Notes under the pieces: generated by a model
What the model saw: only the letters and a program-made list of their open reading frames with translations
The model's database searches: none
What the model was told of the DNA's origin: nothing
Shown here: positions 1 through 64,000 of the stretch, piece after piece
How the letters are laid out: each line of letters starts with the position of its first letter
How positions within the stretch are numbered: the first letter of the stretch is position 1
Translations under genes and position numbers: made by a program
NCBI GenBank assembly: GCA_964513645.1
Contig: CAZENF010000001.1
Coordinates: 200,022-264,021 of the forward strand
Length of the DNA stretch: 64,000 nt
Origin: an uncultured Candidatus Saccharibacteria bacterium
GTDB taxonomy: Bacteria > Patescibacteriota > Minisyncoccia > 2-02-FULL-40-12 > GWA2-44-9
Reading direction: 5' to 3'

Positions 1-860
1 TAATCAGCCTGCCACCAAGAATCTTCTCGTACTCCTAAGAAAGTATTCTTAACCTGTTGGACCCCGTAATAGATGATATTTGGCCATGAATCCTGGACCC
101 GCTGCGCTCTGACATAGAAATGAATATCCGCTCTAGTATCCTGTATCATAATTTTTCCGGTATGCTGCCAGATAAAGAATATCCAGCAAAATATCGGAAC
201 AAGAAAGGCGGCAATAAATTTTAATCCATTTTTACCGGTAAAAACCGAAAATTTTTCTTTCCAGATATAACCCATGAGAGCAAGAAGAAACGGCAGATAT
301 AATACATGGAGACGGATAAGCGTCAGCCAGCCAAACGCCAATCCGAAGAGAACAAGGGTCAGAGACCGGCTTCCTTTCTGTCTGATACATTCAACGATAA
401 GATAAAAATTCAGGCCAAGAAAAAAAGTAAATAAAACTTCAGGCAACAATCGGGCCGAGAGATGTCCAAAATAAGGATCCGCCGCAAAAAAAATAGAGCT
501 TAATATCCCGACGTTGGGTTTGCCATATCTGATGAAGGTCAGATATAACAATAGTGCCGTTAACCAAAGAAAAAACGCTTGAAAAATTTGTACCGCCATT
601 ATATTTTCGGTGCCGAATATTTTATATATAAGAACAATGAACAAAATATATCCTGGCTCCCTCCAAGCACTGAAATTTTTTCCGTCCATAGAATAAATAT
701 TATTCTGGGTAATATTTCTGGCATACATATTGAACTCCGTCTCATCGCCTTCAAGATTCTTGACCCGATGGTCAAGGTACCCGAAATAATAAAAGTTGGC
801 CGCAACGACCAAAAAAAGTAAGAGGGCAAAAAATATCGGTCTGTTCTTTAAGAGTTCCAT
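1..860 (-). CDS. GT-C fold membrane glycosyltransferase, ArnT/PMT-like (GT39/GT83); N-terminal part only. The gene starts at 860 and its 3' end runs off the window start.
   Basis: Reverse-complement translation from ATG 858-860 gives MELLKNRPIFFALLLFLVVAANFYYFGYLDHRVKNLEGDETEFNMYARN...WREPGYILF... with no stop down to position 1. It has multiple hydrophobic spans, and the first loop carries the acidic DE motif typical of ArnT/PMT-family transferases. It is absent from the ORF track only because it has no stop in the window. Confidence 0.6.
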   Translation of the reverse strand, partial: MELLKNRPIFFALLLFLVVAANFYYFGYLDHRVKNLEGDETEFNMYARNITQNNIYSMDGKNFSAWREPGYILFIVLIYKIFGTENIMAVQIFQAFFLWLTALLLYLTFIRYGKPNVGILSSIFFAADPYFGHLSARLLPEVLFTFFLGLNFYLIVECIRQKGSRSLTLVLFGLAFGWLTLIRLHVLYLPFLLALMGYIWKEKFSVFTGKNGLKFIAAFLVPIFCWIFFIWQHTGKIMIQDTRADIHFYVRAQRVQDSWPNIIYYGVQQVKNTFLGVREDSWWQAD

Positions 861-964
861 CGAATTTTCATAATTTTAACAACGTTAATTAAGGGTGTCA
901 AACCAAAATGGTTTTGACGCTCGGATGAATTTTTGATAATAAAATAAGAAAATATCCCATTTTT

Positions 965-1537
965 ATGTCTATCAAAAGTTCGATGCTCGAATCCATACAG
1001 ACCAAGATTCAGATCGCCTCAGACGATAAATTTTTGGCCGAAATTCAGAGAGTCGCCAACTATATGACTGCCTGCTTACGGAGCAACCGGAAGATACTCA
1101 TCGCCGGCAATGGCGGCTCGGCCGCGGACGCCCAGCATTTTGCCGCAGAACTTGCCGGACAATTCAAACATACACGCAAAGGCCTGCCGGTCATCGCCCT
1201 GACCACAAACGCATCCATCACCACCGCCATTGGCAATGATTTCGGTTATGAACATGTTTTTTCAAGGCAGGTTGAAGGTTTGGGCCGACAAGGAGATATG
1301 TTCGTCGGAATTTCGACCAGCGGGAACTCACAGAACCTCCTTCACGCACTCGAGGCGGCAAAAAAAGAAGGAATGATAACTGTCGGCCTGTTGGGAAAAA
1401 ACGGCGGTAAAATGAAGGATTTTTGCGACCTGAAACTTATCGTCCCTTCGGACAACACCCAACACATCCAAGAATCTCACATCGTGATAATTCACGAACT
1501 CTGTTCGATAATTGATAACGCTTTTAAACGCTCATAG
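965..1537 (+). CDS. gmhA: D-sedoheptulose-7-phosphate isomerase (phosphoheptose isomerase, SIS domain)
   Basis: 190 aa; ILIAGNGGSAADAQHFAAEL... and GISTSGNS SIS-domain motifs characteristic of GmhA. Confidence 0.9.
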   Translation: MSIKSSMLESIQTKIQIASDDKFLAEIQRVANYMTACLRSNRKILIAGNGGSAADAQHFAAELAGQFKHTRKGLPVIALTTNASITTAIGNDFGYEHVFSRQVEGLGRQGDMFVGISTSGNSQNLLHALEAAKKEGMITVGLLGKNGGKMKDFCDLKLIVPSDNTQHIQESHIVIIHELCSIIDNAFKRS

Positions 1538-1634
1538 TTCTAAGCTTGCTTGCTTGAGGCAAGAAGCCTGTGAAATTATGGCTTTGTCTAACTCAAACAA
1601 GAAAGCTTTGAATTTGTAAATCCCCAAAAGTCAA

Positions 1635-1660
1635 TTGACACCTTTTGACACTTTTTGATA
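1635..1660 (+). promoter_or_regulatory. Copy 1 of a conserved 26-bp motif TTGACACCTTTTGACACTTTTTGATA; promoter and/or operator upstream of the HTH-ABC operon.
   Basis: Near-identical copies at 32389-32414 and 36226-36251, all on the + strand in intergenic DNA 45-70 bp upstream of a + strand gene. Contains a -35-like TTGACA plus a TTGACAC/TTGRYAC direct repeat. Confidence 0.45.
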
Positions 1661-1705
1661 TCTTTAATTTACAATAGAAAAGTTATTGAAGGATAAGTCT
1701 ATATA

Positions 1706-1951
1706 ATGCCCGAAATAAATCCGAACGAAGTCTATACAACCAAAGAAACTGAAAACATCCTGAAGATCTCAAACAGCACAATGAAGCGGTTGCTTAAGGG
1801 CGGGCTGATAAGAGCCAACAAGGTCGGCGGCCAATACCGTATCGTAGGCAAAGAAATACTCCGCATCGTCTCCCCCACTATCGAGAGAAAAGCCGTCAGA
1901 ACTTATCAAAAACTTAAGAAAAAAGTAAAAACAAAAATTAAGAACTGGTAA
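1706..1951 (+). CDS. Small excisionase/Xis-family (MerR-superfamily) helix-turn-helix DNA-binding protein
   Basis: 81 aa; YTTKETENILKISNSTMKRLLKGGLIRANKVGGQYRI matches the excisionase-family HTH pattern (..ETAE.L.VS..T..R....G.L.A.K.GG.YRI). GAAGGA Shine-Dalgarno 12 nt upstream. Stop TAA 1949-1951 lies 2 nt before the TTG start of the ABC gene. Confidence 0.6.
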   Translation: MPEINPNEVYTTKETENILKISNSTMKRLLKGGLIRANKVGGQYRIVGKEILRIVSPTIERKAVRTYQKLKKKVKTKIKNW

Positions 1952-1953
1952 CC

Positions 1954-3741
1954 TTGTTTAAATTCTTTCCTAAAATTTACAGAGCAATAGCCGTTTTCCG
2001 GGAAGCCTTCGGCGAATACAAATACAAGCTTCTGCTTATGACCAGCCTGGGTTTTATCGGCGGCCTTTTGGGCGGCGTCGGAATTGGCGCGATAATCCCC
2101 CTTTTCTCATTCATCTCTTCGAACGGTGAGGCCAATGACGCCATCTCGCTCGCAATCAAAAAAGGATTTTCTGTCGTTCATCTTCATTACAGCCTGACTT
2201 TGTTACTGGTATTGATGGGTATAATTTTTCTCGCCAAGGCGATATTTCTTTACATCGCCAGTTATATAAATTCAAAAGAGTCGGTTGAGTACGGAACTAA
2301 AATGAGGAAGATTCTGTTCGCGGAAACCATGAGAACGGACTGGTCATACCTCTTAAGCCAAAAGATAGGATACCTAACCTCTGTGCTGAATGACGATGTC
2401 CAGGGAGCATCAAGCATTATAATCGATATCAGCGGGTTCATTCTGACCTTAACCAGTTTGATAATGTACGGCGCGGTTGCCTTGAATATTTCAGCCCAAA
2501 TAACATTCCTGACCTTCGGCATCGGCCTGGTCTCGTTCTTTGCTTTGAAACCGCTTTACTATAAGGTCCGCCGGTCAGCCGATAAAAATTCTGAAACAGG
2601 TAAAATGGTCGCCCACCATGTAAATCAACAAATGATGGGTGCCAAGACGGTAAAATCCCTCCTCGCCGAAGAAAGCGCGATAGAAAAAAGCAATTACTAT
2701 TTCGATCGATGGCATGACCACCATCTGATTCAATATAAATACGGGATCATATTCTCGAATTTCTTAGAACCGCTGACTTTTTTTGTCATTATTCCTTTGT
2801 TCCTGATCTATTATCACCGGCCGGATTTTAACATCGCTTCTTTTGCCGCGATAATTTATCTGACCCAGAAAATGTTCAGCTTCATGCAGACCCTCCAGTC
2901 CCGTCTTAACAGCATCAACCAGAAGATACCAAGTCTGGTCAATGTCCTGAAATATAAGAACCAGGCCCGGAAACATTACGAATCTACCGGCGGTGATAAA
3001 CCTTTTGTTTTCAATTACGAAATAAATTTCGAGAATGTTTCATTCAAATATAATGAGCAGGTCCGGATTCTTGAAGGGCTTAATTTTAATATAAAAAAGG
3101 GTCAGACGATCGGATTGATAGGTCCTTCGGGCGCCGGCAAAACAACCGTTGTTGATATTTTTTTGAGATTCTTAAATCCGATCGGAGGAACTATAAAAGT
3201 CGATGGCACCGAACTTTCGGAAATAAATCTTCATGCCTGGAGAAAGCACATCGGTTATGTTTCTCAAGATATGTTCCTGGTCAATGACACGATAGAAAAT
3301 AATATCAAATTTTACGACGAATCATTCTCCCACGAAGAGGTTATTGAGGCCGCCAAAAAAGCTTATATATATGATTTTATAATCGAGCAGCCGGATAAAT
3401 TTGATTCTCTCGTCGGAGAACGCGGTCTTCAGCTTTCAGCCGGACAAAGACAAAGAATAGTTTTCGCCAGAATCCTTCTCCGGAAGCCGAAGATACTTGT
3501 TCTGGACGAAGCAACCAGCGCCCTCGACAATAAGTCCGAGGCGGCGATACAAAAGGCCGTCAATGAACTCGCCGGCAAAATAACGATATTCATGATCGCC
3601 CACCGCCTCTCAACCGTGACCAACACTGACAAGATACTTGTCTTGGACGACGGCAGAATAATCGAACAGGGCAAACCGGAAGAACTCCTAAAAGACAAAA
3701 ATTCCTACTTCTATAAAATCTCCAATATTAACCAGATATAA
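1954..3741 (+). CDS. ABC exporter, fused permease/ATPase half-transporter (MsbA/PglK-like lipid or lipid-linked-glycan flippase type)
   Basis: 595 aa; N-terminal 6-TM domain. Walker A GPSGAGKTT, ABC signature LSAGQRQRIVFARILL, Walker B ILVLDEATSALD. TTG start. Confidence 0.9.
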   Translation: MFKFFPKIYRAIAVFREAFGEYKYKLLLMTSLGFIGGLLGGVGIGAIIPLFSFISSNGEANDAISLAIKKGFSVVHLHYSLTLLLVLMGIIFLAKAIFLYIASYINSKESVEYGTKMRKILFAETMRTDWSYLLSQKIGYLTSVLNDDVQGASSIIIDISGFILTLTSLIMYGAVALNISAQITFLTFGIGLVSFFALKPLYYKVRRSADKNSETGKMVAHHVNQQMMGAKTVKSLLAEESAIEKSNYYFDRWHDHHLIQYKYGIIFSNFLEPLTFFVIIPLFLIYYHRPDFNIASFAAIIYLTQKMFSFMQTLQSRLNSINQKIPSLVNVLKYKNQARKHYESTGGDKPFVFNYEINFENVSFKYNEQVRILEGLNFNIKKGQTIGLIGPSGAGKTTVVDIFLRFLNPIGGTIKVDGTELSEINLHAWRKHIGYVSQDMFLVNDTIENNIKFYDESFSHEEVIEAAKKAYIYDFIIEQPDKFDSLVGERGLQLSAGQRQRIVFARILLRKPKILVLDEATSALDNKSEAAIQKAVNELAGKITIFMIAHRLSTVTNTDKILVLDDGRIIEQGKPEELLKDKNSYFYKISNINQI

Positions 3742-5708
3742 TGGGTTTTGATATAAATTTTTTGCTTGTCCTGATTTCCGCCCTCGGAATAGGGTTTATT
3801 TTCTCATTCGCCACTAAAGATGCGATATATTACGGGCAAAATACAGACAATGAACTGATGGTCTATGCCGCCGCCCAATCGGATAAATGGAAATGGTTCT
3901 CGGACCTTCACAAATACGCGCGCGGCAAAACCGGAATGAAAGACCTGACCGTAATTTTGATATCATTTTTTCAGAAAATCTTGAGGAATAAAGAAGCCGA
4001 GCATTCATACCTGACCTTGGGCGGATTTTCAAACAGTTTTTCGGCGATATTTATTTACTTAATAGCCAGCGCTTACTGGGGTCCCGGAGTCGGAATGTTC
4101 GTGTCGATCCTGTTCTTGACCTCGGTTTGGAACTGGCAAACGGCTTTATACGGCGGGCATGGCAATGTCGCAATGATGATATTTCTGGCCTCGGTATTTT
4201 TCCTTCAGCAATCGGATTCAGGAATGTTAATGAGTTCCTGGTGGTGGGTTTTCTGCTCGGGAGTGATATTTTGTTTTGCCCAGTTTGCTTCGGCTTCCTC
4301 GATAAAATATTCTCCGCTATATCTTGCCGCCGCCGCATTTCTTGGCAGCCCGGAACTGTTTCATAACGGGTACCGAATTGTAATTGATAAGATCGCTTCG
4401 GGCTCTTTTTTGACATTCAACCTGTCGCTTGTCTTCGGCTTCTTGTTCGTCCGGACAATAATACAATTAACCTACAAAAAAATCGTTTCAGATATGTATT
4501 ATAACCGGTCCGTCTCGTATCTTAATGGCATGATACATTCGAGAGACAAATTTCCGGTTGAACACTATCAGGAACATGCAAAAAGTAAGATCGGGCTCTA
4601 CACCAAGCTTACCTCATGTATACTCGTTTTGATATTTCTTTTGGTAAATTTTGCAGGCCTCGAAAATTCGCTTGCAATAATTACCGGATTTTTTACAGGA
4701 TTTCTCATTCTGACCCTGCCGGATATAAAAAAGAGTTTTAAATACTATTATAACTTCCTGCTCGAAACCCAAATCCGAAAAAAATCGCATTTCAAGGGTT
4801 ATGTGGAATTTTTCGCCAAAAGAGGGATAATTGTATCCCGCTATACTCAAGGCGCCGGTATAAAATGGGTTCCGAAGATGCTTTTCCGGATGATACCTGT
4901 TCATACGTTAATTTTTGGTTCAGCGATGATCGGCTCTCTAATTCTGGTCCTCATATCCTCGAGTCCGGCTCTTCAACTGGCAAATACTCTCGTAATACTT
5001 TTCATATCCCTTTCTCCCATAATCTGGGCCGAATTATCAAGGGCTCCCCAGCTTTCAAGAACCTATTCTCCAGGCCTTGTCGGTATATTAATATTCATAG
5101 GATATTTTTCCGCCAAAACCGAAATTTATCCTTTTTCCTACGCCTTGGGTTATCTGTTAATATCCGCCGCCATTATCTGGAATCTTTGGATATTTCTCTC
5201 GGATGTTTTTCCGGCGCGAATGGGTCCGGCCGAATTGGTAAAAACTTTGGACAGTTTGGGTATAAAAGAATTTTATACCTACAACACAACCTACAATGAC
5301 GCCTTTATCGGGGGTATTCCCGGGATGGCCACGTCCTCATATCTTCCTGAAAAGAATATCCTGCCGCCATATCGGGTCCATTACATAAATTCTGTCCGAG
5401 AAGTTAAGAATGGCTGGATAGTCATACCGGGAACCTCAAGCAAGGCGCTGACAATGAACACCTCCGAAGAAGCATTAAGAGAAGATCACTACGACAAAGA
5501 CCCGGTCCTGAATGAACTCATCGCGACCAGAGAAATAGAAAAAATTGCCGCCGCCAAATTTAAAACTATGGCCAACAGCCGGATATGGCCGATAGAAAGC
5601 GAGGTCACCGGGTTCCGGGACCTGATACTCCACGATATAAAAGACGAGGACCGCTACCGCGGTTATGCCTGGTTATTGCACAGCGGTAAATTAAGATTTA
5701 AAATTTAA
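3741..5708 (+). CDS. Large polytopic membrane protein of unknown function with a C-terminal soluble domain. Candidate glycan polymerase or GT-C-like enzyme.
   Basis: 655 aa; more than 10 hydrophobic segments and a roughly 150-aa hydrophilic C-terminus. Start overlaps the ABC stop (TAATG). No diagnostic motif recognised. Confidence 0.4.
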   Translation: MGFDINFLLVLISALGIGFIFSFATKDAIYYGQNTDNELMVYAAAQSDKWKWFSDLHKYARGKTGMKDLTVILISFFQKILRNKEAEHSYLTLGGFSNSFSAIFIYLIASAYWGPGVGMFVSILFLTSVWNWQTALYGGHGNVAMMIFLASVFFLQQSDSGMLMSSWWWVFCSGVIFCFAQFASASSIKYSPLYLAAAAFLGSPELFHNGYRIVIDKIASGSFLTFNLSLVFGFLFVRTIIQLTYKKIVSDMYYNRSVSYLNGMIHSRDKFPVEHYQEHAKSKIGLYTKLTSCILVLIFLLVNFAGLENSLAIITGFFTGFLILTLPDIKKSFKYYYNFLLETQIRKKSHFKGYVEFFAKRGIIVSRYTQGAGIKWVPKMLFRMIPVHTLIFGSAMIGSLILVLISSSPALQLANTLVILFISLSPIIWAELSRAPQLSRTYSPGLVGILIFIGYFSAKTEIYPFSYALGYLLISAAIIWNLWIFLSDVFPARMGPAELVKTLDSLGIKEFYTYNTTYNDAFIGGIPGMATSSYLPEKNILPPYRVHYINSVREVKNGWIVIPGTSSKALTMNTSEEALREDHYDKDPVLNELIATREIEKIAAAKFKTMANSRIWPIESEVTGFRDLILHDIKDEDRYRGYAWLLHSGKLRFKI

Positions 5709-5714
5709 TTCGAG

Positions 5715-6698
5715 ATGATAATTACCCGTACACCATTTAGAATATCTTTTTTCGGCGGAGGAACCGACTATCCCGGCTGGTACAAAGAGAACGGCGGAAC
5801 GGTTTTGTCGACCACAATAGATAAATACTGCTATATCAGCTGCCGGCCGCTGCCGCCGTTCTTTAAATACAAACACCGGATAGTTTATTCAAAAACGGAA
5901 AACGCCAAAGATACCAATAAGATAATCCATCCTTCGGTCCGGGAGTGCATTCGTTTTATAGACCTGGACCATGGCCTCGAAATACATCACGACGGAGACT
6001 TGCCGGCAAGATCCGGCCTCGGTTCAAGCTCTTCATTTACCGTCGGCATGATACACGCTCTTTACGGCCTCAAAGGAATGATAAAAAGCAAAAGAGACCT
6101 GGCTCTTGATGCGATCCACGTTGAGCAGGATCTGATAGGAGAAAACGTCGGCTCACAAGACCAGATAGCCGCGGCCTACGGAGGATTCAACAAGATAGAC
6201 CTAAGCGGCGCCCATGTGATATCGGTCCAGCCGGTTATAATGAGTCCGGAACGGTTAAACCATCTTCAGGACCATATGATGCTTTTCTTTACAGGATTAT
6301 CACGCAATGCTTCAGAAGTTGCCAAAACCCAGATAAAGAACATTCCTAAAACCAGAAACGAATTGACGGCCATGACCGCGATCGCAAATGAAGGTTTTTC
6401 TATCATTAAAAACCAGAAACCGGTTGAAGAATTCGGAAAACTACTTAAAGAGTCCTGGCAATACAAACGCAAATTATCCAAAAAAATAAGCAATGAAAAA
6501 ATAGACACCATTTATGCGACCGCGATGAAGGCGGGCGCTTTGGGTGGAAAATTATTGGGCGCCGGCGGAGGCGGGTTCATATTATTTTTTGCCCCGCCTG
6601 AAATACAACCCAAAATAAAAGAAAAGCTGAAGAAACTTCTTTGCGTCCCCTTCCGTTTTGAGAATCAGGGTAGTCAGATAATTTACTACAACCGCTAA
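5715..6698 (+). CDS. hddA: GHMP-family sugar kinase, D-glycero-alpha-D-manno-heptose-7-phosphate kinase (HddA/WcbL)-like
   Basis: 327 aa; N-terminal RISFFGGGTDYPGWY and PARSGLGSSSSF GHMP ATP-binding motif, C-terminal GAGGGGF. Confidence 0.75.
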   Translation: MIITRTPFRISFFGGGTDYPGWYKENGGTVLSTTIDKYCYISCRPLPPFFKYKHRIVYSKTENAKDTNKIIHPSVRECIRFIDLDHGLEIHHDGDLPARSGLGSSSSFTVGMIHALYGLKGMIKSKRDLALDAIHVEQDLIGENVGSQDQIAAAYGGFNKIDLSGAHVISVQPVIMSPERLNHLQDHMMLFFTGLSRNASEVAKTQIKNIPKTRNELTAMTAIANEGFSIIKNQKPVEEFGKLLKESWQYKRKLSKKISNEKIDTIYATAMKAGALGGKLLGAGGGGFILFFAPPEIQPKIKEKLKKLLCVPFRFENQGSQIIYYNR

Positions 6699-6775
6699 AA
6701 AGCGGCTGTTTTGACAAATGATAAATAAGATTATATGGTACTTAGAGCTTAATTTGAAAATCAGGTTTACAGCCG

Positions 6776-7378
6776 ATGCACCCGAGATACCAGCTTGGCC
6801 AGACCACTGAAGAACTGGAAGGCAAGATAGAAGTTTATGATACAACCCTGCCGGGAGTAAAAAAGATCAGAAGAAAAATTACCCATGACCACCGCGGACA
6901 TTACGGCGAGCTCTACAGTAAAAAGATCTACTTTGCCAACGGAGTCACGGTTGATTTTACCGAAGGCGAGCAGGACTGTTCCTGTTCCCGGAAAAATACA
7001 CTCCGCGGATTACACGGTGATTCAAGGACCTGGAAATTAATAACCTGCCTTTTTGGCAGATTTCATCTGGTAGTTCTGAACTACAACCCTGCTTCTGCCC
7101 TCTTCGGACGTTGGGAAGGATTCGATATGTCGGCCGAGGAAGGCTGGCAAATCCTCATCCCACCACGTCACTGCAACGGTCACCTTATCCTTTCGGATAT
7201 CGCACTTTTTCATTATAATCAGTCCGAATATTATTCGGGGCCCGAACTCCAGAACGTAATAAAATGGGACGATCCGAGATTTAACATTGACTGGCCGATC
7301 GAGAACAAATCAAAACTTCTACTTTCCCCCCGCGACAGCCAAGGCGCTTCCTATTCAGACCTTTCCGCCAAAAAATAA
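6776..7378 (+). CDS. RmlC-like cupin: nucleotide-sugar 3,5-epimerase (dTDP-4-dehydrorhamnose 3,5-epimerase family)
   Basis: 200 aa; RGLHGD...KLITCLFGRFHLVVLN...FGRWEGFDMSAEEGWQILIPPRHCNGHLILSD...HYNQSEYYSGPE follows the RmlC pattern (RGLH, KLV.V, FG.W, IP.G.AHGF, Y). Confidence 0.65.
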   Translation: MHPRYQLGQTTEELEGKIEVYDTTLPGVKKIRRKITHDHRGHYGELYSKKIYFANGVTVDFTEGEQDCSCSRKNTLRGLHGDSRTWKLITCLFGRFHLVVLNYNPASALFGRWEGFDMSAEEGWQILIPPRHCNGHLILSDIALFHYNQSEYYSGPELQNVIKWDDPRFNIDWPIENKSKLLLSPRDSQGASYSDLSAKK

Positions 7379-7401
7379 AATCCCCGAACGGGGATTTTTT
7401 A
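7377..7401. terminator. Bidirectional rho-independent terminator between convergent genes
   Basis: AAAATCCCCGAACGGGGATTTTTT: 7-bp GC-rich stem with a 2-nt loop, flanked by A-tract and T-tract. Confidence 0.65.
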
Positions 7402-7408
7402 TTAAGCC

Positions 7409-7906
7409 CTAACCGCTCGTTTTTATCTTATGGATTATTTTGGTGGTTGAAATAGAATCGAAACCCGGCGGACAAACCCGCTTTGAAATAATGAATTTTA
7501 CATCATATTTTTCGGCAATTTTTTTACGATAAGGGATATCGAAGGCATCTTCATTGATAACATAAACATCCGGCTTCAATCTTTTAAAATTAGGTTCGAG
7601 ATGGGACAAAAGATTTTCATAGTTCGGCAGTTGACTCAAAAAAGTATAATCAACAACCTTAAGCGAATCTATCATTTTAAGTCTGGTGTCATTATTGAGA
7701 ATCGGGCGGGTTTTTCCTTTATATTTCCGGATATCTTTCTCCGCTCCGACACCCACAACTAAAACATCCCCCCGGCTTTTAGAATCTTCCAAGAACAGTA
7801 CATGTCCGGCATGGGTCAGGTCAAATGTCCCGTCGCAATATACTATCTTTTTGTCGGAATTCTGTTTTCTAAGCTGCGAAAATTTTGTTGGTGTTATAAT
7901 AGCCAT
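7409..7906 (-). CDS. Stand-alone cytidylyltransferase-like nucleotidyltransferase (RfaE domain II / TagD-like)
   Basis: 165 aa; KKIVYCDGTFDLTHAGHVLFLE carries the (H/T)xGH nucleotidyltransferase motif. Paralog of 22147..22626. Confidence 0.75.
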   Translation of the reverse strand: MAIITPTKFSQLRKQNSDKKIVYCDGTFDLTHAGHVLFLEDSKSRGDVLVVGVGAEKDIRKYKGKTRPILNNDTRLKMIDSLKVVDYTFLSQLPNYENLLSHLEPNFKRLKPDVYVINEDAFDIPYRKKIAEKYDVKFIISKRVCPPGFDSISTTKIIHKIKTSG

Positions 7907-7996
7907 TTTTCATATCATAACATTTTTTTTATTCTTGACAATAAGCGATAAATAAGCGATGATTTGCCATCAATGTTCTTTAAAATAAGGAGTAAA

Positions 7997-8572
7997 GTGG
8001 CTATCCAGATCCCCAAGAAGATCGGTAAGGAAAAGGTTGTCGGCCAGGTTTACGGCAAATCTCTTATCAGCCAGAACTATATCATGCCCCAGACCGGTCG
8101 AATAGAAGAATATGGAAAATTCAGAGGCAAACACCTTTCAGCTTTTATTCTTCCTGTCACCGAAGACAATATGATTGTTGCTATCAGACAATACCGGATG
8201 GGACCGGATGAAATAGTCCTTGAACTACCCGGCGGAAATATCAAACCGGACGAACCACCTGATATGGGAGCACGAAGAGAACTTCAGGAAGAAACCGGCT
8301 ATTTGGCCGGCACCATGGTATCTTTGTCGGGATGCAAGAAGGTATGCCTCGACCCGGCAAGTTCAGATATATATTTTTATCCTTTTCTGGCCTTGAACTG
8401 CAAGTACACCGACAGAAGGAATCTTGATGTGAACGAAGACATCGAGATAGTCCTAAAGTCATGGCTGGAATGGTTGGATGCCGTTTACAAGATCAGCTCT
8501 AACAGTTCCTACTCCATGCTGACAACCCTGCTCGCACTGCCCCACGTCCAGAAATTGGAAGCGTTCCGATGA
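7997..8572 (+). CDS. NUDIX hydrolase
   Basis: Nudix box GARRELQEETGY. The ORF is open from 7964, but AAGGAG (7987-7992) followed by an in-frame GTG at 7997 is the more likely start. Confidence 0.75.
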   Translation: MAIQIPKKIGKEKVVGQVYGKSLISQNYIMPQTGRIEEYGKFRGKHLSAFILPVTEDNMIVAIRQYRMGPDEIVLELPGGNIKPDEPPDMGARRELQEETGYLAGTMVSLSGCKKVCLDPASSDIYFYPFLALNCKYTDRRNLDVNEDIEIVLKSWLEWLDAVYKISSNSSYSMLTTLLALPHVQKLEAFR

Positions 8573-9534
8573 TAACCACGGAAATTTCACTTGAACTTTA
8601 CGGACGGATGTATCGGATCCGTAAATCCGAAGAAAAGATCATCGAAGAATATTTTAACGATGCCATGAAAACTCCAATGCATATGTCGATGGGTTCCGAA
8701 GCGATCGCAGCCGGTGTCTGCACCGCCTTAGACGACGCTGCCCAGATCTGGGGAACTTATCGGAGTCACGCGACATATCTTGCTCGGACCAAAGACGTGA
8801 ACGGTTTTTTCACGGAACTTTACGGCAAGGTTACTGGACCGGGAGGAGGCAAAGCAGGTTCGATGCATTTAGCCGACCCGGAACAAGGTTTGGTTATGGC
8901 TTCGGCTGTGGTTGCGACAAACATCTCACCGGCCTTAGGCGCCGCTTTTGCCAACAAAATTCTCAAAAATCATGATATCGCTGTTACCTTTTTTGGTGAC
9001 GGCGCCGTTGATGAAGGTGTTTTCTGGGAAAGCATCAATCTCGCTTCTGTCTTGAGTTTGCCAGTCCTGTTCGTCTACGAAGACAACGGTCTGGCTATTC
9101 ATACCTCGGCCAAAAGCCGGCATGGTTATGACAATATCGGAAATCTGATAAAACAATATGCCAACTGGCATTATCTCGAATACGGTGGAACAGACGTTGA
9201 AGAAATATTTCAATTGACCGCAAATGCTTATTTCGGCCAATTGATGCGCGGACCGGTTTTCTTGTCACTTAAATACTACCGCTATCTTGAACATGTCGGT
9301 GTCAATGAAGATTTTAAGGCCGGTTATCGAAGCCGCGAAGAATTTGAAAAGTGGCAAAAAATTGACCCTCTGACCGTTCAAAAGAACCGATTGACCGACC
9401 TTGGTCTTGCCAAAGAGGTTTCACGATTGGAGACAGAGATATTGAATCAGATAGAAGAGGCCGTTACCTATGCAAAAAGCAGCCCTTATCCCGAACCCGG
9501 AGCTTTGTACGAAGGAGTGTACGATGACGAATAA
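8569..9534 (+). CDS. TPP-dependent 2-oxoacid dehydrogenase E1 component, alpha subunit (PDH/acetoin-DH E1-alpha-like)
   Basis: 321 aa; TPP-binding GDGAVDEGVFWESINLA...LPVLFVYEDNGLAI. ATGA overlap with the upstream stop. Confidence 0.8.
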   Translation: MITTEISLELYGRMYRIRKSEEKIIEEYFNDAMKTPMHMSMGSEAIAAGVCTALDDAAQIWGTYRSHATYLARTKDVNGFFTELYGKVTGPGGGKAGSMHLADPEQGLVMASAVVATNISPALGAAFANKILKNHDIAVTFFGDGAVDEGVFWESINLASVLSLPVLFVYEDNGLAIHTSAKSRHGYDNIGNLIKQYANWHYLEYGGTDVEEIFQLTANAYFGQLMRGPVFLSLKYYRYLEHVGVNEDFKAGYRSREEFEKWQKIDPLTVQKNRLTDLGLAKEVSRLETEILNQIEEAVTYAKSSPYPEPGALYEGVYDDE

Positions 9535-10573
9535 CAGAGTTATCTCCTATGAAAAAGCCCTGAACGAAGCCATCAGTCAAGAAATGGCGGCTGATGAAAG
9601 AGTTTTTGTATACGGCCTCGATGTTGACGACCACAAACGGATATTCGGAACAACCGTAGGTTTGGTGCAAAAATTCGGTCCCGAAAGATGTTTCAGCACT
9701 CCCTTGTCTGAAGAGTCTCTGATGGGATTAGGCATCGGTGCCGCAGCTTCGGGCTTAAGACCGATAAACCTACACATCCGGATAGAGTTTTTGCTTTTGG
9801 CCCTGAATCAACTTATAAATATCGGCTCATCCCTCCGTTACGGAAGTAACGGAAAACTTTCAACTCCGATGGTTATAATCGGTATTATCGGCCGAGGCTG
9901 GGGACAAGGTTTCCAGCATTCAAAAAGCCTTCAGTCATTTTTTGCCCATATTCCGGGATTAAAAGTGATAATGCCCACTACCCCTTACGATATAAAAGGC
10001 ATGATGACATCGGCGATACAGGACAACAACATCGTCGTTTGTCTCCTTCACCGCTGGCTTTACTGGATAGAAGGCCATGTTCCGGAAACACAGTACAAAG
10101 TTCCGATAGGCATGAGCCGTATTCTGCGCGAAGGTTCCGACATAACCATTGTCGCTACATCCTGGATGAACATCGAAGCACATGATGCGGCCAATGTCCT
10201 GGCCAAAAGAAATGTCAGCGTCGAGATTATCGACGCACGGACAATTTCGCCTCTTGATTACAGCATGATAGTTCATTCGGTCAACCAGACCGGCCGGTGC
10301 ATCATCGCAGACTATGACTGGCTCAACTGCGGCTTCAGCGCCGAGGTTACAGCCAGAGTTTCAGAGCAATGCTTCGGTAAGCTCAAACTTCCGGTCGCCC
10401 GGATAGGATTTGCCGAGACACCCTGCCCGACGACCAGACCCCTTGAGAACATGTTCTATCCTGACGCCAAATCGATAATCAGAAAAGCCGAAAGAATGCT
10501 CGGTCTTTCTCCTGCCGATCTGTCCGAAGAGAAATTCCACACCTGGGAAAACAAATTCAAAGGACCTTTTTAA
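9524..10573 (+). CDS. TPP-dependent 2-oxoacid dehydrogenase E1 component, beta subunit (transketolase-like pyrimidine-binding and C-terminal domains)
   Basis: MTNNRVISYEKALNEAISQEMAADERVFVYG...TPLSEESLMGLGIGAAASGLRPI... The ORF is open from 9470, but the ATG at 9524 overlaps the alpha stop (ATGACGAATAA) and fits the canonical E1-beta N-terminus. Confidence 0.8.
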   Translation: MTNNRVISYEKALNEAISQEMAADERVFVYGLDVDDHKRIFGTTVGLVQKFGPERCFSTPLSEESLMGLGIGAAASGLRPINLHIRIEFLLLALNQLINIGSSLRYGSNGKLSTPMVIIGIIGRGWGQGFQHSKSLQSFFAHIPGLKVIMPTTPYDIKGMMTSAIQDNNIVVCLLHRWLYWIEGHVPETQYKVPIGMSRILREGSDITIVATSWMNIEAHDAANVLAKRNVSVEIIDARTISPLDYSMIVHSVNQTGRCIIADYDWLNCGFSAEVTARVSEQCFGKLKLPVARIGFAETPCPTTRPLENMFYPDAKSIIRKAERMLGLSPADLSEEKFHTWENKFKGPF

Positions 10574-10600
10574 ACCGCTTTTCAAAAGCGGTTTTTATTT
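10573..10600 (+). terminator. Rho-independent terminator after the E1 alpha/beta pair
   Basis: AACCGCTTTTCAAAAGCGGTT palindrome followed by TTTATTT. Confidence 0.6.
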
Positions 10601-10672
10601 AGCTTGACCTTGACTAAACTCAAAAATATTTATATAAATTAGCCAAATGTTCGTTAAAAACAAGGAGGTAAT

Positions 10673-12379
10673 TTGATAATTTTAGGGATGCTGACCTATT
10701 CTCACGATACGTCCGCCGCCATCTTAAAAGACGGCCGCGTATTGTTTGCCGCCGAAGAAGAAAGGTTCAACGGCGAAAAACATACCACAAAATTTCCGCA
10801 TAATGCGATCAAGGCATGCCTTGATTTCGCAAAGATCACGCTCGATGATGTGGACGTCATCTGCGTTCCCAACATCCCGATAATGAGCGTCCGTCTGCGC
10901 TTCATCCGGAACTGGTACCGCCATTTTCCCAAAGTAACGCCGAGGATGTTAGCTGAATCAAAATGGATAGACAGATTCATTTATATTGAACAGGATATCA
11001 GAGAAAATCTGAATTTCCAAAAAAAAATATTTTTCTGTCATCACCACCTCGCCCACATGGCAAGTGCTTATTACCTTTCCGGATTTTCGTCGAGCGCGCT
11101 TTTGAGCATCGACGGAGTTGGAGACATTGAAAGTCTGACAACCGGAGTTGCCGAAAACAACAAACTGAAGCTTTTCAAGAAAGACAGCGTCGAATGGCCT
11201 CACTCGATGGGTGTTCTATACACTTGTATCACGGATTATCTTGGCTTTAAGCGCCATTGCGATGAAGGCAAGGTCATGGGTCTTGCCCCTTATGGCAACA
11301 TCGAAACTTTTAGAAAGATATTCGAGAAAGTTGTTTTACTCGGTCCGCGCGGCAGATTTGCCCTCGACTATAAGTATTTCGATTATCCGTACATTCAAGG
11401 TTCAACAATGTCGGATGTTTTCAAAGAACTGTGCGGTCCGTCGAGACAAAAAGACGAACCGATCACCCAAAGGCACATGGATATCGCCGCGGCGGCGCAA
11501 TACATGACCGAGAAGGTCATGGTTAATTCAGCCCGGTATCTTCAAGAAAAAACCGGACAAACAAATCTTTCGATGGCCGGCGGCGTAGCGCTTAACTGTG
11601 TCGCTAACGGAAAAATCCTCACCGAAACACCTTTTAAGAATATCTTCATCCAGCCCGCGGCAAATGATTCGGGAGCTTCTCTCGGGGCCGCCCTTTATTA
11701 TCATTATCTGAAAAACAAGAACGCGGAACGTTACCGCCTGAACAATGCTTATCTGGGAAACGGATATGATAACACGGAAGTATTCAAAGCATTAATTTAT
11801 GCTAAAAATAAAGTTAATTTTGTAACCGGACCAAAAGATAAAATGAACCATTATATAGCACGGTTCCTGGCTAGCGGAAAAATAGTCGCCTGGTTCAACG
11901 GACGATTCGAATACGGCCCGAGAGCCCTCGGCAATCGCTCTATCATTACGGCACCGTTCCCGGCAGAAATGAAGGATATTCTAAACTCGCGAGTTAAACA
12001 CCGTGAATCATTCCGGCCTTTTGCTCCGGTTGTTCTCGAAGAAGACTGCGGTGAATATTTCGACAACATTCATATTTCACCCTATATGCTTCTGACCTAT
12101 GGTGTCAGACCTGAAAAAAAACACCAGGTTCCCGCAATCACCCACGTTGACGGAACGGCCAGAGTCCAGACAGTAAATGAAGAACAAAATCCTGACCTTT
12201 ATAACCTTATCAAAGAGTTCAAAACCCAAACCGGAATAGGTATCATTCTGAACACCTCATTCAATGTCATGGGTCAGCCGATAATCAATACCCCCGAAGA
12301 AGCCATTGAATGCTTCCTGGGTACGGATATCGACTATTTGGTCCTGAACGGAGAATTCCTTGTCTCGAAAGCTGCTTAG
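10673..12379 (+). CDS. NodU/CmcH-family O-carbamoyltransferase
   Basis: 568 aa; N-terminal ILGMLTYSHDTSAAILKDGRVLFAAEEERFN (Kae1/YgjD-like fold) and a C-terminal carbamoyltransferase domain. AAGGAGG Shine-Dalgarno before the TTG start. Confidence 0.85.
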   Translation: MIILGMLTYSHDTSAAILKDGRVLFAAEEERFNGEKHTTKFPHNAIKACLDFAKITLDDVDVICVPNIPIMSVRLRFIRNWYRHFPKVTPRMLAESKWIDRFIYIEQDIRENLNFQKKIFFCHHHLAHMASAYYLSGFSSSALLSIDGVGDIESLTTGVAENNKLKLFKKDSVEWPHSMGVLYTCITDYLGFKRHCDEGKVMGLAPYGNIETFRKIFEKVVLLGPRGRFALDYKYFDYPYIQGSTMSDVFKELCGPSRQKDEPITQRHMDIAAAAQYMTEKVMVNSARYLQEKTGQTNLSMAGGVALNCVANGKILTETPFKNIFIQPAANDSGASLGAALYYHYLKNKNAERYRLNNAYLGNGYDNTEVFKALIYAKNKVNFVTGPKDKMNHYIARFLASGKIVAWFNGRFEYGPRALGNRSIITAPFPAEMKDILNSRVKHRESFRPFAPVVLEEDCGEYFDNIHISPYMLLTYGVRPEKKHQVPAITHVDGTARVQTVNEEQNPDLYNLIKEFKTQTGIGIILNTSFNVMGQPIINTPEEAIECFLGTDIDYLVLNGEFLVSKAA

Positions 12380-12398
12380 ATATAAGCAGCTTTTTTTA
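12369..12398 (+). terminator. Rho-independent terminator
   Basis: AAGCTGCTTA-GATA-TAAGCAGCTT: 10-bp stem followed by TTTTTTT. The stop codon lies within the stem. Confidence 0.65.
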
Positions 12399-12484
12399 TT
12401 AAATGGTCAAGATTGACCGAACTAAAAAAATATTATAAATAAAAGTCAAAATCGTACCTTTACAATCCTGACAGGGAGTCTTAA

Positions 12485-13660
12485 GTGAACCATCCTTTCA
12501 AGTATCCCCTTGCTTCTGACACAATAGATGACGCTAACCTTGAAGAACTAATTTCCTGGTTCAAAACAAAACCCCAGCTGACCATGGGTGAAGTGACGAA
12601 AAAATACGAGAAAGTATGGTCTGAATGGGTTGGCAGAAGATCCGTTTTTGTTAATTCCGGTTCATCCGCTAATTTAGCGATGTATTCGGTCTTGGATTGC
12701 TCAAGCCAGCTGATGAACAAGAAAGTCATCGTTCCAAGCAATGGCTGGGCTACGACCATTGATCCCGCGATCCAGCTTGGATTTCAACCTTTGATGTGCG
12801 AAGCTGATCCTGACACATTCGGTCTCGACCTCGACCATCTCGAAGAATTGCTTGAAGAACACCGGCCGGCTACGGTTATGCTCGTTCATGCGCTTGGCGT
12901 TCCCCATAAAATGGATGAACTAATGGCGCTTAAAGAAAAATATGAATTCATCCTTCTGGAAGACGCCTGTGCTTCGGTCGGTTCAGCTTACAAAGGCAAG
13001 CGGGTGGGAACTTTCGGAGATATGTCGAGCTTTTCGACCTATTTCGGCCACCAATCCTCAAGCGTCGAAGGCGGCTTTATTTTTACCGACAACAAAGAGT
13101 TCTATAACATCCTCCGAATGATAAGAAGCCACGGCTGGGCTAAAGACCTCGATGAAGAAACCTACAACAACCATTTCAGCAAATACAACATCGACCCCGC
13201 TCATCGGCCTTTTGCATTTTTTTACCCGGGATATAACATCCGACCGACAGATATTCAGGCAAAGATAGGTCTTGGGCAATTTGAAAAATTCGAATGGGTG
13301 AGAAAGAACCGCATCCGGAATCATGAACTCTATAAAACCCTGCTCCGAAATGATTTCGGCGTTCAAAAGTATTCATCCGATGAAGTTGAGGTTTGCAGCA
13401 TCAGTTTTGCGATCTTGGCCAAAGATCCCGAAGAACGGGATAAGGTTGTGCATGCCCTGAATAACAACAGTATCGAGACCAGACTTTATTCGGCGGCCAA
13501 TCTTGGCCTGCACCCTTTCTGGTATGACAATTTCGGAAAATTCCTGGCACCAAACGCAACTCGGTTATACAGCTGCGGCTTGTTCCTGCCGAACCATCCT
13601 GATCTTGAAAGGTCAGACATAGAATTCATTTCAAAAGTTGCACTGGGGGCAAAAAAATGA
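12485..13660 (+). CDS. DegT/DnrJ/EryC1 family enzyme with His replacing the PLP-lysine: PMP-dependent sugar 3-dehydratase-like (ColD/E1 (RfbH/DdhC) type)
   Basis: 391 aa. SFSTYFGHQSSSVEGG aligns gap-free with FAFYPNKQMTTGEGG (45620 ORF) and [16 protein letters not shown] (56839 ORF), placing H where both paralogs have the Schiff-base K. N-terminus LASDTIDDANLEEL..TMGEVTKKYEKVWSEW.G...V.VNSGSSANL resembles RfbH/ColD. AGGGAG Shine-Dalgarno before the GTG start. Confidence 0.65.
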   Translation: MNHPFKYPLASDTIDDANLEELISWFKTKPQLTMGEVTKKYEKVWSEWVGRRSVFVNSGSSANLAMYSVLDCSSQLMNKKVIVPSNGWATTIDPAIQLGFQPLMCEADPDTFGLDLDHLEELLEEHRPATVMLVHALGVPHKMDELMALKEKYEFILLEDACASVGSAYKGKRVGTFGDMSSFSTYFGHQSSSVEGGFIFTDNKEFYNILRMIRSHGWAKDLDEETYNNHFSKYNIDPAHRPFAFFYPGYNIRPTDIQAKIGLGQFEKFEWVRKNRIRNHELYKTLLRNDFGVQKYSSDEVEVCSISFAILAKDPEERDKVVHALNNNSIETRLYSAANLGLHPFWYDNFGKFLAPNATRLYSCGLFLPNHPDLERSDIEFISKVALGAKK

Positions 13661-14607
13661 GAAAGATCAAGGTCCTGATCACCGGAGGCGCGGGGTATAT
13701 AGGTTCAGTATTGGTTCCTAAATTGTTAGAAACCGGCATTTACAAAATAGCGGTCATCGACAACTTCATGTACCAAGAACCTTCCCTGGTCAATGTTTCC
13801 GACAATCCCGATCTGACCATTCTAAATTCCGATATCAGGGATTATAAACTGGTTAATTTTATAGCCCCAAAATCGGACTATATTTTACCATTGGCCTGCC
13901 TGACCGGTGCACCCATTTGCGACCGTTATCCCAATCAGGCCAGAGAAGTAATAGTGGACGCATTAAAAAATATGATAAGTTCGCTAAAACCCAACCAGAG
14001 ACTGATCTATCCTACAACCAACAGCGGCTACGGGATCGGTAGCGACGATATCTATTGCGATGAGAATAGTCCGCTTAACCCGATATCACATTACGGCCGT
14101 TTGAAAGTCGAAGCCGAAAAAATGATATTGGAAAGAAAAGGAATCGCTCTTAGACTGGCCACCGTTTTCGGTGTCAGCCCGAGAATGAGATTAGACCTCC
14201 TTGTGAACGACATGACCTTCGAGGCGGTTAAGAAGGGTCATATAAAACTTTATGAACCGCATTTCAAAAGAAACTTCATCCACGTCAGAGATATTGCCGA
14301 CGCTTTTGTTTTTTGTCTGAACAATTTTGAAAAAATGCAAGGACAAGTATACAACGTCGGCCTCAGCGAAGCGAATATAAGCAAAATGGACCTGTGCCTG
14401 ATGATAAAAGAGCGGGTACCGAAACTCGAAATAACAACCGATGATTCAAAGAAGGATCCGGACCAGCGCAACTATATTGTCAATAACGAAAAGATCGAAG
14501 CTCTCGGTTTTAAAGCGAAGGTTTCCCTTAAAACCGGAATTCAGGAACTGATAAAATATTACGAGATGCTCGATTATTCCCAAAGACAAAGATTTTCGAA
14601 CATTTAA
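13657..14607 (+). CDS. NAD-dependent epimerase/dehydratase (extended SDR)
   Basis: 316 aa; VLITGGAGYIGS Rossmann motif. Paralog of 34051..34980 (shared VIDNxM, SPRxRLDLxxND, TFIHVxD). Confidence 0.8.
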   Translation: MRKIKVLITGGAGYIGSVLVPKLLETGIYKIAVIDNFMYQEPSLVNVSDNPDLTILNSDIRDYKLVNFIAPKSDYILPLACLTGAPICDRYPNQAREVIVDALKNMISSLKPNQRLIYPTTNSGYGIGSDDIYCDENSPLNPISHYGRLKVEAEKMILERKGIALRLATVFGVSPRMRLDLLVNDMTFEAVKKGHIKLYEPHFKRNFIHVRDIADAFVFCLNNFEKMQGQVYNVGLSEANISKMDLCLMIKERVPKLEITTDDSKKDPDQRNYIVNNEKIEALGFKAKVSLKTGIQELIKYYEMLDYSQRQRFSNI

Positions 14608-14609
14608 TC

Positions 14610-14636
14610 AAGCCGCCTTAAGGCGGCTTTTTGTTT
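14610..14636 (+). terminator. Rho-independent terminator
   Basis: AGCCGCC-TTAA-GGCGGCT followed by TTTTGTTTG. Confidence 0.6.
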
Positions 14637-14690
14637 GCAAAATCGAGCCGATATATTTATACTAACTTCAGTTTTTTCAAAGATATCCCA

Positions 14691-15032
14691 ATGAAAAACA
14701 GAGTTGATAACGACGTCGGCACGAGAATAATCAACAGACTGATAAGAATGACAAAAGCTAACAAACTGATCTGGGTAAAATTCAATAGAGATTTCCACTC
14801 TCATTACAAAGACATCATGAGATTCAGAGTTATTTTGAACGATTCTGAAGTACAGCTTGAAATAATGACGGGTTATCATTTCGGCAAAACTCTCTCTAAT
14901 CCTAAAAACTTGACGCTATTGAAAAAGATCCGGACCCAACAGGCCGAACTCACGGAAGAAGAAAGGCAGAAAGCTCTTGCTAAATCGATTAGCAGGAGCT
15001 ATTTGGAGGATATCCTTGATGTCCTCTCTTAG
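14691..15032 (+). CDS. Hypothetical protein (about 113 aa)
   Basis: The ORF is open from 14631, but that start lies inside the upstream terminator T-tract. The in-frame ATG at 14691 (MKNRVDN...) is more plausible. No recognisable domain. Confidence 0.35.
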   Translation: MKNRVDNDVGTRIINRLIRMTKANKLIWVKFNRDFHSHYKDIMRFRVILNDSEVQLEIMTGYHFGKTLSNPKNLTLLKKIRTQQAELTEEERQKALAKSISRSYLEDILDVLS

Positions 15033-15037
15033 ATTCA

Positions 15038-15072
15038 AAGCCTGCCGGTACCCTAAACGGCAGGCTTTTAAA
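15038..15072 (+). terminator. Rho-independent terminator
   Basis: AAGCCTGCCG...CGGCAGGCTT: 10-bp stem with a 10-nt loop, followed by TTTAAAATTTTT. Confidence 0.6.
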
Positions 15073-15146
15073 ATTTTTGGAATATTGACGATTTGTTTAA
15101 AAGTATATAAAGTATTTTCAGTTCATATACAAAAAGTTGCAAATTA

Positions 15147-17222
15147 GTGAGCAAAAAAATCACTGTCGGCCTGTGCCAGATAAATGCCAGCTTCTCGGGG
15201 GTAAGCTACCTGCCCTACTCGGTAGGACTCCTTGAAGCCCACGCCCGTAAAAACCTTCCTGAAATTGATAAATACGAGTTCATGCCTCCGATCTTCGCGA
15301 GAGAATCGGTAGATTCGGCGGTTAAAAAACTTCTGCCGTGTGACGTGGTTTATATCAGTCTTTACGTCTGGAACAACAATCTGGCCCTGATGATTGCCAA
15401 AGAATTAAAAAAGCTCAAGCCCGAGGTTGTCATTGTGGTAGGCGGACCCCATGTCCCCGATAAATACAAATCTCACACCCAGAACAAACAAATAACCCCG
15501 GTTTTTATCGGAATAAAAAATTCAAAATCAACTCGAACCCCGCCTGAACTTTTAAGAACAGAGACCTATCTGCGCGAAAATCCTTATATCGATATTGCCG
15601 TCCACGGTGAAGGCGAAAGAGTTTCAACAATTCTTTTGCAGAACCTTCACGGTGACTGGAGTAAAATACCGTCCATCAGCTACCTGGATAAAGAGGGTTA
15701 TATTGTACAGACCGAAAAAATTTCGCGTCTCAAAGAGCTCGATGAGATACCTTCTCCTTATCTTGAAGGCACCTTCGACTCCCTTATCAAGTCCAACCCT
15801 GACACTAAATGGATAACCGTCTGGGAAACAAACCGCGGCTGTCCTTTCTCCTGCACATTCTGCGACTGGGGTTCCGCGATCGCCTCAAAGGTGTATAAAT
15901 GGGAACTTGAGCGGGCCTACCGCGAAATGGATTGGTTCGCCGCCCATCAGATAGAATTTATTTTTCTGGCTGATGCAAATTTCGGCATCCTGAACCGCGA
16001 CATTGATATCGCAAAATACTGCGCCAGGACCAGAGAATTAACTGGCTATCCGAAAGCGATCACGGTCTCGAACACCAAGAACGCGACCGACCGTTCATAT
16101 CAGGTCCAGAAAATATTTGCCGAAGCCGGCCTTGCCGCCGGAGCTTCGCTCTCAATGCAGTCTCTTGACCCTGGGACTTTGAAAGATATCAAAAGGGACA
16201 ACATCAGTCTCGACTCTTACAACGAGATCCAACAAAGAATGAAACAGGACGGCGTCGCCTCTTTCACAGACATTGTCATCGGTCTGCCCGGTGAAACATA
16301 CGAAACTTTCGCCAATGGTGTCGATCAACTTATCCGGAACGGTCTCCATGACCGGATCCTATTCTATGACCTGACCATTCTGCCCAACGCCGAAATGGCC
16401 GACCCGGGATACCGAAAAAAGTTCGGAATGGAAACCGTTAACGCCAAGACGATAAACATCCACGGCTCACGCAAAGAAATTCAGAATGACGTTCCTGAAT
16501 TCCAGGAAGTCGTCGTCGCAACGGCCGCAATGCCTCGCCCTGACTGGGCAAGGGTCAAAGCTTTCAGCTGGACGGCTGCTTTCCTTCATTTCGACAAGAT
16601 ACTTCAGATACCGCTGGTCCTGATGCATGAGCTGGCCGGCATAAAATACCGTGAGCTTATCGAATTACTTTCCGAAGCAAAATTCGGAAACCCCCGAAAA
16701 TTCCCGACCCTGAATAAGATACATGGCTTTTTCATTGAAAAAGCACGTTCTATCCAGGCAGGCGGCGAGGAGTTCTGCCATTCCAAGGAACACCTCGACA
16801 TGTGGTGGCCGTCAGACGAGAAAATACTCATCGAGCTGGCAACCAATGACGAACTTCCGGGTTTTTACGAAGAAGCATATTTTGCTCTGAAAAATATTCT
16901 GAAAATATCAGGCAAGACCGAATTCGACAATGCTCTTAGAGAATCAGTGATACTTAACGAAGCCCTGCTTAAACTCCCGTTCCTGAACGGCACAGTTAAA
17001 GTAAAGCTTGAACATAACATCTGGGAATTTTACAAGGCCGCGGTCAGGTCGGAACCGATACCGCTTGTAAAACAAAGATCGGTTATCAGTATCAACCGTG
17101 ACATTGAAAAATGGAATTCATGGAACGACTGGTGCCGATTCGTTGTATGGTACGGCAGCAAACAGAGCGCATATCTGTACGGAAATAAATCGGTCCGGGT
17201 ACAAATTGCCGGACATTTCTAA
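15147..17222 (+). CDS. Cobalamin-binding (class B) radical SAM enzyme with a roughly 300-aa C-terminal extension
   Basis: 691 aa; radical SAM CxxxCxxC as ETNRGCPFSCTFCDWG, preceded by a B12-binding-type N-terminal Rossmann region (VVIVVGGPHV). Paralog of 24610..26760. Confidence 0.8.
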   Translation: MSKKITVGLCQINASFSGVSYLPYSVGLLEAHARKNLPEIDKYEFMPPIFARESVDSAVKKLLPCDVVYISLYVWNNNLALMIAKELKKLKPEVVIVVGGPHVPDKYKSHTQNKQITPVFIGIKNSKSTRTPPELLRTETYLRENPYIDIAVHGEGERVSTILLQNLHGDWSKIPSISYLDKEGYIVQTEKISRLKELDEIPSPYLEGTFDSLIKSNPDTKWITVWETNRGCPFSCTFCDWGSAIASKVYKWELERAYREMDWFAAHQIEFIFLADANFGILNRDIDIAKYCARTRELTGYPKAITVSNTKNATDRSYQVQKIFAEAGLAAGASLSMQSLDPGTLKDIKRDNISLDSYNEIQQRMKQDGVASFTDIVIGLPGETYETFANGVDQLIRNGLHDRILFYDLTILPNAEMADPGYRKKFGMETVNAKTINIHGSRKEIQNDVPEFQEVVVATAAMPRPDWARVKAFSWTAAFLHFDKILQIPLVLMHELAGIKYRELIELLSEAKFGNPRKFPTLNKIHGFFIEKARSIQAGGEEFCHSKEHLDMWWPSDEKILIELATNDELPGFYEEAYFALKNILKISGKTEFDNALRESVILNEALLKLPFLNGTVKVKLEHNIWEFYKAAVRSEPIPLVKQRSVISINRDIEKWNSWNDWCRFVVWYGSKQSAYLYGNKSVRVQIAGHF

Positions 17223-17247
17223 AACGCCCAAAAGGGCGTTTTTATTT
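17222..17247 (+). terminator. Rho-independent terminator
   Basis: AACGCCC-AAAA-GGGCGTT followed by TTTTATTT. Confidence 0.65.
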
Positions 17248-17306
17248 GACTTTTTTTAAAAAAAATCTATTATTATTGACGGAACTTTCACAACAAAAGG
17301 CGGGTA

Positions 17307-17879
17307 ATGAACCAAGTCGTTCCGATTGAACCATACTATGACGGCTGGTCGAGTTTTTTTAGGCAAGTATTTAAGCTTAACTTACCTTCTCAAGAAAACA
17401 TCAAAATCCCTCAAACCGATAAAGAATTTAATTGGTCGGTTATTATTCCTCAAGGCCTTACGATTGAAAAAATTATTTCGAGTTACGAAGATGTCTGCCC
17501 TGTTTGGCGATGGACAAATGATAATATCGATACAAATACCAGATCGGTCAGAACAGCCGATAATGGTCCATACCTCGTCCGGTTGCGAGCTGGAATTGAG
17601 CCGGAAGATAATTACAAAAACACTACTGCCAAATATATCGAGAAGTCCAATATTAAAGGTATGACACTGATGGAGCGTCTGCTCTTGGGCCGGTTTGACA
17701 ATTGGGTAAGTAAGGAGCATTTGGATCTGGTGAATCTAACACGCTGTGACGGAACCAGAGATTTTCGAGGTTATGTTCCGGCTGTGTATTTTGATACACG
17801 CGACGGTAAGCTTTATGTTTTCAGGCATGATGATGAGGAGTGCGAAGAAAGACTCAGAACAAGGGAGGTGCGAGCATGA
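17307..17879 (+). CDS. Hypothetical soluble protein (190 aa), no recognisable domain
   Basis: ORF with an AAAGGCGGG Shine-Dalgarno-like element upstream. Its stop overlaps the next start (ATGA at 17876-17879). Confidence 0.5.
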   Translation: MNQVVPIEPYYDGWSSFFRQVFKLNLPSQENIKIPQTDKEFNWSVIIPQGLTIEKIISSYEDVCPVWRWTNDNIDTNTRSVRTADNGPYLVRLRAGIEPEDNYKNTTAKYIEKSNIKGMTLMERLLLGRFDNWVSKEHLDLVNLTRCDGTRDFRGYVPAVYFDTRDGKLYVFRHDDEECEERLRTREVRA

Positions 17880-18814
17880 ATCATGATCTAAATAAGCGTA
17901 TCGAAAGATTTGACGAGTTAGCTTCAAGGACCGAGTGCGAAAGACTGGCACCGCTGATCCTGAAGTTAAAAATAAAACCGGAACTTTACGCCACGTTAAG
18001 ACATGCAGTCGCAGTATATATGTCGGGCTGTCTTCTCGATGATAAAATATCAGTCACTGAACCGGATATCATGTCCCGGTTCCACGAAAAATTAAAGGAA
18101 TTGAAAAACAAGAACAAGAACGGCTGTCTTCTGCCCAGACGCGAACTAATACTGGAATATAATGCGGTCTATCGCGCTTATGCCGACATAATGAGAAGTT
18201 TTAATTTCAGAGGCCTGTTAGGAGCCTTCTCCGGAATGCTCACGATCCGCCACAAAGACGGCTGGGACCAGAGCGCTTGGGCCGATGAGAACAATAACGC
18301 AAAAACTTATTCGACCGAGAATCCTCATTCTGATGCCTGGTTGGGTGAATCAGCCCACAGCACCAATACCATCACTCCGATATTCGGCGACCTGCCAAAT
18401 AACAACTGTGCCTATTATTCGCCTCCTGATAATTTTTCAGACAGATGGCTAAGGATCATAAAATTCCTTGATGGTGCGGAATATTTCAGCCACTACGATC
18501 CACAACTCGCCGCTGAAAGCTCGGAAGCCGGCTTTACTTATATCTCGGATATCTCAGTAATCCACAAATCGCATCTTAAACGAGACGCCGGTTCGCGCGT
18601 ATCCATCGATCATCTTTCTTATTTTGATCTTGGCGGCAGTGAACTCTATCATCCAACACATCCCCGTTTAAGCTATAATGATTTTTGCAGTATCGGCCGC
18701 GAAAAACTGATAACTTTCAAACCCTCCATCTATGACCCAATAACGATAGAAAATGCCGATCCCCATAAATCCTGGGGAGTCATGGATATTTCAAAAGAAA
18801 CTGTATTAAAATAA
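17876..18814 (+). CDS. Hypothetical protein (about 312 aa) with His-rich segments, unknown function
   Basis: The ORF is open from 17840, but the ATG at 17876 is translationally coupled to the upstream gene. Contains HKSH...H and HPTHP motifs but no confident family assignment. Confidence 0.5.
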   Translation: MNHDLNKRIERFDELASRTECERLAPLILKLKIKPELYATLRHAVAVYMSGCLLDDKISVTEPDIMSRFHEKLKELKNKNKNGCLLPRRELILEYNAVYRAYADIMRSFNFRGLLGAFSGMLTIRHKDGWDQSAWADENNNAKTYSTENPHSDAWLGESAHSTNTITPIFGDLPNNNCAYYSPPDNFSDRWLRIIKFLDGAEYFSHYDPQLAAESSEAGFTYISDISVIHKSHLKRDAGSRVSIDHLSYFDLGGSELYHPTHPRLSYNDFCSIGREKLITFKPSIYDPITIENADPHKSWGVMDISKETVLK

Positions 18815-18838
18815 AACCGCCATTTAGGCGGTTTTTAA
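18813..18838. terminator. Bidirectional terminator shared by convergent genes
   Basis: AAACCGCC-ATTTA-GGCGGTTT followed by TTTT. The minus-strand gene stop codon (18824-18826) sits in the loop. Confidence 0.65.
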
Positions 18839-19471
18839 TTTGCTCCAGACAAAATAGAACTGGGGATAAAGTGTATCCGGAGGCCGGAAGACTTCAATGA
18901 TCTTAAGGCCTCCTTCGCTGATCATATTTTCAAAATCTTCCGGCCTGGTAAAACCCAGCCGGCTGACATTTCCGTTCTCCTGAATAATTACCGAGCCGCC
19001 GGGTTTAAGAAAATTACCCACGCGTTCGTATAATTTTTTATGAACCCTAAGGTTCAGGTCAAATGTCCGGATATCAGAAAGACGGATATCTTCTGAATCT
19101 GTCAGAAAATGAGGAGGGTTTGAGACCACAAGGTCCCATTTTTCAGTTTCAGGTATTGAGTCCAGGCAATCAGATTCAAATACCCTAACCTTGTCTTCAA
19201 GATGATTATCTCTGACCGTTTTACGGCACAATTCAACCGATGCCGAGTTTATATCGGCAAGAGTCAACTTAGCACAGAGCCCGCTTGAGAGAAGTGAAAA
19301 ACCTATAAAACCCGGGCCGGCGCAATATTCAAAGACATGCTCAACTTTTCCAAGCTTTTTTGAAATAACACCAAGATAATCCTGGCCGTATTGGCGGCCT
19401 CCGCCTTCAAGCCGAGTTGTATAACTAACCCCTATATTTCCATAAAAAACCAACCTTAATACGTCGTCCAT
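18824..19471 (-). CDS. Class I SAM-dependent methyltransferase, methyltransferase small domain with NPPH amino-methyltransferase motif
   Basis: 215 aa; EYCAGPGFIGFSL (motif I) and VVSNPPHF (motif IV, typical of N-directed MTases such as RsmC/HemK-like). Confidence 0.7.
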   Translation of the reverse strand: MDDVLRLVFYGNIGVSYTTRLEGGGRQYGQDYLGVISKKLGKVEHVFEYCAGPGFIGFSLLSSGLCAKLTLADINSASVELCRKTVRDNHLEDKVRVFESDCLDSIPETEKWDLVVSNPPHFLTDSEDIRLSDIRTFDLNLRVHKKLYERVGNFLKPGGSVIIQENGNVSRLGFTRPEDFENMISEGGLKIIEVFRPPDTLYPQFYFVWSKLKTA

Positions 19472-19600
19472 GATCCGTCATTTAAAAGATGCTGACCCAT
19501 ATTACAGCGCCTTAGGAACTAAATCAAATCATGTTTGACGAACCAATTTTTTGATAGTATAATCTGTCCAGTTATTTTTACAAAAAGGATATATCAATTC

Positions 19601-20407
19601 ATGACCGAACTTCTTAAACTTGAAGAACGAGCAAGGCGAGTAAGAAAAGATATATTAGATATGGCTTATAATGCGAGTGATTCACATATCGGCTGCGCAA
19701 TGTCCGTGGTTGAAATACTTGTCGGCCTCTATTTTAAAGTTATGAATATAAACCCTAATGATCCACGCTGGCAAGAACGTGACCGCTTCGTCTTAAGCAA
19801 AGGCCATGTCGCATCGGCATTATATTCGGTTTTGTCCGAACGGGAATTTTTCCCCAAGAACTTTTTGTCTGAATTCGCCAGGAATGGAAGCTTTTTATCA
19901 AGCCATGTTGACGGTTCCGCTCTTCCCGGAGTTGAGACCTCGGGCGGTTCCGGAGGTCATGGTCTGTCGCTTGGCGCAGGGATGGCCCTTGCTGCCAAGA
20001 TGGATAATTCAAAACGCCGGATATTTGTTCTGTGCGGAGACGGAGAACTTCAGGAAGGTTCGGTCTGGGAAGCGGCGATGTTCGCAGCTTCAAGGAAATT
20101 GAACAACTTAACCCTTGTCATAGATCGAAACCATTATCAAACCTGGGATGATGTTGACAATGTTGTTTCTCCTGAACCTTTGGATAAAAAATTCGACGCT
20201 TTTGGATGGGAAACCGAAAGAGTTGAAGGTCACAGATTTGTCGCCCTGTGTCATGTGCTTAGCAGATATACCGATAGACCGCACGCTGTTATCGCTGAAA
20301 CGGTCAAAGGTAAAGGAATATCATTCATGGAAAACAAAGGAGAATGGCACAATGGCGTCCTCACCAAAGAACAATATGAAGCCGCGGTAAAGGAGGTATC
20401 CTACTAA
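19601..20407 (+). CDS. Transketolase, N-terminal (TPP-binding) subunit of a split transketolase
   Basis: GHVASALYSVL...GSGGHGLSLGAGMALA...VLCGDGELQEGSVWEA. The ORF is open from 19535, but ATG 19601 preceded by AAGGA is the likely start. Confidence 0.8.
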   Translation: MTELLKLEERARRVRKDILDMAYNASDSHIGCAMSVVEILVGLYFKVMNINPNDPRWQERDRFVLSKGHVASALYSVLSEREFFPKNFLSEFARNGSFLSSHVDGSALPGVETSGGSGGHGLSLGAGMALAAKMDNSKRRIFVLCGDGELQEGSVWEAAMFAASRKLNNLTLVIDRNHYQTWDDVDNVVSPEPLDKKFDAFGWETERVEGHRFVALCHVLSRYTDRPHAVIAETVKGKGISFMENKGEWHNGVLTKEQYEAAVKEVSY

Positions 20408-21315
20408 TGCGAAACGCGGTTATCGAAGCTCTATATCAGGAGGCCGTAAAAGATCCCCGGATCTGTTTTTTTACCGGCGATTTCCAGCATGTCAGAGAAA
20501 GAGATTTCATCGCCATGGGACAAAGATACCAGAACGCCGGAATGGCCGAACAGAATATAATCGGTCTCGCTGCAGGTGCAGCATTAAGCGGAAAAAAAGT
20601 TTTCGTTTATTCCATAATCCCCTTCATAACTCTCCGTTGTCTTGAACAGATAAAAATGGATGTTTGCGTCCACAATGTAGACGTAACTATCATCGGCGGC
20701 GGAGCGGGTTTTACTTACGGTACCTGCGGTCCCAGCCATCTTGCAATCGAAGATATTGCAGTAATGCGTGCCTTGCCCAACATGAAAATAGTCTGCCCTT
20801 CCGGCCCGCGGGAAGCGGTCCAGCTTTTGAGTCAGGTCATCAAAGCCAGTGGCCCGACATATTTACGCCTGAACAAAAGAGGAGAAAAGGATCTACACGA
20901 TCATCTCCCGATAATGGGACATGGGGTGGTTATCCGTCCCGGTTCTGACATAACAATAATCGCAACCGGCACCATTGTGGCAGAGGCGCTTGAAGCCGCA
21001 ACAATACTTTCCGCTTCAGGTATTTCAACCGAAGTGGTCAATATGCACACGATAAAACCGATTGACAAAAACCTTATCCTTAAGAGGGTATACACAAAGA
21101 GACTGATCTGTACCCTTGAGGAACACAGCGTCATCGGCGGCTTGGGCAGCGCCGTATCTGAAATTATCGCCGGAAAAAATATCAGAGCGGGTTTTATGTC
21201 ATTTGGCGTAAAGGATAAGTGGCCAGATTTTGTTGGAGACCAGAAATATCTCCGAAAAGGAACAGGTCTCAACGGCGAATCAATCGCATCAGCCATCAAA
21301 GAAAGTTACGTGTAA
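20407..21315 (+). CDS. Transketolase, C-terminal (pyrimidine-binding and C-terminal domain) subunit
   Basis: 302 aa; FFTGDFQHV...GMAEQNIIGLAAGAALSGKKVFVYSIIPF. Start overlaps the upstream stop (TAATG). Confidence 0.8.
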   Translation: MRNAVIEALYQEAVKDPRICFFTGDFQHVRERDFIAMGQRYQNAGMAEQNIIGLAAGAALSGKKVFVYSIIPFITLRCLEQIKMDVCVHNVDVTIIGGGAGFTYGTCGPSHLAIEDIAVMRALPNMKIVCPSGPREAVQLLSQVIKASGPTYLRLNKRGEKDLHDHLPIMGHGVVIRPGSDITIIATGTIVAEALEAATILSASGISTEVVNMHTIKPIDKNLILKRVYTKRLICTLEEHSVIGGLGSAVSEIIAGKNIRAGFMSFGVKDKWPDFVGDQKYLRKGTGLNGESIASAIKESYV

Positions 21316-22155
21316 ATGAACATTCCTCTTCTTTTCCAGAACTCTGCTCCGGAAGAAAGAGAATATTTTACAAAGCTCGCACATTCTCATCAAAAAGAAC
21401 TCAAGCTTCATGAGAGCTACGGACTTTGGGAAAAAGAACCTTCGGGAAAAACCTGGACCAATGTTACGGAACATTGCCTGATAGAAGCCGCCCGTTCAAA
21501 AGTATTATCGAGCTGGCTCAATTTGCCTCAAGACATACGTGATTCAATGGAATCAGCCGCAGTTGTGCATGATTTTTACAAAAAAAGAGAAATAGAACTG
21601 GTGCATGAAGATATAAAAGCCGGAAGAACCGGAAAAGACGGCACCCTCAAAGCCTCCGACGAATCTGAAAAAATCATGAGTAGCTTGGGATTTGACGATT
21701 TCGTCGTCTCACTGGTTGAATGCGTCGGGGCGACCCAGATGAATCTTCATCGGATGAAAAGAATGCTTGACCTTAAATTCAGGAGTGATGAAGACCTGGC
21801 CCATCTGGCCATTCACTACATTGATGATTACACCATTCATAGTTGCTGGGCAAAACCGGCGGAAATAAAAGAAGGAAAGAAAAAAAATGATGCCGACAGA
21901 AGGAACGAAAAAAATATTCAGAATCCTGACTATAAAAAAATGGGGGCTGAAAGTACAAAGCTCAACCAAAATTCACCGTATTTCAAAGGTATGAGCATGT
22001 ATGAATCAGCTGTGTATGTCGACCATCTTATAGAAAATGAATTTGCCGGGATAATCAGAAATCACGGAATAACTATCGGTGACCCGATAGATCTTCCGTG
22101 GCTTGTAGACAATTACTTAAGAAATAAAATAAATAAAAAACGCGACCTACATTAG
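21316..22155 (+). CDS. HD-domain phosphohydrolase-like protein
   Basis: 279 aa; H (TEHCL) ... HD (AAVVHDFYK) at HD-domain spacing. Confidence 0.45.
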   Translation: MNIPLLFQNSAPEEREYFTKLAHSHQKELKLHESYGLWEKEPSGKTWTNVTEHCLIEAARSKVLSSWLNLPQDIRDSMESAAVVHDFYKKREIELVHEDIKAGRTGKDGTLKASDESEKIMSSLGFDDFVVSLVECVGATQMNLHRMKRMLDLKFRSDEDLAHLAIHYIDDYTIHSCWAKPAEIKEGKKKNDADRRNEKNIQNPDYKKMGAESTKLNQNSPYFKGMSMYESAVYVDHLIENEFAGIIRNHGITIGDPIDLPWLVDNYLRNKINKKRDLH

Positions 22156-22626
22156 GCCGCGTATTTTTTTTATGATCGCACTCGTTGATATCGGAAATTC
22201 TCGATGGAAAATTTCTAAAGGCACATCCCACCTCTTTGAAAGGCCCCGCCGTTTTTCTATGTCACCATCATCATTAACAGCCCAAACATCCGGTTTAAAA
22301 TATAAGAATATCTCTTCGATTGGAAGGAGCCAGTGCTCACCTTTTTTAGAAGGATTTGAAAAGAACGAATAATCTACCGCTCTCATGGCATCAACCACCC
22401 TTAAGCGCAGATCCTGACCCAGGATAGGGAGCTGAGGGTTTTTATTATTTCTGATATCCTCATCTGTGCCTACGGCAACAACAAGGATATCGCCTAAACT
22501 TTTACAATTCTCAAGAAAAATGACATGGCCGGCATGAAATAAGTCAAAAGTCCCGGAACAAAAAACTATTTTTTTATCCGGACGCTTTTCCCTGAGTTTT
22601 GAAAGATCGTCATAACAAATGACCAT
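22147..22626 (-). CDS. Stand-alone cytidylyltransferase-like nucleotidyltransferase (second paralog)
   Basis: 159 aa; KKIVFCSGTFDLFHAGHVIFLE, collinear with 7409..7906. Confidence 0.75.
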   Translation of the reverse strand: MVICYDDLSKLREKRPDKKIVFCSGTFDLFHAGHVIFLENCKSLGDILVVAVGTDEDIRNNKNPQLPILGQDLRLRVVDAMRAVDYSFFSNPSKKGEHWLLPIEEIFLYFKPDVWAVNDDGDIEKRRGLSKRWDVPLEIFHREFPISTSAIIKKIRGLM

Positions 22627-22691
22627 GTTGCAAAGCCTCTTTGGTGAACTAGGATATTAATAGCATAAATTTTAGAAAAATCAACCTTAAA

Positions 22692-22719
22692 TTGACATAC
22701 CTGTCAAAAAATATATAAT
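22692..22719 (+). promoter_or_regulatory. Sigma70-type promoter TTGACA-N16-TATAAT, with the palindrome TTGACATACCTGTCAA overlapping the -35
   Basis: TTGACA 22692-22697, TATAAT 22714-22719, about 30 bp upstream of the 22750 SDR gene. The inverted repeat TTGACA/TGTCAA spans 22692-22707. Confidence 0.5.
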
Positions 22720-22749
22720 AATTCAAGCTTTTTTGAAAACGAGGTATAC

Positions 22750-23550
22750 ATGAACTTAGGCCTTAAAGGCAAGACAGCCCTTGTTACCGGCTCAAGCCAA
22801 GGCATCGGCAAAGCCTGCGCCCTAGCACTGGCCCGTGAAGGATGCAATGTTATTTTGTGTGCCAGAGACATGGATAAATTAAAAAGAACTCAGAAACAAA
22901 TTTCCAATTTGTACCCAACCGTCAACGTAAGCTACGACCATGTTGATGTAACTGACCGTGAAAGGATAAAATATTTCATCAGCCATATCGGAGCTCTTGA
23001 TATCCTGGTCAACAATGCCGGCGGCTCTTCGGATAAAGAAGTTAAACTTTTTGACATCCCCGAAGAGGAATGGATACATATGTTCAAGCTTAATACCTTG
23101 AGCGCGCTTTGGTTCACCGAATTCTGTGTTCCCCTTCTTGAAAGATCGTCCCAGCCGAGAGTAATCAATATCGGCACCAAGGCATCGCATGAACCTGGTT
23201 ATACCAATGCACCTTACGCCACGGCTAAATCAGGTCTTGATTACCTGAACAAGAGAATGTCTAACGAACTTGCCCCTAAAGGTATCCCAGTTAATCTTAT
23301 CGGGCCACATATGCTTACCTCTGAAACCTGGGAAAGAAAACTTGAACAGAAAGCCAAAGATAACAATGTTTCGGTCGATGAAGCGCGGGCGATGACCCTC
23401 AAAGAAATACTCAAGCAAATACCGATGGGCCGGCAAGGCACGACAGAAGATGTCGCCAACCTTGTCGTGTTCCTTGCCTCCGCCCAGGCAAACTTCATTA
23501 CCGGTGGTTATTTCCCTCTCGACGGGGGAAATTCCCGGTATCGTTACTAA
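22750..23550 (+). CDS. Short-chain dehydrogenase/reductase (classical SDR)
   Basis: 266 aa; TGSSQGIGKA, NNAG, and catalytic YATAKSGL (YxxxK). Confidence 0.85.
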   Translation: MNLGLKGKTALVTGSSQGIGKACALALAREGCNVILCARDMDKLKRTQKQISNLYPTVNVSYDHVDVTDRERIKYFISHIGALDILVNNAGGSSDKEVKLFDIPEEEWIHMFKLNTLSALWFTEFCVPLLERSSQPRVINIGTKASHEPGYTNAPYATAKSGLDYLNKRMSNELAPKGIPVNLIGPHMLTSETWERKLEQKAKDNNVSVDEARAMTLKEILKQIPMGRQGTTEDVANLVVFLASAQANFITGGYFPLDGGNSRYRY

Positions 23551-23559
23551 GGAGAACCG

Positions 23560-24516
23560 ATGAGATACAGGCGGCTTGGAAAAACCCTCGTTGTTTCAGA
23601 AATAGGATTCGGCGGCTGGGGCATCGGCGGCGTGACTACCGGTGCTACATCGTACGGAGCGACCGACGACAGAGAATCTGTCAGGACGCTTCAAAAAGCT
23701 TTCGATAACGGCATAAGCTATTACGATACAGCGGGTGTTTATGGCCACAGCGAAGAACTGATAGGCCGGACATTCAAAGATTGCCGAGGACAAGTTGTCA
23801 TCGGCACCAAGGTCGGATTTCATGACCATCTCGAACCACAAGATTTTACCAAAGAAAACATCAGCGCTTCGCTTGAAAAAAGTCTGAAAAATATGGGGAC
23901 CGACTATGTTGATCTTTATCAGCTTCATAACCCTGACAACCCGGATATCACAAAGACCCTGAACGATGATGTTGTCAGTACTTTGTTAAGATTAAAAGAG
24001 AAAGGTCTGACCAGGGCTTTAGGTGTCTCGGTTAAATCACCCCAAAGCGGATTGGTTGCTCTGGGATACGGAATTTTTGATTCTGTCCAAACAAATTTGA
24101 GCATGCTCGACCAAAGAGCATCCGAGGCCGGCCTCCTCCAAAAAGCCCATGAAAAGGATGTCGGCATTATCGGCCGGACGCCTTTAAACTTCGGCTTCCT
24201 GACCGAAAACGGAAAAACCATGAGTCTCGACTTCGGACCCAGAGACCACCGGTCTTTGTGGAAAAGACCTCAACTCGAAGCCTGGCAAAAAGGCGCAAAA
24301 ATATTCTCTGAAGTAATACCGGAAGAACCCTTGGCAATTCTGGCTTTGCGCTTTTGTCTCGGTTTTCCGGAAGCTTCAACGATTATTCCAGGACTGATAA
24401 CGGTAAATGATGTTTTACAAAATGTTGTCGCCTCAACCAGAGAAAAATTGGGTTCAGACAAATTCGAAAAGATCCGACAGATATATCTCGAAAACAAAGG
24501 ATTTTTCGCCAAATGA
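23560..24516 (+). CDS. Aldo/keto reductase
   Basis: 318 aa; YRRLGKT...SEIGFGGWGIGG, YYDTAGVYGHSEELIG, DLYQLHNPD. Confidence 0.85.
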   Translation: MRYRRLGKTLVVSEIGFGGWGIGGVTTGATSYGATDDRESVRTLQKAFDNGISYYDTAGVYGHSEELIGRTFKDCRGQVVIGTKVGFHDHLEPQDFTKENISASLEKSLKNMGTDYVDLYQLHNPDNPDITKTLNDDVVSTLLRLKEKGLTRALGVSVKSPQSGLVALGYGIFDSVQTNLSMLDQRASEAGLLQKAHEKDVGIIGRTPLNFGFLTENGKTMSLDFGPRDHRSLWKRPQLEAWQKGAKIFSEVIPEEPLAILALRFCLGFPEASTIIPGLITVNDVLQNVVASTREKLGSDKFEKIRQIYLENKGFFAK

Positions 24517-24517
24517 G

Positions 24518-24545
24518 AAAAGCCCCTTTCAGGGGCTTTTAATTT
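24518..24545 (+). terminator. Rho-independent terminator
   Basis: AGCCCCT-TTC-AGGGGCT followed by TTTTAATTT. Confidence 0.65.
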
Positions 24546-24609
24546 GGGATAATTTGCCAAATATTATTTTTATGTTAGAGTCCAGCCAGAACTTTTAAAA
24601 ACGGTTGCC

Positions 24610-26760
24610 ATGCCTGACCCTTTCATTCCTTTAAGAATGATCAATCAATACGGCCCTCCAAGGGTCATACCCAAGCCAAGGGAAAAAATAAAGATAGCCC
24701 AGATCCAGCTGAATACAAGCTTTTCGAACCAATACTATTTCCCGCTTGCGGCCGGAATGATCCAGGCCTATGCGAAAAAACATTTTACCTATCCTGAAGA
24801 CCTCGAATTTACCGAAATCATATTCAAATTCCCTCAAAGCAGAAAAGAGATCGATGAAATATCCGAAAGACTTAGTGATTGCCACATCGTGGGCGTCGGA
24901 AGCTATACCTGGGGTGCGGAACATTCATTAGCTTTCGGCCGGGCTTACAAAAAAAGGAATCCCGGCGGGATACTTGTTTTCGGCGGACCCCAAGTCCCCG
25001 ACAGCAAAAAACAATTTCGCCACAACCGGACCAAAGAACTTACTGAAGAAGAAAAGGGTCGGCGGAGAATAAATTTTACTCCCGACTACCATCAAGCTCA
25101 TCCTGAAATCGATATTTGCGTCCATGGCGAAGGCGAAAGAGTATTTACCAAAATTCTTGAACAATTTGCTGTAGACGGATGCTACGATAAAATCTCCGTC
25201 CCCTCGGCAAGTTATATCGACAGAAATGGTGAATTCCATTACAACGATAAGCTTGAGAGGATGAACGATAAAGAATTATCGGACACACCTTCTCCTTTTA
25301 CGACTGGGGTTTTCGACAAACTTATCGAACAAAACCGTGATTTGGTTTTCATAACAATGTACGAAACCAATCGCGGCTGTCCATTTTCCTGCACATATTG
25401 TGACTGGGGCGGAGCAACAGAAGACAAGGTCAGCAAATTTCCAATGCCTCAAGTTTACAATGATATTATGTGGTGTTCGGAACAAAAGGTACCGTACTGG
25501 TTCATCTGTGATGCCAATTGGGGCATCCTCGAAAGAGATGAGCAAATTTCAGAATTTTTTGCCGAAGCAAAATCAAGATTCGGTTATCCTGAAGCGGTTT
25601 CGACCCAAAATTCAAAAAACCCTAAAGCTCATACTATCCGAGCATTAAAAGCCCTCGAAAGAGCCGGGCTCAACAAAGCTACGGTCATGTCCCAGCAGTC
25701 TCTTAACCCGGCAACACTTAAAGCGGTGCGCAGAGACAACATGAAACTTGAACAGTATTACCAGATACAGAAAGAACTGGCCGCTCAAGGTATTTTTACC
25801 ATGACCGACCTTATCCCCGGCATGCCCGAAGAAACCTATGAAACCTTCTTCGATGCCATCGCGACTCTTATCACGAACGGACAACACAATCGGATCCAAT
25901 TCAACATTCTTTCAATCCTCTGCAACACCGAAATGGCCGATTGGGAATATCAGCAACGTTACGGTTTCAAAACCGTAAAAACCAAAATTATAAATGCCCA
26001 TGGAAGCAGGAACGAGCGTGATACCGGGATAGACGAGCTCCAGGAATTTGTTATCGGAACGAACACAATGCCGCCCGAAGACTGGGTCAAAACCTATACT
26101 CTTTGCTGGACTGTGAATTTGTTCTATTTCAGCAAACTCTTCCAAATCCCCATTATCATCCTTCACGAAGTCTATGGCTTCAGCTACAAAGAGATCCTGG
26201 AACTTTTCAGCGCCAAAATACTTAAGAAGTACGGAGATTTTCCGGTCCTATCAGAGATTGAGCAATTCTTTTCCCAGAGAGGTCGGATGATACAAAACGG
26301 CCAGGATGGCGAATTTATTTATTCAGAAGATTGGCTGAAAATTTACTGGATGCCTGACGAGCATATTCTGATAAAAATATGCCGGGAAAATAAACTGAAC
26401 GAGCTTTATAAAGAAGCTTTTGAACTTATGAAAAATCTGGCTGTAACAAAGCCGGAAATACCTTTGGAGATTCTGAAAGAATCGACGGAGCTTAACCGTC
26501 AGCTTTTCAAGATACCGTTTCAGTCAGAAGATCTGACCGTTAAACTTTCCTGGAACATCTGGGAAATCTACCGATCGGTTCTGCTCGGAAAGACAGCGGA
26601 ACTGAAACACCAGTCTAAAGCATTAATTATCGACCGGACCTCCCAAACTTGGTCGACCTGGCAGGATTGGTATCAAAAAATGGTCTGGTATTGTAATCGG
26701 CGCGGAGCATATCTGTACGGTAGCAAGAATCCGCACCCTGAAATCGAAGGACATCATTGA
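24610..26760 (+). CDS. Cobalamin-binding (class B) radical SAM enzyme with C-terminal extension (paralog of 15147)
   Basis: 716 aa; YETNRGCPFSCTYCDWGG and HGEGERV. The C-terminal ...WYCNRRGAYLYGSKN... is collinear with ...WYGSKQSAYLYGNKS... in the 15147 ORF. Confidence 0.8.
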   Translation: MPDPFIPLRMINQYGPPRVIPKPREKIKIAQIQLNTSFSNQYYFPLAAGMIQAYAKKHFTYPEDLEFTEIIFKFPQSRKEIDEISERLSDCHIVGVGSYTWGAEHSLAFGRAYKKRNPGGILVFGGPQVPDSKKQFRHNRTKELTEEEKGRRRINFTPDYHQAHPEIDICVHGEGERVFTKILEQFAVDGCYDKISVPSASYIDRNGEFHYNDKLERMNDKELSDTPSPFTTGVFDKLIEQNRDLVFITMYETNRGCPFSCTYCDWGGATEDKVSKFPMPQVYNDIMWCSEQKVPYWFICDANWGILERDEQISEFFAEAKSRFGYPEAVSTQNSKNPKAHTIRALKALERAGLNKATVMSQQSLNPATLKAVRRDNMKLEQYYQIQKELAAQGIFTMTDLIPGMPEETYETFFDAIATLITNGQHNRIQFNILSILCNTEMADWEYQQRYGFKTVKTKIINAHGSRNERDTGIDELQEFVIGTNTMPPEDWVKTYTLCWTVNLFYFSKLFQIPIIILHEVYGFSYKEILELFSAKILKKYGDFPVLSEIEQFFSQRGRMIQNGQDGEFIYSEDWLKIYWMPDEHILIKICRENKLNELYKEAFELMKNLAVTKPEIPLEILKESTELNRQLFKIPFQSEDLTVKLSWNIWEIYRSVLLGKTAELKHQSKALIIDRTSQTWSTWQDWYQKMVWYCNRRGAYLYGSKNPHPEIEGHH

Positions 26761-26767
26761 TAGTTTC

Positions 26768-26792
26768 AGCCCCGGCACACCGGGGCTTTTAT
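26768..26792 (+). terminator. Rho-independent terminator
   Basis: AGCCCCGG-CACA-CCGGGGCT followed by TTTT. Confidence 0.65.
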
Positions 26793-26820
26793 ATTAAAAT
26801 ATTTATACTAAACTATTGAT

Positions 26821-27429
26821 ATGGCCAAATTTAATCCCCTAAAATTACCATATCGTGGATACCGCTACCTGCGCCGCCGGGTGATAAGAGCGATGAGTCC
26901 GACTCCATTGCATGAAGAAAAGGCAATGATCCTAAAAAAAATCGCCAAACGGTATGGCCTCCGAACTCTGATCGAGACCGGAACATATTTAGGAGAAATG
27001 TTGGAATCGACTAAAGATTATTTCGATAATATTGTTTCGATAGAATTCGACCGGAAGCTCTTCGAAGAGGCCCAAAAAAAATTTGCCCGATATCCTAAGA
27101 TTAGGATAGTTCACGGAGACAGCGGAGAAAAACTTCCAGAGATCGTAGCAAATATCAAAGAGCCCGCTCTATTCTGGCTTGATGCTCATTATTCAGGGAA
27201 CGGCACAGGAAAAAGTCTCCTGGAAACTCCGATAATTAAAGAGTTGGATACGATATTTTTAAACAAAAGCGGTAAAAATGTGATATTGATAGACGATGCC
27301 AGATGTTTTGACGGTACCCATGATTATCCCACTATCCAAGAAATAAACGAGAAAATAAACGGCTACGGCGGATATTCGTTGAGCGTAAAAAGAGATATCA
27401 TAAGGATCGAGCCATTAAAAATAAAATAA
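26821..27429 (+). CDS. Class I SAM-dependent methyltransferase (TylF/MycF-like, candidate sugar O-methyltransferase)
   Basis: 202 aa; LIETGTYLGEMLE glycine-rich SAM motif and an acidic IVSIEFD motif II. Confidence 0.5.
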   Translation: MAKFNPLKLPYRGYRYLRRRVIRAMSPTPLHEEKAMILKKIAKRYGLRTLIETGTYLGEMLESTKDYFDNIVSIEFDRKLFEEAQKKFARYPKIRIVHGDSGEKLPEIVANIKEPALFWLDAHYSGNGTGKSLLETPIIKELDTIFLNKSGKNVILIDDARCFDGTHDYPTIQEINEKINGYGGYSLSVKRDIIRIEPLKIK

Positions 27430-27438
27430 TTTTTTTTC

Positions 27439-28290
27439 GTGATAATTGTTAATCTAATAGGCGGTTTAGGCAACCAATTGTTTCAATATTCCCTGGGTCG
27501 CCGTCTGGCTCTCAAAAATAAAACCGGACTCCGTCTGGATATTTTTGATTTTAAAAATTATGAAAACCGGTCTTTCTTGCTCGATAATTTTAATATTCGA
27601 GAGTCTTTGGCCACAAAACTGGAAATTATGAGATTGAAGTTCATGAGTTCTTTCGGTTCCAAGCCCTACTATGAAAAATCTGCTATTTATGAAAAGAGTC
27701 TGTCCTTTGACCCAAACATCCTGCATGCCCCCGCAAATTGTTATTTAAAAGGTTATTGGCAAAGTGAAAGATATTTTAAAGATATTGATGATGTTATTAG
27801 ATCAGAAATTACTCTTAAAAATCCGCCGAGTCCGGAATATCTGAAGATTTCCCAAGATATTCATAATTCCAATTCGGTTTCTCTCCATATTCGCCGTTCG
27901 GATTATTTATCCGGGAAAAATAAGAATATCTTTGCCGAGTGTTCGCCTGATTACTATAACAAGGCAATAGATGAGATATCTAAAAAAGTTGGCAATATAA
28001 AATTGTATTTATTTTCCGATGACATAGACTGGGTTAAAAATAATTTACAATTATCCTATCCGTCAGAATTTGTTTCAGACAAAAAGCTTCCGGTCTACGA
28101 AGAACTAATGCTGATGAGCTCATGTAAGCACAATGTTATCGCCAACAGTTCTTTCAGCTGGTGGGGTGCCTGGTTAAATAACAATTCTCAAAAAATAGTT
28201 ATCGCCCCTGAAAAATGGTTCCTCGGTCCCGAAATTAATCCGAGGTTCCAATCAAGCGATATTGTTCCCTCTTCTTGGCTAAAAATGTGA
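27439..28290 (+). CDS. Alpha-1,2-fucosyltransferase-like glycosyltransferase, family GT11
   Basis: 283 aa; N-terminal GGLGNQLFQYSLG and HIRRSDY, both GT11 hallmarks. Confidence 0.85.
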   Translation: MIIVNLIGGLGNQLFQYSLGRRLALKNKTGLRLDIFDFKNYENRSFLLDNFNIRESLATKLEIMRLKFMSSFGSKPYYEKSAIYEKSLSFDPNILHAPANCYLKGYWQSERYFKDIDDVIRSEITLKNPPSPEYLKISQDIHNSNSVSLHIRRSDYLSGKNKNIFAECSPDYYNKAIDEISKKVGNIKLYLFSDDIDWVKNNLQLSYPSEFVSDKKLPVYEELMLMSSCKHNVIANSSFSWWGAWLNNNSQKIVIAPEKWFLGPEINPRFQSSDIVPSSWLKM

Positions 28291-28366
28291 TATAACATAT
28301 ATTTTTAGCATTATTGCTATCTTCAGAATAAAAATATATAATGCTGTGATAACTTAATAAAAAAAT

Positions 28367-29176
28367 ATGAAAACTAAAAAAACGATCAACTCACTTAAAA
28401 ATAACTATCAAAAAGATGGTCATGTGCTATTGAAGAATTTCTTAGATCCAAACGACGTTAAAGGTTTTAAAGATATCCTGATCGATCTTATAAATTACCA
28501 TCTCCGCAAAGAGGGAATAAAATCCAACGACCCGGTCAATGATGGCTTGATAAAATTGGACCGCAAGAACCACAAAGCGATCGTCGCGATCTATGAAACC
28601 TTAAGAAATTCGGATGCGCTTTGTCGAATAGTTTATAACCAAAAATTATTGTCAGCGGTAAAGGAAATCCTCGGTCTGTCACCGGACCAGGCGGTTTATC
28701 TGGCTGGCCATTCCTGCCGGATCGACCCGCCCCGGGATGAAAGATTTACATATAAATGGCACCAGCAGTCTTATTATTCTATCCGTGAAGCGGCGGAGGT
28801 TCAGTTATGGACCCCGATGATTGCCAGAAATACCAAAGAAAAAGGCACCTTAAGCATCTTGCTCAAATCTCACAAAAAAGAACTGTCGCATCATCTCGAA
28901 AGAAATCCGGGCGGCCATGAACAAATGTTCATACCTGATGAAACTGTTAAAGGAATGTTCGTCGAGAAATTTGTAGAAATAGATCCAGGCGATGTTATTT
29001 TATTCCACCCTTATATGATCCACCGGAGCAATCATAACTCAAGCAAACAGGTCCGATATTCCATGATCGCATCCTACGCCAACCCTTTTGATAAAAGATT
29101 TAAGCTCGGACTATCAAAGGAGGATATCGAAGATATCGCCACTCATAACAAAAAAAGGGCCATCGTAAAGAAATAG
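28367..29176 (+). CDS. PhyH-family Fe(II)/2-oxoglutarate-dependent oxygenase-like protein
   Basis: 269 aa; DGHVLLKNFL N-terminus, WHQQSY and HPYMIHRSNHN His motifs in PhyH-like arrangement. Confidence 0.55.
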   Translation: MKTKKTINSLKNNYQKDGHVLLKNFLDPNDVKGFKDILIDLINYHLRKEGIKSNDPVNDGLIKLDRKNHKAIVAIYETLRNSDALCRIVYNQKLLSAVKEILGLSPDQAVYLAGHSCRIDPPRDERFTYKWHQQSYYSIREAAEVQLWTPMIARNTKEKGTLSILLKSHKKELSHHLERNPGGHEQMFIPDETVKGMFVEKFVEIDPGDVILFHPYMIHRSNHNSSKQVRYSMIASYANPFDKRFKLGLSKEDIEDIATHNKKRAIVKK

Positions 29177-29291
29177 ACTGCAAAATAAAAACCGTTACGA
29201 AAAGGACTGTTTTTTGTTATATATCCTTGATTGACAATGTAGATTTTTAATGATATTGTCTCGCACAAGCACTTTACCAATTGAGGATCTG

Positions 29292-30266
29292 ATGATAAAA
29301 AAAGTTCTGATAACCGGAATTAACGGTTCCGGCGCAAGTTACTTGGCCGAATACATAGTTAATCGCCATCCTGAAATTGACCTTTACGGGACGTTTCGCT
29401 CTTTAACTAATCTTAAAAATATTGAAACTATTTATGACCGAATCTTTCCTTTGCTATGTTCATTGACTGATACCGCTTTTCTTGAAAAAAAATTAAGAAC
29501 AATAAATCCTGATCTGATATTCCACATCGCCTCTTATGCCGATGTAAGAGCATCCTGGGATAGAATTCCTTTTGTTTTACAAAACAACATCGGTCTTACC
29601 GTAAATTTACTTGAAGCCGTCCGTCACGTCGGAATAAAACCAAAGATACAGATCTGCAGCACTCCGGAAGTCTACGGCCAGGTTGATCCGAAAAATATTC
29701 CGATCGACGAAAGCTGTCCGATAAATCCTTCGAATCCTTATGCGGTATCGAAATATGCTCAAGAGTCCCTGGCCTATTCCTACTACAAAGGCTTCGGGAT
29801 ACCCGTTGTTATCACCCGAATGTCGACCTATATCAATCCGCGCCGGCAAGATCTTTTTGCCACTTCTTTCGCAATGCAGGTAGCTCGGATCGAAGCCGGA
29901 CTCCAAAAAACATTACTTCACGGCAACCTTGAATCAACAAGAACGATCTTAGATGCCCGAGATTGTGCAAGAGCATACTGGTATGCACTTGAAAAATGTG
30001 ATGTCGGTCAAGTTTATAATATCGGCGGAAAAGTTATAGTCACTGTCGGTGATTTTCTTGAAATTCTCAAGAAAAAAGCCCGTTGTCCCATTCCCTCAGA
30101 GGTTGATCCTAAACTTCTGCGCCCGAATGACGCAACTCTACAGATCATCAACAGCCAGAAGTTCATTTCACAGACCGGCTGGCAGCCTAATTATAGTTTC
30201 GAAGAAAGTGTCGACCTTCTTCTGGACCATTGTCGTAAGGTCGTACAAAAGGAGTATAAGCTGTGA
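29292..30266 (+). CDS. GDP-sugar 4,6-dehydratase (Gmd/DmhA family)
   Basis: VLITGINGSGASYLAEYIV resembles ITGxTGQDGSYLAEFLL of Gmd. Catalytic triad region ICSTPEVYG and NPYAVSKYA. The ORF is open from 29250, but GAGGA plus ATG 29292 is the likely start. Confidence 0.7.
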   Translation: MIKKVLITGINGSGASYLAEYIVNRHPEIDLYGTFRSLTNLKNIETIYDRIFPLLCSLTDTAFLEKKLRTINPDLIFHIASYADVRASWDRIPFVLQNNIGLTVNLLEAVRHVGIKPKIQICSTPEVYGQVDPKNIPIDESCPINPSNPYAVSKYAQESLAYSYYKGFGIPVVITRMSTYINPRRQDLFATSFAMQVARIEAGLQKTLLHGNLESTRTILDARDCARAYWYALEKCDVGQVYNIGGKVIVTVGDFLEILKKKARCPIPSEVDPKLLRPNDATLQIINSQKFISQTGWQPNYSFEESVDLLLDHCRKVVQKEYKL

Positions 30267-31222
30267 AGAAGAAAAAAGTTCTGGTTTTGGGAGCAAGCGG
30301 ATTTATCGGACACAATCTGTTCAGAGATTTTTCCTCAAGAGACGATCTTGATGTTTACGGAACTTATTTTACCAACGACCGGACCGGAATTGATACCACC
30401 AATCCCCGCCTTTTTCATGTCGACCTGACGAACAAGGATTGGGTCGAAACCATCGTCAACGGTTACGACGTCCTGATACAGGCAGCCGCAACAACTTCAG
30501 GTTCAAAGATCATAAAAGAACATCCGGAACTCCACGTTACCGACAACGGCCTGATGAATCATCTTATCTTCAGGGCCGCTCATCACAACAATATTCCTCA
30601 TGTCATATATTTCAGCTGCACGATAATGTACAGCTTCGGTCACACCGCCCTGAAAGAAACCGACCTTGACCTAAACCGGGAGCTTGGCGATTACTTCGGA
30701 GCCGGCTGGACCAAAGTATATAACGAAAAACTTTGTGAATTTTATTCAAGACTTGGACGGACCCATTACACCGTTGTCAGACATTCAAATATTTACGGTC
30801 CTTATGACAAATTCGATCTCGAAAAATCTCATGTTTTCGGAGCCGCGATGAACAAAACCCTTAACCCGAAGAACGACAAGGTTGTTATCTGGGGTGACGG
30901 CAAAGAAAAAAGAGATCTCTTGTACGTAGACGATCTCGTCGAATTCGTCGGATTGGCAATGGATAAACAGAAAACTGTTTTTGAAATATTCAATGTCGGA
31001 TCCGGTGAAACAATATCCGTTAAAGAATTGTATGAAAAAATGGTTGCACATTCAGGAAGAAAAATAGAGCTTACTCACGACTTGTCTAAACCGACCTTCA
31101 AAGACAGTTCAATCACGATTGATATCGGCAAAGCCAAAGCCTTTGGCTGGACGCCCGGAACAAGCTTAGACGAAGGTATCCGAAAAACCATGGCCTGGTA
31201 TCTCGAAAACTTAAATAAATAG
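30263..31222 (+). CDS. NAD(P)-dependent epimerase/reductase (extended SDR; nucleotide-sugar 4-reductase/epimerase candidate)
   Basis: 319 aa; VLVLGASGFIGHNL Rossmann motif and YGPYDKF. Confidence 0.7.
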   Translation: MKKKKVLVLGASGFIGHNLFRDFSSRDDLDVYGTYFTNDRTGIDTTNPRLFHVDLTNKDWVETIVNGYDVLIQAAATTSGSKIIKEHPELHVTDNGLMNHLIFRAAHHNNIPHVIYFSCTIMYSFGHTALKETDLDLNRELGDYFGAGWTKVYNEKLCEFYSRLGRTHYTVVRHSNIYGPYDKFDLEKSHVFGAAMNKTLNPKNDKVVIWGDGKEKRDLLYVDDLVEFVGLAMDKQKTVFEIFNVGSGETISVKELYEKMVAHSGRKIELTHDLSKPTFKDSSITIDIGKAKAFGWTPGTSLDEGIRKTMAWYLENLNK

Positions 31223-31246
31223 CTTCAACTACTGAAGCTATTTTTA
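31220..31246 (+). terminator. Rho-independent terminator
   Basis: TAGCTTCA-ACTAC-TGAAGCTA followed by TTTTTATTTG. Confidence 0.65.
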
Positions 31247-31254
31247 TTTGAAAA

Positions 31255-32379
31255 ATGTGTTATCCTGTTTTTATGAACGACGCCCTCAGGGTGGCAATTT
31301 ATTTCAGGACCCGGAACCGCTCGGATTTTGTCATCCGCCAGCTGGAATATTACGCCGCGCAAAATTCGCCTCATCCGGTATATATTGCCGATGCCAGCGA
31401 CAAAGATGACGCACTCAAAACCCAAAAAGCCATTGAAAGATTAAAAGGCCGGCTTAAGGTGATATATAAATGGTATCCCTGGTCCGAAACAATGAACCAG
31501 AGCGATATCCATTGCGCTATCATATCCCTGATAAAAGAAAAATACGGCGCAAGTATCGGCGATGATGATTATTTTATACCCGATTCTCTGACAAAATGCG
31601 CGGAATTTCTTGAAAAAAATCCCGACTATGCAAGCGCAAGCGGCTACGCCGTCAGCTGTTATATTCAGGACAACGGAACATACGGGAAAATAGATTATAT
31701 TGCCGACTACCCGAGAAAACAGGTCGAATTTCCGACCGCTTCGGAAAGACTGGTGAAATTTTTTGAAGAATATTACACTTCAGGATTTTATGTTCACCGC
31801 ATGGAACCGATGCGCCGGTACTGGACCTTGGCCAAAGATATTCCGGATTTTTCTTTGTCGACGGAGATAGTTCACAGCGCGCTTTTAGTTTCCAAAGGCA
31901 AAGCTAAAATAGTTGATTGTTTAAGTCTTATCCGTCAGATCCATAACCGCCATGTAAAAGTCAGCAACACCTACGACTGGATAATGAGCGACAAATGGTA
32001 TCCTTCCCATAAAATGGCCGAGGAGATCCTGTCAAAAGAAATAATGGATATAGACAAGGTAAGCGAAGCTGAAGCTAAAAAATCTTTCCGAAAAGGGTTT
32101 TGGACCTATATTAACGACTGTTTAATACAGGATTTTAATTATGAATTCCCTTCCCCGGACGAAAAAGAAAAACTTCATAAAATTTATATGCGGAAAATAA
32201 GATCATTCGCCGGCAGAATGTTCCCGGCCGCAAAAAGAATTTACCGGACAAAAATAAAACCCCGCCGAACCGGCCAAAAATACCTTCATTCTCTGGTCAT
32301 CGATCCCGGCTCTGAATATTATAAAGACTTCCGGCCGATCACGGATTCTTTCTCCGGAAAATACATAGACATCCGATAA
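31255..32379 (+). CDS. Putative GT-A fold (GT2-like) glycosyltransferase, hypothetical
   Basis: 374 aa; RVAIYFRTRNRSDF...IADASD...GDDDYFIP (DxD-like). Weak family assignment. Confidence 0.4.
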   Translation: MCYPVFMNDALRVAIYFRTRNRSDFVIRQLEYYAAQNSPHPVYIADASDKDDALKTQKAIERLKGRLKVIYKWYPWSETMNQSDIHCAIISLIKEKYGASIGDDDYFIPDSLTKCAEFLEKNPDYASASGYAVSCYIQDNGTYGKIDYIADYPRKQVEFPTASERLVKFFEEYYTSGFYVHRMEPMRRYWTLAKDIPDFSLSTEIVHSALLVSKGKAKIVDCLSLIRQIHNRHVKVSNTYDWIMSDKWYPSHKMAEEILSKEIMDIDKVSEAEAKKSFRKGFWTYINDCLIQDFNYEFPSPDEKEKLHKIYMRKIRSFAGRMFPAAKRIYRTKIKPRRTGQKYLHSLVIDPGSEYYKDFRPITDSFSGKYIDIR

Positions 32380-32388
32380 TAACACCAC

Positions 32389-32414
32389 TTGACACCTTTT
32401 GGCACTTTTTAATA
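32389..32414 (+). promoter_or_regulatory. Copy 2 of the conserved 26-bp motif: TTGACACCTTTTGGCACTTTTTAATA
   Basis: Ends only 10 nt upstream of the ATG at 32425. 23 of 26 positions match copy 1. Confidence 0.45.
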
Positions 32415-32424
32415 CCATTTAGTC

Positions 32425-33132
32425 ATGGCTAAGATAAAATATCTCATCACCGGAGGAAGTGGAAGACTGGGCACACAGATAAGAAACAGAATCTCGTCTG
32501 TTTATCCGACCACAAAACAACTGGATATTTTGAAACCGGTCCAAATAGAAAAATATTTGTCCGACAAAACTGTCGGGGCGGTCCTCCACCTTGCGGCCGT
32601 ATGCGATATGGCCAAAACAGAGAAAGACCACGACCTGACATACCGGGTCAACGTTATCGGAACAAGAAATATCGCCCAGGCAGCCAAAAAATATAATAAA
32701 AAAATTATATACATATCTTCAGATTATATATTTCCGGGCACCAAAGGAAACTATAAAGAGACCGACACTCCCCAGCCGGCAAACTGGTATGGTTACACCA
32801 AGTATGCGGGAGAACTTGAGATTCGGAACTTAACCGACAACTACCTGATAATAAGAACGAGTTTTCGGCCGTTAATTTGGTCCTTCCCTACTGCCTACAC
32901 GAATGTTTATACCAGCGCAGATTATATAGATGTTATTGCGGATGAGATAAAAACAGCTTTAAACCTCGGGCTGTCCGGAATTGTTAATATCGGTACCCCG
33001 GTAAAAACATTTTATGACCTCGCAAAACAACGAAATTCGAAAGTATTGCCTGAAGAATGTAAAAATGATAATTTTCCCAAAAGAAGAGACCTATCCATCG
33101 CAAAATGGTTAAAAATAAAAAAACAATCTTAG
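32425..33132 (+). CDS. dTDP-4-dehydrorhamnose reductase (RmlD)-like NAD(P)H-dependent sugar-nucleotide reductase, compact form
   Basis: 235 aa; ITGGSGRLG and WYGYTKYAGE (RmlD-type YGxxKxxGE). Confidence 0.65.
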   Translation: MAKIKYLITGGSGRLGTQIRNRISSVYPTTKQLDILKPVQIEKYLSDKTVGAVLHLAAVCDMAKTEKDHDLTYRVNVIGTRNIAQAAKKYNKKIIYISSDYIFPGTKGNYKETDTPQPANWYGYTKYAGELEIRNLTDNYLIIRTSFRPLIWSFPTAYTNVYTSADYIDVIADEIKTALNLGLSGIVNIGTPVKTFYDLAKQRNSKVLPEECKNDNFPKRRDLSIAKWLKIKKQS

Positions 33133-34046
33133 TCTTAGGTGGAACGGGTTTTATAGGAAAAAACCTTATCCGAACTCTTTCCGCCCGAAAAGACCGTCGG
33201 ATAATTTCCGCATCAAAAAGCACCGGACTCGACTTGCTTGACCTTAAACAAGTTAGAAAGTATTTCGGAAAAGTCAAACCCGATGTAATAATTAATTGCG
33301 CCGCCCACACTGGCAGTCTTCACTATGTCACCGCTAAATCAGCCGATGTTTTAAATGATAACGTAGCGATGACGTTGAATATTTACAATGCCGTCCGGAG
33401 CGAATGTCCTGATGCAAAAATAATAAATCCCCTTTCAAATTGCTCCTATCCCGGAGATGCGAACATACACTTTGAGCCTGACTGGTTCAACGGACATGTA
33501 CATGACTCCGTATATTCCTACGGAAATGCCAAGCGTTTTATTTATATAATATCCCGTTGTTATCAGAAGCAATACGGAATTAAAACGGTAAATTTTCTTC
33601 TGCCAAATACTTTCGGGCCGGGAGACCATGCCGATGCCAATAAAGTCCACGCTCTGAACGGAATGATCATCCGGATGATAAAGGCAGATAAAGAAAAAGC
33701 TCCGGCTTTTGAAATCTGGGGCACCGGAAAACCAATAAGAGAATGGGCTTATGTTGACGACGTGATAAACATTCTCAAGGCCGGAATAGATACACAACAC
33801 GACTTGATTTATCCGGTCAATATGGGCCAAAATAGAGGATATTCGATAAAGCAATCAGCAAAACTTATCGCCCAAGCTCTCGGTTATAAAGGTAAATTAG
33901 TATTCAACACCAAATATCAGGACGGTGCCCCGATAAAGATCCTGGACAATAAAAAATTTAAAAAAATGTTCCCTAAATTCAGATTCACGGATCACAAAAA
34001 AGGAATTAAAAACACAGTCGAGTATTATAAATCAATCTTAACTTAA
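33105..34046 (+). CDS. GDP-L-fucose synthase (GMER/Fcl)-like epimerase-reductase
   Basis: 313 aa; ILVLGGTGFIGKNL, DLLDL, PDVIINCAAHTG, and LSNCSYPGD which resembles the LGSSCIYP motif of Fcl. Confidence 0.65.
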   Translation: MVKNKKTILVLGGTGFIGKNLIRTLSARKDRRIISASKSTGLDLLDLKQVRKYFGKVKPDVIINCAAHTGSLHYVTAKSADVLNDNVAMTLNIYNAVRSECPDAKIINPLSNCSYPGDANIHFEPDWFNGHVHDSVYSYGNAKRFIYIISRCYQKQYGIKTVNFLLPNTFGPGDHADANKVHALNGMIIRMIKADKEKAPAFEIWGTGKPIREWAYVDDVINILKAGIDTQHDLIYPVNMGQNRGYSIKQSAKLIAQALGYKGKLVFNTKYQDGAPIKILDNKKFKKMFPKFRFTDHKKGIKNTVEYYKSILT

Positions 34047-34050
34047 TAAA

Positions 34051-34980
34051 ATGAAAAAAATATTAGTCACCGGTGGTGCGGGATATGTCGGAACTTCGCT
34101 TATTCCCCAACTATTGGCTGAAGGCCACAAGGTCAGGGTCATTGATAACCTTATGTTCGGCGGAGATCAGCTGATAAACTTCATGAGGAATAAAAATTTT
34201 GAATTCATGAAAGGAGATATCCGGAATAAGATGCAATTAAAAGAAGCGTTGAAAGGCCGGGATGCAATTGTTCACTTGGCGGCAATTGTCGGTTTTCCGG
34301 CCTGCCGCATGAATCCAAAACTGGCCAAAGAGGTTAATTATGAAGGCACTAAAAATATCGCCGACCTTGCTTCCAAGAACCAACTGATAACTTTTGCTTC
34401 GACCGGAAGCTGCTACGGAGCGGTGATGGATATCTGCACCGAAAAAACACCCTTAAACCCATTAAGTCTATATGGTCAGACCAAAGTTTTGGCGGAAAAT
34501 TATCTTCTTAAAAAACATGACCCTGTGATCTTAAGGTTCGCCACAGCTTTTGGCCTTTCTCCGAGGCTCAGACTTGACCTGATGATAAACGATTTTACTT
34601 ACAAGGCCTTGACCCAGCAATACCTGGTGGTTTACGAAAAGAATTTCATGAGAACCTTTATTCATGTTCACGATATGGGACGGGCATTTTTAATGTCGAT
34701 AAACAAAGCCGCAAAAATGGCCGGCGAGGTTTATAATGTCGGTTCCGCCTCCCTTAATTTCAGCAAGGAAGATATCTGTAATAAGATAAAAAAACACGTT
34801 GACTGCTTTGTTCATTATGCCGATGTGGGCGAAGATCAGGATAAAAGGGATTACGAGGTAAGTTACAAAAAAATCAAAAAATTAGGATTTGATACTACTA
34901 TCACCGTGGACGAAGGTATACGTGAAATGATACCCGCTTTTCACATAATCAACGCCAAACTTCCCTACGGAAACGTCTAA
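34051..34980 (+). CDS. NAD-dependent epimerase/dehydratase (extended SDR), paralog of 13657
   Basis: 309 aa; ILVTGGAGYVGT, VIDNLMFGG, SPRLRLDLMINDF. Confidence 0.8.
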   Translation: MKKILVTGGAGYVGTSLIPQLLAEGHKVRVIDNLMFGGDQLINFMRNKNFEFMKGDIRNKMQLKEALKGRDAIVHLAAIVGFPACRMNPKLAKEVNYEGTKNIADLASKNQLITFASTGSCYGAVMDICTEKTPLNPLSLYGQTKVLAENYLLKKHDPVILRFATAFGLSPRLRLDLMINDFTYKALTQQYLVVYEKNFMRTFIHVHDMGRAFLMSINKAAKMAGEVYNVGSASLNFSKEDICNKIKKHVDCFVHYADVGEDQDKRDYEVSYKKIKKLGFDTTITVDEGIREMIPAFHIINAKLPYGNV

Positions 34981-35017
34981 TTCGTCATCTAAAAAACATG
35001 ATTTTGCCCTCTCTATA

Positions 35018-35045
35018 TTGACAAAGTCATAAATTTTGGTATTAT
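35018..35045 (+). promoter_or_regulatory. Sigma70-type promoter TTGACA-N16-TATTAT
   Basis: TTGACA 35018-35023, TATTAT 35040-35045. Followed by AAGGAGG (35069-35075) and the ATG at 35084. Confidence 0.5.
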
Positions 35046-35083
35046 ATTAGCCACTCTGTACATTCACAAGGAGGTTACCAGAG

Positions 35084-36178
35084 ATGGTGATCTTGGCGGC
35101 AGTGAAGTATGTTGGCGGCGCCAACGCCGTACTGCCGGTTATTACTGAAGCGATCAGAGATAAACAAGGACACGTTGTATTTGCCGACCCCTCCGGACCA
35201 GTCGCCTCTTCTTTTGCTTTGAGATATCCTCAATATCTGGACATTGTCGAACTTAAAGAAGACCCCATACACCTCTTACAGCGGGTCAAGCCGGATGTTG
35301 TTCTTATCTCTACCATTTGTTTTCATGAAGCAAATAAGAATTTAGAACTGATCCGGGAGGCGGCCCATCAAGGCAGCAAAATCGTTGTCGTTCAGGATTT
35401 CTGGGGAAACCACGTACTCATCAAAGAGGACATGCTACCAGATATAATTTGTGTCCAAGATCAATTTGGCAAAAAACTTGTTCTGGACACCTGGAAAAAT
35501 TATCCGGCAGAAAAAGTATTGCCTACCGGGCAACCGGCTTTTGATTACTTGGCCAAAGTGAATTGCCAAGAGGCCAAAGCGGAGCTAAGGCAGAAATTCG
35601 AACTGAGGGAAAATTGGCCGATAATCCATTTTTCCGGCGGGGTTGACGGAATGCCTGAAGCTGTGGCCATGACAATTGAAGCTCTGAACAATACTGACCG
35701 CCCTGTTTATTTTTTTATGCGCCATCATCCGGTACTTCTATCACCCAATTCCAATAAGCATCAAAAGAAAATATACGAAGCATACAAAGATCTGTCCAAA
35801 CAGTTAAAAAATGGTTTGGCAGTCGAATCCCAGTCTCAAGTCACCAGCAATCTTGTTAACACCGCTTCTGATATTGTTGTCAGCCAATATGGAACAATGC
35901 TGATCGAGGCTTGTTATTTGGGAAAACCTTCAATCGCTATCTGGACAAATACCACCGCCGATGATTTTAGAAAATCGACCAATTTGAACGATTTTCCCCC
36001 ATATTCTCTCGGCGCGGCTTCACAGGTAACAAATCCTGAACAGCTAACCTCTGTTCTTGATTCCGCCTTCAGACAAGATAACCGTTTCGACGCAATCAAA
36101 CAAAACCAATTCTATAATTTCAAGTCTGACGGTCAGAGCGCTAAAAGAATTTACGGAGTGATTAAGGAGTTGATCTGA
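35084..36178 (+). CDS. GT-B fold glycosyltransferase-like protein (hypothetical; LpxB/MurG/PseG-like topology)
   Basis: 364 aa; C-terminal YGTMLIEACYLGKPSIA resembles the GT-B donor-binding helix (G..xxE). No family-specific motif. Confidence 0.35.
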   Translation: MVILAAVKYVGGANAVLPVITEAIRDKQGHVVFADPSGPVASSFALRYPQYLDIVELKEDPIHLLQRVKPDVVLISTICFHEANKNLELIREAAHQGSKIVVVQDFWGNHVLIKEDMLPDIICVQDQFGKKLVLDTWKNYPAEKVLPTGQPAFDYLAKVNCQEAKAELRQKFELRENWPIIHFSGGVDGMPEAVAMTIEALNNTDRPVYFFMRHHPVLLSPNSNKHQKKIYEAYKDLSKQLKNGLAVESQSQVTSNLVNTASDIVVSQYGTMLIEACYLGKPSIAIWTNTTADDFRKSTNLNDFPPYSLGAASQVTNPEQLTSVLDSAFRQDNRFDAIKQNQFYNFKSDGQSAKRIYGVIKELI

Positions 36179-36181
36179 ACT

Positions 36182-36207
36182 AACCGCCTTCGCCGGCGGT
36201 TTTTTAT
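36182..36207 (+). terminator. Rho-independent terminator
   Basis: AACCGCC-TTCGCC-GGCGGTT followed by TTTTTATTTG. Confidence 0.65.
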
Positions 36208-36225
36208 TTGTCAACATGATACCAT

Positions 36226-36251
36226 TTGACACCTTTTGATACTTTTTGATA
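36226..36251 (+). promoter_or_regulatory. Copy 3 of the conserved 26-bp motif: TTGACACCTTTTGATACTTTTTGATA
   Basis: About 47 bp upstream of the GT2 gene at 36298, immediately after the terminator. Confidence 0.45.
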
Positions 36252-36297
36252 AAGTGGATTAAAGCTTTTAAAAATGATATCCTAAGCTTGTTAAAAT

Positions 36298-37164
36298 ATG
36301 AACGAAAATTACCGTAAGGTCGAGCACAAGAGAACCTTGGCTGATCATCTTATCAGCGGTTTTAATGTTGCCCGCTATTCCCTGACCGAACCGGTAAGAT
36401 TAAAACTCGCCCGGAAAAAATATTCCCACTTTTACACGGATAAGAACTCTAAACCACTGATCTCGATAGTTCTGCCGACTTACCGCCGCTGGAAATTGCT
36501 GACAGAGCGGTGTATCCCCCCGATACTTTCTCAAACCTATACAAATTTTGAACTTATCATAATCGGCGACAGTAAGCTCGACGGACACACACCCGGAGAT
36601 ACCGCCCAGCTTCTGAAACAGATGAGGGATCCAAGAATTAAGTTCGTGGATATCCCGGAATATACAAAATACCCCAAGGAAACCAAGTCACGCTGGTTCG
36701 TCGGAGGTGTCCCCGCCCGAAATGAAGGTTTTAAAAAAGTCCACGGAACGTGGATAGCAGAATTGGATGATGATGATGTATTTCTCCCCGATCACCTTGA
36801 ATCGCTTTTGAAATTTGCCCAGAAAGGTGACCATGAATTCGTTTCAGCCTCTTATATCACCTATCGCAACGGCCAGGAAACTTTAGTCGACGTCAAAGAT
36901 ATGAAAGCTCCTCGCATCGGCGGGGTGGAAACCTGGCTTTACCGCTCTTATCTTAGTTTATTCAAAGCAAACATAAATGCCTGGCGGAAAGGAAATAACC
37001 GTCCCCAGGATCTCGACCGTCAGGACCGGATGATAAGGGCCGGTGTTCGTTTCGGATTTTTGGACCAGGTCGTCTCAAAAGTATTACCTCTGCCAGGCAA
37101 TAATACTATCGGGGTTGATGCATTGAATAGCGCCCGTTACGCCAAAGATGGCGCTAAACCTTAA
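36298..37164 (+). CDS. Glycosyltransferase family 2
   Basis: 288 aa; LISIVLPTYRRW, FELIIIGDS, and ELDDDD (DxD). Confidence 0.8.
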   Translation: MNENYRKVEHKRTLADHLISGFNVARYSLTEPVRLKLARKKYSHFYTDKNSKPLISIVLPTYRRWKLLTERCIPPILSQTYTNFELIIIGDSKLDGHTPGDTAQLLKQMRDPRIKFVDIPEYTKYPKETKSRWFVGGVPARNEGFKKVHGTWIAELDDDDVFLPDHLESLLKFAQKGDHEFVSASYITYRNGQETLVDVKDMKAPRIGGVETWLYRSYLSLFKANINAWRKGNNRPQDLDRQDRMIRAGVRFGFLDQVVSKVLPLPGNNTIGVDALNSARYAKDGAKP

Positions 37165-37199
37165 TCGCCGTAACTTATTTACGTTACGGCAAAAGACTG

Positions 37200-38765
37200 A
37201 TGAAAAAGCGTATAATCGCCCGTCTTGACATAAAAGGACCTAACGTCATCAAGGGCGTACAATTTGAATGTCTTAGAGTAATGGGAAAACCAGCCGATTT
37301 GGCTCAAAAATATTACGAACAAGGAGCGGATGAAATAATCTATTTGGACACTGTTGCCAGTCTCTACCGGCGAAATAATATTTTAAATATCGTCAAAGAA
37401 GCATCCCAGAATATTTTTATCCCTTTCATTGCGGGTGGAGGTGTAAGAACCTTGGAGGATATCCGTTCTCTTCTGGCCGCTGGTGCCGAAAAAGTTGCGA
37501 TCAATACCGCCGCCACTAAAAATCCAGAACTCATCCGACAAGCCGCAAAAAGATTTGGCTCTCAATGTATTGTGCTTTCCATCGAAGCTAAACTTATCTC
37601 GCCCGGCAAATGGGAAGCTTATACGGACAATGGCAGACAACGAACCGGACTTGATGTTGTTAACTGGGCCAAACACGGTGAAAAACTCGGGGCCGGAGAA
37701 ATCTTGCTTACTTCAGTGGATATGGACGGGACAGAAAGAGGTTTAGACCTTGAACTTATCCGGGCTGTAACCGAATCTGTTTCTATCCCAGTTATTGCGT
37801 CAGGCGGCATCGGTTCAGTTGAAGATATTTCTGAATGTCTGAAAGGGACAAAAACTGATGCAGTAGCCACAGCAAGTATTCTTCATTACAACAAATCAGA
37901 TATTCCGGCGATAAAAAAAGAACTGATTAAAAACAGAATCGAGGTCAGGCCTGTGACGGATCTAAAGGACCGAAAAAACCAGAATACCAAATACGACAGC
38001 AAAAATTACAACAAACACACTCTGAAACATTTAAGAGGAGTCATCGGCTCTTCAGTCGACCGAATAGATCAGAAACAAAATATCCGGACACTCGAAAAGG
38101 ATTATCCTAAAGGGACGGCTGACATCGGCATAATTGATTACAAAATAAACAATGTAATGAGCGTGGTGAGGGCTTTCCAGAAAATAGGTCAAAAAATTTC
38201 TATTATCGAAAAACCTTCCGAACTTCGCCAAGTAAAAGCACTGGTCCTGCCCGGAGTGGGATCATTCGGAGACGGCATGAAAGCATTGAACGGATCAAAA
38301 TTCGTTGAACCTTTGAGACAGCTCGCTAAACAAGGCGTGCCTGTCTTGGGCATATGTCTCGGAATGCAGATGCTTTTTTCGGAAAGCCAGGAATTCGGCA
38401 AACATAAGGGCCTGGGTCTCGTTCCCGGAAAAGTAATCCCCTTCAAGCCCGTCGGCCAGGTCAGGTTGAACGATTATAAACTTCCTCATATCGGCTGGAA
38501 TAAAACTACCGCCACATCTCGAAAGACATCTGCTCTTATGTCGGGCATCAATGATTCCGACGTATATTTTGTACATTCCTTTTACCCCAAGCCGGAAAAT
38601 AAAGACATTGTTATTGGTACAACAGAATACGGAGACCAGAAATTCTGCGCTGTATTCCAAAAAGACAACATCATGGGCGCACAATTTCACCCTGAAAAAA
38701 GCGGAGAAGTGGGGTTGACCCTTTTAAGAAATTTCTGTAAAATAATTTCTGTTAAAAATAATTAG
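37200..38765 (+). CDS. Fused imidazole-glycerol-phosphate-synthase-like protein: HisF-type cyclase domain (N-terminal) plus HisH-type class I glutamine amidotransferase domain (C-terminal); WbuZ/WbuY-like
   Basis: 521 aa. N-terminal IIARLDIKG...GADEIIYLD...IAGGGVRT...SIPVIASGGIG follows the HisF pattern. C-terminal VLPGVGSFGDG...GICLGMQMLF...VHSFY...QFHPEKS gives the GATase Cys-His-Glu triad. A roughly 60-aa linker joins the two. Confidence 0.85.
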   Translation: MKKRIIARLDIKGPNVIKGVQFECLRVMGKPADLAQKYYEQGADEIIYLDTVASLYRRNNILNIVKEASQNIFIPFIAGGGVRTLEDIRSLLAAGAEKVAINTAATKNPELIRQAAKRFGSQCIVLSIEAKLISPGKWEAYTDNGRQRTGLDVVNWAKHGEKLGAGEILLTSVDMDGTERGLDLELIRAVTESVSIPVIASGGIGSVEDISECLKGTKTDAVATASILHYNKSDIPAIKKELIKNRIEVRPVTDLKDRKNQNTKYDSKNYNKHTLKHLRGVIGSSVDRIDQKQNIRTLEKDYPKGTADIGIIDYKINNVMSVVRAFQKIGQKISIIEKPSELRQVKALVLPGVGSFGDGMKALNGSKFVEPLRQLAKQGVPVLGICLGMQMLFSESQEFGKHKGLGLVPGKVIPFKPVGQVRLNDYKLPHIGWNKTTATSRKTSALMSGINDSDVYFVHSFYPKPENKDIVIGTTEYGDQKFCAVFQKDNIMGAQFHPEKSGEVGLTLLRNFCKIISVKNN

Positions 38766-38775
38766 CCCGTCCTCA

Positions 38776-40053
38776 ATGGATATAAAATTAAAATTTCCAT
38801 CTCTCAAAATAGACGAGAAAAAGTACAAAAATTACCCGTTTAAAACGGTTGACCGTCAGTTGGCGATATTGCCGAAAAAAGTTCAGTTCTGTGCAAAATG
38901 CATCATGTCAAATCAAAGGCCAAGAACCGATTTTGATTATGAAGGAGTTTGCAACGCCTGCCGGTATGCCGAACAAAAATTCGGCGGCAAGATCGACTGG
39001 GGAAAAAGAGAAAAAGAACTTGTCAGACTTCTGGATAAATACCGCTCTAAGGACGGCAGCTGGGATGTCGTTGTTCCGGGCAGCGCAGGCAAGGACAGCA
39101 GTTTGGTCACGGACCAGCTCAAAAAATACGGCATGCACCCGTTAGCTGTAACCTGGGCGCCATTCATATATACCGATATCGGCTGGCAGAATTACTTCAA
39201 TATGATCCAGGCCGGATTCGACGGTATTCTGGCTTGGCCCAACGGAATTTTGCACCGCAAACTGGCTAGGGTTGCTTTTGAATTAAAAGGCGACCCGTGG
39301 GAACCTTTCACCTTCGGTCAGAAGGCCTATGCTTTCCAGATCGCGGCCAAATTCAAGATCCCTCTGATGTTCTACGGTGAGAACGGAGAGGTGGAATACG
39401 GAGGTTCCTTCAAGAACGCAAACAAACCTTATGAGTCGCCGGATGACTGGGATGAACTGTACTTTAAAGGCGCGGGCATAGATGTCCTCTTACAGGAAGG
39501 ATATAAGATGGGGATTTTCACCAAAGAAGAACTGGCCAACAATCAGTTCGAGCTTTACAAACCGCCTCCGAAAAAAGATATCAAAGACCTCGGACTTCAG
39601 ATGCATTGGTGGTCATATTACAAACTTTGGGTCCCGCAGGAGAATTTTTACTATGCGGCAAAAAATACAGGATTTGAAGCAAGTCCGACCCGCACCGAAG
39701 GCACTTATACCAAATCTTTCAGTATTGATGACCGTCTCGACCCGTTTCACTGGTATCTGGCTTACGTTAAATTTGGTTACGGCCGGGCAACCCGTGAAGC
39801 ATGCAGTGATATAAGATGCGGCCACATAACCCGAGAAGAGGGCGTAGCTTTGGCCCAACGGTACGACCACGAATTCCCAAAAACATATTTCCACGAATTT
39901 TTGGCTTATCTCGATATAAGTGAAAAACATTTCTGGGAGATTCTTGAGAAATACCGTTCTCCGCGTGTGTGGACCAAAGAAAACAATAAATGGAAGCGTA
40001 AAATAATAGTTTCCAATAAAAGCGTTTATGGCGAAAAACCCAAACACGAATAA
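38776..40053 (+). CDS. N-acetyl sugar amidotransferase (WbpG/PseA/LfnA family, PP-loop ATP pyrophosphatase)
   Basis: 425 aa; N-terminal zinc-ribbon CAKC...CNAC and PP-loop VVPGSAGKDSS (SGGKDS-type). Confidence 0.85.
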   Translation: MDIKLKFPSLKIDEKKYKNYPFKTVDRQLAILPKKVQFCAKCIMSNQRPRTDFDYEGVCNACRYAEQKFGGKIDWGKREKELVRLLDKYRSKDGSWDVVVPGSAGKDSSLVTDQLKKYGMHPLAVTWAPFIYTDIGWQNYFNMIQAGFDGILAWPNGILHRKLARVAFELKGDPWEPFTFGQKAYAFQIAAKFKIPLMFYGENGEVEYGGSFKNANKPYESPDDWDELYFKGAGIDVLLQEGYKMGIFTKEELANNQFELYKPPPKKDIKDLGLQMHWWSYYKLWVPQENFYYAAKNTGFEASPTRTEGTYTKSFSIDDRLDPFHWYLAYVKFGYGRATREACSDIRCGHITREEGVALAQRYDHEFPKTYFHEFLAYLDISEKHFWEILEKYRSPRVWTKENNKWKRKIIVSNKSVYGEKPKHE

Positions 40054-40762
40054 AAACTTGGCGATAATTCCGGCCCGTTCAGGTTCAAAAGGCATACCCG
40101 GAAAAAATATTAAACAATTCTGCGGCAAGCCCCTTATCGCTCACACGATAGACCAGGCAAAGAAAAGCAGAATTTTTGACCGGATATTGGTTGATACCGA
40201 CAGTGCCAAGATATCCTCGATCGCCCGTAAATATGGAGCCGAAACCCCTTTCTTAAGACCGGCCGAACTGGCCGGAGACAAAGCCCAGGTCACAGATGCA
40301 GTTCTGCTTTTGCTTGAACGCCTTAAGAGTTCAGAAAATTACGCTCCTGATGTAATTACTCTCCTTCAGACCACTTCTCCTCTCCGCGAAGTATCCGATA
40401 TTTTGAACTGCGCAAAACTTATCGCCGATCCGAAGGTCCGGTCGCTCTGCACGATCTGCGAGACACATCACCGTCTTTATCATTTATCTTCTGAAGGAAA
40501 GCTCATCCTGGTTAATAGGCCAAATCATGACAATCAAAACCGTCAGGCCTGGCCTGAATGCTATATCCTGAACGGCTGCATGGTTTACATGGTCCGCACC
40601 GGGCATTTTATAGAAACACGTAAATTCGTCGACGAAAATACCTATGGTGTTACTTGCGATAAATGGCGTTCGGTAGATCTCGATAATCCGGCAGACTGGG
40701 TATTGGCCGAAACACTTTATAAGAATAAAAGCAAAATCAATGCCAAACTTAAAAAAATATAA
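40028..40762 (+). CDS. Acylneuraminate (CMP-nonulosonic acid) cytidylyltransferase, NeuA/LegF/PseF family
   Basis: LAIIPARSGSKGIPGKN, the canonical CMP-NeuAc synthetase N-terminus. The ATG at 40028 overlaps the upstream gene by 26 nt. A TTG at 40058 is an alternative start. Confidence 0.85.
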   Translation: MAKNPNTNKNLAIIPARSGSKGIPGKNIKQFCGKPLIAHTIDQAKKSRIFDRILVDTDSAKISSIARKYGAETPFLRPAELAGDKAQVTDAVLLLLERLKSSENYAPDVITLLQTTSPLREVSDILNCAKLIADPKVRSLCTICETHHRLYHLSSEGKLILVNRPNHDNQNRQAWPECYILNGCMVYMVRTGHFIETRKFVDENTYGVTCDKWRSVDLDNPADWVLAETLYKNKSKINAKLKKI

Positions 40763-41774
40763 ATTTTTCCAGATCGGACTCGGTTCAATGGGCAAGAGAA
40801 GGATCCGCAACCTCATTTATCACGGTATTCTACCGGAACAGATAATAGGTTTTGATGTGCGGCCCGACCGGATAGCCGAAGCGGTAAAATTGCATAAAAT
40901 AATTCCAGTGAAAAGTTTCAAAGAAGGAATAAATAAATTCCGTCCGGATGTATTTATCATTTCAACCCCGCCCAATACTCACTGGGGATATTTCCTGACG
41001 GCCGCCCGCCTGAAGAAACACTTTTTTGTCGAGCATCCGACAACTGATAAAGGGTACGCGGAACTTTCCCGGCTTATGGATGGAACTTTTGTGGGTGTAC
41101 CGTCATCAACTTTGCAATTCAACTCGGCAGTAAGAGAGGCGAAAAAACAGCTCGAAAATAACGCCATCGGAAAAATATTGTCCTTTCAATATCATTTGGG
41201 CCAATATCTTCCAGACTGGCATCCTTGGGAGGATTTTAGGAACGTATACTTTTCTAAAAAGATAACCGGCGCCTGCCGGGAAATGTTCGCCTTCGAACTG
41301 GTCTGGCTGACCTATGCTCTTAATCTTCCCGAGATACATAAAATATCCGGCGTAAACAAGAAACTGTCGGACCTCAAAATGGCGGCGGATGATTTTTACT
41401 CTTATATCGCCGAATTCAAGAACGGAGTTATGGGTACAGTGGTTATCGACCTTCTTTCCAGAACGCCATTCAGAACTTTGCGGATTATCGGCACAGAAGG
41501 TGTACTTGATTGGGAATGGCAAAAATACGAAATGAGAATATTCAACATCAAAGACAAGAAAACCAAAATAATCAATTTTAAACCCGGTCACCGGGAAAAA
41601 CACTATATCGCCACCGAAGATATGTACGAAGAAGAGATAGGAAATTTTTTAGATGCGATAATGGGTAAGAAAAAATATAAATTTAGCTTTAAAGATAATC
41701 AAAAACACCTGAAAGCTCTGCTTGCACTCGAAAAAAGTTCTAAGACAGGAAAAAACATAGTTATAAAATATTAA
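40740..41774 (+). CDS. NAD(P)-binding Rossmann oxidoreductase (Gfo/Idh/MocA-like)
   Basis: 344 aa; FFQIGLGSMGKRRIRNL N-terminal dinucleotide-binding motif. Confidence 0.5.
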   Translation: MPNLKKYKFFQIGLGSMGKRRIRNLIYHGILPEQIIGFDVRPDRIAEAVKLHKIIPVKSFKEGINKFRPDVFIISTPPNTHWGYFLTAARLKKHFFVEHPTTDKGYAELSRLMDGTFVGVPSSTLQFNSAVREAKKQLENNAIGKILSFQYHLGQYLPDWHPWEDFRNVYFSKKITGACREMFAFELVWLTYALNLPEIHKISGVNKKLSDLKMAADDFYSYIAEFKNGVMGTVVIDLLSRTPFRTLRIIGTEGVLDWEWQKYEMRIFNIKDKKTKIINFKPGHREKHYIATEDMYEEEIGNFLDAIMGKKKYKFSFKDNQKHLKALLALEKSSKTGKNIVIKY

Positions 41775-42836
41775 ATGCCCAAAAACCTTAAAATTGGCAA
41801 CCATATTATCGGACCTCGCGAGCCGGTTTTTATCATTGCCGAGGCCGGAGTAAACCATAACGGACGCCTTGACCTTGCCCTGAAGCTGATAGACGCCGCC
41901 GCCGATGCGGGAGCAGATGCGGTCAAATTCCAGACATTTAAAGCGGAGCAGGTCACGATTGGCAGTGGTGAAATGGCCGATTATCAAAAAAGAAATATAG
42001 GCAAAACAATGTCCCAAATAGAGATGGTCCGCGGATTGGAAATTAAAGACGCTTGGTACCGTGCCCTCTTACGACATTGTAACAAGAAAAATATAATTTT
42101 TATGTCCGCTCCTCATGGCCACACCGTAAGCGCGGATCTTCTCAAAAAACTAAGACTTAAAGTTTACAAGATAGCTTCCGGCGACCTGATCAACCGTCCC
42201 CTTTTGGAACATGTTGCGCACTTTGATAAGCCGATGATAATTTCAAGCGGCATGGCTGATATGGCCGAAGTTAAAGAAGCTGTCGCCTGGGTTAAAAAGG
42301 CAGATAACGACAAAGTGGTGGTCCTTCATTGCACAACAAACTATCCATGCCCGGCTGAAGAAGTTAACTTGGCCGCAATGCAGACAATAATGAAACAACT
42401 TCCTGGGATTCCCGTCGGTTATTCCGACCACACCCGAGACAATCAGGCGAGTCTGATGGCGGTAACCCTCGGAGCGTGTGTCATAGAAAAACATCTGACT
42501 CTGGATAAAAATTTACCAGGACCTGATCATAAAGGCTCGCTCGAACCCGAAGAATTTAAAGCATTTGTGAAAGCGCTCCGAAACGTTTCAGTAATTTTAG
42601 GCAGTCCCGACAAAAAACCCAATAAAAGCGAACTTGAAACAATGAGAATAGTCCGCAAAAGCATTGTAACCACTGCCGCTATCAGAAAGGGTGAAAAATT
42701 AACGGAAAAAAATCTTGGCATCAAGCGTCCGGGAAACGGTATTCATCCGAAATACTACCACTCTCTGCTTGGCAAGAAGGCCAATAGAGATATTGCAAAC
42801 GACGTTCTGTTGGTTAAACAAGATATAAATGAGTAA
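41775..42836 (+). CDS. N-acetylneuraminate-synthase-family enzyme (NeuB/LegI/PseI; nonulosonic acid synthase) with C-terminal SAF domain
   Basis: 353 aa; FIIAEAGVNHNG...AGADAVKFQTF, TIM-barrel aldolase motifs of NeuB. Confidence 0.9.
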   Translation: MPKNLKIGNHIIGPREPVFIIAEAGVNHNGRLDLALKLIDAAADAGADAVKFQTFKAEQVTIGSGEMADYQKRNIGKTMSQIEMVRGLEIKDAWYRALLRHCNKKNIIFMSAPHGHTVSADLLKKLRLKVYKIASGDLINRPLLEHVAHFDKPMIISSGMADMAEVKEAVAWVKKADNDKVVVLHCTTNYPCPAEEVNLAAMQTIMKQLPGIPVGYSDHTRDNQASLMAVTLGACVIEKHLTLDKNLPGPDHKGSLEPEEFKAFVKALRNVSVILGSPDKKPNKSELETMRIVRKSIVTTAAIRKGEKLTEKNLGIKRPGNGIHPKYYHSLLGKKANRDIANDVLLVKQDINE

Positions 42837-43947
42837 CTTGAGGAAAAAATTGCTTTTCGTAACCGGTACCCGCGCCGAATATGGCTTGGCCAGAGCTACG
42901 CTTTTAGAATTGGCAAAGCTTAACTCCATAGATTTGAGGACTTTGGCCACCGGTATGCACACTTTAAAAAAATATGGCCTGACCCTGAATGAGATCAAAA
43001 AAGACATTAAAATTAACTGTATTGTGCCGATAAAAGAATCGGACGACATGATAACGGCTTTGACAAAAGAGATCAATGGTATTCAAGGATACGTTCAAAA
43101 AGAAAAAATTGACACAATAATCATTATCGGAGACCGGGACGAAGCATTTGCCGCGGCAACGGTCGGAGTACATTTGGGTATTCCTGTGATTCATGTGTCC
43201 GGCGGAGATGTTTCAGGGCCTTCCGTCGACCATTACTTACGCAATGCCATTACCGTTTTTTCTAAGCTCCACCTTGTTCAAACCGAACAGGCCGCCAAAA
43301 ACGTGATACGCCTGGGAGCAGATCCGAAAACAGTTCATGTCGTCGGTTCGATGGGTCTCCACGGATTAAACGGAAAAAATTTAAAAAACCGGAACGAGAT
43401 AGCCAGAGGAATCGGGCTTGATGCAAAAATGCCTTGGTATCTTATCGCCTATCATCCGACCATTTTCAGCAAAACAGGATTTCAAGAACAGATAGAACCG
43501 GTTCTTTCAGCCCTTAAAGACTTGGGTGAAAAAAGTGAAAAGATAATAATATATCCGAATTCTGATATGGGTTCGGATGTCTTCATAAAAAACGTTGAGA
43601 AACTCAGGAAAAATTCGCGCTATCACATCTTCAGAAACCTTGGCCGGGAATCATTTTTAGCCGCCCTTTATCACAGCGAAGCAATGATAGGCAACTCGAG
43701 CGCCGGGCTTTTTGAAGCCGGTTTCCTCAAAAAACCCTTCATAAATATCGGTGAAAGACAGGCCGGACGCGAGCAGGGACCAAATGTTATGAATGTCGGA
43801 TATAAAGCCGGGTCAATTACAAAAGCCGTCAAAAATTCTTCGTCTGCCAAATTCAAAACCAAGCTTGCTAATTCCCTTTCCCTCTATCAAGGTGGCGATG
43901 TGGCCGGCAAGATAGCCGATATAATTGAAAAATTCCTTCATGAATAA
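42829..43947 (+). CDS. UDP/GDP-N-acetylglucosamine 2-epimerase (hydrolysing), NeuC/LegG-like
   Basis: 372 aa; LLFVTGTRAEYGLARA, GDRDEAFAAA and HVSGGDVSG, typical of hydrolysing 2-epimerases. Confidence 0.85.
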   Translation: MSNLRKKLLFVTGTRAEYGLARATLLELAKLNSIDLRTLATGMHTLKKYGLTLNEIKKDIKINCIVPIKESDDMITALTKEINGIQGYVQKEKIDTIIIIGDRDEAFAAATVGVHLGIPVIHVSGGDVSGPSVDHYLRNAITVFSKLHLVQTEQAAKNVIRLGADPKTVHVVGSMGLHGLNGKNLKNRNEIARGIGLDAKMPWYLIAYHPTIFSKTGFQEQIEPVLSALKDLGEKSEKIIIYPNSDMGSDVFIKNVEKLRKNSRYHIFRNLGRESFLAALYHSEAMIGNSSAGLFEAGFLKKPFINIGERQAGREQGPNVMNVGYKAGSITKAVKNSSSAKFKTKLANSLSLYQGGDVAGKIADIIEKFLHE

Positions 43948-45616
43948 ATTTCCAAAAATAAAATTTGAAGACAATCAGATACATTCGACTTACAGCGACG
44001 GCCAAAGAACATTGGAAGAAATATTTGAATACAACCATTATCATGACAAGCTTGATATAACTCTGACCGATCATGTCGACAAGAATACGGATTGGTTCGA
44101 TAAGTATGTGGAAAATATAAAAAAGCTCAGAAAAAAATACCCTTCATTCTCGGCCAAGATAGGATGTGAAGTTAAGATCTTGGACGACGGGACACTGAAT
44201 ACAACAGCCGATATACTCAAAAAGGCCGAAGTCGTTATCGGCAGCGTTCATAATTTCAAAAACATTAAAACCCTAAGTGCAGATGAGTTGGTCAAGGAAG
44301 AATACCGATTAACAAAGGTCTTGGCGGAAAACAAAAAAATAGACATCCTCGGACACCCGTTCAGTATGGCCAAGAGGTTCTTTAATGCCGAACCACCTTT
44401 AAAGTATATGAGGGATATCTACGAAATCTGCGTTAAGAGCGGGATAAAGTTCGAATATAACAAGAAAAATTCACCAGAAAATGTCAAAAAGTTCATACTG
44501 GAGAAAATAGCCGAAGGAAAGATAGATACTTTTTCTTTCGGGAGCGATATGCATGCCGCTCTTTCTGAAATCGGCAATTCTGCTTTTGATATTTCTCCGG
44601 CCGTTAATGTTCTGGTTACCGGCGCGGGAGCCGGAGTCGGCCAGAGTATTATAAAATCTTTGAAATTATCCAATCTGAAGATACGGATAATCAGCGCCGA
44701 CAATAGCCATTTGGCCGCCGGGTTATACAGAAGTGACGCCGCCTATCTTATCCCCAAATACGACGAGAAGGATTATATTCCACGGATAATAGAAATCTGT
44801 AAAAAAGAAAGGGTAAATGTGGTCCTCATCGGAACGGATGTAGAACTTGGAATAATTGCTAAAAATAAAAAATATATCGAATCGGGAACAGGAGCATATG
44901 CCGCAGTAAGTCACCCGGAAACAGTGGCGATCGCGGATGATAAATGGAAAACCGCCGAGTTTCTGAAAAAGAACGGTTTCCCATACCCTCGCTCCTGGTC
45001 AGGCCCAAATGAAAAAGCGTTAGAAAAACTTAAATACCCGGTAATAGTAAAGCCCAGAATCGGCGCACGTTCTATCGGATTCAAGATAATAAATACAAGA
45101 AAAGAACTTAAGGCCGAACTGTCAGCTTCTCCAAATCTTATCGTACAGGAACTCCTTTCGGGTGAAAACAAAGAATACACCTGCGGAACCCTATTCTTAG
45201 GTGGTAAAAATTACGGGGTTGTTCCTGCACAGCGTTGGCTCCGGAACGGCGATACTTACAAAGCTTATTTCAGACACGACAAAAAACTGGAAAAATTCAT
45301 TTCTTCTGTCGGCAAAAAATTAAAAATAGACGGTCCGTGCAATTTCCAATTAAGAAAGACCCTCCGCGGGCCGGTGATATTCGAAATAAATGCCCGTTTT
45401 TCCGGCACTTCCGGCGCGGCAAGTTTTCTTGGATTTAACGGCGCAAATGCTCTTATCCAGCATAAGATCTTTGGCCGCAGGATAACCGGTCTTGATTTTA
45501 AAGAGGCGCGGATGTTCCGGTATTGGAACGAGGTTTTCGCTGAAAATTCGAATACGGAATCCTTGGCTAAAAACCGACGGCACGATGAAATTAATTCCGA
45601 GATAAATATTTTCTAA
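43925..45616 (+). CDS. Two-domain fusion: N-terminal PHP-type (histidinol-phosphatase-like) metal-dependent phosphoesterase plus C-terminal ATP-grasp ligase
   Basis: 563 aa. PHP motifs IHSTYSDG, ITLTDHVD, GCEV and IGSVHNF. ATP-grasp part YPVIVKPRIGARSIGF, LIVQELLSG and FEINARFSG. Confidence 0.65.
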   Translation: MKNSFMNKFPKIKFEDNQIHSTYSDGQRTLEEIFEYNHYHDKLDITLTDHVDKNTDWFDKYVENIKKLRKKYPSFSAKIGCEVKILDDGTLNTTADILKKAEVVIGSVHNFKNIKTLSADELVKEEYRLTKVLAENKKIDILGHPFSMAKRFFNAEPPLKYMRDIYEICVKSGIKFEYNKKNSPENVKKFILEKIAEGKIDTFSFGSDMHAALSEIGNSAFDISPAVNVLVTGAGAGVGQSIIKSLKLSNLKIRIISADNSHLAAGLYRSDAAYLIPKYDEKDYIPRIIEICKKERVNVVLIGTDVELGIIAKNKKYIESGTGAYAAVSHPETVAIADDKWKTAEFLKKNGFPYPRSWSGPNEKALEKLKYPVIVKPRIGARSIGFKIINTRKELKAELSASPNLIVQELLSGENKEYTCGTLFLGGKNYGVVPAQRWLRNGDTYKAYFRHDKKLEKFISSVGKKLKIDGPCNFQLRKTLRGPVIFEINARFSGTSGAASFLGFNGANALIQHKIFGRRITGLDFKEARMFRYWNEVFAENSNTESLAKNRRHDEINSEINIF

Positions 45617-45619
45617 CCC

Positions 45620-46747
45620 ATGCCCAAGAAACATTACCCTGTCGCGAGACCATATATAACCAAGGACGAAGAACTCTCGGTTCTCGAGGTTTTGCGTTCG
45701 GGCAATTTAAGCTTAGGGCCGAAATACAGAGAATTCGAACAAAAATTCGCAAAAAAAATAGGCAGAAAATATGCCTGTACTGTTTCAAGCGGCACCGCCG
45801 GACTCCATTTGGCGATGCTCACCGCAAGAATAAAACCCGGAGATGAAGTCATAACCTCCCCGTTCTCGTTCGTTGCATCAGCCAATTCTATCCTCTATGT
45901 CGGAGCAAAGCCGGTATTTGTGGATATAGACCCGAAAACCTACAACATTAATCCTTCGAAGATCGAAACTGTCGTCACCAAAAAAACAAAAGCGATATTG
46001 GTTGTCCATATTTTCGGCCAGACATCGGATATGGAACAGATCCATAAAATAGCCAAAAAATATAATTTAAAAATAATCGAAGATGCTTGTGAATCCTTCG
46101 GCGCAACATACAAAGGAAAAAATGCCGGTACTTTCGGTGAATCGGCCGTTTTCGCATTTTACCCGAACAAACAAATGACCACAGGCGAGGGCGGAATGAT
46201 CGTTACGGATGATAAAAAAATCCATGACACTTGTTCGAGCTTAAAAAACCAAGGACGCTCGGATGATCTTCAATGGCTCGACCACAACCGTCTCGGCTAC
46301 AATTACCGGATGGATGAATTAAGTGCGGCTCTTGGCATAACCCAACTTTCCAAGATAGACTATTTACTCAATGAACGGGTTAAGATAGCCGCTCTCTACA
46401 CAAAATATCTTTCTCCCCATTCCAACCTTATCCAAGTACCTTTAACCGATAAGAACAATAAACATAGCTGGTTTGTCTACGTGGTTACGATAAAGGACAA
46501 AAATATCAAAAGAGATGAACTGGTCCTGGCGCTTGCAAAAGAAGGAATAAACACAAAACCCTATCTTCCCTCCATCCATTTATTTAGTTTTTACAAAGAT
46601 AAGTTCGGATTCAAGAAAGGCGACTTTCCCGTATCGGAAAAAGTCAGTAATTCGTCCTTAGCTTTACCACTTTATATAGGGTTGAAAGAAGCGGACATTA
46701 AATATATAGTAGGGGGGCTAATAAATGCTCTAAATAGACATGCTTAA
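45620..46747 (+). CDS. DegT/DnrJ/EryC1 family PLP-dependent sugar aminotransferase (PseC/LegC/PglE-like)
   Basis: 375 aa; ...VSSGTAGLHLA... and FAFYPNKQMTTGEGG with the catalytic Lys present. Confidence 0.85.
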   Translation: MPKKHYPVARPYITKDEELSVLEVLRSGNLSLGPKYREFEQKFAKKIGRKYACTVSSGTAGLHLAMLTARIKPGDEVITSPFSFVASANSILYVGAKPVFVDIDPKTYNINPSKIETVVTKKTKAILVVHIFGQTSDMEQIHKIAKKYNLKIIEDACESFGATYKGKNAGTFGESAVFAFYPNKQMTTGEGGMIVTDDKKIHDTCSSLKNQGRSDDLQWLDHNRLGYNYRMDELSAALGITQLSKIDYLLNERVKIAALYTKYLSPHSNLIQVPLTDKNNKHSWFVYVVTIKDKNIKRDELVLALAKEGINTKPYLPSIHLFSFYKDKFGFKKGDFPVSEKVSNSSLALPLYIGLKEADIKYIVGGLINALNRHA

Positions 46748-47756
46748 CGATAAATTCAAAGAACAATTCTCTGATAAAGTTATCCTTGTTACCGGCGGAA
46801 CCGGCTCTATTGGCTCTGCCCTGATCAAGGAACTTTTGCCATATAACCCGAATCAGATAAGGGTTTTTTCACGCGACCAGAACAAACAGTACGATCTTAT
46901 GGAGGACCTCGGCGAACAGCCGAATGTCCGCTTTCTGGTCGGAGATATCAGGGACGAAAAACGCTTAAATCTGGCCATGGGCGGGGTTGATATCGTCTTC
47001 CATGCTGCAGCTCTAAAACACGTCCCCTCGTGTGAATATAACCCTTTTGAGGCGGTAAAGACCAATATCATCGGCTCCCAGAACGTGATCGAAGCCGCTC
47101 TGGCTCACGATGTCGAAAAAGTTATCGGGATATCGACAGATAAGGTCGTCCATCCGACCAGCGTTATGGGCACCTCCAAACTGATGATGGAAAAATTATT
47201 TTCAAGCGCATACCATTACATGGGTCAAAAGAGGACCAAATTCGCCTGCGTCCGTTTCGGAAATGTTGCCTGGTCAACCGCCTCGGTTCTGCCGATATGG
47301 AAAAAACAGATAGACAAACATGGCGAGATCCGCATTACCGACAAAAAAATGAGCCGCTTCCTGATGTCCAAAGAACAGGCCGCCCGATTAGTATTAAAAG
47401 CGGCCGAGATCACTAACGGCGATGAAATTTTCGTCCTGAAAATGTCAGCCATCAAACTCCCTCAGCTTGCCAAGATCTTCATAGAAAAATATGCTCCCGA
47501 TAAAAAAGTAAAGATAAAAATTATCGGCAACCGTGGCGGCGAAAAGATACATGAAGACCTTTTTTCAAGTTCGGACACAGAACAACGGCTGTACGAGAAC
47601 CAGGAAATGTTCATTTTGGTCCCAAGTATGAATCAATATGATGAGGGCGGCACGAACAAGCGGGAATATCCGGGATTCAAAAAAATAAAGAAAGAAAAAT
47701 TAAAACTCTCTTCTCACAATAATTTGAGCGTCTCGGAGGTCAAAAAAATAATATAG
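46740..47756 (+). CDS. UDP/GDP-N-acetylglucosamine 4,6-dehydratase (PseB/LegB/FlaA1/CapD-like)
   Basis: 338 aa; ILVTGGTGSIGSAL, FSRDQNKQ, GDIRD and HAAALKHVP. Confidence 0.85.
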   Translation: MLNDKFKEQFSDKVILVTGGTGSIGSALIKELLPYNPNQIRVFSRDQNKQYDLMEDLGEQPNVRFLVGDIRDEKRLNLAMGGVDIVFHAAALKHVPSCEYNPFEAVKTNIIGSQNVIEAALAHDVEKVIGISTDKVVHPTSVMGTSKLMMEKLFSSAYHYMGQKRTKFACVRFGNVAWSTASVLPIWKKQIDKHGEIRITDKKMSRFLMSKEQAARLVLKAAEITNGDEIFVLKMSAIKLPQLAKIFIEKYAPDKKVKIKIIGNRGGEKIHEDLFSSSDTEQRLYENQEMFILVPSMNQYDEGGTNKREYPGFKKIKKEKLKLSSHNNLSVSEVKKII

Positions 47757-48728
47757 ATGAAAAATATTTTAATAATCGGCGCCGGACAGATCGGAAGCCG
47801 TCACCTTCAGGCCCTGAAAAAAGTTAATTTTCACCTTAATATTCTGGTCATTGACCCTTCTTCGGCCTCTCTTGAACAGGCAAAGGAAAGATACGATGCG
47901 TTTGACGGAGGAAAATTTGAACACAAAATTGAATATCAGACATCCGTTCCTTCTGGCAGACATATCTTTGATATTGCCATCGTTGCATCAAGTTCTGATG
48001 TCCGGAGAAAAATCACCGAAATACTTCTTAAAAAACATGGGGTAAAATACCTGATACTTGAAAAGATACTTTTCCAAAAAAGATCCGACTACGAACAGAT
48101 CAGTAAATTATTGAAAAATACAAAAACCAGATGCTGGGTCAATTGCCCGATGCGAATGATGCCTTTCTATGGTGGGATTAAAAAACACAAGCCCGAAAAG
48201 ATAATTTCTTATTCTGTCTCCGGCGGAAATTACGGCCTGGTAACCAGCACGATCCACCACCTCGACCACATTGTTTACCTGACCGGCGATGAAAGTTTTC
48301 AAATATCTTCAGAATTGCTGGACAAGGACCCGGTACCGAGCAAGCGTAAAGGATTCTTAGAAATAACTGGAACGTTAACCGCAAAATTTTCAAAGGGAAC
48401 AATAGCCGTGTTCAGTTCTTATAAAACTCCGGGCTTACCCTTGATAATTAAAATAGACACGGAGCACTTCCGGTATATTATCAAAGAGTCTGAAGGTGAG
48501 GTCTTGATATTTTCTTCGGATAAAAATGAATGGAAAAACGAAAAAATAGACATCCCCTACCAAAGCCAGATGACAACCGGGCTTGTTGAAGAACTTCTTA
48601 AGACCGGCACCTGCCGCCTGGTCAGTTACGATGTTTCCGCCGAAACTCATGTTCAATTTTTAGAACCGTTAAGACGCTTCTTAAACATTGCGGCAAAGAA
48701 AAAATATAATTATTACCCTTTCACATAA
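47757..48728 (+). CDS. NAD(P)-binding oxidoreductase (Gfo/Idh/MocA-like)
   Basis: 323 aa; ILIIGAGQIGSRH Rossmann motif. Confidence 0.5.
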   Translation: MKNILIIGAGQIGSRHLQALKKVNFHLNILVIDPSSASLEQAKERYDAFDGGKFEHKIEYQTSVPSGRHIFDIAIVASSSDVRRKITEILLKKHGVKYLILEKILFQKRSDYEQISKLLKNTKTRCWVNCPMRMMPFYGGIKKHKPEKIISYSVSGGNYGLVTSTIHHLDHIVYLTGDESFQISSELLDKDPVPSKRKGFLEITGTLTAKFSKGTIAVFSSYKTPGLPLIIKIDTEHFRYIIKESEGEVLIFSSDKNEWKNEKIDIPYQSQMTTGLVEELLKTGTCRLVSYDVSAETHVQFLEPLRRFLNIAAKKKYNYYPFT

Positions 48729-49693
48729 TGAGCCAGAAATTTGAAAAAAATGAGATTTTATTGGTGGGGGCAGGTTATATGGCAACAGAGTACGCCAAGG
48801 TTTTGAAGGCCATGAGAATTAAATTTACTGTCATTGGAAATTCACAGGTTTCGGCTGAAAAGTTTGCTCTTGAAGCAGGAATTCAGCCGATAACCGGCGG
48901 CATAGAGAAATGGGTCAGAAATCAAAGTAAAATACCCTCATCAGCCATAATCGCCACAAACGTTGAGACCCTCGGCAAAATAACAAGATTACTCCTTAAA
49001 AAAGGTGTAAAAAATATTCTGCTTGAAAAGCCGGGCGGCTTAGAAATTAATAACATCAAAAAGACCGCCGGTCTTGCCCGTTCAAAAAACGCCGGTGTTT
49101 ATATTGCCTACAATCGAAGATTCTATGCTTCGACCGCAAAAGCCGGGGAAATAATAAAACAGGACGGCGGATTGTTATCGGTGGTGTTCGAATTTACGGA
49201 ATGGAGCAATCTGATAGAAAGGTCAGACAAATCTCCTTTAAAAATTAAAAAGCACTGGCTGACGGCAAATTCAAGCCATGTCATAGATCTTGCTTTTTAT
49301 GTCGCGGGCTGGCCCAAACTTATATCCTCCTATAAACTCGGGCGCCTTGCCTGGCATCCGTCAGGAGCAATTTTTGGCGGAGCGGGCATAACTGAGAAAA
49401 AGGCCGTTTTTTCTTATCACGCCAATTGGCAGTCGGCCGGCCGCTGGGGCATAGAATTTATGACCATTAAAAACCGCTTGATACTAAGGCCGCTTGAAAA
49501 ACTTTTTATTCAAAAAAGGGATTCGCTTGAGCTGAATCAGGTGGAGATCGATGACGAGCTTGATAAAAAATTCAAACCCGGACTGTACAAGCAGGTTGAA
49601 TCTTTTCTCGGCCCTAAAAACAACCTGGTTACCGTAAACGATCAACTTGAACATTACAAGATATTCGAATCTATCAATAAAGGTCTGAATTAA
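48728..49693 (+). CDS. Gfo/Idh/MocA family oxidoreductase
   Basis: 321 aa; LLVGAGYMATEYA and the EKP motif ILLEKPGGLE. Confidence 0.65.
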   Translation: MSQKFEKNEILLVGAGYMATEYAKVLKAMRIKFTVIGNSQVSAEKFALEAGIQPITGGIEKWVRNQSKIPSSAIIATNVETLGKITRLLLKKGVKNILLEKPGGLEINNIKKTAGLARSKNAGVYIAYNRRFYASTAKAGEIIKQDGGLLSVVFEFTEWSNLIERSDKSPLKIKKHWLTANSSHVIDLAFYVAGWPKLISSYKLGRLAWHPSGAIFGGAGITEKKAVFSYHANWQSAGRWGIEFMTIKNRLILRPLEKLFIQKRDSLELNQVEIDDELDKKFKPGLYKQVESFLGPKNNLVTVNDQLEHYKIFESINKGLN

Positions 49694-50577
49694 TGCTTAC
49701 CGAAAAAATAAAATACATACCCGGTTATATATACAGGAATCTGGCTCTGCCAAGGATTTTAACTTTTAAAAACAGAGAGGTCCTGTCACAAAACCTCGCT
49801 TTGAAAAATAAGATACAAGGCAGATGTTTTATACTTGGTAGCGGGCCATCTATTAACGAGATTGATATCAAACGTTTTGCCGATGAACAAACCTTTATGG
49901 TCAATACATTCTCCAAGCATGCCGATTTTAGCTCGCTCAAACATACGAATTATATAATCATTGATTCCGGACTTCCTTCGAAACCTTCATACGAGATGGT
50001 AACCGACGTATCGCGGAAGGCGGTCAAAAATACAAATATATTTTTTAACGTCAATGACAAAGAAGAGCTGGAAAAAAGCGGATTGTTTAAGAACCAAAAT
50101 ATCTATTATATATCCGCCCAAGGAATAATGAGTCGGTATTTTGATTTTAATATTAATATCGACCGGACGATCCCCGCCCCCAAGAACAGCGTCCTGCTCT
50201 GCATTATTATCGCGGTTTATATGGGTTTTAAAGAGATATATCTTTTGGGCTGCGAACACAATTTTTTGTCTTATGATTTCTGGACCCAGGACCACAAAGA
50301 ACAGGACAATCATTACGATTTCGGCCATTTTCAAAAAGAGAATTCGGAAGAAACCGAACCCAAAGGTTTTAAAATAGTGGATACCAAAAAAGTTAAATGG
50401 CAAAACAATATTTCGTACGAGAACAGCATCGCCCACGTCCTTCAATTGTTCAAAAGTTACAGATTTTTGTACGCCAAGATAAAAAAAGTTCATCCTGAAG
50501 TAAAAATATATAACGCAACGCCCAAAAGTTTTTTGGATGTTTTTCCGAGAATAAAATATGAAGATATCAAATTCTAA
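49693..50577 (+). CDS. GT42-family (CstII-like) nonulosonic-acid (sialic-acid-type) transferase
   Basis: 294 aa. FILGSGPSINEIDIKRF, FMVNTF, CIIIAVYMGFKEIYLLGCEHNF and HYDFGHF are collinear with CstII AGNGPSLKEIDYSRL, FRCNQF, AVAIALGYKEIYLSGIDFY and HYIGHS. Confidence 0.55.
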   Translation: MLTEKIKYIPGYIYRNLALPRILTFKNREVLSQNLALKNKIQGRCFILGSGPSINEIDIKRFADEQTFMVNTFSKHADFSSLKHTNYIIIDSGLPSKPSYEMVTDVSRKAVKNTNIFFNVNDKEELEKSGLFKNQNIYYISAQGIMSRYFDFNINIDRTIPAPKNSVLLCIIIAVYMGFKEIYLLGCEHNFLSYDFWTQDHKEQDNHYDFGHFQKENSEETEPKGFKIVDTKKVKWQNNISYENSIAHVLQLFKSYRFLYAKIKKVHPEVKIYNATPKSFLDVFPRIKYEDIKF

Positions 50578-51795
50578 ATGAACATCCTTCAGATAAACAC
50601 CGTGGACAACCGGGGCGGAGCGGCAAAGATCGCTTATCTTCTAAAACAGGGCTTGGCCAAAAAAGGACACGAGACACATATGCTCGTTGGGAGAAAGTAT
50701 TCAAGTGACAATAATGTGAATCTCATAACGGATATGATGTCATTTCCGGGAAAAGTCCGCCGTAAACTCGCCTATTGGCTGGCCAACGATATAGATATTT
50801 TTTATTCCGAAAAATTATTAAAAACCGCTGAATTCAAAAACGCCAACATCGTCCATCTCCACAACCTTCACAGTAATTACTTCAATCTCGGAATTCTAAA
50901 GAAAATATCCGCTCTTAAGCCCGTTGTCTGGACCTTACATGATATGTGGCCTCTGACCAGTCACTGCGCACATGCGTTTGACGGCAAGATCCAGTCGAAC
51001 GGATTTTTTGCCTGTCCAAGCACGGATATTTATCCGCCCATCGCCTGGCACAATGAAAAATATCTCGAAAAAAGAAAATCAGAGATTTATAAAAATTCTG
51101 AATTCCAGATAGTCACGCCTTCTAAATGGCTTCAAGTAAAAGTTAAAGAAAGTATCCTTAAGGACAAACCTCTCTCGGTCATATATAACGGCGTTAATAC
51201 TTCGAGTTTTAAACCATATGACCGCCGAATATGCCGCAAAGAACTCGGCTTGCCTGAAAATAAAAAAATAATCCTCGTTGTCGCAAAAAAGGGCCGGTCA
51301 AACCCGTGGAAAGGCGGAAATTACGCCCAAAACATTATTAAAAATTTTGCTAACAGGCCGGATGTATTTTTTGTTGATTTAGGGGGCAATTCTGAACAAG
51401 ATAGCACGCACTTAAAAACAGTAGGCTATGTTTCAGATATGATAGTTTTAGCTAAATATTATTCTGCCGCGGATATACTTCTTTACCCATCCATAGCCGA
51501 CAACTGCCCTCTGGTAGTTCTCGAAGCAATGGCCTGCGGATTGCCGGTGTGTGCGTTCCAGACCGGTGGAATACCCGAACTGGTCGGCCATAAGATACAT
51601 GGTTATCTTGCGGAGTATAAAAACGAAAAAGAACTCAAAAACGGCCTTGAATATCTGCTTAATTTGCCGTTCAATGAAATTGAAAAAATGAAGGCAAATT
51701 CCGTCGGCAAGGTCAGAGACAGTTTTACAACCTCGAAAATGGTCGACCAATATTTGTCACTTTATGAAAAAGTTATCGAGGATTTCAATTCATAA
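50578..51795 (+). CDS. Glycosyltransferase family 4 (GT-B)
   Basis: 405 aa; C-terminal YPSIADNCPLVVLEAMACGLPVCAFQTGGIPELV (E-x7-E motif). Confidence 0.85.
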   Translation: MNILQINTVDNRGGAAKIAYLLKQGLAKKGHETHMLVGRKYSSDNNVNLITDMMSFPGKVRRKLAYWLANDIDIFYSEKLLKTAEFKNANIVHLHNLHSNYFNLGILKKISALKPVVWTLHDMWPLTSHCAHAFDGKIQSNGFFACPSTDIYPPIAWHNEKYLEKRKSEIYKNSEFQIVTPSKWLQVKVKESILKDKPLSVIYNGVNTSSFKPYDRRICRKELGLPENKKIILVVAKKGRSNPWKGGNYAQNIIKNFANRPDVFFVDLGGNSEQDSTHLKTVGYVSDMIVLAKYYSAADILLYPSIADNCPLVVLEAMACGLPVCAFQTGGIPELVGHKIHGYLAEYKNEKELKNGLEYLLNLPFNEIEKMKANSVGKVRDSFTTSKMVDQYLSLYEKVIEDFNS

Positions 51796-51797
51796 AA

Positions 51798-52736
51798 ATG
51801 CCCACACCCAAAGTTTCAGTAATAATGCCGGCTTATAATTCGGAGAGATATATCACAGAGTCTGTTTTAAGTGTTCTCGGACAGACCTTAAGAGACCTCG
51901 AACTCATTATCGTAAATGACGCCTCCACAGATAAAACGGCCGAAATCATTGATGAGTATGCCCGATTAGACTCCCGTGTAAAAGCTATCCATAACAAGAC
52001 CAATCTTCAGCCAGCAATATCCCGGAACAAAGCACTTGCAGAAGCCAAAGGTGAATATATAGCGGTTTTAGACTCAGACGATATTTGCCTGCCTGACCGC
52101 CTGAAGGTTCAGTCAATATTTCTTGATAAGAATCCTGAAATATCTCTGGTCGGCTGCGGAGCACAGATTATAAACTCAAAAGGCGAAGTAACCGGCCGTA
52201 AGCAACCGACCAGCACTATGTATAAATTAAAATTCGAACTTTTAACAAAAAATCCAATAATTCATTCGAGCGTTATGTACAGAAAATCTGCGATGAATGA
52301 GGTCGGCGGCTATGACAAAAATTATCTTCATTCCGAGGATTATAAGCTGTATTCGGTTCTGATAAAAAAACAAGGAGTAACGAATCTGCAAGATATTTTG
52401 ATAAAATACCGCCACGTCCCGACGGCTATTTCCATCGCCGCCCCCACCAGAAAAATCCAGTTAGAACACGCCTTCAAGATAAGTTATGAGAATATTCAAA
52501 ATTACCTTGCTTTGTCCGAAAATTCAGCCCGTATTTTTGTTGACACACTCTACCGAAGAGAATTAAGACCCGGCTCAATCCTTAGAACAATCAAGACATA
52601 TAAGGAATTGCTGGCCGCTTACATTTCTAAAGAAAAGCTAAACAAAGAACAGGCGACAGAATTAAAAAATTTTTACAGAACGGAAATAAAAAAGACAGTC
52701 AAAAGCTACTTTAAACAAAAATTTAATCTCACCTAA
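51798..52736 (+). CDS. Glycosyltransferase family 2
   Basis: 312 aa; VSVIMPAYNSERYI, IIVNDASTD, and VLDSDD (DxD). Confidence 0.85.
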   Translation: MPTPKVSVIMPAYNSERYITESVLSVLGQTLRDLELIIVNDASTDKTAEIIDEYARLDSRVKAIHNKTNLQPAISRNKALAEAKGEYIAVLDSDDICLPDRLKVQSIFLDKNPEISLVGCGAQIINSKGEVTGRKQPTSTMYKLKFELLTKNPIIHSSVMYRKSAMNEVGGYDKNYLHSEDYKLYSVLIKKQGVTNLQDILIKYRHVPTAISIAAPTRKIQLEHAFKISYENIQNYLALSENSARIFVDTLYRRELRPGSILRTIKTYKELLAAYISKEKLNKEQATELKNFYRTEIKKTVKSYFKQKFNLT

Positions 52737-53782
52737 TCATTCAGGGATCTTAAGTTTATCAATAATTCTCCGGCAAGTATTTTAGGCGTTAATTTTTCTT
52801 TAAAAAGCTCGTAACCGTTTCCGGCTATTTTTTCGAGTTCGTCCGGATTGTTTTTGGCCCATAATATTTTTTCTGCCAAAGAATCTGAATTTCCCGGTTC
52901 AAAGGTTATACAATTCTTTCCGTCTTCTAAAAGCTCAAGCACCCCTCTATTCGCCGCGGTCAAATAGGGTAGCTTCATTGCCGACGATTCAAAGGCCTTG
53001 TGGGGAATAGTTCTCTTAAGTCTTTCGTGCGACGAAAGTTGTCCTAAATTTAAATGAAAACTTTGCATTGTCTGATTAAGTTCAAAAGACGGCATAAATT
53101 CGTTTATAACTTTCAGATTCGAGGGACGCAGCTTGTCCACCAATCTCTGTATTTTTGACATCTCCTGGCCACCCGTTATCATGACAAAATTTACTCCTTT
53201 ATTTTCCAATTTTTTAGCCGCTCTGACAACATACTCCCCGCCTGATTCAGGCACAAGCATACCTCTAAAAACCGTCGTAAAATCGCCCAGTTTAACTATT
53301 TTTGAATTATAGATGAAATCATCTTCATTTACTCCGGTCAGCGCTTTGATACATTTTGACCTGGGAACAAAGAACATCTGATTACAATATTCTATCTGAC
53401 TATTGGTCTCGAGCATAACTTTATCTGCTAAATTAAAAGACATACTGTCTAAAATTCTGTAATAAAAAGCTTTAAGCGAATATTTCGAAGCAAGTGACCT
53501 TGCAACTATCAGTCTTTCATAAACCGAACAGAGAGCGTTATAGATAACCTTATTTTTTGAAAATAATTTAGAAAAAATCACCAACCACGGACTGTCATAG
53601 CCTATCATCATGAGGTCAACATCTTTAACACTCCGGCAATAGTTTTTTACCTGCCCAAATCCGGCCCAACCTTTGGGTATTTGATGCGCTTCAACAGTAA
53701 CCCCGTTCTCTCGAAGGCCTTTGATATAAACATTATTGACCGAGTGGGGTAATTTTGAATTGCTTAGATATAGTATCTTCAT
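52733..53782 (-). CDS. GT-B fold glycosyltransferase (GT4-like), paralog of 62483..63538
   Basis: 349 aa; shared motifs I(K/D)GLRENGV near the N-terminus and LTPK..(A)GELL..L at the C-terminus with the 62483 ORF. FESSAMKLPYLTAANRGVLELLEDGKN E-rich donor-binding region. Confidence 0.65.
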   Translation of the reverse strand: MKILYLSNSKLPHSVNNVYIKGLRENGVTVEAHQIPKGWAGFGQVKNYCRSVKDVDLMMIGYDSPWLVIFSKLFSKNKVIYNALCSVYERLIVARSLASKYSLKAFYYRILDSMSFNLADKVMLETNSQIEYCNQMFFVPRSKCIKALTGVNEDDFIYNSKIVKLGDFTTVFRGMLVPESGGEYVVRAAKKLENKGVNFVMITGGQEMSKIQRLVDKLRPSNLKVINEFMPSFELNQTMQSFHLNLGQLSSHERLKRTIPHKAFESSAMKLPYLTAANRGVLELLEDGKNCITFEPGNSDSLAEKILWAKNNPDELEKIAGNGYELFKEKLTPKILAGELLINLRSLND

Positions 53783-54726
53783 TTAATTTTGCTTTTTACC
53801 AGACCTATCCCGTGGGCATATAATTCCTGCCTTCTGCCACTGGTATAGTGCTTGGCAACTGTCTTATCATCTACTCTCCCTTTTACCCGGTAAGCGTCAA
53901 GCTGTAAAAGCCTGAAATTAAGTTGGCCCAAGAGACTGACCCAACCGGATGCTTCAACGAAATAAAAACCAGTTTCTGCAGTGCAATTATTATAGTATTC
54001 GCCCATCTTTTCAAGAGTTATGGCCCCATTATCAAAAATATTCAAACTGCCCTGGATATACTCCGCTCCGTTATTTAGAATCCCATACTTCGCAAGATAA
54101 TCTTTCTTAACTATCGACATATCGTAAGCTTTCTCGGATTGTCCCCACAACAAAGCTTCTTTTTTATTTTTATCTCGGATAAGACTGACTATTTCTTTCG
54201 GCTCTCTAAAAAATAAAATATCGCTGTCCATGACCATTATTTTTGCCGCACCTTGATCAAGCAAAACCGAATCTATTAATTTCATATTCAAAGGATAGCC
54301 ATTCTTCCGATATTCATATATCTTTCCCCGCCCGGATAATTTTTCAAGAACCGTTCTGTTGGCATAAGCCCGTCGGATAACTTTTAGATTTGAGAATTTT
54401 TTTTCTAATTTTCCGGCGGTTTCAGCTTTTATAGAACCGTCGTCATGGATGACTATCGCTTTGGGCATCAATTTTGAAAAATAAAGGAATGAATATAAAC
54501 ACCAGGTCAGCATCCAGACATCGTTTTCCTGGCAAAGAAAATGAAGTTCAAAGTCATCTTTGCTTTCAAATTTATAGCCGGGAAATTTATCGAATAATCC
54601 TGCCCCGCCGAACCTGTTTCTAAAATAATCCACGTAACATTTAACATCTCCGGCACAAACCGGAGTGTATTTCGGATTGAACAACTTATAAAGGAAGAAC
54701 AGTTCGGTTTTAACTTTTTTATACAT
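53779..54726 (-). CDS. Hypothetical GT-A fold (nucleotide-diphospho-sugar transferase-like) protein
   Basis: 315 aa; AIVIHDDGS ... IMVMDSDILF (DxD-like) spacing typical of GT-A enzymes. Weak assignment. Confidence 0.4.
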   Translation of the reverse strand: MYKKVKTELFFLYKLFNPKYTPVCAGDVKCYVDYFRNRFGGAGLFDKFPGYKFESKDDFELHFLCQENDVWMLTWCLYSFLYFSKLMPKAIVIHDDGSIKAETAGKLEKKFSNLKVIRRAYANRTVLEKLSGRGKIYEYRKNGYPLNMKLIDSVLLDQGAAKIMVMDSDILFFREPKEIVSLIRDKNKKEALLWGQSEKAYDMSIVKKDYLAKYGILNNGAEYIQGSLNIFDNGAITLEKMGEYYNNCTAETGFYFVEASGWVSLLGQLNFRLLQLDAYRVKGRVDDKTVAKHYTSGRRQELYAHGIGLVKSKIK

Positions 54727-54729
54727 CGA

Positions 54730-55422
54730 CTAAAATCTTGTTTTAAATATTGTCCAAAGGATAAGGAATCCGTGATGCCATTTTATCTTCTTGCCGGTGG
54801 AATAGTTACGGGGATGATAATGGATAGGCACGTCAACTGTTTTATATCCCGCCTTGAGTATCTTGCACACTAGCTCGTTGTCATAATCAAAATCATTAGT
54901 TTCAATATTTATTTTCCGGATAACGTCGGCTGAAAAAGCCTTATAACAACCCTCGTAATCCTTAGAATTATTCCAATAAAGCCAGTTGGTCGACCAGGTT
55001 ATGAGCTTGTTACCAAACCAAGCCAACCAATAATGACTCTTCCTCTTTCTTTCATCCATTTCAGGATTAATCCGAGCACCCAAAACAACCTTGATTTTAC
55101 CTTCAAGTATCGGTTGTATCATCGCCGGATAATCGTTCGGGTCATATTCGAGATCCGCATCTTGAATGATAAAGATATCGCCGGTAGCATTTCTAAAACC
55201 CGTCTTCACCGCTCCGCCTTTGCCTAAATTATGTTCGTGAAAAAAATATCTGATATCCGGCATTTTCCTGATAATATCGCGCGTACCGTCATTCGAACCG
55301 TCATCCACGATAATTATTTCTTTTTCTATCCCCGGAATACTGACTGATCTTATCCGTCTTACTATTTCTTCGATAGTATTTTTTTCATTAAAGGCAGGGA
55401 TGATAATGGATAATTTTTTCAT
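54730..55422 (-). CDS. GT2 polyprenyl-phosphate glycosyltransferase (ArnC/DPM1/GtrB-like)
   Basis: 230 aa; LSIIIPAFNE, IIIVDDGSNDGT, IQDADLEYDP. Confidence 0.8.
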   Translation of the reverse strand: MKKLSIIIPAFNEKNTIEEIVRRIRSVSIPGIEKEIIIVDDGSNDGTRDIIRKMPDIRYFFHEHNLGKGGAVKTGFRNATGDIFIIQDADLEYDPNDYPAMIQPILEGKIKVVLGARINPEMDERKRKSHYWLAWFGNKLITWSTNWLYWNNSKDYEGCYKAFSADVIRKINIETNDFDYDNELVCKILKAGYKTVDVPIHYHPRNYSTGKKIKWHHGFLILWTIFKTRF

Positions 55423-55423
55423 A

Positions 55424-56776
55424 TTAAAGTGTGTGTATCTTTCCGAATATTCTGTCTAAATTCCTAAAGACGTCGAACGCCGTATTCATCAATAAAAGTC
55501 CGGCGACCAACAAGGCTGGCTTCAATAATATCCGGCGTTTCAAAATATCTTCGACTGCGAGTCCGGCAAACAAGGCAAAGAAAGGATAGGAAAGAAAACG
55601 ATATCTGGTCTCGACCACTATCCCGATTATCGAAATAGGCATCATGACAAGCAACCCCAGCAAAAAATATCCTCTTATCTTATCTTCCTGTTCAAGTTTC
55701 GTTGTCTGCAGAATTCCCCAAAAACCAAGAATAAAAAGAATAATAGAATACGCAGACGATAAAATTAATGTCAGAGCTTTGCTTAAACCATGGAGGTGGA
55801 ACCAGAAACCGGTCGGTCTGGCAAAACTGAAATATATCGAGACCCTTTTAAGCGTGATCTTTGCAAATTCTATTGGGTAGCTCTTGATAAAATGAAGGGC
55901 TTGACTTGTCGCTTTGTCGTTCGCCCCAACATATCCGAACTTATTAACATAATCTTCAAAAGATACCGAAAGATTGTCGCCTTGCTCACCGCTCGCGCCC
56001 AGGTGGTTTCCGGTCAGAAGATTATATCCTCCGGCCGCATTGGTCGGAATGAATTTGCCGAATACCTCGTAGTTTCTCACTGTCCAAGGAATGAACAGAA
56101 CTGCAACAGAAATCACAAAAATAATTAATTTTTTATACTCCTTTATCCAAATAAAATATCCGGCCATCGGAACGAACAAGAATAGCGCCGGCGTCCGGAC
56201 CAAACCCGCCGCACCCAAAAACAAGCCTAACAAAAAAGTTTTCCAGAATGATTTTGCTACATCATTGTAATATTTGAAGAACAGATAGACCGATAGGATT
56301 AACAAAAAAACTCCGAGGAGTTCCGTCATAAGCATTGATTGCAGAGTTATGAGGTCGGGCGAAAAACCTATCAAAATTGCTGCTACAATACCCAGATGGT
56401 AATTTGACCTACCTTTAAATACTTCCTGCCCGGTCAGATACATCAACCAAAAAGAAAAAGCCATTAAGATCGCTTGGGCCAGCCAAACGATCGATAAACG
56501 ATGTCCGAACAAATAAAATATTCCGGCCAGGAAAAATTCATATCCCGGCCCGACCCGGATTATAGATTGGTCGTTTGAGAGCAGTCCATTTAGATTTTCG
56601 CGATAACCATTGCCTTGGGCAATGTTCCAGGCAATATTATCATAAGCCCTGGCATCGACTAACGGCTTAACCTGGAAATAAAAAGAATAGGCTAAGGATA
56701 CCATTAAGACCGCCGAACAGAGCATTATAAGGGCCTTTTTTTGCTTATACGAGAGGCCTGATGGGGCATTAAACAT
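55424..56776 (-). CDS. GT-C fold membrane glycosyltransferase, ArnT/PMT-like (GT39/GT83)
   Basis: 450 aa polytopic. First loop DARAYDNIAWNIAQGNGY, with acidic and aromatic residues as in ArnT/PMT. Directly downstream of the ArnC-like GT2 in the same operon. Confidence 0.7.
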   Translation of the reverse strand: MFNAPSGLSYKQKKALIMLCSAVLMVSLAYSFYFQVKPLVDARAYDNIAWNIAQGNGYRENLNGLLSNDQSIIRVGPGYEFFLAGIFYLFGHRLSIVWLAQAILMAFSFWLMYLTGQEVFKGRSNYHLGIVAAILIGFSPDLITLQSMLMTELLGVFLLILSVYLFFKYYNDVAKSFWKTFLLGLFLGAAGLVRTPALFLFVPMAGYFIWIKEYKKLIIFVISVAVLFIPWTVRNYEVFGKFIPTNAAGGYNLLTGNHLGASGEQGDNLSVSFEDYVNKFGYVGANDKATSQALHFIKSYPIEFAKITLKRVSIYFSFARPTGFWFHLHGLSKALTLILSSAYSIILFILGFWGILQTTKLEQEDKIRGYFLLGLLVMMPISIIGIVVETRYRFLSYPFFALFAGLAVEDILKRRILLKPALLVAGLLLMNTAFDVFRNLDRIFGKIHTL

Positions 56777-56838
56777 CCTAAAATTATAACTTCTTGAGTG
56801 ATTGCGGTCAATTTAAAAACCCCTGATAAATTGGGGTT

Positions 56839-57945
56839 TTAAGAATATGAATTACAGGCCTCAATCACTTGTGATACTTCCATTCCAGTCATCGCCGGAT
56901 TCAGCGGCAAACTGACTATTGTTCTGTGTATCTCTTCGCTGACTGGATAACTTTTTGAGTTGAGCCAGAAAAGGGCCTGTTGCTTATGAGGTGGCAAGGG
57001 GTAATGTACTGCTGTTGCTACTCCATGCCCATGTTTAGAGAGATGTTCGGCAAACCGGTCACGGTCTTTGGTCCGGACAGTGAATAAATGCCAGACGTGG
57101 GACCTTCTTTCCTTTGGACAGGGCATTATCAAATTCGGATTACCGATCGACTCGAGATAACGCATGGCGATATGGCAGCGTATCTCATTTTCAAAATCAA
57201 GATATTTTAATTTATATGAAAGTATCGCCGCCTGAAGTTCATCTAAACGGCTGTTTGTTCCCTGAAACCGGTTATAGTATTTGACCTGACTTCCGTAATT
57301 ACGGAGAGCTGTTATCACTTCAGCAAGTTCCGAGTTATTGGTGGTTACCGCTCCCCCGTCACCCAAAGCACCGAGATTTTTAGTGGGATAAAAACTAAAT
57401 CCCGCAGCGTCACCCAAACTGCCGACCCTTTTTGCCCCATACATTGCTCCATGAGCTTGGGCACAATCTTCGATTATTTTAAGCTCGAATTCTTTGGCAA
57501 TTTCTTCTAATTTATCGGACCAGGCCGTCTGGCCATAAAGATGGACCGGCATTACGGCTACAGTCTTAGCGGTGATTCTTTTTTCTATCAGATCAAAATT
57601 AAGATTATAAGTCTTGATATCCGGCTCTACTAAAACCGGAGTCAGACCGTTTTCCAGGATCGCTAAAATAGTTGCGATATATGTGTTGGCCGGAACAATT
57701 ATCTCATCGCCCTTTCTGAACAATCCGATCTCGCGGTAAGCCCGGATAATTAGCGTTAAGGCGTCAAGACCGTTCCCGACCCCAATACAATACTTCACTC
57801 CGCAATAATCTGCGAATTCCTTCTCAAACAAAGCAACTTTCGGGCCTAATATATACTGACCTCCATCAATTACCGAAGCAGTAATCTCAAGTAATTCTTT
57901 ACGATGTTTGGCGTTTATTTTCTGCAAATCCATAAACGACATCAT
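56839..57945 (-). CDS. DegT/DnrJ/EryC1 family PLP-dependent sugar aminotransferase (ArnB/WecE-like)
   Basis: 368 aa; [19 protein letters not shown] with the catalytic Lys. Confidence 0.85.
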
Positions 57946-58077
57946 GGCCCTTCTGCACCTCTGTGTTAAGGTTCTGATCCAAATTATTATACATTTAAAT
58001 CCAAAACTCGCAATATTGATGATTTTTAATAAATACGTAGGATAAAAGACAGTTCTTTGACCATTTTGAGGATGGCG

Positions 58078-59565
58078 ATGGAGACATGCCTGATCACTCC
58101 GCCATCCATTTTTCTTTTGGATGAGCGGGTATTTCCGACGATTGGCATTTTAAAAGTTGCCGCCGTACTTGAAAGATCCGGGGTTGATGTTAACCATATT
58201 GACTTGGCTGGGATCGAAAACTACAAACAAGTTATTTCTGACTATTGCCGAAATTTTCAAACTCAAATTTTCGGATTAACCGCTACCACTCCCCAGCTGC
58301 CAGCAACAGTAAAGATCCTAAAGAAGATCAGAGATACCAAACCATCAGCTAAGGTCATCCTTGGCGGTCCACACATTACTCTCGTAAATGCGGCTTATAA
58401 GCGTGAGAAAAAACTTAATTTTGAAGGCCGGGCCACCACTGCTTTTGAGCAGCTCTCAAATGATTTTGACGTTTTAGTCGCTGGTGACGGTGAAGAGGCA
58501 ATCTTTGAAGCCTTAAGAGATACGGCGCCCAAACTTATCGACGCCGATGTTCCTAAATCCGTTCTTTTCCTGACCAACAAAAAACTTACCGAAAACCCAT
58601 TTCCAGCCCGGCACATGATTGATCTGGACACCTACCATTACTATATTGACGGGGTTAGGGCGACAAGCATGATCGCCCAGCTCGGCTGCCCGTTTGAGTG
58701 CGGCTTCTGCGGTGGGAGAGCATCGCCATTTTTGAGGAAAGTCCGTACCCGGACCAGTGAAAACATCGTCGCCGAGATGCTTCATATTTATCAAACCTAT
58801 GGCATCCGCGGATTTATGATGTATGACGACGAACTGAACGTCAACAAGCAGGTCGTCAGTCTGATGAACATGATCGCCGACCTTCAAAAAAACCTCGGTA
58901 CAGAGTTCCGTCTCCGTGGTTTTATCAAAGCCGAACTTTTCACCGAAGAACAGGCCGAAGCAATGTACCGGGCGGGGTTCCGCTGGATACTCGTCGGATT
59001 TGAATCCGGCTCTCCGCGCATCCTTGAGAACATAAACAAAAAGGCAACCCAGGAAGACAACACGCGTTGTCTCGCCATAGCCCACAAACACGGCTTAAAA
59101 GTAAAAGCCCTGATGTCCATCGGCCACCCCGGAGAATCAAAAGATACTATCTTTGAAACCCGCGACTGGCTTCTGCGCGTTAAGCCGGATGACTTCGACG
59201 TTACCATCATCACCACTTATCCCGGAACACCGTACTATGATTACGCCATTCCCCATCCTGATAAGCCCGGAATTTGGGTTTATACCTACGAAAAGACCGG
59301 CGATAAACTTTACGGCATCGAGGTCGATTACCGGACCACCGCCGACTACTACAAAGGCGACCCTGAAGGCGGATATAAATCTTTCGTTTATACCGACCAT
59401 CTTTCTCCGGAAGAACTTGTTGAATTACGCAACAATGTCGAGCGTGATGTCAGACAAAAACTGAACATCCCGTTCAATCCTTCTGCTCCGGCAATGCGAT
59501 ACGAGCATTCAATGGGCCAAACCGGATTACCGCCAAATATCCTTCGAACAGGCAGAAAACAATAA
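58078..59565 (+). CDS. Cobalamin-binding (class B) radical SAM enzyme (third, divergent copy)
   Basis: [14 protein letters not shown] radical SAM motif and an N-terminal B12-binding-type region (VILGGPHIT). The ORF is open from TTG 58057, but GAGG plus ATG 58078 is the likely start. Confidence 0.75.
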
Positions 59566-59596
59566 TCCCCCGCTTTTAATCGGGGGATTTCTATTT
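59564..59596. terminator. Bidirectional rho-independent terminator between convergent genes
   Basis: ATCCCCCG-CTTTTAAT-CGGGGGAT followed by TTCTATTTT. The minus-strand gene stop codon lies at 59591-59593. Confidence 0.65.
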
Positions 59597-60697
59597 TACA
59601 AAATTAAATATTTTTTCCGCCCTTTTCTGCCAAGTATATTCTTTAACATCTTCGAGAGATTTTTGAGCCAATCTCTGACTACGATCGTTATCATATATCA
59701 AAAAGCTTATCTCTTTAGCAAGAACTTTGGGGTCATCGGCTTCAATAAGAACCGAGTTGTCTTTGTTTAAAACTTCTTCAAAAGACGGGACTTTGGCGGC
59801 AAGTATCGGCCGGCCTGAAGCCATATATTCGAACATTTTAAGAGGCGAACCGAACCTGTCTTCAGACTTAGGCAAGATAAGAACATCCGCTGATTTTAAA
59901 TACATCGGAATTTCCGCATGAGGCTTACGGCCGACTATCAATATGTTCTTTCTATCACCGTATTTTTTTCTAAAAATATTTATGTCCTTATCTGTTCCTC
60001 CGACAAAAACAAATAGGCATTCCGGAACAAGCTTAGCAGCTTCAGCCAATAGATCTGCCCCCTTCCAACCAAAAAGATGTCCGGTATAGAGAACAATCTT
60101 CTTGTCAGAGGGCAAACCCATATTCCTTCTCGCTTCTTCCTGGGATATTTTCAGGTCAAACCCACCGACATCAACCCCGTCATGAGCAACCAAAATATTT
60201 TCGTCCGAAAAGCCTAAATTTTTAAATTCATCTTTAAGGCCTTGTGAGATAGTGATTACTTTTACTCCTTTCTTTAAAAAATGACGGTAAAAGAATTTCT
60301 TCCTTTTGGAAAATTTATGGGCTTCAAAAACAATGTTCTTTTTTGCGGAGCTCAACAAAAGAACCGGCAGCTCGTCTCTGGACACGGCCAGATCAAAATC
60401 ATTTCTCTTGGCATATATCAGAAGAGAAAGGGCTGAAAAAAATTCCTTTATTAGTACCGCGAGGTTATCGAATTTCCCGGGCAGATAAAAATCAAAAGCA
60501 AAAACCTCTTTTGTCTTAAAATTCCTCTTGACCGAATAAAATTCAAAAAAATCATCCTTAACATGATTATCCCTGAAGGGATAAGCCAAAGTCACATCAT
60601 TGCCCGCCAAAGCAAAAGCTTCGCACATTTTAGCGATTTGGATACCATACGCCTTTTCGGTCGGCAGTCTTAAGTTGGCAAGATATAAAAGTTTCAT
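59591..60697 (-). CDS. Glycosyltransferase family 4 (GT-B)
   Basis: 368 aa; LPKSEDRFGSPLKMFEYMASGRPILAAKVPSFEEVL. Confidence 0.8.
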   Translation of the reverse strand: MKLLYLANLRLPTEKAYGIQIAKMCEAFALAGNDVTLAYPFRDNHVKDDFFEFYSVKRNFKTKEVFAFDFYLPGKFDNLAVLIKEFFSALSLLIYAKRNDFDLAVSRDELPVLLLSSAKKNIVFEAHKFSKRKKFFYRHFLKKGVKVITISQGLKDEFKNLGFSDENILVAHDGVDVGGFDLKISQEEARRNMGLPSDKKIVLYTGHLFGWKGADLLAEAAKLVPECLFVFVGGTDKDINIFRKKYGDRKNILIVGRKPHAEIPMYLKSADVLILPKSEDRFGSPLKMFEYMASGRPILAAKVPSFEEVLNKDNSVLIEADDPKVLAKEISFLIYDNDRSQRLAQKSLEDVKEYTWQKRAEKIFNFVK

Positions 60698-60700
60698 AAT

Positions 60701-61456
60701 TTAGACCCTTGCAGAAGCAACTATTTTGAACACCTTCCTCAACACACTTTTCATGGTAAACCTAACAACTCTTTTTCTAAATCCCCTTTTGGGTAATTTT
60801 TCTATTATTGCCGACAATCCTAACTGAAGATTCAGGAGTCCGATTAGGACATATTCTCGTAAGGTAATTCTTTTTTTGTGATTTAAGTCTTTTCTCGCGA
60901 ACATTATTGAATCAACTACTCCGTAATCGCTGTAAGCCTTTTCTTTTATCATCTCGCGGATTATAACCTTCGCCGGACCGTCACACGGGTTAAGTGTGTC
61001 ATGAAAGACAACATATGCGCCGTCTTTCAAAAATTTCGCAAACTTAAAATCCTCATGGACATTGGGGTAATCATGCGCCGCATCAATGAACAGCAAATCA
61101 AGCGGTCTCTGCCAGCCCTTTATCGCATCCGTAGATTTAAGAAATATCGGTTCAACAAGGTCCTCAATTCCACTCTCTCTGATATTCCTTAAAAACACCG
61201 GCTTGGTATCCATAATGCCCGCATCCGGGTCGCCAACACCATGGTCAACCGCAACCACCTTTGCCCGTCTCCCGCTGTCCTTAATTCCGTTTGCCGTCCA
61301 GACAGTCGATTTGCCCTTAAAACTGCCTATCTCAAGAGCTAAGGCCCCGTTTTTGAGCTTACTGCCTAATTTATAAAGCAAAAGACCCTCATCAATACTG
61401 AGGTAGCCCTCGATCTTATCTATTTTCTCTATCTTATCTTTGGTTAGCATGCTCAT
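60701..61456 (-). CDS. Class I SAM-dependent O-methyltransferase (family 3, YrrM/CCoAOMT-like)
   Basis: 251 aa; ALEIGSFKGKSTVW, VVAVDHG and LDLLFIDAAHDYPNVHEDF...GAYVVFHDT follow the family-3 OMT pattern. Confidence 0.6.
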   Translation of the reverse strand: MSMLTKDKIEKIDKIEGYLSIDEGLLLYKLGSKLKNGALALEIGSFKGKSTVWTANGIKDSGRRAKVVAVDHGVGDPDAGIMDTKPVFLRNIRESGIEDLVEPIFLKSTDAIKGWQRPLDLLFIDAAHDYPNVHEDFKFAKFLKDGAYVVFHDTLNPCDGPAKVIIREMIKEKAYSDYGVVDSIMFARKDLNHKKRITLREYVLIGLLNLQLGLSAIIEKLPKRGFRKRVVRFTMKSVLRKVFKIVASARV

Positions 61457-62486
61457 TAATTTTAATACTGTTTTTCATTATATCAAGCATATTCTTCACC
61501 CTGTCTTCGATAGTATGCTTCCTGAAGACCAACATCTGACCGGCCTTGGCAATATCTGAAAGTTTATCTTCATTCTCAAGATAATAAGAAACCTTGGCCG
61601 AGAGTTCGCCGACATTCCGGTAAAAAACCGCTTCTTCATTTTCTTTAAAAATATCCGCGACGGCATTATTATAATCACTGACCAGAAGCGCCCCGTTACC
61701 CGGCGCTTCAAAATCCCTCAAGTTCGTACCACTCGCTTTTTCAGTCGGATTGTGTGAATTTATCACTATTTTGCTTTGTCGGTAAATCTGGTCGAGTTCC
61801 GGGCCAAAAACGCTGCCACGATAGAATTTCTTTAATTCTGTCTCTTCCCATACTTTCGGTCCCCAGATGTTCAAATTAAAATTGCTGATAGAGTTCAAAA
61901 CCCTTTCGCGTAATTCATTCGGCGTTCCGATAAAAGAGACTTCATATATCCTGTTCGGGTTTTTCCGGCTATTAAACTCAGTCTCGCTCACCCGTGTGCC
62001 GTGCGGCAAATAATAGGCGCTCTTTATCCCTTTGTCCCTAAGAACCGAAACCGTATATTCATCCATCACAAAAAAATAATCATATATCGGTGATAATATA
62101 AAAACCGACTGATGCCAAAGCCCCTCCATATACCAATTAGCGGTTGTAATGCCCATCTTACGAAGCTGAAGAACTGTTCCGGTATCAACTTCTTTTGCCT
62201 TAACTGCCAAAAAAACATCCGGCCGGAAACTTCTGGCCGCCTGAATGACTTTTTTCTGGGAAGCCGAACTGCTTGTCCGTAAAACAAAATGATTCCAAAG
62301 GTAAGGCGAGGTTTTCAGGAACAATCTCCGGCCAAGACGGAATAACAATCGGCTACCGAAAAGTTTATACTGGACATCGCAAACCATCACATCATGTCCC
62401 AATTTCTCCAAAGCCGCGCCGACCGGAAACTGCTCCTCATCATGAGGATTGGTCGAGGTCAATAATATCTTTAGGGGACGGTTCAT
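61434..62486 (-). CDS. CgeB-family (GT-B, glycosyltransferase-1-like) protein
   Basis: 350 aa; SFIGTPNELRERV...NIWGP.W...FGPE...IYRQSKIVINSH...NLRDFEAPGNGALLVSD pattern of CgeB/DUF3880 proteins. Confidence 0.5.
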   Translation of the reverse strand: MNRPLKILLTSTNPHDEEQFPVGAALEKLGHDVMVCDVQYKLFGSRLLFRLGRRLFLKTSPYLWNHFVLRTSSSASQKKVIQAARSFRPDVFLAVKAKEVDTGTVLQLRKMGITTANWYMEGLWHQSVFILSPIYDYFFVMDEYTVSVLRDKGIKSAYYLPHGTRVSETEFNSRKNPNRIYEVSFIGTPNELRERVLNSISNFNLNIWGPKVWEETELKKFYRGSVFGPELDQIYRQSKIVINSHNPTEKASGTNLRDFEAPGNGALLVSDYNNAVADIFKENEEAVFYRNVGELSAKVSYYLENEDKLSDIAKAGQMLVFRKHTIEDRVKNMLDIMKNSIKINEHANQR

Positions 62487-63538
62487 GGTTGAGAAATTAA
62501 ATTTAACAGTTCTCTTCCGATCGCTTTTGGCGTAAGTTTCCTCTGATACAGTTCGAAGCCGCCTTCGGCGATATTTCGGGAGAGTATCGGGTCGTTTTTC
62601 AGTTCTAATATTTTATCAGCCAGATCCTCGCTATCCGCTAAATTACAGAACAGAACATTTTTTCTGTCACTTAAAAATTCAAGCAAAGCCGGACTAACTC
62701 CAGTAATAACCGGCTTTTTCATTGCCATCGCTTCCACTATTTTAAAGATATACGTCCTCTTGGCTTTTTCGGTATTGCCGAAAGCGCCGAGACAAACATC
62801 GGCTTCAGCAATTAGTTCGGCTAATTTTTCATAAGGCATATAATCAAAAAAATTAACATTTCTGACATTCAGTTTTTTAGCCAATTCAAGCGATTCGCCG
62901 TAAGTATTTAATTTGCCGACAATGTTAAATTTTATGCCTTTGTTCTCAAGTAATTTTGCCGCTTCGATTATATAAGGAATGCCCTGGGTCGGAATATATG
63001 TCCCGTGGAAATGAACGATGAAATCCCCGCCGGTTTTATTCTGCGATCTCGGATGCATTACTTCACTTGAACAGCCAACTAAAAGTCCGTTGAACTTATC
63101 CCGGGAAATATGAAAAGTTTTGGCCATATAGTCGCAATGTGCTTCGGCATCCATTAAAACCATGTCCGACAGAACACAGGAAAGCCAGTCTATCAGCCAA
63201 TATTTAACCGCCTTAATGCTGTAGCGGGAATGTTTTTGGCGGTCAAAAATATTTGAATCGTAGGTAGAGATAAAAGCATCGAAAATTAATTTTTTCCTTG
63301 GAAATCTGGTTAACATCCAAGCTAAGGGCACGACCGTATGGCCGTTAAAACCGACTATCATCACGTCGTATTTGCCCTTGAATTCTTTGTGTTTTCTGAA
63401 GAGCTGCCAGTATTTTTTAAATCCTTCCGTCCGAACATTGCATTCGAGAACTCCGACTCCGTTCTCACGCAGCCCGTCAATATTCACCCGATTCCGGGTA
63501 TAATTAGGCGGATAAATTCCAAAATAACAAATTTTCAT
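62483..63538 (-). CDS. GT-B fold glycosyltransferase (GT4-like), paralog of 52733..53782
   Basis: 351 aa; IDGLRENGVGV, C-terminal LTPKAIGRELLNL. Confidence 0.65.
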   Translation of the reverse strand: MKICYFGIYPPNYTRNRVNIDGLRENGVGVLECNVRTEGFKKYWQLFRKHKEFKGKYDVMIVGFNGHTVVPLAWMLTRFPRKKLIFDAFISTYDSNIFDRQKHSRYSIKAVKYWLIDWLSCVLSDMVLMDAEAHCDYMAKTFHISRDKFNGLLVGCSSEVMHPRSQNKTGGDFIVHFHGTYIPTQGIPYIIEAAKLLENKGIKFNIVGKLNTYGESLELAKKLNVRNVNFFDYMPYEKLAELIAEADVCLGAFGNTEKAKRTYIFKIVEAMAMKKPVITGVSPALLEFLSDRKNVLFCNLADSEDLADKILELKNDPILSRNIAEGGFELYQRKLTPKAIGRELLNLISQP

Positions 63539-64000
63539 TATTTTAAATTTTCAAAAAAATTATAATATTTTTTCGATATAACTTTTTCACCGTAATTAGC
63601 CGCAACAAATTCCCTGCCATTCCGGCCCATCAATATCCTTTTTTCTTCATCTTTTGCTAATATCATCATCGCTTCCTTAAGCGCCGTCATATTATCCGGT
63701 TTAATCAGAATTCCTGTTTTACCATCCACAACCAGTTCCGAAATAGAACCTGAACGGGTTGTAATTATCGGCAATTCCATGGAAGAAGCTTCCATTAAGG
63801 AATAACCAAATTGCTCCTCCCAACCTTCATTTGGAATGCTCGGGTAAAGAAAAACATCTGAAGCATTGAACAGTTCTCTTAACCCGTTCCGATCGAGCCA
63901 AGGCACTTTTGTAATAAGACTTTGCGCGCCAGACAGGGCTATCAGTTCATCTATTTGTGACTCATATTCACCCGTCCCGGCAAGCAGCAATCTGACATTC
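63538..64000 (-). CDS. Glycosyltransferase family 4, C-terminal part. The gene continues beyond the window end.
   Basis: LYPSIPNEGWEEQFGYSLMEASSMELPIITTRSGSISELVVDGKTG is a GT4 donor-binding region. No stop codon in frame up to position 64000. Confidence 0.7.
   Translation of the reverse strand, partial: NVRLLLAGTGEYESQIDELIALSGAQSLITKVPWLDRNGLRELFNASDVFLYPSIPNEGWEEQFGYSLMEASSMELPIITTRSGSISELVVDGKTGILIKPDNMTALKEAMMILAKDEEKRILMGRNGREFVAANYGEKVISKKYYNFFENLK

What the first reader, a model, noticed from the sequence alone, without database searches (positions are those of the whole stretch)
15147..17222. Three cobalamin-dependent radical SAM enzymes in one glycan island, two of them long paralogs with a conserved C-terminal extension
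ORFs 15147..17222 (691 aa, CPFSCTFCDWG) and 24610..26760 (716 aa, CPFSCTYCDWGG) are clear paralogs. They are collinear from the HGEGERV/B12 region through a roughly 300-aa C-terminal domain that ends in the shared ...W..W....VWY...AYLYG.K... segment. A third, shorter copy (58078..59565, [10 protein letters not shown]) lies next to the ArnB/T/C-like module. Class B radical SAM enzymes usually C-methylate unactivated carbons (GenK/GenD1, Fom3) or perform other radical rearrangements (OxsB). Three in a sugar locus, with an extra C-terminal domain of unknown function, imply unusual C-methylated or rearranged sugars.
Basis: partly seen in the sequence, partly recalled or inferred. Interest (0 to 1): 0.6.

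Follow-up and report, generated by a model that had tools for sequence, protein, structure and literature searches.

The report
TokK-like B12 methylases in glycan loci
Two intact paralogous enzymes in this sugar-biosynthesis island belong to large, uncharacterised sister families of the vitamin-B12-dependent radical methylases TokK and CysS, and across many phyla they sit beside the same heptose, thiamine-enzyme and reductase genes, which points to an undescribed carbon-methylated surface sugar.

Summary
ORFs 15147-17222 (A, 691 aa) and 24610-26760 (B, 716 aa) are full-length paralogs (38% identity). ORF 58078-59565 (C) is a third radical SAM protein with a B12-binding domain. The interpretation needs correcting in three places.

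(1) The "C-terminal extension of unknown function" is the third domain of TokK and CysS, which forms their substrate channel. This is shown by whole-protein and domain-only fold searches.

(2) A and B are not a local oddity. They represent two sister subfamilies found in at least 567 species-level genomes. The TokK/CysS hallmark residues are essentially invariant, but TokK's substrate-anchoring arginine is replaced.

(3) C is not a copy of A/B (23% identity) and belongs to a different, very conserved family.

Across phyla the A-type gene is followed directly by an aldo-keto reductase in 47 of 71 loci. It is usually accompanied by a two-subunit thiamine enzyme, a heptose-7-phosphate-type kinase and a 4,6-dehydratase.

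The best reading is cobalamin-dependent radical C-methylation, possibly iterative, of a nucleotide-activated, heptose-derived keto or acyl-branched sugar before ketoreduction. The substrate and the site of methylation are inferred, not shown. No characterised member exists and no literature on it was found. A cultured Azospirillum carries the cassette.

The parts
15147..17222 (+). rSAM A (691 aa): A-type TokK/CysS-like cobalamin-dependent radical SAM enzyme with a Cbl-binding domain, a radical SAM core and a C-terminal third domain
   Evidence: ORF. Pfam PF04055 45.7 bits and PF02310 31.1 bits. TokK E 8.8e-91. AF2 pLDDT 83.7. Foldseek TokK TM 0.79/0.83.
15369..15371 (+). Codon of Trp75 of A, equivalent to TokK Trp76 and CysS Trp75 (hydrophobic residue under the cobalt)
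   Evidence: Alignment. W in 235/235 homologs. Role described in papers read.
15465..15563 (+). Insertion of about 33 aa in the Cbl-binding domain of A (aa 107-139), basic, predicted disordered
   Evidence: pLDDT below 50 at 108-130. Present in all but one of 116 B-type sequences but only about 20 of 119 A-type.
15840..15869 (+). Cluster motif CPFSCTFC plus D240-W241 of A (W241 = TokK Trp215)
   Evidence: Cysteines 235/235, W 234/235.
16482..17219 (+). C-terminal third domain of A (aa 446-691), ending in W662, W668, AYLY675-678, GH689-690
   Evidence: Domain-only AF2 model pLDDT 86.9. Foldseek hits only TokK (TM 0.56) and CysS (0.45-0.49). Motif conservation.
24610..26760 (+). rSAM B (716 aa): B-type sister subfamily of A
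   Evidence: 38% identity to A. TokK E 2.4e-68. Own subfamily of about 710 aa. Sister clade in the NJ tree.
23560..24516 (+). Aldo-keto reductase immediately upstream of B; the family's most constant partner
   Evidence: Pfam/NCBIfam. Immediate downstream neighbour of the A-type rSAM in 47/71 loci. AKR precedes the B-type rSAM in L089 and L090.
22750..23550 (+). Classical short-chain dehydrogenase (generic SDR; acetoin/butanediol-reductase-type models are among many similar-scoring matches)
19535..21315 (+). Split transketolase-like ThDP enzyme (N subunit 19535-20407, C subunit 20407-21315)
   Evidence: Pfam. NCBIfam transketolase 242 and 165 bits, below cut-offs. GDG...N ThDP motif at aa 168.
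8569..10573 (+). PDH-E1 alpha (8569-9534) and beta (9470-10573)-like ThDP enzyme pair
   Evidence: Pfam E1_dh, Transket_pyr, Transketolase_C. NCBIfam below cut-offs. ThDP motif at aa 143. Found near the rSAM in 65-67% of loci.
10673..12379 (+). Carbamoyltransferase (NodU-like)
12485..14607 (+). DegT-family PLP enzyme (RfbH/PseC-like, 12485-13660) and SDR epimerase/dehydratase (13657-14607) directly upstream of A
   Evidence: Same order in L002/L006.
965..1537 (+). GmhA, sedoheptulose-7-phosphate isomerase
   Evidence: TIGR00441 212.8 bits against cut-off 209.45.
5715..6698 (+). HddA-like GHMP sugar kinase (heptose-7-phosphate kinase type)
   Evidence: NCBIfam HddA 151 bits, below cut-off. Nearest PDB entries 4usk, 3k85, 4n3o. 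Found in 36/45 loci.
6776..7378 (+). RmlC-like 3,5-epimerase
7409..7906 (-). RfaE-domain-II-like heptose-1-phosphate nucleotidyltransferase
7964..8572 (+). NUDIX hydrolase
   Evidence: Recurs in L005, L006 and L091.
22147..22626 (-). Second RfaE-domain-II-like nucleotidyltransferase
26821..27429 (+). Small methyltransferase-like protein after B
   Evidence: Weak RrnaAD hit.
29250..30266 (+). NDP-sugar 4,6-dehydratase-like SDR (GMD/LegB/RmlB-like)
   Evidence: Homolog near the rSAM in 34/45 loci.
58078..59565 (+). rSAM C (495-502 aa): separate B12-binding-domain radical SAM family, not a close paralog of A/B

Best explanation
A and B are cobalamin-dependent radical SAM C-methyltransferases of the TokK/ThnK/CysS/KedN5 type. 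One SAM methylates cob(I)alamin. A second SAM, cleaved at the [4Fe-4S] cluster held by C232/C236/C239, gives a 5'-deoxyadenosyl radical that removes a hydrogen from an unactivated sp3 carbon. The substrate radical then takes the methyl group from methylcobalamin. The substrate differs from the pantetheinylated antibiotic precursors of the characterised relatives. It is most likely a nucleotide-activated, heptose-derived 4-keto or acyl-branched sugar. The proposed route starts from sedoheptulose-7-P and uses GmhA, an HddA-like kinase, a nucleotidyltransferase and a 4,6-dehydratase. A two-subunit thiamine enzyme (E1 alpha/beta or split transketolase) then adds a two-carbon unit, and the rSAM methylates a carbon next to the carbonyl, once or repeatedly. 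The neighbouring aldo-keto reductase (or a DegT enzyme in module A) then converts the ketone. The C-terminal domain is the clade's substrate-channel domain, here re-tuned for the new substrate. Shown here: fold, cofactor motifs, clade membership, cassette conservation. Inferred: methyl transfer, the sugar substrate, the order of steps, the position of methylation and whether it is iterative.
For: Clade. TokK E 8.8e-91 and CysS E 2.2e-57 are the only strong PDB sequence matches; B behaves the same way. The best NCBIfam match is the KedN5 family at 255.7 and 216.4 bits, against 62 or less for any other family. In the 274-column core, A-type to TokK identity is 42%, compared with 35% between TokK and CysS.

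Fold. AF2 pLDDT is 83.7. Foldseek gives TokK TM 0.79/0.83 over 717 columns and CysS 0.68/0.74, while OxsB and TsrM score 0.46 or less when normalised to the query. The C-terminal domain alone matches only TokK and CysS.

Hallmarks. W75 (= TokK W76), the three cluster cysteines and W241 (= TokK W215) are conserved in 234-235 of 235 sequences. A hydrophobic lower-axial residue is typical of the radical methylases (review read).

A different substrate. TokK Arg280, which binds the carbapenam carboxylate, is Ser/Thr/Asn in all 235 sequences.

Context. An AKR is the immediate same-strand downstream neighbour in 47/71 loci. Of 45 loci with at least 6 kb on each side, 38 hold a ThDP-enzyme subunit, 36 the GHMP kinase, 34 a GMD-like dehydratase and 25 a DegT. 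The same cassette is seen in Nitrospirota, Ca. Yanofskybacteria, a cultured Azospirillum plasmid and an archaeal MAG.

Heptose origin. GmhA is above its curated cut-off, and the kinase is nearest to PDB entries named as heptose-phosphate kinases.

Precedent for the logic. The E1-like Pau11/Pau12 (AviB1/B2 homologs) are proposed to install a C-4 acetyl branch, and the AKR Pau7 was shown to reduce it (PMC4753412). YerE/YerF and ErwE/ErwF follow the same ThDP-then-reductase scheme (PMC9306805).
Against: No member of either subfamily has been characterised, and no paper in the searchable library links them to glycans. Scores to the KedN5 model are far below its cut-off of 700. Every characterised member of the clade whose substrate is documented in the papers read here (TokK/ThnK, CysS) uses a pantetheine-linked substrate, so a sugar nucleotide would be a first. 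Known long acyl branches on bacterial sugars come from longer alpha-keto-acid donors, not from methylation. In the window itself A is not next to an AKR, and gene order differs between the A and B modules. The co-occurrence counts have no formal background control, and SDR matches are generic. The MAGs nearest to this window are labelled Saccharibacteria/Patescibacteria, a group not known to make cobalamin (my own knowledge), so cofactor supply is unexplained.
Confidence: 0.55

Rival explanations
1. A and B are methylases, but the substrate is not a sugar nucleotide. As for TokK, ThnK and CysS, it is a pantetheine-, CoA- or carrier-protein-bound small acyl or aryl group, for example an unusual N-acyl substituent that is later attached to an amino sugar.
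For: The characterised clade members documented in the papers read here (TokK/ThnK, CysS) act on pantetheinylated substrates held by the C-terminal and Cbl domains. A DegT enzyme sits near the rSAM in 56% of loci and an ATP-grasp protein is present in the window, so an amino sugar that could be acylated is plausible.
Against: No acyl carrier protein, phosphopantetheinyl transferase, CoA ligase, NRPS or PKS domain was found among the window genes scanned. The constant partners are nucleotide-sugar and ThDP enzymes plus an AKR. The TokK carboxylate anchor Arg280 is lost.
Confidence: 0.1
2. A and B use the cluster and cobalamin for a non-methylating radical reaction on the keto-sugar (rearrangement, ring contraction, cyclisation or epimerisation), as OxsB or BchE do.
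For: Class-B radical SAM enzymes include non-methylases (review). The tight pairing with a reductase would also suit a rearrangement that produces a new carbonyl.
Against: The nearest relatives by sequence and fold are methylases only, and OxsB reaches TM 0.46 at most. The lower-axial residue is an invariant Trp, as in TokK and CysS, not the hydrophilic arrangement of OxsB or TsrM. BchE and HpnJ models score 62 bits or less against 256 for KedN5.
Confidence: 0.12
3. The cassette does not build a heptose-derived sugar. It builds an activated polyol or ketol phosphate in the manner of the MEP pathway or of CDP-polyols (ThDP carboligase, reductase, GHMP kinase, cytidylyltransferase), and the rSAM methylates that small alcohol.
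For: The ThDP enzyme, reductase, GHMP kinase and PF01467 nucleotidyltransferase resemble the DXS/DXR/IspD/IspE logic (my own knowledge). The transketolase C subunit also scores on DXS models (140 bits). A TagF-like glycerophosphotransferase hit lies at 35084-36178.
Against: GmhA is above its cut-off, and the kinase's best matches are heptose-phosphate kinases, with mevalonate kinase far weaker. The nucleotidyltransferases score best on RfaE domain II. 4,6-dehydratase-like, RmlC-like and DegT enzymes are typical of NDP-hexose or NDP-heptose tailoring.
Confidence: 0.1
4. A and B methylate after assembly, acting on the lipid-linked oligosaccharide or the finished polymer rather than on the nucleotide sugar.
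For: GenK and GenD1 methylate assembled pseudo-oligosaccharides rather than NDP-sugars (my own knowledge). The window is rich in glycosyltransferases.
Against: The conserved neighbours are soluble nucleotide-sugar tailoring enzymes, not glycosyltransferases or flippases. No membrane segment is evident in the model.
Confidence: 0.08

Closest known systems
TokK / ThnK (carbapenem C6 sequential methylases; PDB 7KDX, 7KDY)
   Same: Three-domain architecture with the whole-chain fold superposable (TM 0.79/0.83). The Trp under the cobalt and the Trp after the cluster motif are conserved. About 42% identity in the radical SAM core. The C-terminal domain has the same fold.
   Different: The C-terminal domain is only about 15% identical. 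The substrate anchor Arg280 is replaced by Ser/Thr. The genes lie in nucleotide-sugar cassettes of many phyla rather than in actinomycete beta-lactam clusters. A and B carry an insertion of about 26-33 aa in the Cbl domain.
CysS (cystobactamid iterative O-methyl to alkyl methylase; PDB 9N1B-D)
   Same: Same three domains and lower-axial Trp. E 2e-57. TM 0.68/0.74.
   Different: About 35% core identity. By my hand-mapping of the alignment, CysS His371, proposed to hold SAM for Cbl methylation, aligns with Tyr407 of A, so that detail does not transfer. The substrate class differs.
NCBIfam NF033712, KedN5 family methylcobalamin-dependent radical SAM C-methyltransferases
   Same: Best-scoring curated family for A and B.
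   Different: Scores of 255.7 and 216.4 bits against a cut-off of 700, so they are not members. A PGAP-named KedN5-family protein on a Streptomyces plasmid is about 29% identical.
GenK / GenD1 / Fms7 (B12-radical SAM C-methylases of aminoglycoside sugars)
   Same: Functional analogy: cobalamin-dependent radical methylation of unactivated sugar carbons (review; my own knowledge).
   Different: They are not the nearest relatives by any search run here. They act on assembled aminoglycosides in actinomycete secondary metabolism. No direct sequence comparison was possible, because no GenK sequence or model was available in the tools.
ThDP-dependent acyl-branching systems: AviB1/B2 and Pau11/12 with the AKR Pau7; YerE/YerF; ErwE/ErwF
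   Same: An E1 alpha/beta-type or other ThDP enzyme plus a ketoreductase acting on an NDP-4-keto-deoxy sugar. The cassette here has the same pair of activities.
   Different: None of those systems contains a radical SAM enzyme. Their branch length is set by the alpha-keto-acid donor. The starting sugar here appears to be a heptose. Direct homology to Pau7, Pau11 or Pau12 was not tested.
For protein C: AprD4 (PDB 6FD2), MgmA/QCMT (PDB 9CCB), and the PhpK, HpnJ and BchE families
   Same: B12-binding-like domain plus radical SAM core, about 450-500 aa, without the TokK third domain.
   Different: All curated models score far below their cut-offs (117 bits or less against 480-600). C's own family is 66-82% identical across several candidate phyla and lies in glycosyltransferase-rich loci. 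Its reaction is unknown.

Membership tests
Class B (cobalamin-dependent) radical SAM enzymes | Radical SAM core with a CxxxCxxC motif for the [4Fe-4S] cluster | tested here: met
   PF04055 above cut-off in A, B and C. Motifs at A 232, B 257 and C 204. Cysteines invariant in 235 homologs.
Class B (cobalamin-dependent) radical SAM enzymes | N-terminal Rossmann-type cobalamin-binding domain | tested here: met
   PF02310 scores 49.8 in C (above the 32.1 cut-off), 31.1 in A and 23.9 in B (below it). For A and B the domain is confirmed by alignment to the TokK Cbl domain and by fold. There is no DxHxxG in A or C, which fits the base-off binding mode of this class.
Class B (cobalamin-dependent) radical SAM enzymes | Actual binding of cobalamin and methyl transfer via methylcobalamin | not testable with these tools
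   Needs purified protein and cofactor analysis.
TokK/ThnK/CysS-type three-domain methylases | Trp on the lower axial face of cobalamin (TokK W76, CysS W75) | tested here: met
   A W75 aligns with TokK W76. W in 235/235 sequences.
TokK/ThnK/CysS-type three-domain methylases | Trp directly after the cluster motif (TokK W215) | tested here: met
   A W241. 234/235 sequences.
TokK/ThnK/CysS-type three-domain methylases | Clade-specific C-terminal third domain | tested here: met
   Whole chain TM 0.83 normalised to the 658-residue TokK chain. The domain alone matches only TokK (TM 0.56, probability 1.00) and CysS.
TokK/ThnK/CysS-type three-domain methylases | Pantetheinylated substrate with its TokK anchoring residue (Arg280) | tested here: not met
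   The position is Ser, Thr or Asn in all 235 sequences. No carrier-protein genes in the window.
TokK/ThnK/CysS-type three-domain methylases | Sequential (iterative) methylation | not testable with these tools
   Requires enzyme assays.
NCBIfam NF033712 KedN5 family | Whole-protein score at or above the curated cut-off of 700 bits | tested here: not met
   A 255.7 bits, B 216.4 bits, C 17.4 bits.
GenK/GenD1-type sugar C-methylases | Sequence membership in their subfamily | not tested
   No GenK or GenD1 model or sequence was available in the libraries used. They did not appear among the PDB or NCBIfam matches.
E1-type ThDP acyl-branching plus AKR reduction (AviB1/B2, Pau11/12, Pau7) | Two-subunit E1-like ThDP enzyme with an intact ThDP motif, an AKR, and a route to an NDP-4-keto sugar in the same locus | tested here: met
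   E1 alpha/beta Pfam hits. GDG...N motifs. AKR. 4,6-dehydratase-like SDR.
E1-type ThDP acyl-branching plus AKR reduction (AviB1/B2, Pau11/12, Pau7) | Orthology to Pau11/Pau12/Pau7 and transfer of an acetyl unit from pyruvate to the sugar | not tested
PhpK (TIGR04479), AprD4 (NF033070) and HpnJ (TIGR03471) families, considered for protein C | Score at or above the curated cut-off | tested here: not met
   117.2 against 600, 82.6 against 500 and 112.2 against 577.6.

The most novel reading that the evidence does not exclude
The A and B families are iterative C-alkylating enzymes for cell-surface sugars. Like TokK and CysS, they would add one to three methyl groups in succession, here to the thiamine-installed side chain or the deoxy-heptose tail of a nucleotide sugar. 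This would create ethyl-, isopropyl- or longer C-branched higher sugars that have not been described. It would occur in hundreds of species across many phyla, including CPR bacteria that (as far as I know) cannot make cobalamin and would have to obtain it from their hosts or community in order to decorate their surface.
Probability: 0.2. Interest if true: 0.8.

Novelty: new variant of a known kind. Interest (0 to 1): 0.55.

Why it matters
Cobalamin-dependent radical SAM methylases are the only known catalysts that join a methyl group to an unactivated sp3 carbon. In the papers read here, the characterised enzymes of the TokK/CysS clade work on antibiotic precursors. If these two large sister families do the same chemistry on nucleotide sugars, this type of enzyme would move from rare secondary metabolism into mainstream surface-glycan biosynthesis. 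It would also predict a class of C-methylated or C-alkylated higher sugars that structural glycobiology has not reported, and supply new enzymes for carbohydrate C-H alkylation. The constant rSAM-AKR-ThDP-kinase cassette gives a defined set of proteins to reconstitute, and a cultured Azospirillum strain gives a place to test it genetically. In CPR bacteria it would also tie surface-glycan synthesis to scavenged vitamin B12.

Tried and rejected
(1) A scan of reference genomes with peptides of A itself found nothing, so the window's genome is not a species representative. The alignment-based scan worked.

(2) A look-up of the window's own contig returned only short Logan contigs, so the context had to be annotated by Pfam batches.

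(3) I looked for a cobalamin riboswitch or any other Rfam family in the window and found none.

(4) I looked for phage copies and found none.

(5) I tested whether the 1,000-1,090 aa relatives are fusions to a pathway partner, which would have been Rosetta-stone evidence. They are not; the extra length is an intein.

(6) I tried to map CysS His371/His617 (the proposed SAM-for-cobalamin site) onto the invariant near-terminal His690. By my hand-mapping of the alignment His371 aligns with Tyr407, and His617 could not be aligned, so I make no claim.

(7) The S. cattleya megaplasmid hit, possibly a thienamycin-cluster enzyme such as ThnK, carries no annotation in the plasmid collection, so its identity was not confirmed.

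(8) Five literature searches for this family or gene combination in glycans gave nothing relevant.

(9) I rejected the reading that the C-terminal domain is a novel fold, that A/B arose by a recent local duplication (each has its own deep subfamily), and that C is a truncated copy of A/B.
Full report
**The observation**

The three ORFs are present as described. A (15147-17222, 691 aa) and B (24610-26760, 716 aa) align over their entire lengths, with 38% identity and E 7e-180. Each has one CxxxCxxC motif. Pfam finds the radical SAM domain above its cut-off in all three proteins. It finds the B12-binding domain above its cut-off only in C; A scores 31.1 bits and B 23.9 bits against a cut-off of 32.1. 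C (58078-59565) is only 23% identical to A over the shared core (E 9e-6). It is a member of the same superfamily class, not a shorter copy.

**What A and B are**

Against all PDB sequences, A has two strong matches: TokK (E 8.8e-91, A residues 19-516) and CysS (E 2.2e-57). The next best matches have E values of 6e-4 or worse. B gives the same two strong matches and nothing else. Among NCBI's curated families the KedN5 family of methylcobalamin-dependent C-methyltransferases is by far the best, at 255.7 and 216.4 bits. It remains well below its 700-bit cut-off. HpnJ, BchE, PhpK and all other families score 62 bits or less.

An AlphaFold2 model of A built on a 23-sequence alignment is confident (pLDDT 83.7, pTM 0.86). 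It superposes on TokK along the whole chain: TM 0.79 normalised to the query and 0.83 normalised to the 658-residue TokK chain. CysS comes next at 0.68/0.74. OxsB and TsrM reach 0.46 at most when normalised to the query.

In the PDB this domain matches only TokK (TM 0.56, 210 columns, 15% identity, probability 1.00) and CysS (TM 0.45-0.49). Nothing else exceeds 0.27.

The "C-terminal extension of unknown function" is therefore the third domain of the TokK/CysS clade. According to the crystallographic papers, this domain forms the substrate channel together with the other two domains (bioRxiv 10.1101/2021.07.10.451909; PMC12846815).

**Hallmark residues**

The TokK paper singles out Trp76 under the cobalt and Trp215 after the cluster motif as shared by TokK, ThnK and CysS but not by other studied methylases. 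In A these are W75 and W241. In an alignment of 235 A-type and B-type sequences, W75 and the three cluster cysteines are present in all 235 and W241 in 234.

A 2026 review notes that radical methylases keep a hydrophobic residue under the cobalt, whereas OxsB and TsrM have hydrophilic ones (PMC12931638). This argues for methylation and against an OxsB-type rearrangement.

By contrast TokK Arg280, which binds the carbapenam carboxylate, is Ser, Thr or Asn in every sequence. The substrate therefore differs.

**How widespread the families are**

A has 5,727 database relatives with E of 1e-5 or better among the candidates scored. The top 120 are almost all 654-694 aa, cover the full query and are about 50% identical. 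B heads its own subfamily of about 710 aa; the only named members are from Ca. Yanofskybacteria.

In a 274-column core, identities are as follows:
- A-type to A-type: 63%
- B-type to B-type: 66%
- A-type to B-type: 46%
- A-type to TokK: 42%
- TokK to CysS: 35%

A simple neighbour-joining tree makes A-type and B-type reciprocally monophyletic sisters. They are old paralogs, not a local duplication.

A scan of one genome per species found at least 567 genomes with a relative. The 80 best span the following groups:
- Patescibacteria/Saccharibacteria-labelled MAGs, which are the nearest (74% and 69%)
- Elusimicrobia, Nitrospirae, Nitrospinae, Planctomycetes, Verrucomicrobia, Acidobacteria, Gemmatimonadetes, Omnitrophota and Poribacteria
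- a cyanobacterium, a spirochaete and Marinimicrobia
- many Alpha- and Betaproteobacteria
- a Methanoperedens archaeon

A profile of the C-terminal domain alone finds 835 clusters (at 50% identity) among 1.84 billion representatives. In the full-length hits among the best 150 listed, the domain lies at the end of 630-720 aa proteins.

**Genomic context**

The window is one large glycan island. Upstream of and between the paralogs lie the following genes:
- GmhA, above its curated cut-off
- an HddA-like GHMP kinase whose nearest solved relatives include entries named as heptose-phosphate kinases
- two RfaE-domain-II-like nucleotidyltransferases
- an RmlC-like epimerase and a NUDIX hydrolase
- a PDH-E1 alpha/beta-like pair and a split transketolase, both with intact ThDP motifs
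- a carbamoyltransferase
- an RfbH/PseC-like PLP enzyme
- several SDRs, including a 4,6-dehydratase-like one
- an aldo-keto reductase directly before B

The closest MAG keeps both paralogs in the same order.

I compared the window proteins with all ORFs in the 80 fetched loci. The AKR is the immediate same-strand downstream neighbour of the A-type gene in 47 of 71 loci. Among 45 loci with at least 6 kb on each side, 38 contain a ThDP-enzyme subunit, 36 the kinase, 34 a GMD-like dehydratase, 34 the AKR and 25 a DegT enzyme.

The same cassette appears in Ca. Nitronereus thalassa and in Ca. Yanofskybacteria, where the AKR precedes the B-type gene. It also appears on plasmid p2 of the cultured Azospirillum sp. 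TSA2s. There PGAP annotates GDP-mannose 4,6-dehydratase, transketolase, NUDIX hydrolase, "radical SAM protein" and aldo/keto reductase.

**Mechanism proposed**

The following is shown: the cofactor-binding architecture, membership of the TokK/CysS/KedN5 clade, and a conserved partnership with a heptose-nucleotide pathway, a ThDP carboligase and a ketoreductase.

The following is inferred. The enzymes methylate an unactivated carbon of a nucleotide-activated, heptose-derived 4-keto or acyl-branched sugar, and the AKR then reduces the ketone. In module A of the window a DegT enzyme would act on the ketone instead.

There is direct precedent for the ThDP-then-reductase logic. The E1-like Pau11/Pau12 (AviB1/B2 homologs) are proposed to add a C-4 acetyl branch, and the AKR Pau7 was shown in vitro to reduce it (PMC4753412). 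YerE/YerF and ErwE/ErwF follow the same scheme (PMC9306805).

A carbon next to a carbonyl is also what TokK attacks: C6 of the carbapenam lies next to the beta-lactam carbonyl. That makes the acetyl methyl or a ring carbon flanking the 4-keto group a reasonable target. Because TokK and CysS are iterative, repeated methylation is possible but untested.

**Rival readings**

Four rivals remain open: a pantetheine- or carrier-bound substrate, as in the characterised relatives; a non-methylating radical reaction; an MEP-like polyol pathway instead of a heptose; and action after glycan assembly. Each is weighed in the rival list. None fits the conserved neighbours and the hallmark residues as well as the main proposal, but none is excluded.

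**Protein C**

C has a clear B12-binding domain and radical SAM core but no third domain. Its nearest structures are AprD4, a diol dehydratase, and MgmA/QCMT, a methylase. All curated families score far below their cut-offs. Its own family is strikingly conserved, at 66-82% identity across the 119 non-self hits listed; the named ones are from Taylorbacteria, Yanofskybacteria, Omnitrophica and Elusimicrobia. It lies in glycosyltransferase-rich loci.

Its neighbours in the window are a DegT aminotransferase, a PMT_2-type GT-C and a polyprenyl-phosphate-sugar-type GT2. These resemble the Arn system in logic only. The reaction C catalyses cannot be assigned.

**Novelty and interest**

The fold and the chemistry type are known. 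What is new is two large, uncharacterised sister subfamilies with a changed substrate anchor, fixed in a conserved nucleotide-sugar cassette across many phyla. I found no literature on this. I rate it a new variant of a known kind and a good, testable lead, not a surprise: tens of thousands of class-B radical SAM enzymes still lack a function, and B12-dependent methylation of sugars is known from the aminoglycosides.

**Limits**

No enzyme activity, cofactor content or glycan structure is available. The co-occurrence counts lack a formal background model, and the SDR labels are generic. The tree is a simple distance tree that uses TokK and CysS fragments taken from the alignments. The taxonomic origin of the window is inferred only from the labels of the nearest MAGs.

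Noticed in passing
P0372, P0376, P0379, P0382, P0396 (family relatives, not in the window): Five 1,008-1,088 aa relatives carry an intein, with a LAGLIDADG or other homing-endonuclease domain, inserted inside the CxxxCxxC cluster motif. At least two sites are used: before the second Cys (P0372, P0379) and before the third Cys (P0382, P0396). In P0379 and P0396 a cluster-ligating cysteine follows the intein's terminal HN and would be the +1 splice nucleophile.
   Followed up: partly
window 15465-15563 (A aa 107-139) and about 25015-25092 (B aa 136-161): A basic, low-confidence insertion of 26-33 aa in the cobalamin-binding domain. It is present in all but one of 116 B-type sequences but only about 20 of 119 A-type sequences (the nearest relatives of A). 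TokK and most A-type proteins lack it.
   Followed up: partly
window 58078-59565; loci L086-L088: The family of rSAM C is unusually conserved (66-82% identity; named members from Taylorbacteria, Yanofskybacteria, Omnitrophica and Elusimicrobia) and lies in GT4-rich glycan loci. Its function is unknown.
   Followed up: partly
window 40028-48728: A complete nonulosonic-acid module: CMP-transferase, GFO/IDH/MocA oxidoreductases, NeuB synthase, hydrolysing 2-epimerase, ATP-grasp ligase, DegT aminotransferase and a PglF/PseB-type dehydratase.
   Followed up: no
window 37200-38765: A HisF-HisH fusion (imidazole glycerol phosphate synthase-like). In glycan loci this is usually linked to acetamidino-sugar formation (my own knowledge).
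   Followed up: no
L081 (Ca. Methanoperedens MAG): An archaeal MAG carries an A-type rSAM (44% identity) together with the GHMP kinase (63% identity), a SIS isomerase, a split transketolase and a GMD-like dehydratase. This suggests transfer of the whole cassette between domains, or a binning error.
   Followed up: no
L089, L090 (Ca. Yanofskybacteria and a related metagenome contig): Next to the B-type rSAM lie a further 432-aa radical SAM gene, a PAPS-synthase fusion and a sulfotransferase. L090 also has a 626-aa B12-radical SAM gene. This hints at sulfated, heavily tailored glycans in CPR bacteria.
   Followed up: no
whole window; contigs of 318,882, 62,472, 306,736 and 112,303 bp: Contigs of the same lengths recur in the hit lists of the A, B and C families (two in all three lists, two in the B and C lists). 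The co-occurrence of the three families therefore appears to recur, and the named relatives are CPR lineages. These organisms are not known to synthesise cobalamin (my own knowledge), so three B12-type enzymes in one island imply cofactor scavenging. The taxonomy of the window itself was not verified.
   Followed up: partly
window 17307-18814: Two overlapping ORFs of unknown function (190 and 324 aa) directly after A have no Pfam match. They are conserved at 60-70% identity only in the closest MAG and are rare elsewhere.
   Followed up: no
window 27439-29176: A GT11 (alpha-1,2-fucosyltransferase family) gene and a PhyH-type Fe(II)/2-oxoglutarate dioxygenase follow module B. The latter is another possible sugar-tailoring oxygenase.
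   Followed up: no

What the first reader, a model, noticed from the sequence alone, without database searches (positions are those of the whole stretch)
19601..21315. Split transketolase (N- and C-terminal subunits) as a second TPP-dependent C2-transfer module in the same island
Two adjacent genes with a TAATG overlap encode the TPP-binding half and the pyrimidine/C-terminal half of a transketolase. They lie about 10 kb from the E1 alpha/beta pair, inside the same glycan-tailoring region of methyltransferase, HD-domain protein, SDR, AKR and B12 radical SAM genes. Split transketolases recur in polysaccharide loci but their substrates are largely uncharacterised. Two independent TPP-dependent ketol or C2-transfer systems in one glycan locus is unusual. 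It suggests synthesis of higher-carbon or C-branched sugars, possibly operating on the heptose or nonulosonic intermediates encoded nearby.
Basis: partly seen in the sequence, partly recalled or inferred. Interest (0 to 1): 0.5.

Follow-up and report, generated by a model that had tools for sequence, protein, structure and literature searches.

The report
Glycan-locus split transketolase-like enzyme pair
Two overlapping genes encode a two-subunit, transketolase-like thiamine enzyme that lacks the usual sugar-phosphate-binding residues and belongs to an uncharacterised family found in cell-surface sugar gene clusters, where it most likely adds a two-carbon unit to an activated sugar.

Summary
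tktN (19601-20407) and tktC (20407-21315) overlap by one base (TAATG). An HD-fold phosphohydrolase gene follows directly at 21316.

It is not an ordinary transketolase:
- The ThDP/Mg site and all catalytic histidines are kept.
- The C subunit has lost the canonical acceptor and phosphate residues: E. coli His461 to Gly, Asp469 to Cys, Arg520 to Lys.
- The ThDP loop GSLGQG reads GSGGHG.
- The C subunit is only 35% identical to the solved split transketolase (6YAJ).

The closest relatives (59-70% identity) are all in Patescibacteria (CPR). They always sit beside AKR and SDR genes, and usually beside RmlC-like, HldC-like and B12 radical SAM genes.

More distant family members occupy the position that YerE holds in yersiniose pathways. 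They follow rfbF-rfbG-rfbH in Methylovirgula, Spirochaetia and Leptospirales, and one is fused to an extended SDR in Paenibacillus.

Best reading (about 0.5): a ThDP carboligase that installs a C2 unit on a nucleotide-activated keto sugar, which the SDR/AKR then reduces.

The pairing with an E1 alpha/beta module is not unique. It recurs in three other loci, and two loci carry two TK-like pairs. Function is inferred only. Whether another transketolase exists in this genome could not be tested.

The parts
19535..19563 (+). Sigma-70-like promoter match TTGACG-17-TATAAT, 38 nt upstream of the tktN start codon
   Evidence: 11 of 12 consensus positions. This is a consensus match only, not evidence of function.
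19601..20407 (+). tktN: ThDP/Mg-binding (PP-domain) subunit of a split transketolase-like enzyme, 268 aa
   Evidence: Pfam Transketolase_N 8e-35. It is 47-50% identical to the N chain of 6YAK. It keeps His29, His69, His102 and His250 (human His37/77/110/258) and the GDGE...N metal site. The clade signature is DSHIGC, GGSGGHG, FQTW, WHNG.
20407..21315 (+). tktC: pyrimidine-binding plus C-terminal domain subunit, 302 aa, with a non-canonical substrate pocket
   Evidence: Pfam Transket_pyr plus Transketolase_C. It is 35% identical to 6YAJ. It keeps Arg2, Glu48 and His111. Gly99 replaces the His461 equivalent, Cys107 replaces Asp469, and Lys157 replaces Arg520.
21316..22155 (+). Divergent HD-superfamily phosphohydrolase, 279 aa, third gene of the tktN-tktC unit. 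It may act as the sugar-bisphosphate phosphatase of the activation pathway (inferred).
22140..22162 (.). GC-rich hairpin with T-runs on both sides, at the convergent junction of the HD gene and the HldC-like gene. Probably a bidirectional terminator.
   Evidence: The scan flagged the minus strand. On the plus strand the stem has one mismatch and is followed by T8.
22147..22626 (-). HldC/TagD-like small nucleotidyltransferase, 159 aa, convergent with the TK unit
   Evidence: Pfam CTP_transf_like. PDB hits are ethanolamine-phosphate cytidylyltransferase, 5X9Q, 3GLV and TagD. It is a 46% paralogue of the gene at 7409-7906. It is adjacent to the TK pair in L007, L008 and L011.
22692..22719 (+). 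Perfect TTGACA-16-TATAAT promoter match ahead of the SDR-AKR-radical SAM genes
   Evidence: 12 of 12. Consensus match only.
22750..23550 (+). Classical SDR ketoreductase, 266 aa, a constant partner of this TK clade
   Evidence: Pfam adh_short 4e-42. It is present in 6 of 7 other clade loci; the seventh is cut by a contig end.
23560..24516 (+). Aldo-keto reductase, 318 aa, a constant partner of this TK clade
   Evidence: Pfam Aldo_ket_red 5e-51. It is present in 7 of 7 other clade loci. It is 41% identical to the AKR in the Azospirillum B510 cassette.
24610..26760 (+). B12-binding radical SAM enzyme, 716 aa, with KedN5-like C-methyltransferase similarity
   Evidence: Pfam and NCBIfam. It is a 38% paralogue of the gene at 15147-17222. 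It is present in 4 of 7 clade loci and in the Azospirillum Az39 cassette.
8569..10573 (+). Stand-alone E1 alpha / E1 beta pair, the second ThDP module. No E2 or E3 gene lies in the window.
   Evidence: Pfam E1_dh 8e-45, and Transket_pyr plus Transketolase_C. NCBIfam PDH E1 alpha/beta scores are below the cut-offs. The listed E1 beta ORF start (9470) overlaps E1 alpha by 65 nt, so the true start is probably near 9531.
965..1537 (+). GmhA (sedoheptulose-7-phosphate isomerase)
   Evidence: NCBIfam TIGR00441 at 212.8 bits, above the 209.45 cut-off.
5715..6698 (+). HddA-like GHMP sugar kinase
   Evidence: Pfam GHMP_kinases. The best NCBIfam match is HddA at 151 bits, below the 600 cut-off. It is 57% identical to the kinase in the Azospirillum B510 TK cassette.
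6776..7378 (+). RmlC-like 3,5-epimerase (cupin)
   Evidence: Pfam dTDP_sugar_isom 3e-35. It is present in 5 of 7 clade loci.
7409..7906 (-). Second HldC-like nucleotidyltransferase, 165 aa
   Evidence: The best NCBIfam match is rfaE domain II at 90 bits, below the cut-off. Pfam CTP_transf_like.
7964..8572 (+). NUDIX hydrolase
   Evidence: Pfam NUDIX. NUDIX genes lie near the TK pair in L002, L003, L008, L010 and the Azospirillum B510 cassette.
13657..14607 (+). Extended SDR (NDP-sugar epimerase/dehydratase type), 316 aa
   Evidence: Pfam Epimerase. It is 50% identical to the oxidoreductase of the Azospirillum B510 cassette. Homologues lie within 10 kb of the TK pair in 53 of 73 distant loci.

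Best explanation
tktN and tktC encode a heteromeric, ThDP-dependent carboligase of the transketolase fold, dedicated to making an unusual cell-surface sugar. It is not a pentose-phosphate transketolase.

Proposed mechanism (inferred):
1. ThDP is activated by the conserved Glu48 of the C subunit.
2. A C2 unit is loaded. It is most likely dihydroxyethyl-ThDP from a 2-ketose phosphate or hydroxypyruvate, because the histidines that hold the donor C1-OH are kept.
3. The C2 unit is added to the carbonyl of a nucleotide-activated keto sugar. That sugar would be produced by the neighbouring extended-SDR or dehydratase and RmlC-like enzymes from an NDP-heptose or NDP-hexose.
4. The resulting hydroxyacetyl branch or extension is reduced by the always-adjacent SDR and/or AKR.
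5. It may then be C-methylated by the B12 radical SAM enzyme.

The co-transcribed HD phosphohydrolase and the convergent HldC-like transferase would belong to the activation steps of the same sugar: GmhA, then HddA-like kinase, then phosphatase, then nucleotidyltransferase.

Shown here: gene structure, fold and family membership, active-site composition, and conserved gene neighbourhoods. Inferred: donor, acceptor, site of attack, and the roles of SDR, AKR and HD.
For: **1. Catalytic core kept, substrate pocket changed.**
- His29, His69, His102 and His250, the GDGE/N site, Glu48 and His111 are conserved.
- The equivalents of E. coli His461, Asp469 and Arg520 are Gly99, Cys107 and Lys157.
- Leu-Gly-Gln of the ThDP loop reads Gly-Gly-His.
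- Several changes go from a large to a small residue.

**2. Family-wide pattern.** Gly99 is found in 117 of the 120 best homologues. Position 107 varies by subclade (C/A/L/Y/M), as expected for differing acceptors.

**3. Constant partners in this clade.** All seven other clade loci carry an AKR and six carry an SDR. Five have an RmlC-like gene, four have a B12 radical SAM gene, and three have the HD plus HldC-like pair.

**4. Family members occupy the YerE slot.**
- Methylovirgula plasmid: rfbF-rfbG-oxidoreductase-rfbH-TKN-TKC-GT2-GtrA.
- Spirochaetia and Leptospirales MAGs: rfbF-rfbG-rfbH-GtrA-SDR-TKN-TKC-GT2-YfhO.
- Paenibacillus: rfbF-rfbG-MT-[extended SDR::TKN fusion]-TKC.

**5. Two parallel modules in the window.** It holds paralogous pairs of radical SAM (38%), HldC-like (46%) and extended SDR (40%) genes. 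One set lies near E1 alpha/beta, an enzyme type known to C-branch keto sugars (PMC12247030). The other lies near the TK-like pair.

**6. Precedents.**
- Rif15a/b is a biochemically shown two-subunit TK encoded by overlapping genes. Its dihydroxyethyl-ThDP attacks a ketone (PMC6002545).
- Split TKs are proposed to add a hydroxyacetyl branch to a keto sugar in miharamycin and amipurimycin (PMC12247030).
Against: - No biochemical data exist for any member of this family.
- The rfbFGH-linked and SDR-fused examples are only 38-40% identical to the window's C subunit, so their role may not transfer to this clade.
- A catabolic Listeria split TK-like pair (isomerase-TKN-TKC-glycerol kinase-PTS) also lacks the His461 and Asp469 equivalents. 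The residue losses therefore show non-PPP substrates, not branching specifically.
- Arg2 and Lys157/Arg158 are kept. They would fit a sugar monophosphate as well as an NDP.
- The immediate neighbours (HD phosphohydrolase, HldC-like transferase) and the GmhA/HldC/HldD-type genes near most distant relatives fit an early, pre-activation role equally well.
- No keto-sugar-forming enzyme has been specifically tied to the pair in this window.
- The residue equivalences to E. coli, yeast and human TK use numbering from my own knowledge applied to the alignments.
- The Ser385 equivalent is ambiguous (His28 or Val29), depending on the aligner.
Confidence: 0.5

Rival explanations
1. Early-step ketose-phosphate synthase. 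The TK-like enzyme builds an unusual heptulose or octulose (phosphate) from a non-canonical aldehyde acceptor. The product is then isomerised by the GmhA-like SIS enzyme, phosphorylated by the HddA-like kinase, dephosphorylated by the HD protein and activated by the HldC-like transferase. The C2 unit would become C1-C2 of a higher-carbon sugar before nucleotide activation.
For: - The HD phosphohydrolase is co-transcribed with the pair, and the HldC-like gene abuts it.
- GmhA and the HddA-like kinase lie in the same locus.
- Among 73 distant relatives, 42 have an HldC-like gene, 26 have a SIS gene and 53 have an extended SDR within 10 kb. In L061 a fused HldE-like gene, GmhA-like gene, epimerase and kinase lie directly upstream.
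- The GHMP kinase is 57% identical between the window and the Azospirillum cassette.
- Loss of the Asp469 equivalent fits an acceptor without a 2-OH. E. coli TK D469 variants are known to accept non-hydroxylated aldehydes (own knowledge).
Against: - The rfbF-rfbG-rfbH-TK and SDR::TKN arrangements contain no isomerase or kinase, and start from CDP-glucose.
- L003 and L009 have the pair with SDR and AKR but no GmhA, kinase or HldC within 10 kb.
- The constant SDR and AKR partners have no obvious role in this route.
Confidence: 0.2
2. CDP-alditol route. The pair makes a ketose phosphate, the SDR or AKR reduces it to an alditol phosphate, and the TagD-like transferase activates it with CTP. A glycerophosphotransferase-like enzyme then adds it to the glycan as a teichoic-acid-type substituent.
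For: - The small transferases resemble glycerol-3-phosphate and ethanolamine-phosphate cytidylyltransferases.
- SDR and AKR are constant partners.
- The AKR's nearest solved relatives act on free sugars, such as L-galactose dehydrogenase.
- A weak Glyphos_transf match lies at 35084-36178.
Against: - The common ketose phosphates are already available from central metabolism.
- The non-canonical pocket argues against ordinary sugar-phosphate substrates.
- The RmlC-like, extended SDR and B12 radical SAM partners are typical of NDP-sugar tailoring, not of alditol phosphate synthesis.
- The NCBIfam best match of the paralogous transferase is heptose-1-phosphate adenylyltransferase.
Confidence: 0.1
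3. Ordinary housekeeping split transketolase, perhaps the organism's only one. It would happen to lie in the glycan locus or supply sedoheptulose-7-phosphate for the GmhA heptose pathway.
For: - Split transketolases are the normal form in many anaerobes and archaea (own knowledge).
- The N subunit is about 50% identical to canonical and AptA-type N subunits.
- GmhA, which uses sedoheptulose-7-phosphate, is in the window.
- The rest of the genome could not be inspected.
Against: - The C subunit is only 35% identical to 6YAJ.
- It lacks the His461, Asp469 and Arg520 equivalents that bind sugar phosphates and the acceptor 2-OH.
- The Brennerbacteria locus carries two different TK-like pairs side by side.
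- Relatives lie on accessory plasmids, in IS-flanked cassettes.
- NCBIfam transketolase scores are far below the cut-offs: 242 and 165 bits against 488.
Confidence: 0.07
4. Glycolyl or acyl donor system. Dihydroxyethyl-ThDP is oxidised and handed to a carrier to give a glycolyl group that decorates an amino sugar, as in the QncN/QncL and NapB/NapD systems.
For: - DegT aminotransferases and a nonulosonic acid pathway with amino groups to acylate lie in the window and in L003.
- The precedent for split ThDP enzymes feeding glycolyl units is cited in PMC6002545, reference 36.
Against: - No lipoyl, E2 or acyl-carrier protein gene was detected among the annotated genes of the window or the clade loci.
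- The conserved partners are reductases, not acyltransferases.
Confidence: 0.05

Closest known systems
Split-gene transketolase of Carboxydothermus hydrogenoformans (PDB 6YAK/6YAJ)
   Same: Both have the two-subunit architecture: an N subunit with the PP domain, and a C subunit with the Pyr and C-terminal domains. This is the best PDB match for both subunits (3e-73 and 2.5e-52). Both have the ThDP/Mg motif, the catalytic His residues and the activating Glu.
   Different: The C subunit is only 35% identical. 6YAJ has the canonical THAG...GEDGASHQ...RLGRS. The window has GGAG...GTCGPSHL...RLNKR, so the His461, Asp469 and Arg520 equivalents are replaced. 6YAK has GSLGQG where the window has GSGGHG. 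The genomic context here is glycan biosynthesis, not central metabolism.
Rif15a/Rif15b, two-subunit transketolase of rifamycin biosynthesis (PMC6002545)
   Same: Both are encoded by two overlapping genes in a biosynthetic cluster. In Rif15, a ThDP-bound dihydroxyethyl group from a 2-ketose attacks a ketone carbonyl rather than an aldose aldehyde.
   Different: The Rif15 acceptor is a naphthoquinone, and the product rearranges to an ester through C-O bond formation. The context is a polyketide cluster, not a glycan locus.
Split-gene TKs proposed for the hydroxyacetyl branch of miharamycin and amipurimycin, plus 13 Streptomyces BGC homologues (review PMC12247030)
   Same: Both are split TK-type ThDP enzymes in a sugar-modifying cluster, proposed to act on a keto sugar. 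None has been characterised in vitro.
   Different: Those are actinomycete secondary-metabolite enzymes acting on nucleoside sugars. This one is in a probable Patescibacteria cell-surface glycan locus.
YerE (yersiniose A) and E1 alpha/beta-type (alpha-KADH2) sugar C-branching enzymes (PMC12247030; PMC4753412)
   Same: The proposed job is the same: ThDP-dependent C2 addition to an NDP-4-keto or NDP-3-keto sugar, followed by ketoreduction. TK-like relatives sit after rfbF-rfbG-rfbH, which by my recollection (not checked against a Yersinia locus) is where yerE sits in yersiniose pathways. An E1 alpha/beta pair lies in the same window.
   Different: The ThDP superfamilies differ: YerE is decarboxylase-type and E1 is alpha-KADH2. 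Those enzymes use pyruvate and give an acetyl branch. A TK-type enzyme would be expected to give a hydroxyacetyl branch from a ketose or hydroxypyruvate.
Catabolic split TK-like enzymes (apulose-4-phosphate transketolase AptAB; the Listeria isomerase-TK-glycerol kinase-PTS operon)
   Same: All are two-subunit TK-like enzymes. The N subunit is about 50% identical to a protein named apulose-4-phosphate transketolase subunit A (P0078). The Listeria C subunit also lacks the His461 and Asp469 equivalents.
   Different: Those sit in sugar-uptake and degradation operons. The window's clade sits only in biosynthetic glycan loci and has its own active-site signature.

Membership tests
Transketolase, EC 2.2.1.1 (pentose-phosphate enzyme) | ThDP/Mg2+ binding PP domain with the GDG...N motif | tested here: met
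   The CGDGELQEG...IDRN motif aligns to the human and 6YAK motifs. Pfam Transketolase_N 8e-35.
Transketolase, EC 2.2.1.1 (pentose-phosphate enzyme) | Catalytic histidines (E. coli His26, His66, His100, His261, His473) and the cofactor-activating Glu411 | tested here: met
   His29, His69, His102 and His250 in TktN, and Glu48 and His111 in TktC, align to these positions. The numbering equivalence is from my own knowledge.
Transketolase, EC 2.2.1.1 (pentose-phosphate enzyme) | Sugar-phosphate binding set Arg358 / Ser385 / His461 / Arg520 | tested here: not met
   Arg2 is kept. The His461 equivalent is Gly99 (Gly in 117 of 120 homologues). The Arg520 equivalent is Lys157. The Ser385 equivalent is His28 or Val29, depending on the alignment.
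Transketolase, EC 2.2.1.1 (pentose-phosphate enzyme) | Asp469, which binds the acceptor 2-OH and sets D-threo specificity | tested here: not met
   The aligned residue is Cys107. The family shows C, A, L, Y or M at this position.
Transketolase, EC 2.2.1.1 (pentose-phosphate enzyme) | Score above the curated family cut-off | tested here: not met
   The best NCBIfam transketolase equivalog scores 241.7 bits (N) and 164.7 bits (C) against a 488-bit cut-off for the full-length model. Half-length proteins would be expected to score lower, so this is weak evidence.
Transketolase, EC 2.2.1.1 (pentose-phosphate enzyme) | It is the genome's pentose-phosphate transketolase, with no other tkt gene | not testable with these tools
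   Only the 64 kb window and a 9.6 kb Logan contig are accessible. The genome is not among the GTDB representatives scanned.
Split-gene (two-subunit) transketolase-fold enzymes | Separate adjacent genes for the PP domain and for the Pyr plus C-terminal domains, translationally coupled | tested here: met
   TAATG one-base overlap. The same coupling is seen in L002 (one-base overlap) and L005 (four-base overlap).
ThDP-dependent NDP-keto-sugar C-branching enzymes (functional class: YerE, alpha-KADH2 E1 alpha/beta, proposed split TKs) | The gene is embedded in a nucleotide-sugar pathway next to keto-sugar-forming and ketoreducing enzymes | tested here: met
   The window has extended SDRs, a GMD-like dehydratase, an RmlC-like gene, an SDR and an AKR. 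AKR is in 7 of 7 and SDR in 6 of 7 clade loci.
ThDP-dependent NDP-keto-sugar C-branching enzymes (functional class: YerE, alpha-KADH2 E1 alpha/beta, proposed split TKs) | It occupies the branching-enzyme position after a defined 4-keto-sugar pathway (ddhA/B/C = rfbF/G/H) | tested here: inconclusive
   This holds for relatives at 38-40% identity: L090, L078, L082, and L087 with rfbF/G only. It does not hold for the window's own clade, where the acceptor pathway is undefined.
ThDP-dependent NDP-keto-sugar C-branching enzymes (functional class: YerE, alpha-KADH2 E1 alpha/beta, proposed split TKs) | Demonstrated C-C bond formation on an NDP-keto sugar | not testable with these tools
   This needs enzymology. 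No member of the TK type has been assayed (PMC12247030).
1-Deoxy-D-xylulose-5-phosphate synthase | A single chain with all three domains that scores above the family cut-off | tested here: not met
   There are two separate chains. TIGR00204 scores 35.5 bits (N) and 140 bits (C) against a 466-bit cut-off. DXS is only the second-best PDB relative of the C subunit.
HD-superfamily metal-dependent phosphohydrolase (for the third gene, 21316-22155) | The H...HD...D metal-binding motif and the all-helical HD fold | tested here: met

The most novel reading that the evidence does not exclude
The pair represents a large, unrecognised family of transketolase-fold carboligases. In this reading, the family is the third independent ThDP solution, besides YerE and E1 alpha/beta, for building C-branched or chain-extended sugars in cell-surface glycans. 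It would install a hydroxyacetyl or dihydroxyethyl unit on nucleotide-activated keto sugars. In this probable CPR organism it would work alongside an E1 alpha/beta module and B12 radical SAM C-methylases to make sugars of a type not yet described chemically.
Probability: 0.4. Interest if true: 0.65.

Novelty: new variant of a known kind. Interest (0 to 1): 0.5.

Why it matters
If the proposed activity is right, it would give the first enzymological handle on TK-type sugar branching. According to a 2025 review, that reaction has only been proposed, never shown.

It would also show that such enzymes are widespread in cell-envelope glycan loci. They occur in Patescibacteria, Alphaproteobacteria, Spirochaetes, Planctomycetes and others, not only in Streptomyces antibiotic clusters.

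It would predict new hydroxyacetyl- or dihydroxyethyl-branched or extended sugars on bacterial surfaces. It would also offer biocatalysts that form functionalised tertiary alcohols.

The family has members in cultured bacteria (Methylovirgula sp. HY1, Paenibacillus cellulosilyticus, Azospirillum sp. B510 and Az39). The question is therefore directly testable, even though the window's own host is probably uncultured.

Tried and rejected
- **Finding the source genome for a second transketolase.** Exact-protein look-ups returned only a 9.6 kb Logan contig. Cluster tables mention a 303,837 bp NCBI contig but give no accession. The GTDB-representative scan did not contain this genome.
- **Full-text literature searches.** Five searches found nothing useful for glycan-locus TKs: 'split transketolase'; transketolase with O-antigen; with arabinitol and capsule; with gmhA and heptose; and with subunit terms. 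My initial recollection of a pneumococcal arabinitol/TK link could not be substantiated and was dropped.
- **Pfam at E up to 5.** It gave nothing for the HD-like gene or for the conserved unknowns at 17307, 17840, 3741 and 38776.
- **Rfam.** There was no hit in the whole window, so no TPP or cobalamin riboswitch reaches gathering score.
- **Active-site losses as evidence for keto-sugar branching.** I rejected this as a specific argument after the catabolic Listeria pair showed similar losses.
- **Equivalence of the Brennerbacteria second TK pair to the window's E1 pair.** I considered that the two occupy equivalent positions. The flanking DegT and epimerase genes there are only 27-28% identical to the window's, so I did not rely on it.
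- **Taxonomic markers.** None exist in the window. Every annotated gene is glycan-related.


Full report
**1. Observation**

- tktN runs from an ATG at 19601, preceded by aaaaagga, to 20407 (268 aa).
- tktC runs from 20407, preceded by aaggagg, to 21315 (302 aa).
- The junction reads TAATG, so stop and start share one base.
- A third gene starts at 21316, immediately after the tktC stop.

Pfam gives Transketolase_N (8e-35) for the first protein. It gives Transket_pyr plus Transketolase_C (2e-26, 9e-27) for the second. Both are full length relative to homologues.

The stated neighbours are all confirmed:
- E1 alpha/beta, 9 kb upstream
- methyltransferase
- SDR
- AKR
- two B12 radical SAM genes

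Three results show the label is nevertheless right:
- Its family has 288 representative clusters.
- H53, H85-D86 and D170 are invariant across it.

**2. Transcription unit**

A near-consensus promoter match, TTGACG-17-TATAAT, lies at 19535-19563. It sits in the 130 nt gap between the divergent methyltransferase gene and tktN.

A GC-rich hairpin at 22140-22162 has T-runs on both sides. It sits where the HD gene meets the convergent HldC-like nucleotidyltransferase gene (22147-22626, minus strand).

A perfect TTGACA-16-TATAAT precedes the SDR-AKR-radical SAM genes.

So tktN-tktC-HD looks like a three-gene unit with its own signals. These are consensus matches only.

**3. It is not a canonical transketolase**

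The best solved relatives are the two chains of the Carboxydothermus hydrogenoformans split transketolase. The N subunit is 47-50% identical to 6YAK. The C subunit is only 35% identical to 6YAJ, and DXS is its next-best relative.

Conserved:
- TktN His29, His69, His102 and His250 (human His37/77/110/258)
- the GDGE...N metal site
- TktC Arg2, Glu48 and His111

Changed:

| Canonical position | Canonical residue(s) | Window residue(s) |
|---|---|---|
| E. coli His461 equivalent | His | Gly99 |
| E. coli Asp469 equivalent | Asp | Cys107 |
| Residue after the last catalytic His | Gln | Leu112 |
| E. coli Arg520 equivalent | Arg | Lys157 (followed by Arg158) |
| E. coli Phe434 equivalent | Phe | Ile70 |
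| ThDP loop in TktN | GSLGQG | GSGGHG |

The Ser385 equivalent is His28 or Val29, depending on the aligner. Residue equivalences to the E. coli, yeast and human enzymes rest on my own knowledge of their numbering, applied to the printed alignments.

Asp469 and His461 bind the acceptor 2-OH and the substrate phosphate in canonical enzymes (established knowledge). Ordinary pentose-phosphate substrates are therefore unlikely.

These features run through the family. Gly99 occurs in 117 of the 120 best C-subunit homologues. Position 107 varies by subclade.

One caution applies. A catabolic Listeria split TK-like pair shows similar losses. The losses therefore indicate non-canonical substrates in general, not any one reaction.

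**4. Relatives and neighbourhoods**

The window's subclade has C subunits at least 59% identical, with the signature FQH..GG..FYTC.THL..RNKR. It was found only in Patescibacteria and unclassified metagenome bins: Saccharibacteria, Jorgensenbacteria and Brennerbacteria.

In the seven other independent loci of this subclade, the partner counts are:

| Partner gene | Loci with it (of 7) |
|---|---|
| AKR | 7 |
| Classical SDR | 6 (the seventh contig is truncated) |
| RmlC-like epimerase | 5 |
| B12 radical SAM | 4 |
| DegT | 4 |
| HD gene plus HldC-like transferase | 3 |

A Saccharibacteria contig (L013) is syntenic with window 10.6-32 kb. Its neighbours are 58-78% identical to the window's. Its TK pair is only 50% identical, belongs to another subclade, and lacks the HD and HldC-like genes. 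This suggests cassette exchange at that position. It also suggests, as an inference only, that the window comes from a Saccharibacteria-like CPR organism.

More distant relatives (35-45% identity) occur across Alpha- and Deltaproteobacteria, Planctomycetes, Acidobacteria, Spirochaetes and archaea. They nearly always lie within 10 kb of nucleotide-sugar genes:
- extended SDR in 53 of 73 loci
- HldC-like transferase in 42 of 73
- GmhA-like SIS gene in 26 of 73

**5. Contexts that point to a reaction**

Three arrangements are informative.

*(a) After rfbF-rfbG-rfbH.*
- On a Methylovirgula plasmid the order is rfbF-rfbG-oxidoreductase-rfbH-TKN-TKC-GT2-GtrA.
- In Spirochaetia and Leptospirales MAGs it is rfbF-rfbG-rfbH-GtrA-extended SDR-TKN-TKC-GT2-YfhO.
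- rfbF/G/H make CDP-3,6-dideoxy-4-keto-hexose (with a reductase). That compound is the substrate on which YerE installs the C2 branch of yersiniose (PMC12247030).
- In these loci the TK-like pair stands where, by my recollection of the Yersinia yersiniose cluster, yerE stands.

*(b) Fusion to an extended SDR.* On a Paenibacillus plasmid the order is rfbF-rfbG-methyltransferase, then a 635-aa fusion of an extended SDR with TKN (41% identity over the TKN part), then TKC.

*(c) Portable cassettes.*
- Azospirillum plasmids carry IS-flanked cassettes.
- In strain B510 the cassette holds a GHMP kinase (57% identical to the window's), an extended SDR (50%), NUDIX, TKN, TKC and an AKR (41%).
- In strain Az39 it also holds B12 radical SAM genes.
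- These cassettes show that the module is portable and accessory.

**6. The two-module picture**

The window contains paralogous pairs:
- radical SAM 15147 / 24610 (38% identity)
- HldC-like 7409 / 22147 (46%)
- extended SDR 13657 / 34051 (40%)

One member of each pair lies near the E1 alpha/beta pair. The other lies near, or downstream of, the TK-like pair.

Stand-alone E1 alpha/beta enzymes are the established type that adds an acetyl branch to keto sugars in natural products (PMC12247030, PMC4753412). A parallel role for the TK-like pair is therefore reasonable.

The combination is not unique to this window:
- E1 alpha/beta plus a TK-like pair occurs in Yanofskybacteria (L015), Omnitrophota (L029) and Planctomycetia (L023) loci.
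- Two different TK-like pairs occur in the Brennerbacteria locus and in L015.

**7. Best explanation and rivals**

I favour a ThDP carboligase that adds a C2 unit to a nucleotide-activated keto sugar (0.5). The C2 unit is probably dihydroxyethyl, from a ketose phosphate or hydroxypyruvate. SDR/AKR reduction and perhaps radical SAM methylation would follow.

Precedents:
- Rif15a/b is a characterised two-subunit TK from overlapping genes that attacks a ketone (PMC6002545).
- Split TKs are proposed, but not shown, to branch the miharamycin and amipurimycin sugars.

The main rival (0.2) is an early role. In that model the enzyme builds an unusual ketose (phosphate) that passes through the GmhA, HddA-like kinase, HD phosphatase and HldC-like transferase steps. 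The immediate HD and HldC neighbours fit this well. The rfbFGH-linked and SDR-fused relatives, and clade loci without those genes, fit it less well.

Three further rivals are less likely:
- a CDP-alditol route (0.1)
- a housekeeping or S7P-supply role (0.07)
- a glycolyl-donor role (0.05)

**8. Limits**

- Everything about substrate and product is inferred from sequence and context.
- The informative contexts come from relatives at about 40% identity.

**9. Novelty and score**

Split TK-like genes in polysaccharide loci have long been annotated, so the sighting itself is not new.

What this analysis adds:
- The pair belongs to a large, distinct and uncharacterised family with an altered substrate pocket.
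- Its CPR subclade has a fixed AKR/SDR partnership, and often HD/HldC partners.
- Family members replace YerE in 3,6-dideoxyhexose clusters.
- Cultured hosts exist for testing.

I rate it a new variant of a known kind, with interest 0.5.

Noticed in passing
window 1-64000: Every gene annotated in the 64 kb window is glycan-related. The set includes GmhA, an ABC exporter, kinases, about ten extended SDRs, three B12 radical SAM genes, carbamoyltransferase, DegT x3, a PhyH dioxygenase, GT11/GT2/GT4/GT-C, an ATP-grasp gene and NeuA/B/C. There is no housekeeping marker. By synteny the host is probably a Saccharibacteria-like CPR organism. For a genome expected to be small, that is a very large share devoted to one glycan locus.
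   Followed up: partly
window 15147-17222 / 24610-26760; 7409-7906 / 22147-22626; 13657-14607 / 34051-34980: There are three paralogous gene pairs: B12 radical SAM at 38% identity, HldC-like transferase at 46%, and extended SDR at 40%. They suggest two parallel sugar-tailoring modules, one with E1 alpha/beta and one with the TK-like pair.
   Followed up: partly
L013 (Saccharibacteria CAYTBY010000001.1) versus window 10673-32379: The two are syntenic, with neighbours at 58-78% identity. The TK pair is only 50% identical, belongs to a different active-site subclade (YYTCCTHH), and has no HD or HldC-like genes. This looks like a cassette swap at a fixed position, reminiscent of O-antigen diversification.
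   Followed up: partly
window 17307-17879 and 17840-18814: Two overlapping ORFs (190 and 324 aa) have no family hit at all. They are nevertheless conserved at 60% and 70% identity in the syntenic Saccharibacteria locus L013, between the radical SAM and methyltransferase genes.
   Followed up: no
L087 8097-10004 (Paenibacillus cellulosilyticus plasmid NZ_CP054609.1): This is a natural fusion of an extended SDR domain with a TK N subunit (635 aa). The record annotates it only as 'SDR family oxidoreductase'. It is followed by a separate TK C subunit.
   Followed up: partly
L088 (Azospirillum sp. B510 pAB510f) and L093 (A. argentinense Az39 p5): Compact cassettes of TK-like pair, kinase, extended SDR, AKR or B12 radical SAM, methyltransferase and a large glycosyltransferase are bracketed by IS elements on plasmids. 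This suggests horizontal mobility of the module.
   Followed up: no
L015 (Candidatus Yanofskybacteria MGJF01000002.1) 9200-17700: One locus carries three ThDP modules: a TK-like pair at about 9204-10915, a second TK-like C subunit at about 13688, and E1 alpha/beta at 15587-17700.
   Followed up: no
L061 4242-9161 and many other proteobacterial loci: There is a widespread conserved cluster. It runs: fused HldC-like::PfkB kinase (domain order reversed relative to HldE), GmhA-like gene, extended SDR, an unknown 204-aa gene, an APH-like kinase, then the TK-like pair and methyltransferases. I know of no characterised pathway that matches it.
   Followed up: partly
window 9470-9534: The listed E1 beta ORF start (ATG 9470) overlaps the end of E1 alpha by 65 nt. 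The Pfam match begins at residue 25. The real start is probably near 9531, which would give a short coupled overlap like that of the TK pair.
   Followed up: no
window 37200-38765: A single 521-aa protein fuses HisF-like (His_biosynth) and HisH-like (GATase) domains. It lies next to NeuA/NeuB/NeuC-type genes. In locus L003 the two are separate genes. It is probably an amidotransferase for an acetimidoyl-type modification of a nonulosonic acid.
   Followed up: no
window 3741-5708, 31255-32379, 38776-40053: Large proteins with no family hit (655, 374 and 425 aa) recur with the ABC exporter and the TK pair in L003, L009 and L015. They may be uncharacterised glycosyltransferases or polymerases.
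   Followed up: no

What the first reader, a model, noticed from the sequence alone, without database searches (positions are those of the whole stretch)
37200..40053. HisF-HisH fusion in cyclase-then-glutaminase order, coupled to a WbpG-type N-acetyl-sugar amidotransferase
A single 521-aa ORF carries a complete HisF-like (beta/alpha)8 cyclase domain followed by a complete HisH-like class I glutaminase (GICLGMQ, HSF, QFHPEKS). The domains are joined by a roughly 60-aa low-complexity linker (KDRKNQNTKYDSKNYNKHT...). In glycan loci (wbpG-hisH-hisF, wbuX-wbuY-wbuZ) these are normally separate genes. The eukaryotic HIS7 fusion has the opposite order, glutaminase first. Immediately downstream is the PP-loop amidotransferase (SAGKDS). 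The trio is the machinery that converts an acetamido group into an acetamidino group, as in Leg5Am7Ac of Legionella and Campylobacter and WbpG products of Pseudomonas.
Basis: seen in the sequence. Interest (0 to 1): 0.5.

Follow-up and report, generated by a model that had tools for sequence, protein, structure and literature searches.

The report
Fused HisF-HisH ammonia module, nonulosonate locus
A real single gene joins a HisF-like barrel to a HisH-like glutaminase next to a sugar amidotransferase in a sialic-acid-like sugar pathway; this fused form is common in uncultured microbes, so it is a modest variant of a known system, not a rarity.

Summary
ORF 37200-38765 (+, 521 aa) encodes a HisF-like barrel (aa 1-250), a 55-aa linker and a HisH-like glutaminase (aa 306-521). 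A WbuX/NASAT-type PP-loop amidotransferase follows 10 nt downstream, inside a NeuB/NeuC/CMP-transferase nonulosonate cassette.

It is not an assembly artefact. More than 150 full-length F->H fusions exist (46-69% identity) in Omnitrophota, CPR, Woesearchaeota and similar metagenomes, always followed by WbuX and flanked by the same pathway genes.

The domain order follows the ancestral gene order. About 58 genomes, including cultured Polaromonas, Bradyrhizobium and Cohnella, carry separate adjacent hisF-then-hisH genes beside WbuX. The one opposite-order (H->F) bacterial fusion whose context could be read sits in a histidine operon.

The F->H lineage never has Asp at the cyclase Asp130 position (Glu/Gln/Ala in 252 of 263, versus 82/82 Asp on the canonical side). 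It keeps the ammonia-gate residues.

The linker carries a conserved helix motif (D-Y-N-K-Y/F-T-L-x-H-L). That motif co-occurs with a clade-specific N-terminal extension on WbuX.

Best reading: a glutamine-dependent ammonia supply module for acetamido-to-acetamidino conversion. It is a new variant of a known kind, of modest interest.

The parts
37200..38765 (+). Fused HisF-like/HisH-like gene (521 aa)
   Evidence: AF2 mean pLDDT 92.3 and pTM 0.93; >150 full-length fused homologues
37200..37949 (+). HisF-like (beta/alpha)8 barrel domain, aa 1-250. Gate residues R4, E45, K98, E167 plus D10 and K18 are conserved. Glu129 replaces the cyclase Asp130.
   Evidence: Alignment to T. maritima and other HisF structures; residue census by clade
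37950..38114 (+). 55-aa inter-domain linker, aa 251-305
   Evidence: pLDDT 79-52 across the linker; no tandem repeat
37989..38033 (+). Conserved linker motif KYDSKNYNKHTLKHL (family consensus Y-D-[IVL]-x-[DN]-Y-N-[KR]-[FY]-T-L-[RK]-[HQ]-L), modelled partly as a helix (aa 272-281)
   Evidence: 58 of 151 by strict regex, with degenerate versions in other long-linker members; helix with pLDDT ~76
38115..38765 (+). HisH-like class I glutaminase domain, aa 306-521. Contains C386, H497, E499, the PGVG oxyanion strand at aa 351 and K500.
38776..40053 (+). WbuX/NASAT-family N-acetyl sugar amidotransferase (425 aa). PP-loop SAGKDS at aa 103; Zn Cys4 at C39, C42, C59, C62.
   Evidence: TIGR03573 at 326.6 bits; PDB 8WEX at E = 1.5e-96; AF2 pLDDT 92.7
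38776..38889 (+). Clade-specific N-terminal extension of WbuX (aa 1-38, MDIKLKFPSLKIDEKKYKNYPFKTVDRQLAILPKKVQF)
   Evidence: Present only next to long-linker FH fusions; modelled as ordered, pLDDT 88-97
40028..40762 (+). CMP-nonulosonate cytidylyltransferase-like gene
   Evidence: PF02348 and a PseF-like match at 154 bits
40740..41774 (+). GFO/IDH/MocA oxidoreductase, conserved in the cassette
   Evidence: syntenic in L081
41775..42836 (+). NeuB-type nonulosonate synthase
   Evidence: TIGR03569 at 437 bits, above the 399.65 cutoff
42829..43947 (+). NeuC-type hydrolysing 2-epimerase
   Evidence: TIGR03568 at 349.5 bits, above the 235.9 cutoff
43925..45616 (+). PHP-domain plus ATP-grasp fusion, conserved in the cassette
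   Evidence: syntenic in L081 and L084
45620..46747 (+). PseC/LegC-like sugar aminotransferase
46740..47756 (+). PseB/FnlA-like UDP-GlcNAc 4,6-dehydratase

Best explanation
The 521-aa protein is a covalently fused version of the HisF-like/HisH-like pair that accompanies WbuX/WbpG/PseA-type N-acetyl sugar amidotransferases (the WbuZ/WbuY and AglZ/AglY pairs of the literature).

Proposed mechanism:
- The C-terminal HisH domain hydrolyses glutamine using the triad Cys386-His497-Glu499.
- The ammonia passes through the gated central channel of the N-terminal HisF-like barrel (gate residues Arg4, Glu45, Lys98, Glu167).
- The ammonia reaches the adjacent PP-loop enzyme, gene 38776-40053.
- That enzyme activates the N-acetyl carbonyl of a 5,7-diamino-tetradeoxynonulosonate (Leg/Pse-type) intermediate with ATP.
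- The activated carbonyl is converted to an acetamidino group.

The fusion arose by loss of the stop or overlap between adjacent hisF-then-hisH genes, which is the ancestral order in this lineage of loci.

Shown here: the domain architecture, residue conservation, recurrence of the fusion, synteny, and a confident two-domain packing in the model. Inferred: glutaminase activity, ammonia channelling to WbuX, the ATP-dependent amidine chemistry, and the identity of the sugar.
For: - Domains and motifs are confirmed.
- The triad, the PGVG strand, and the F-domain position matching T. maritima HisF Asp98 (Glu97 here; Asp in many family members) opposite the nearly invariant Lys500 are conserved. 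The gate residues are invariant or nearly so across 120 fusions. The Asp98-Lys181 contact itself is recalled from memory.
- AF2 gives pTM 0.93, which indicates a defined F/H packing.
- All six independent fused loci where I hold DNA (the window, L001, L003, L081/L082, L083, L084) have WbuX immediately downstream and nonulosonate pathway genes nearby; NeuB, NeuC and a CMP-transferase were all seen in five, and NeuB and NeuC in the truncated L003.
- About 58 genomes carry separate hisF-then-hisH genes, 51 of them with WbuX within 3 kb and usually NeuB/NeuC/CMP-transferase nearby. L007 shows an ATGA stop/start overlap, so a one-base change could fuse the genes.
- An H->F fusion (P0169) lies in a his operon.
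- The F->H clade has 0 of 263 Asp at the Asp130 position, against 82 of 82 on the canonical side.
- WbuX is homologous to the PP-loop/Zn structure 8WEX.
Against: - No biochemical data exist for this protein or for any NASAT.
- The F domain scores marginally above the NCBIfam hisF cutoff (295 vs 294.55) and below the WbuZ cutoff (276.9 vs 299.7).
- The F domain keeps Asp10, Lys18 and the residues that align with HisF's phosphate-binding sites (site identity is from memory). A pure ammonia conduit would not obviously need these.
- From memory of the TIGR03572 family description and King et al. 2008, the WbuY/WbuZ pair is dispensable for WbuX function in E. coli and Pseudomonas.
- No N-acetyltransferase was found among the window ORFs I scanned.
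- The source genome outside the window could not be checked for a canonical his operon.
Confidence: 0.8

Rival explanations
1. The fusion is the organism's genuine imidazole glycerol phosphate synthase for histidine and purine metabolism, and merely sits in a glycan island.
For: The NCBIfam hisF equivalog scores 295 bits, just above its 294.55 cutoff, and public records name the homologues HisF or HisH. Asp10, Lys18, the gate residues and the positions matching HisF's phosphate sites are conserved.
Against: - All six independent fused loci examined have WbuX and nonulosonate genes as neighbours and no his genes.
- The lineage never has Asp at the Asp130 position, and some members have Gln or Ala there.
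- The one genuine his-operon fusion examined has the order H->F and groups on the other side of the tree root.
- For a genuine HisHF, the hisF model beats the WbuZ model by 46 bits. Here the gap is only 7-18 bits.
Confidence: 0.05
2. The single ORF is an artefact (a frameshift, a mis-assembly or a chimeric join) of two ordinary genes.
For: The source is a metagenome-type sequence. Separate-gene relatives have hisF and hisH only a few bases apart, or overlapping by ATGA.
Against: - At least 150 independent full-length fusions come from many studies and assemblers.
- The closest relatives have the same length (518-531 aa).
- The linker carries a protein-level conserved motif, so it is translated in frame.
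- There are no repeats in the linker DNA and GC content is even across it.
- AF2 models the whole chain confidently.
Confidence: 0.01
3. The HisF-like domain is catalytic in its own right. It would bind a phosphorylated or nucleotide-linked sugar at the barrel's C-terminal face, and either perform chemistry there or allosterically switch the glutaminase on, so that WbuX is not the only acceptor of the ammonia.
For: Asp10, Lys18 and the positions matching HisF's phosphate-binding motifs (GGG 79-81, N102-T103, D174/G177, G202-G203) are strongly conserved. A lineage-specific Asp-to-Glu change sits at position 129.
Against: Position 129 tolerates Gln (25) and Ala (6) in the clade, which argues against an essential acid/base role there. 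The tight, universal adjacency to WbuX fits a delivery role. No data address ligand binding.
Confidence: 0.12

Closest known systems
WbuX-WbuY-WbuZ (E. coli O145), WbpG-HisH2-HisF2 / LfnA (P. aeruginosa), PseA-Cj1315c-Cj1314c (C. jejuni), AglX-AglY-AglZ (Methanococcus maripaludis): acetamidino-sugar systems
   Same: The same three components are present: a PP-loop/Zn NASAT, a HisH-like glutaminase and a HisF-like barrel. They sit in a saccharide locus, here a NeuB/NeuC nonulosonate cassette.
   Different: Here F and H are one polypeptide in F->H order and lie upstream of X, giving FH-X. From memory, the named systems are X-H-F with separate genes. The F domain falls below the curated cutoffs of both TIGR03572 (WbuZ) and NF038364 (AglZ/HisF2). 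The lineage has Glu/Gln/Ala instead of Asp130.
Separate hisF-then-hisH pairs beside WbuX in Polaromonas, Bradyrhizobium, Ramlibacter, Devosia, Cohnella, Nitrospira, Obscuribacter and Sphingomonas (RS19260-19270, PMC11340318)
   Same: These group with the window's F domain on the same side of the NJ tree root (54-62% identity). They share the F->H order, the WbuX adjacency, the nonulosonate neighbours and the non-Asp residue at position 130.
   Different: They are two genes with a short gap or an overlap, usually in X-F-H order. They have no linker and no linker motif, and their WbuX lacks the N-terminal extension.
Eukaryotic HIS7 / bacterial HisHF bifunctional IGP synthase (PDB 1JVN; Fani et al. 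2007, PMC1963479)
   Same: It is a fusion of the same two domain families. It matches the window protein at E = 1.1e-60.
   Different: The order is the opposite, H->F. It functions in histidine biosynthesis: the one bacterial H->F fusion whose context I could read, P0169, lies in a hisG-C-B-HF-A/IE-D operon. Asp130 is retained.
LpNASAT, Legionella pneumophila (PDB 8WEX, PMC10607449)
   Same: It is a homologue of the downstream gene (E = 1.5e-96) and shares the PP-loop and the tetracysteine Zn site.
   Different: The window protein lacks the roughly 15-residue insert after the first Cys pair. It has a clade-specific 38-aa N-terminal extension. Its PP-loop reads SAGKDS rather than SGGKDS.

Membership tests
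Imidazole glycerol phosphate synthase (HisH/HisF, histidine pathway) | HisH catalytic triad Cys-His-Glu and the PGVG oxyanion strand | tested here: met
   C386, H497 and E499 are invariant in 120 fusions; PGVG is at aa 351
Imidazole glycerol phosphate synthase (HisH/HisF, histidine pathway) | HisF ammonia-gate residues (T. maritima R5, E46, K99, E167) | tested here: met
   R4, E45, K98 and E167 are conserved
Imidazole glycerol phosphate synthase (HisH/HisF, histidine pathway) | Both cyclase catalytic aspartates (T. maritima D11 and D130) | tested here: not met
   D10 is present, but position 129 is Glu. The F->H clade has 0 of 263 Asp there (E 221, Q 25, A 6), against 82 of 82 Asp on the canonical side.
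Imidazole glycerol phosphate synthase (HisH/HisF, histidine pathway) | Genomic association with other his genes | tested here: not met
   No his genes in the window or in the fused loci examined (L001, L003, L081-L084). The rest of the source genome was not available.
Imidazole glycerol phosphate synthase (HisH/HisF, histidine pathway) | NCBIfam TIGR00735 hisF trusted cutoff | tested here: inconclusive
   295.0 vs 294.55 bits. Lineage members score 285-298, straddling the cutoff.
WbuY/WbuZ glycosyl-amidation-associated pair (TIGR03572) | A HisF paralogue next to a HisH paralogue and a WbuX-family gene in a saccharide locus | tested here: met
WbuY/WbuZ glycosyl-amidation-associated pair (TIGR03572) | Score above the TIGR03572 trusted cutoff (299.7 bits) | tested here: not met
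   276.9 bits. Separate-gene relatives score 281-291 bits.
AglZ/HisF2 family (NF038364) | Score above the cutoff (310 bits) | tested here: not met
   203 bits
WbuY/WbuZ and AglY/AglZ systems | Supplies glutamine-derived ammonia for acetamidino formation | not testable with these tools
   Needs enzymology or genetics
NASAT / WbuX family (TIGR03573) - the downstream gene | Model score, PP-loop and the CxxC...CxxC Zn motif | tested here: met
   326.6 bits vs the 203.2 cutoff; SAGKDS at aa 103; C39, C42, C59, C62; 8WEX at E = 1.5e-96
HIS7-type HisHF fusion | Glutaminase N-terminal, cyclase C-terminal | tested here: not met
   The order here is cyclase then glutaminase

The most novel reading that the evidence does not exclude
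In one clade spread across CPR, DPANN and Omnitrophota, the acetamidino machinery has become a tethered three-part channelling complex. The conserved linker helix (D-Y-N-K-Y/F-T-L-x-H-L) of the FH fusion and the clade-specific 38-aa N-terminal extension of WbuX would be a co-evolved docking pair. That pair would seat the PP-loop enzyme over the exit of the HisF-like barrel. The barrel's retained ligand site, with Glu replacing Asp130, would act as an allosteric switch coupling sugar binding to glutamine hydrolysis. If so, a HisF active site has been repurposed from catalysis to gating.
Probability: 0.2. Interest if true: 0.5.

Novelty: new variant of a known kind. Interest (0 to 1): 0.3.

Why it matters
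- It gives a natural single-chain form of the glutaminase/barrel module of acetamidino-sugar biosynthesis, a pathway with no enzymology so far. A single chain could make in vitro reconstitution with the NASAT partner easier.
- Fusion order (F->H versus H->F) appears to follow the ancestral operon order and the pathway. That supplies a simple annotation rule: an F->H fusion or pair, with a non-Asp residue at position 130 and an adjacent WbuX, is not histidine biosynthesis.
- Public annotation currently calls these proteins HisF or HisH. That can create false histidine-pathway calls in CPR, DPANN and Omnitrophota metabolic reconstructions.
- It adds evidence that ultra-small uncultured lineages share a mobile nonulosonate cassette that makes acetamidino-type sugars.

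Tried and rejected
- **Artefact or frameshift.** Rejected: the fusion recurs, the linker motif is conserved, and the linker DNA has no repeats.
- **Longer proteins as X-H-F triple fusions.** Rejected: the 587-933 aa hits are HisH-HisA-HisF types, and no WbuX fusion appears among the 120 best WbuX homologues.
- **WbuX N-terminal extension as a disordered docking peptide.** Not supported: AF2 models it as ordered, with pLDDT 88-97.
- **Single origin of the fusion.** Not supported as stated. On an NJ tree Fitch parsimony gives at least 16 state changes. One large clade holds most fusions (134 FH out of 145 leaves), but the internal branches are short and the tree is only indicative.
- **Source organism.** Not resolved. 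The exact protein is not in the contig index, the window is not in the GTDB representative set, and the window has no marker genes.
- **Literature.** Searches for an F->H fusion, for WbuXYZ and for AglXYZ found no description of this architecture. Several key papers are not in the searchable library.
- **P0153 (an H->F fusion) in a glycan locus.** Inconclusive: the contig is too short.
Full report
**1. The observation**

The + strand ORF 37200..38765 is an uninterrupted 521-codon frame starting with ATG.
- Pfam places His_biosynth at aa 4-232 (E = 1.8e-66) and class I GATase at aa 311-513 (E = 2.4e-23).
- NCBIfam gives hisF at 295 bits, WbuZ at 276.9 bits and HisH at 207 bits.
- Ten bases downstream, ORF 38776..40053 (425 aa) matches TIGR03573 (WbuX, N-acetyl sugar amidotransferase) at 326.6 bits against a cutoff of 203.2. 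It carries the PP-loop SAGKDS (aa 103) and a CxxC...CxxC motif.
- It is homologous (E = 1.5e-96) to the only solved family member, Legionella LpNASAT, PDB 8WEX.

The linker is 55 aa (aa 251-305).

**2. Context**

The genes that follow are co-directional and tightly packed:
- a CMP-sugar cytidylyltransferase;
- a GFO-family oxidoreductase;
- a NeuB-type synthase (437 bits, above cutoff);
- a NeuC-type hydrolysing 2-epimerase (349 bits, above cutoff);
- a PHP plus ATP-grasp protein;
- a PseC/LegC-like aminotransferase;
- a PseB/FnlA-like 4,6-dehydratase.

This is a 5,7-diamino-tetradeoxynonulosonate (Leg/Pse-family) cassette. The stereochemistry cannot be assigned from sequence. The rest of the window is one large glycan island: an ABC exporter, a carbamoyltransferase, three B12/radical-SAM proteins, further aminotransferases and many glycosyltransferases.

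**3. Is the fusion real?**

A search of 5.8 billion proteins returned 120 listed hits. All are full length (465-545 aa, 98-100% coverage, 46-69% identity) and all have the F->H architecture. The few that carry names come from Omnitrophota, Minisyncoccia and Buchananbacteria (both CPR), and Woesearchaeota.

Among the 150 best representatives of 50%-identity clusters, 31 are F->H fusions. The nearest relatives (67-69% identity) have almost the same length (518-531 aa). The linker DNA has no tandem repeat, and GC content is even across the gene. AlphaFold2 with a 120-sequence alignment gives mean pLDDT 92.3 and pTM 0.93, which indicates a defined packing of the two domains. An assembly or frameshift artefact is excluded for practical purposes.

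**4. Where the order comes from**

I scanned one genome per species, then checked ORFs and probed each locus with the window's F, H and X segments.
- Only two of the 80 loci are single-ORF fusions: L001 (Saccharibacteria MAG, with FH-X-CMPtr-NeuB-NeuC in the same order as the window) and L003 (Omnitrophota MAG).
- About 58 loci have separate hisF-then-hisH genes directly adjacent. In 51 of them a WbuX homologue lies within 3 kb, usually in X-F-H order and next to CMP-transferase, NeuB and NeuC. These include cultured Polaromonas, Bradyrhizobium, Ramlibacter, Devosia, Cohnella and Pseudomonas peli.
- In L007 the two genes overlap by ATGA, so a one-base change could fuse them.
- Sphingomonas has the same X-F-H arrangement as separate genes (PMC11340318).

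Fused homologues whose contigs I fetched show FH followed by a Pfam-less protein of 408-434 aa, matching WbuX in size and position, amid NeuB, NeuC, CMP-transferase, aminotransferase and dehydratase genes. These are L081/L082 (Minisyncoccia), L083 and L084 (Woesearchaeota); the WbuX-like N-terminus of each was confirmed.

By contrast, the H->F fusion P0169 lies in a classical his operon, hisG-hisC-hisB-hisHF-hisA/IE-hisD. It is the only opposite-order fusion whose context could be read; the rest group with HisA-HisF and HisH-HisA-HisF types in the tree. Fani et al. 2007 list only the H->F (HIS7) fusion (PMC1963479). Fusion order therefore appears to track the ancestral gene order and the pathway.

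**5. A distinct paralogue lineage**

An NJ tree of 345 F domains separates two groups. One holds canonical HisF, H->F, HisA-HisF and X-H-F sequences. The other, of 263 leaves, holds every separate F->H pair and nearly all F->H fusions.
- At the position of T. maritima HisF Asp130, the canonical side is 82 of 82 Asp. The F->H clade has no Asp at all (Glu 221, Gln 25, Ala 6). That this Asp is one of the two cyclase catalytic residues is established knowledge, cited from memory (Beismann-Driemeyer and Sterner 2001).
- The ammonia-gate residues (R4, E45, K98, E167), Asp10 and Lys18 are conserved in both groups.
- The HisH triad is invariant, and the HPEKS lysine (K500) nearly so.
- NCBIfam scores put the whole lineage between models: hisF at 285-298 bits (cutoff 294.55) and WbuZ at 275-291 bits (cutoff 299.7). 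A genuine HisHF scores 295 vs 249. This explains why public records label these proteins HisF or HisH.
- Parsimony on the tree suggests several fusion or fission events (at least 16 changes). Most fusions sit in one large clade (134 of 145 leaves). The tree is only indicative.

**6. The linker**

The linker is not just filler. Among 151 full-length fusions, 58 carry the strict motif [DNE]-Y-N-x-[YFHW]-T, always within the linker (positions 268-304). The surrounding consensus is Y-D-[IVL]-x-[DN]-Y-N-[KR]-[FY]-T-L-[RK]-[HQ]-L. Other long-linker members have degenerate versions. It is duplicated in a Woesearchaeota cluster and absent from short-linker fusions of 459-490 aa. AF2 models window aa 272-281 as a helix (pLDDT ~76) and aa 285-300 with low confidence.

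The WbuX partners of long-linker fusions all have a conserved 38-aa N-terminal extension, K-F-P-x-L-x-I-D-x-x-K-Y...Q-L-x-x-L-P.
- 25 of 25 pairs matched by contig have it.
- 5 of 5 long-linker loci with DNA have it (four independent, since L081 and L082 carry the same contig).
- It is absent from the 2 short-linker fused loci and from all 78 other WbuX genes.

AF2 models this extension as ordered (pLDDT 88-97). The two add-ons may be a co-evolved contact, or may simply mark one clade. That cannot be decided here.

**7. Mechanism**

The best-supported reading has four steps:
- The HisH domain releases ammonia from glutamine.
- The ammonia travels through the gated barrel.
- It reaches the neighbouring PP-loop enzyme.
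- That enzyme activates the acetamido carbonyl with ATP, releasing AMP and PPi, to form the amidine.

The PP-loop/Zn architecture is structural fact for 8WEX, but that paper reports no enzymology and does not mention HisH or HisF. The ammonia-supply role of the HisH/HisF paralogues comes from family descriptions and genetics that I cite from memory: the TIGR03572 description, King et al. 2008, and Jones et al. 2012. The retained positions that align with HisF's phosphate-binding sites, plus Asp10 and Lys18, leave room for a ligand-sensing or catalytic role of the barrel (rival 3).

**8. Verdict**

The finding is real, and its functional interpretation is the most likely one. It is not rare: it belongs to a large, automatically annotated but apparently undescribed family of fused WbuZ/WbuY-like proteins in uncultured lineages, and its domain order follows from gene order. 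It is a new variant of a known kind, of modest interest (0.3). The useful by-products are an annotation rule, the Asp130 discriminator, and the linker-motif/WbuX-extension pairing as a testable lead.

Noticed in passing
window 43925-45616 (+): A PHP (histidinol-phosphatase-like) domain is fused to a PylC-like ATP-grasp ligase. The gene is conserved in the same cassette position in L081 (556 aa), and in L084 (354 aa) with only ATP-grasp families recorded. It may add an aminoacyl or other acyl group to the nonulosonate amine.
   Followed up: partly
window 15147-17222, 24610-26760, 58057-59565 (+): Three large radical-SAM proteins, two with recognisable B12-binding domains, lie inside the glycan island. 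They may methylate or otherwise modify sugars.
   Followed up: no
window 10673-12379 (+); also L083 1256-3025 and L084 161-1918: A NodU/CmcH-type carbamoyltransferase recurs near the FH-WbuX cassette in unrelated MAGs, which suggests carbamoylated glycans.
   Followed up: no
window 49693-50577 (+): A weak MptE-like/Maf-type match (PF01973, 25.9 bits, below cutoff) lies just downstream of the nonulosonate genes. It is a candidate nonulosonate transferase.
   Followed up: no
window 1-64000: No LbH/GNAT N-acetyltransferase was detected among the roughly 50 ORFs scanned, although a NASAT needs an N-acetyl substrate. Not all ORFs were scanned.
   Followed up: partly
L036, L052, L053, L059, L073, L079, L080 (Ilumatobacteraceae and other Acidimicrobiia MAGs): These loci carry two WbuX copies in tandem modules: X-H-F, where the F groups on the canonical side of the tree, followed by X-F of the F->H clade with no HisH after it. 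A second F may share one glutaminase.
   Followed up: partly
L086 (P0153), 1953-bp contig: An H->F fusion that branches near the X-H-F glycan lineage is followed immediately by a second hisH-like gene. The upstream fragment could be a NASAT C-terminus, but BLAST did not confirm this.
   Followed up: partly
P0138, P0143, P0147, P0199; L085 7446-8726: HisH-HisA-HisF triple fusions of 587-933 aa exist, and a HisA-HisI-HisE fusion of 426 aa sits in a his operon. Both are further his-gene fusions beyond those listed in Fani et al. 2007.
   Followed up: no
L084 15264-17372 and 12093-13946: The Woesearchaeota cassette has a fused 4,6-dehydratase/aminotransferase (702 aa) and an extended NeuC (617 aa). 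Fusion of pathway neighbours seems to be a general trend in these small genomes.
   Followed up: no
window 27439-28290, 29250-31222, 33105-34046 (+): A GT11 fucosyltransferase-like gene lies with GDP-mannose dehydratase-like and GDP-fucose synthase-like genes. This looks like a deoxyhexose branch of the same glycan island.
   Followed up: no
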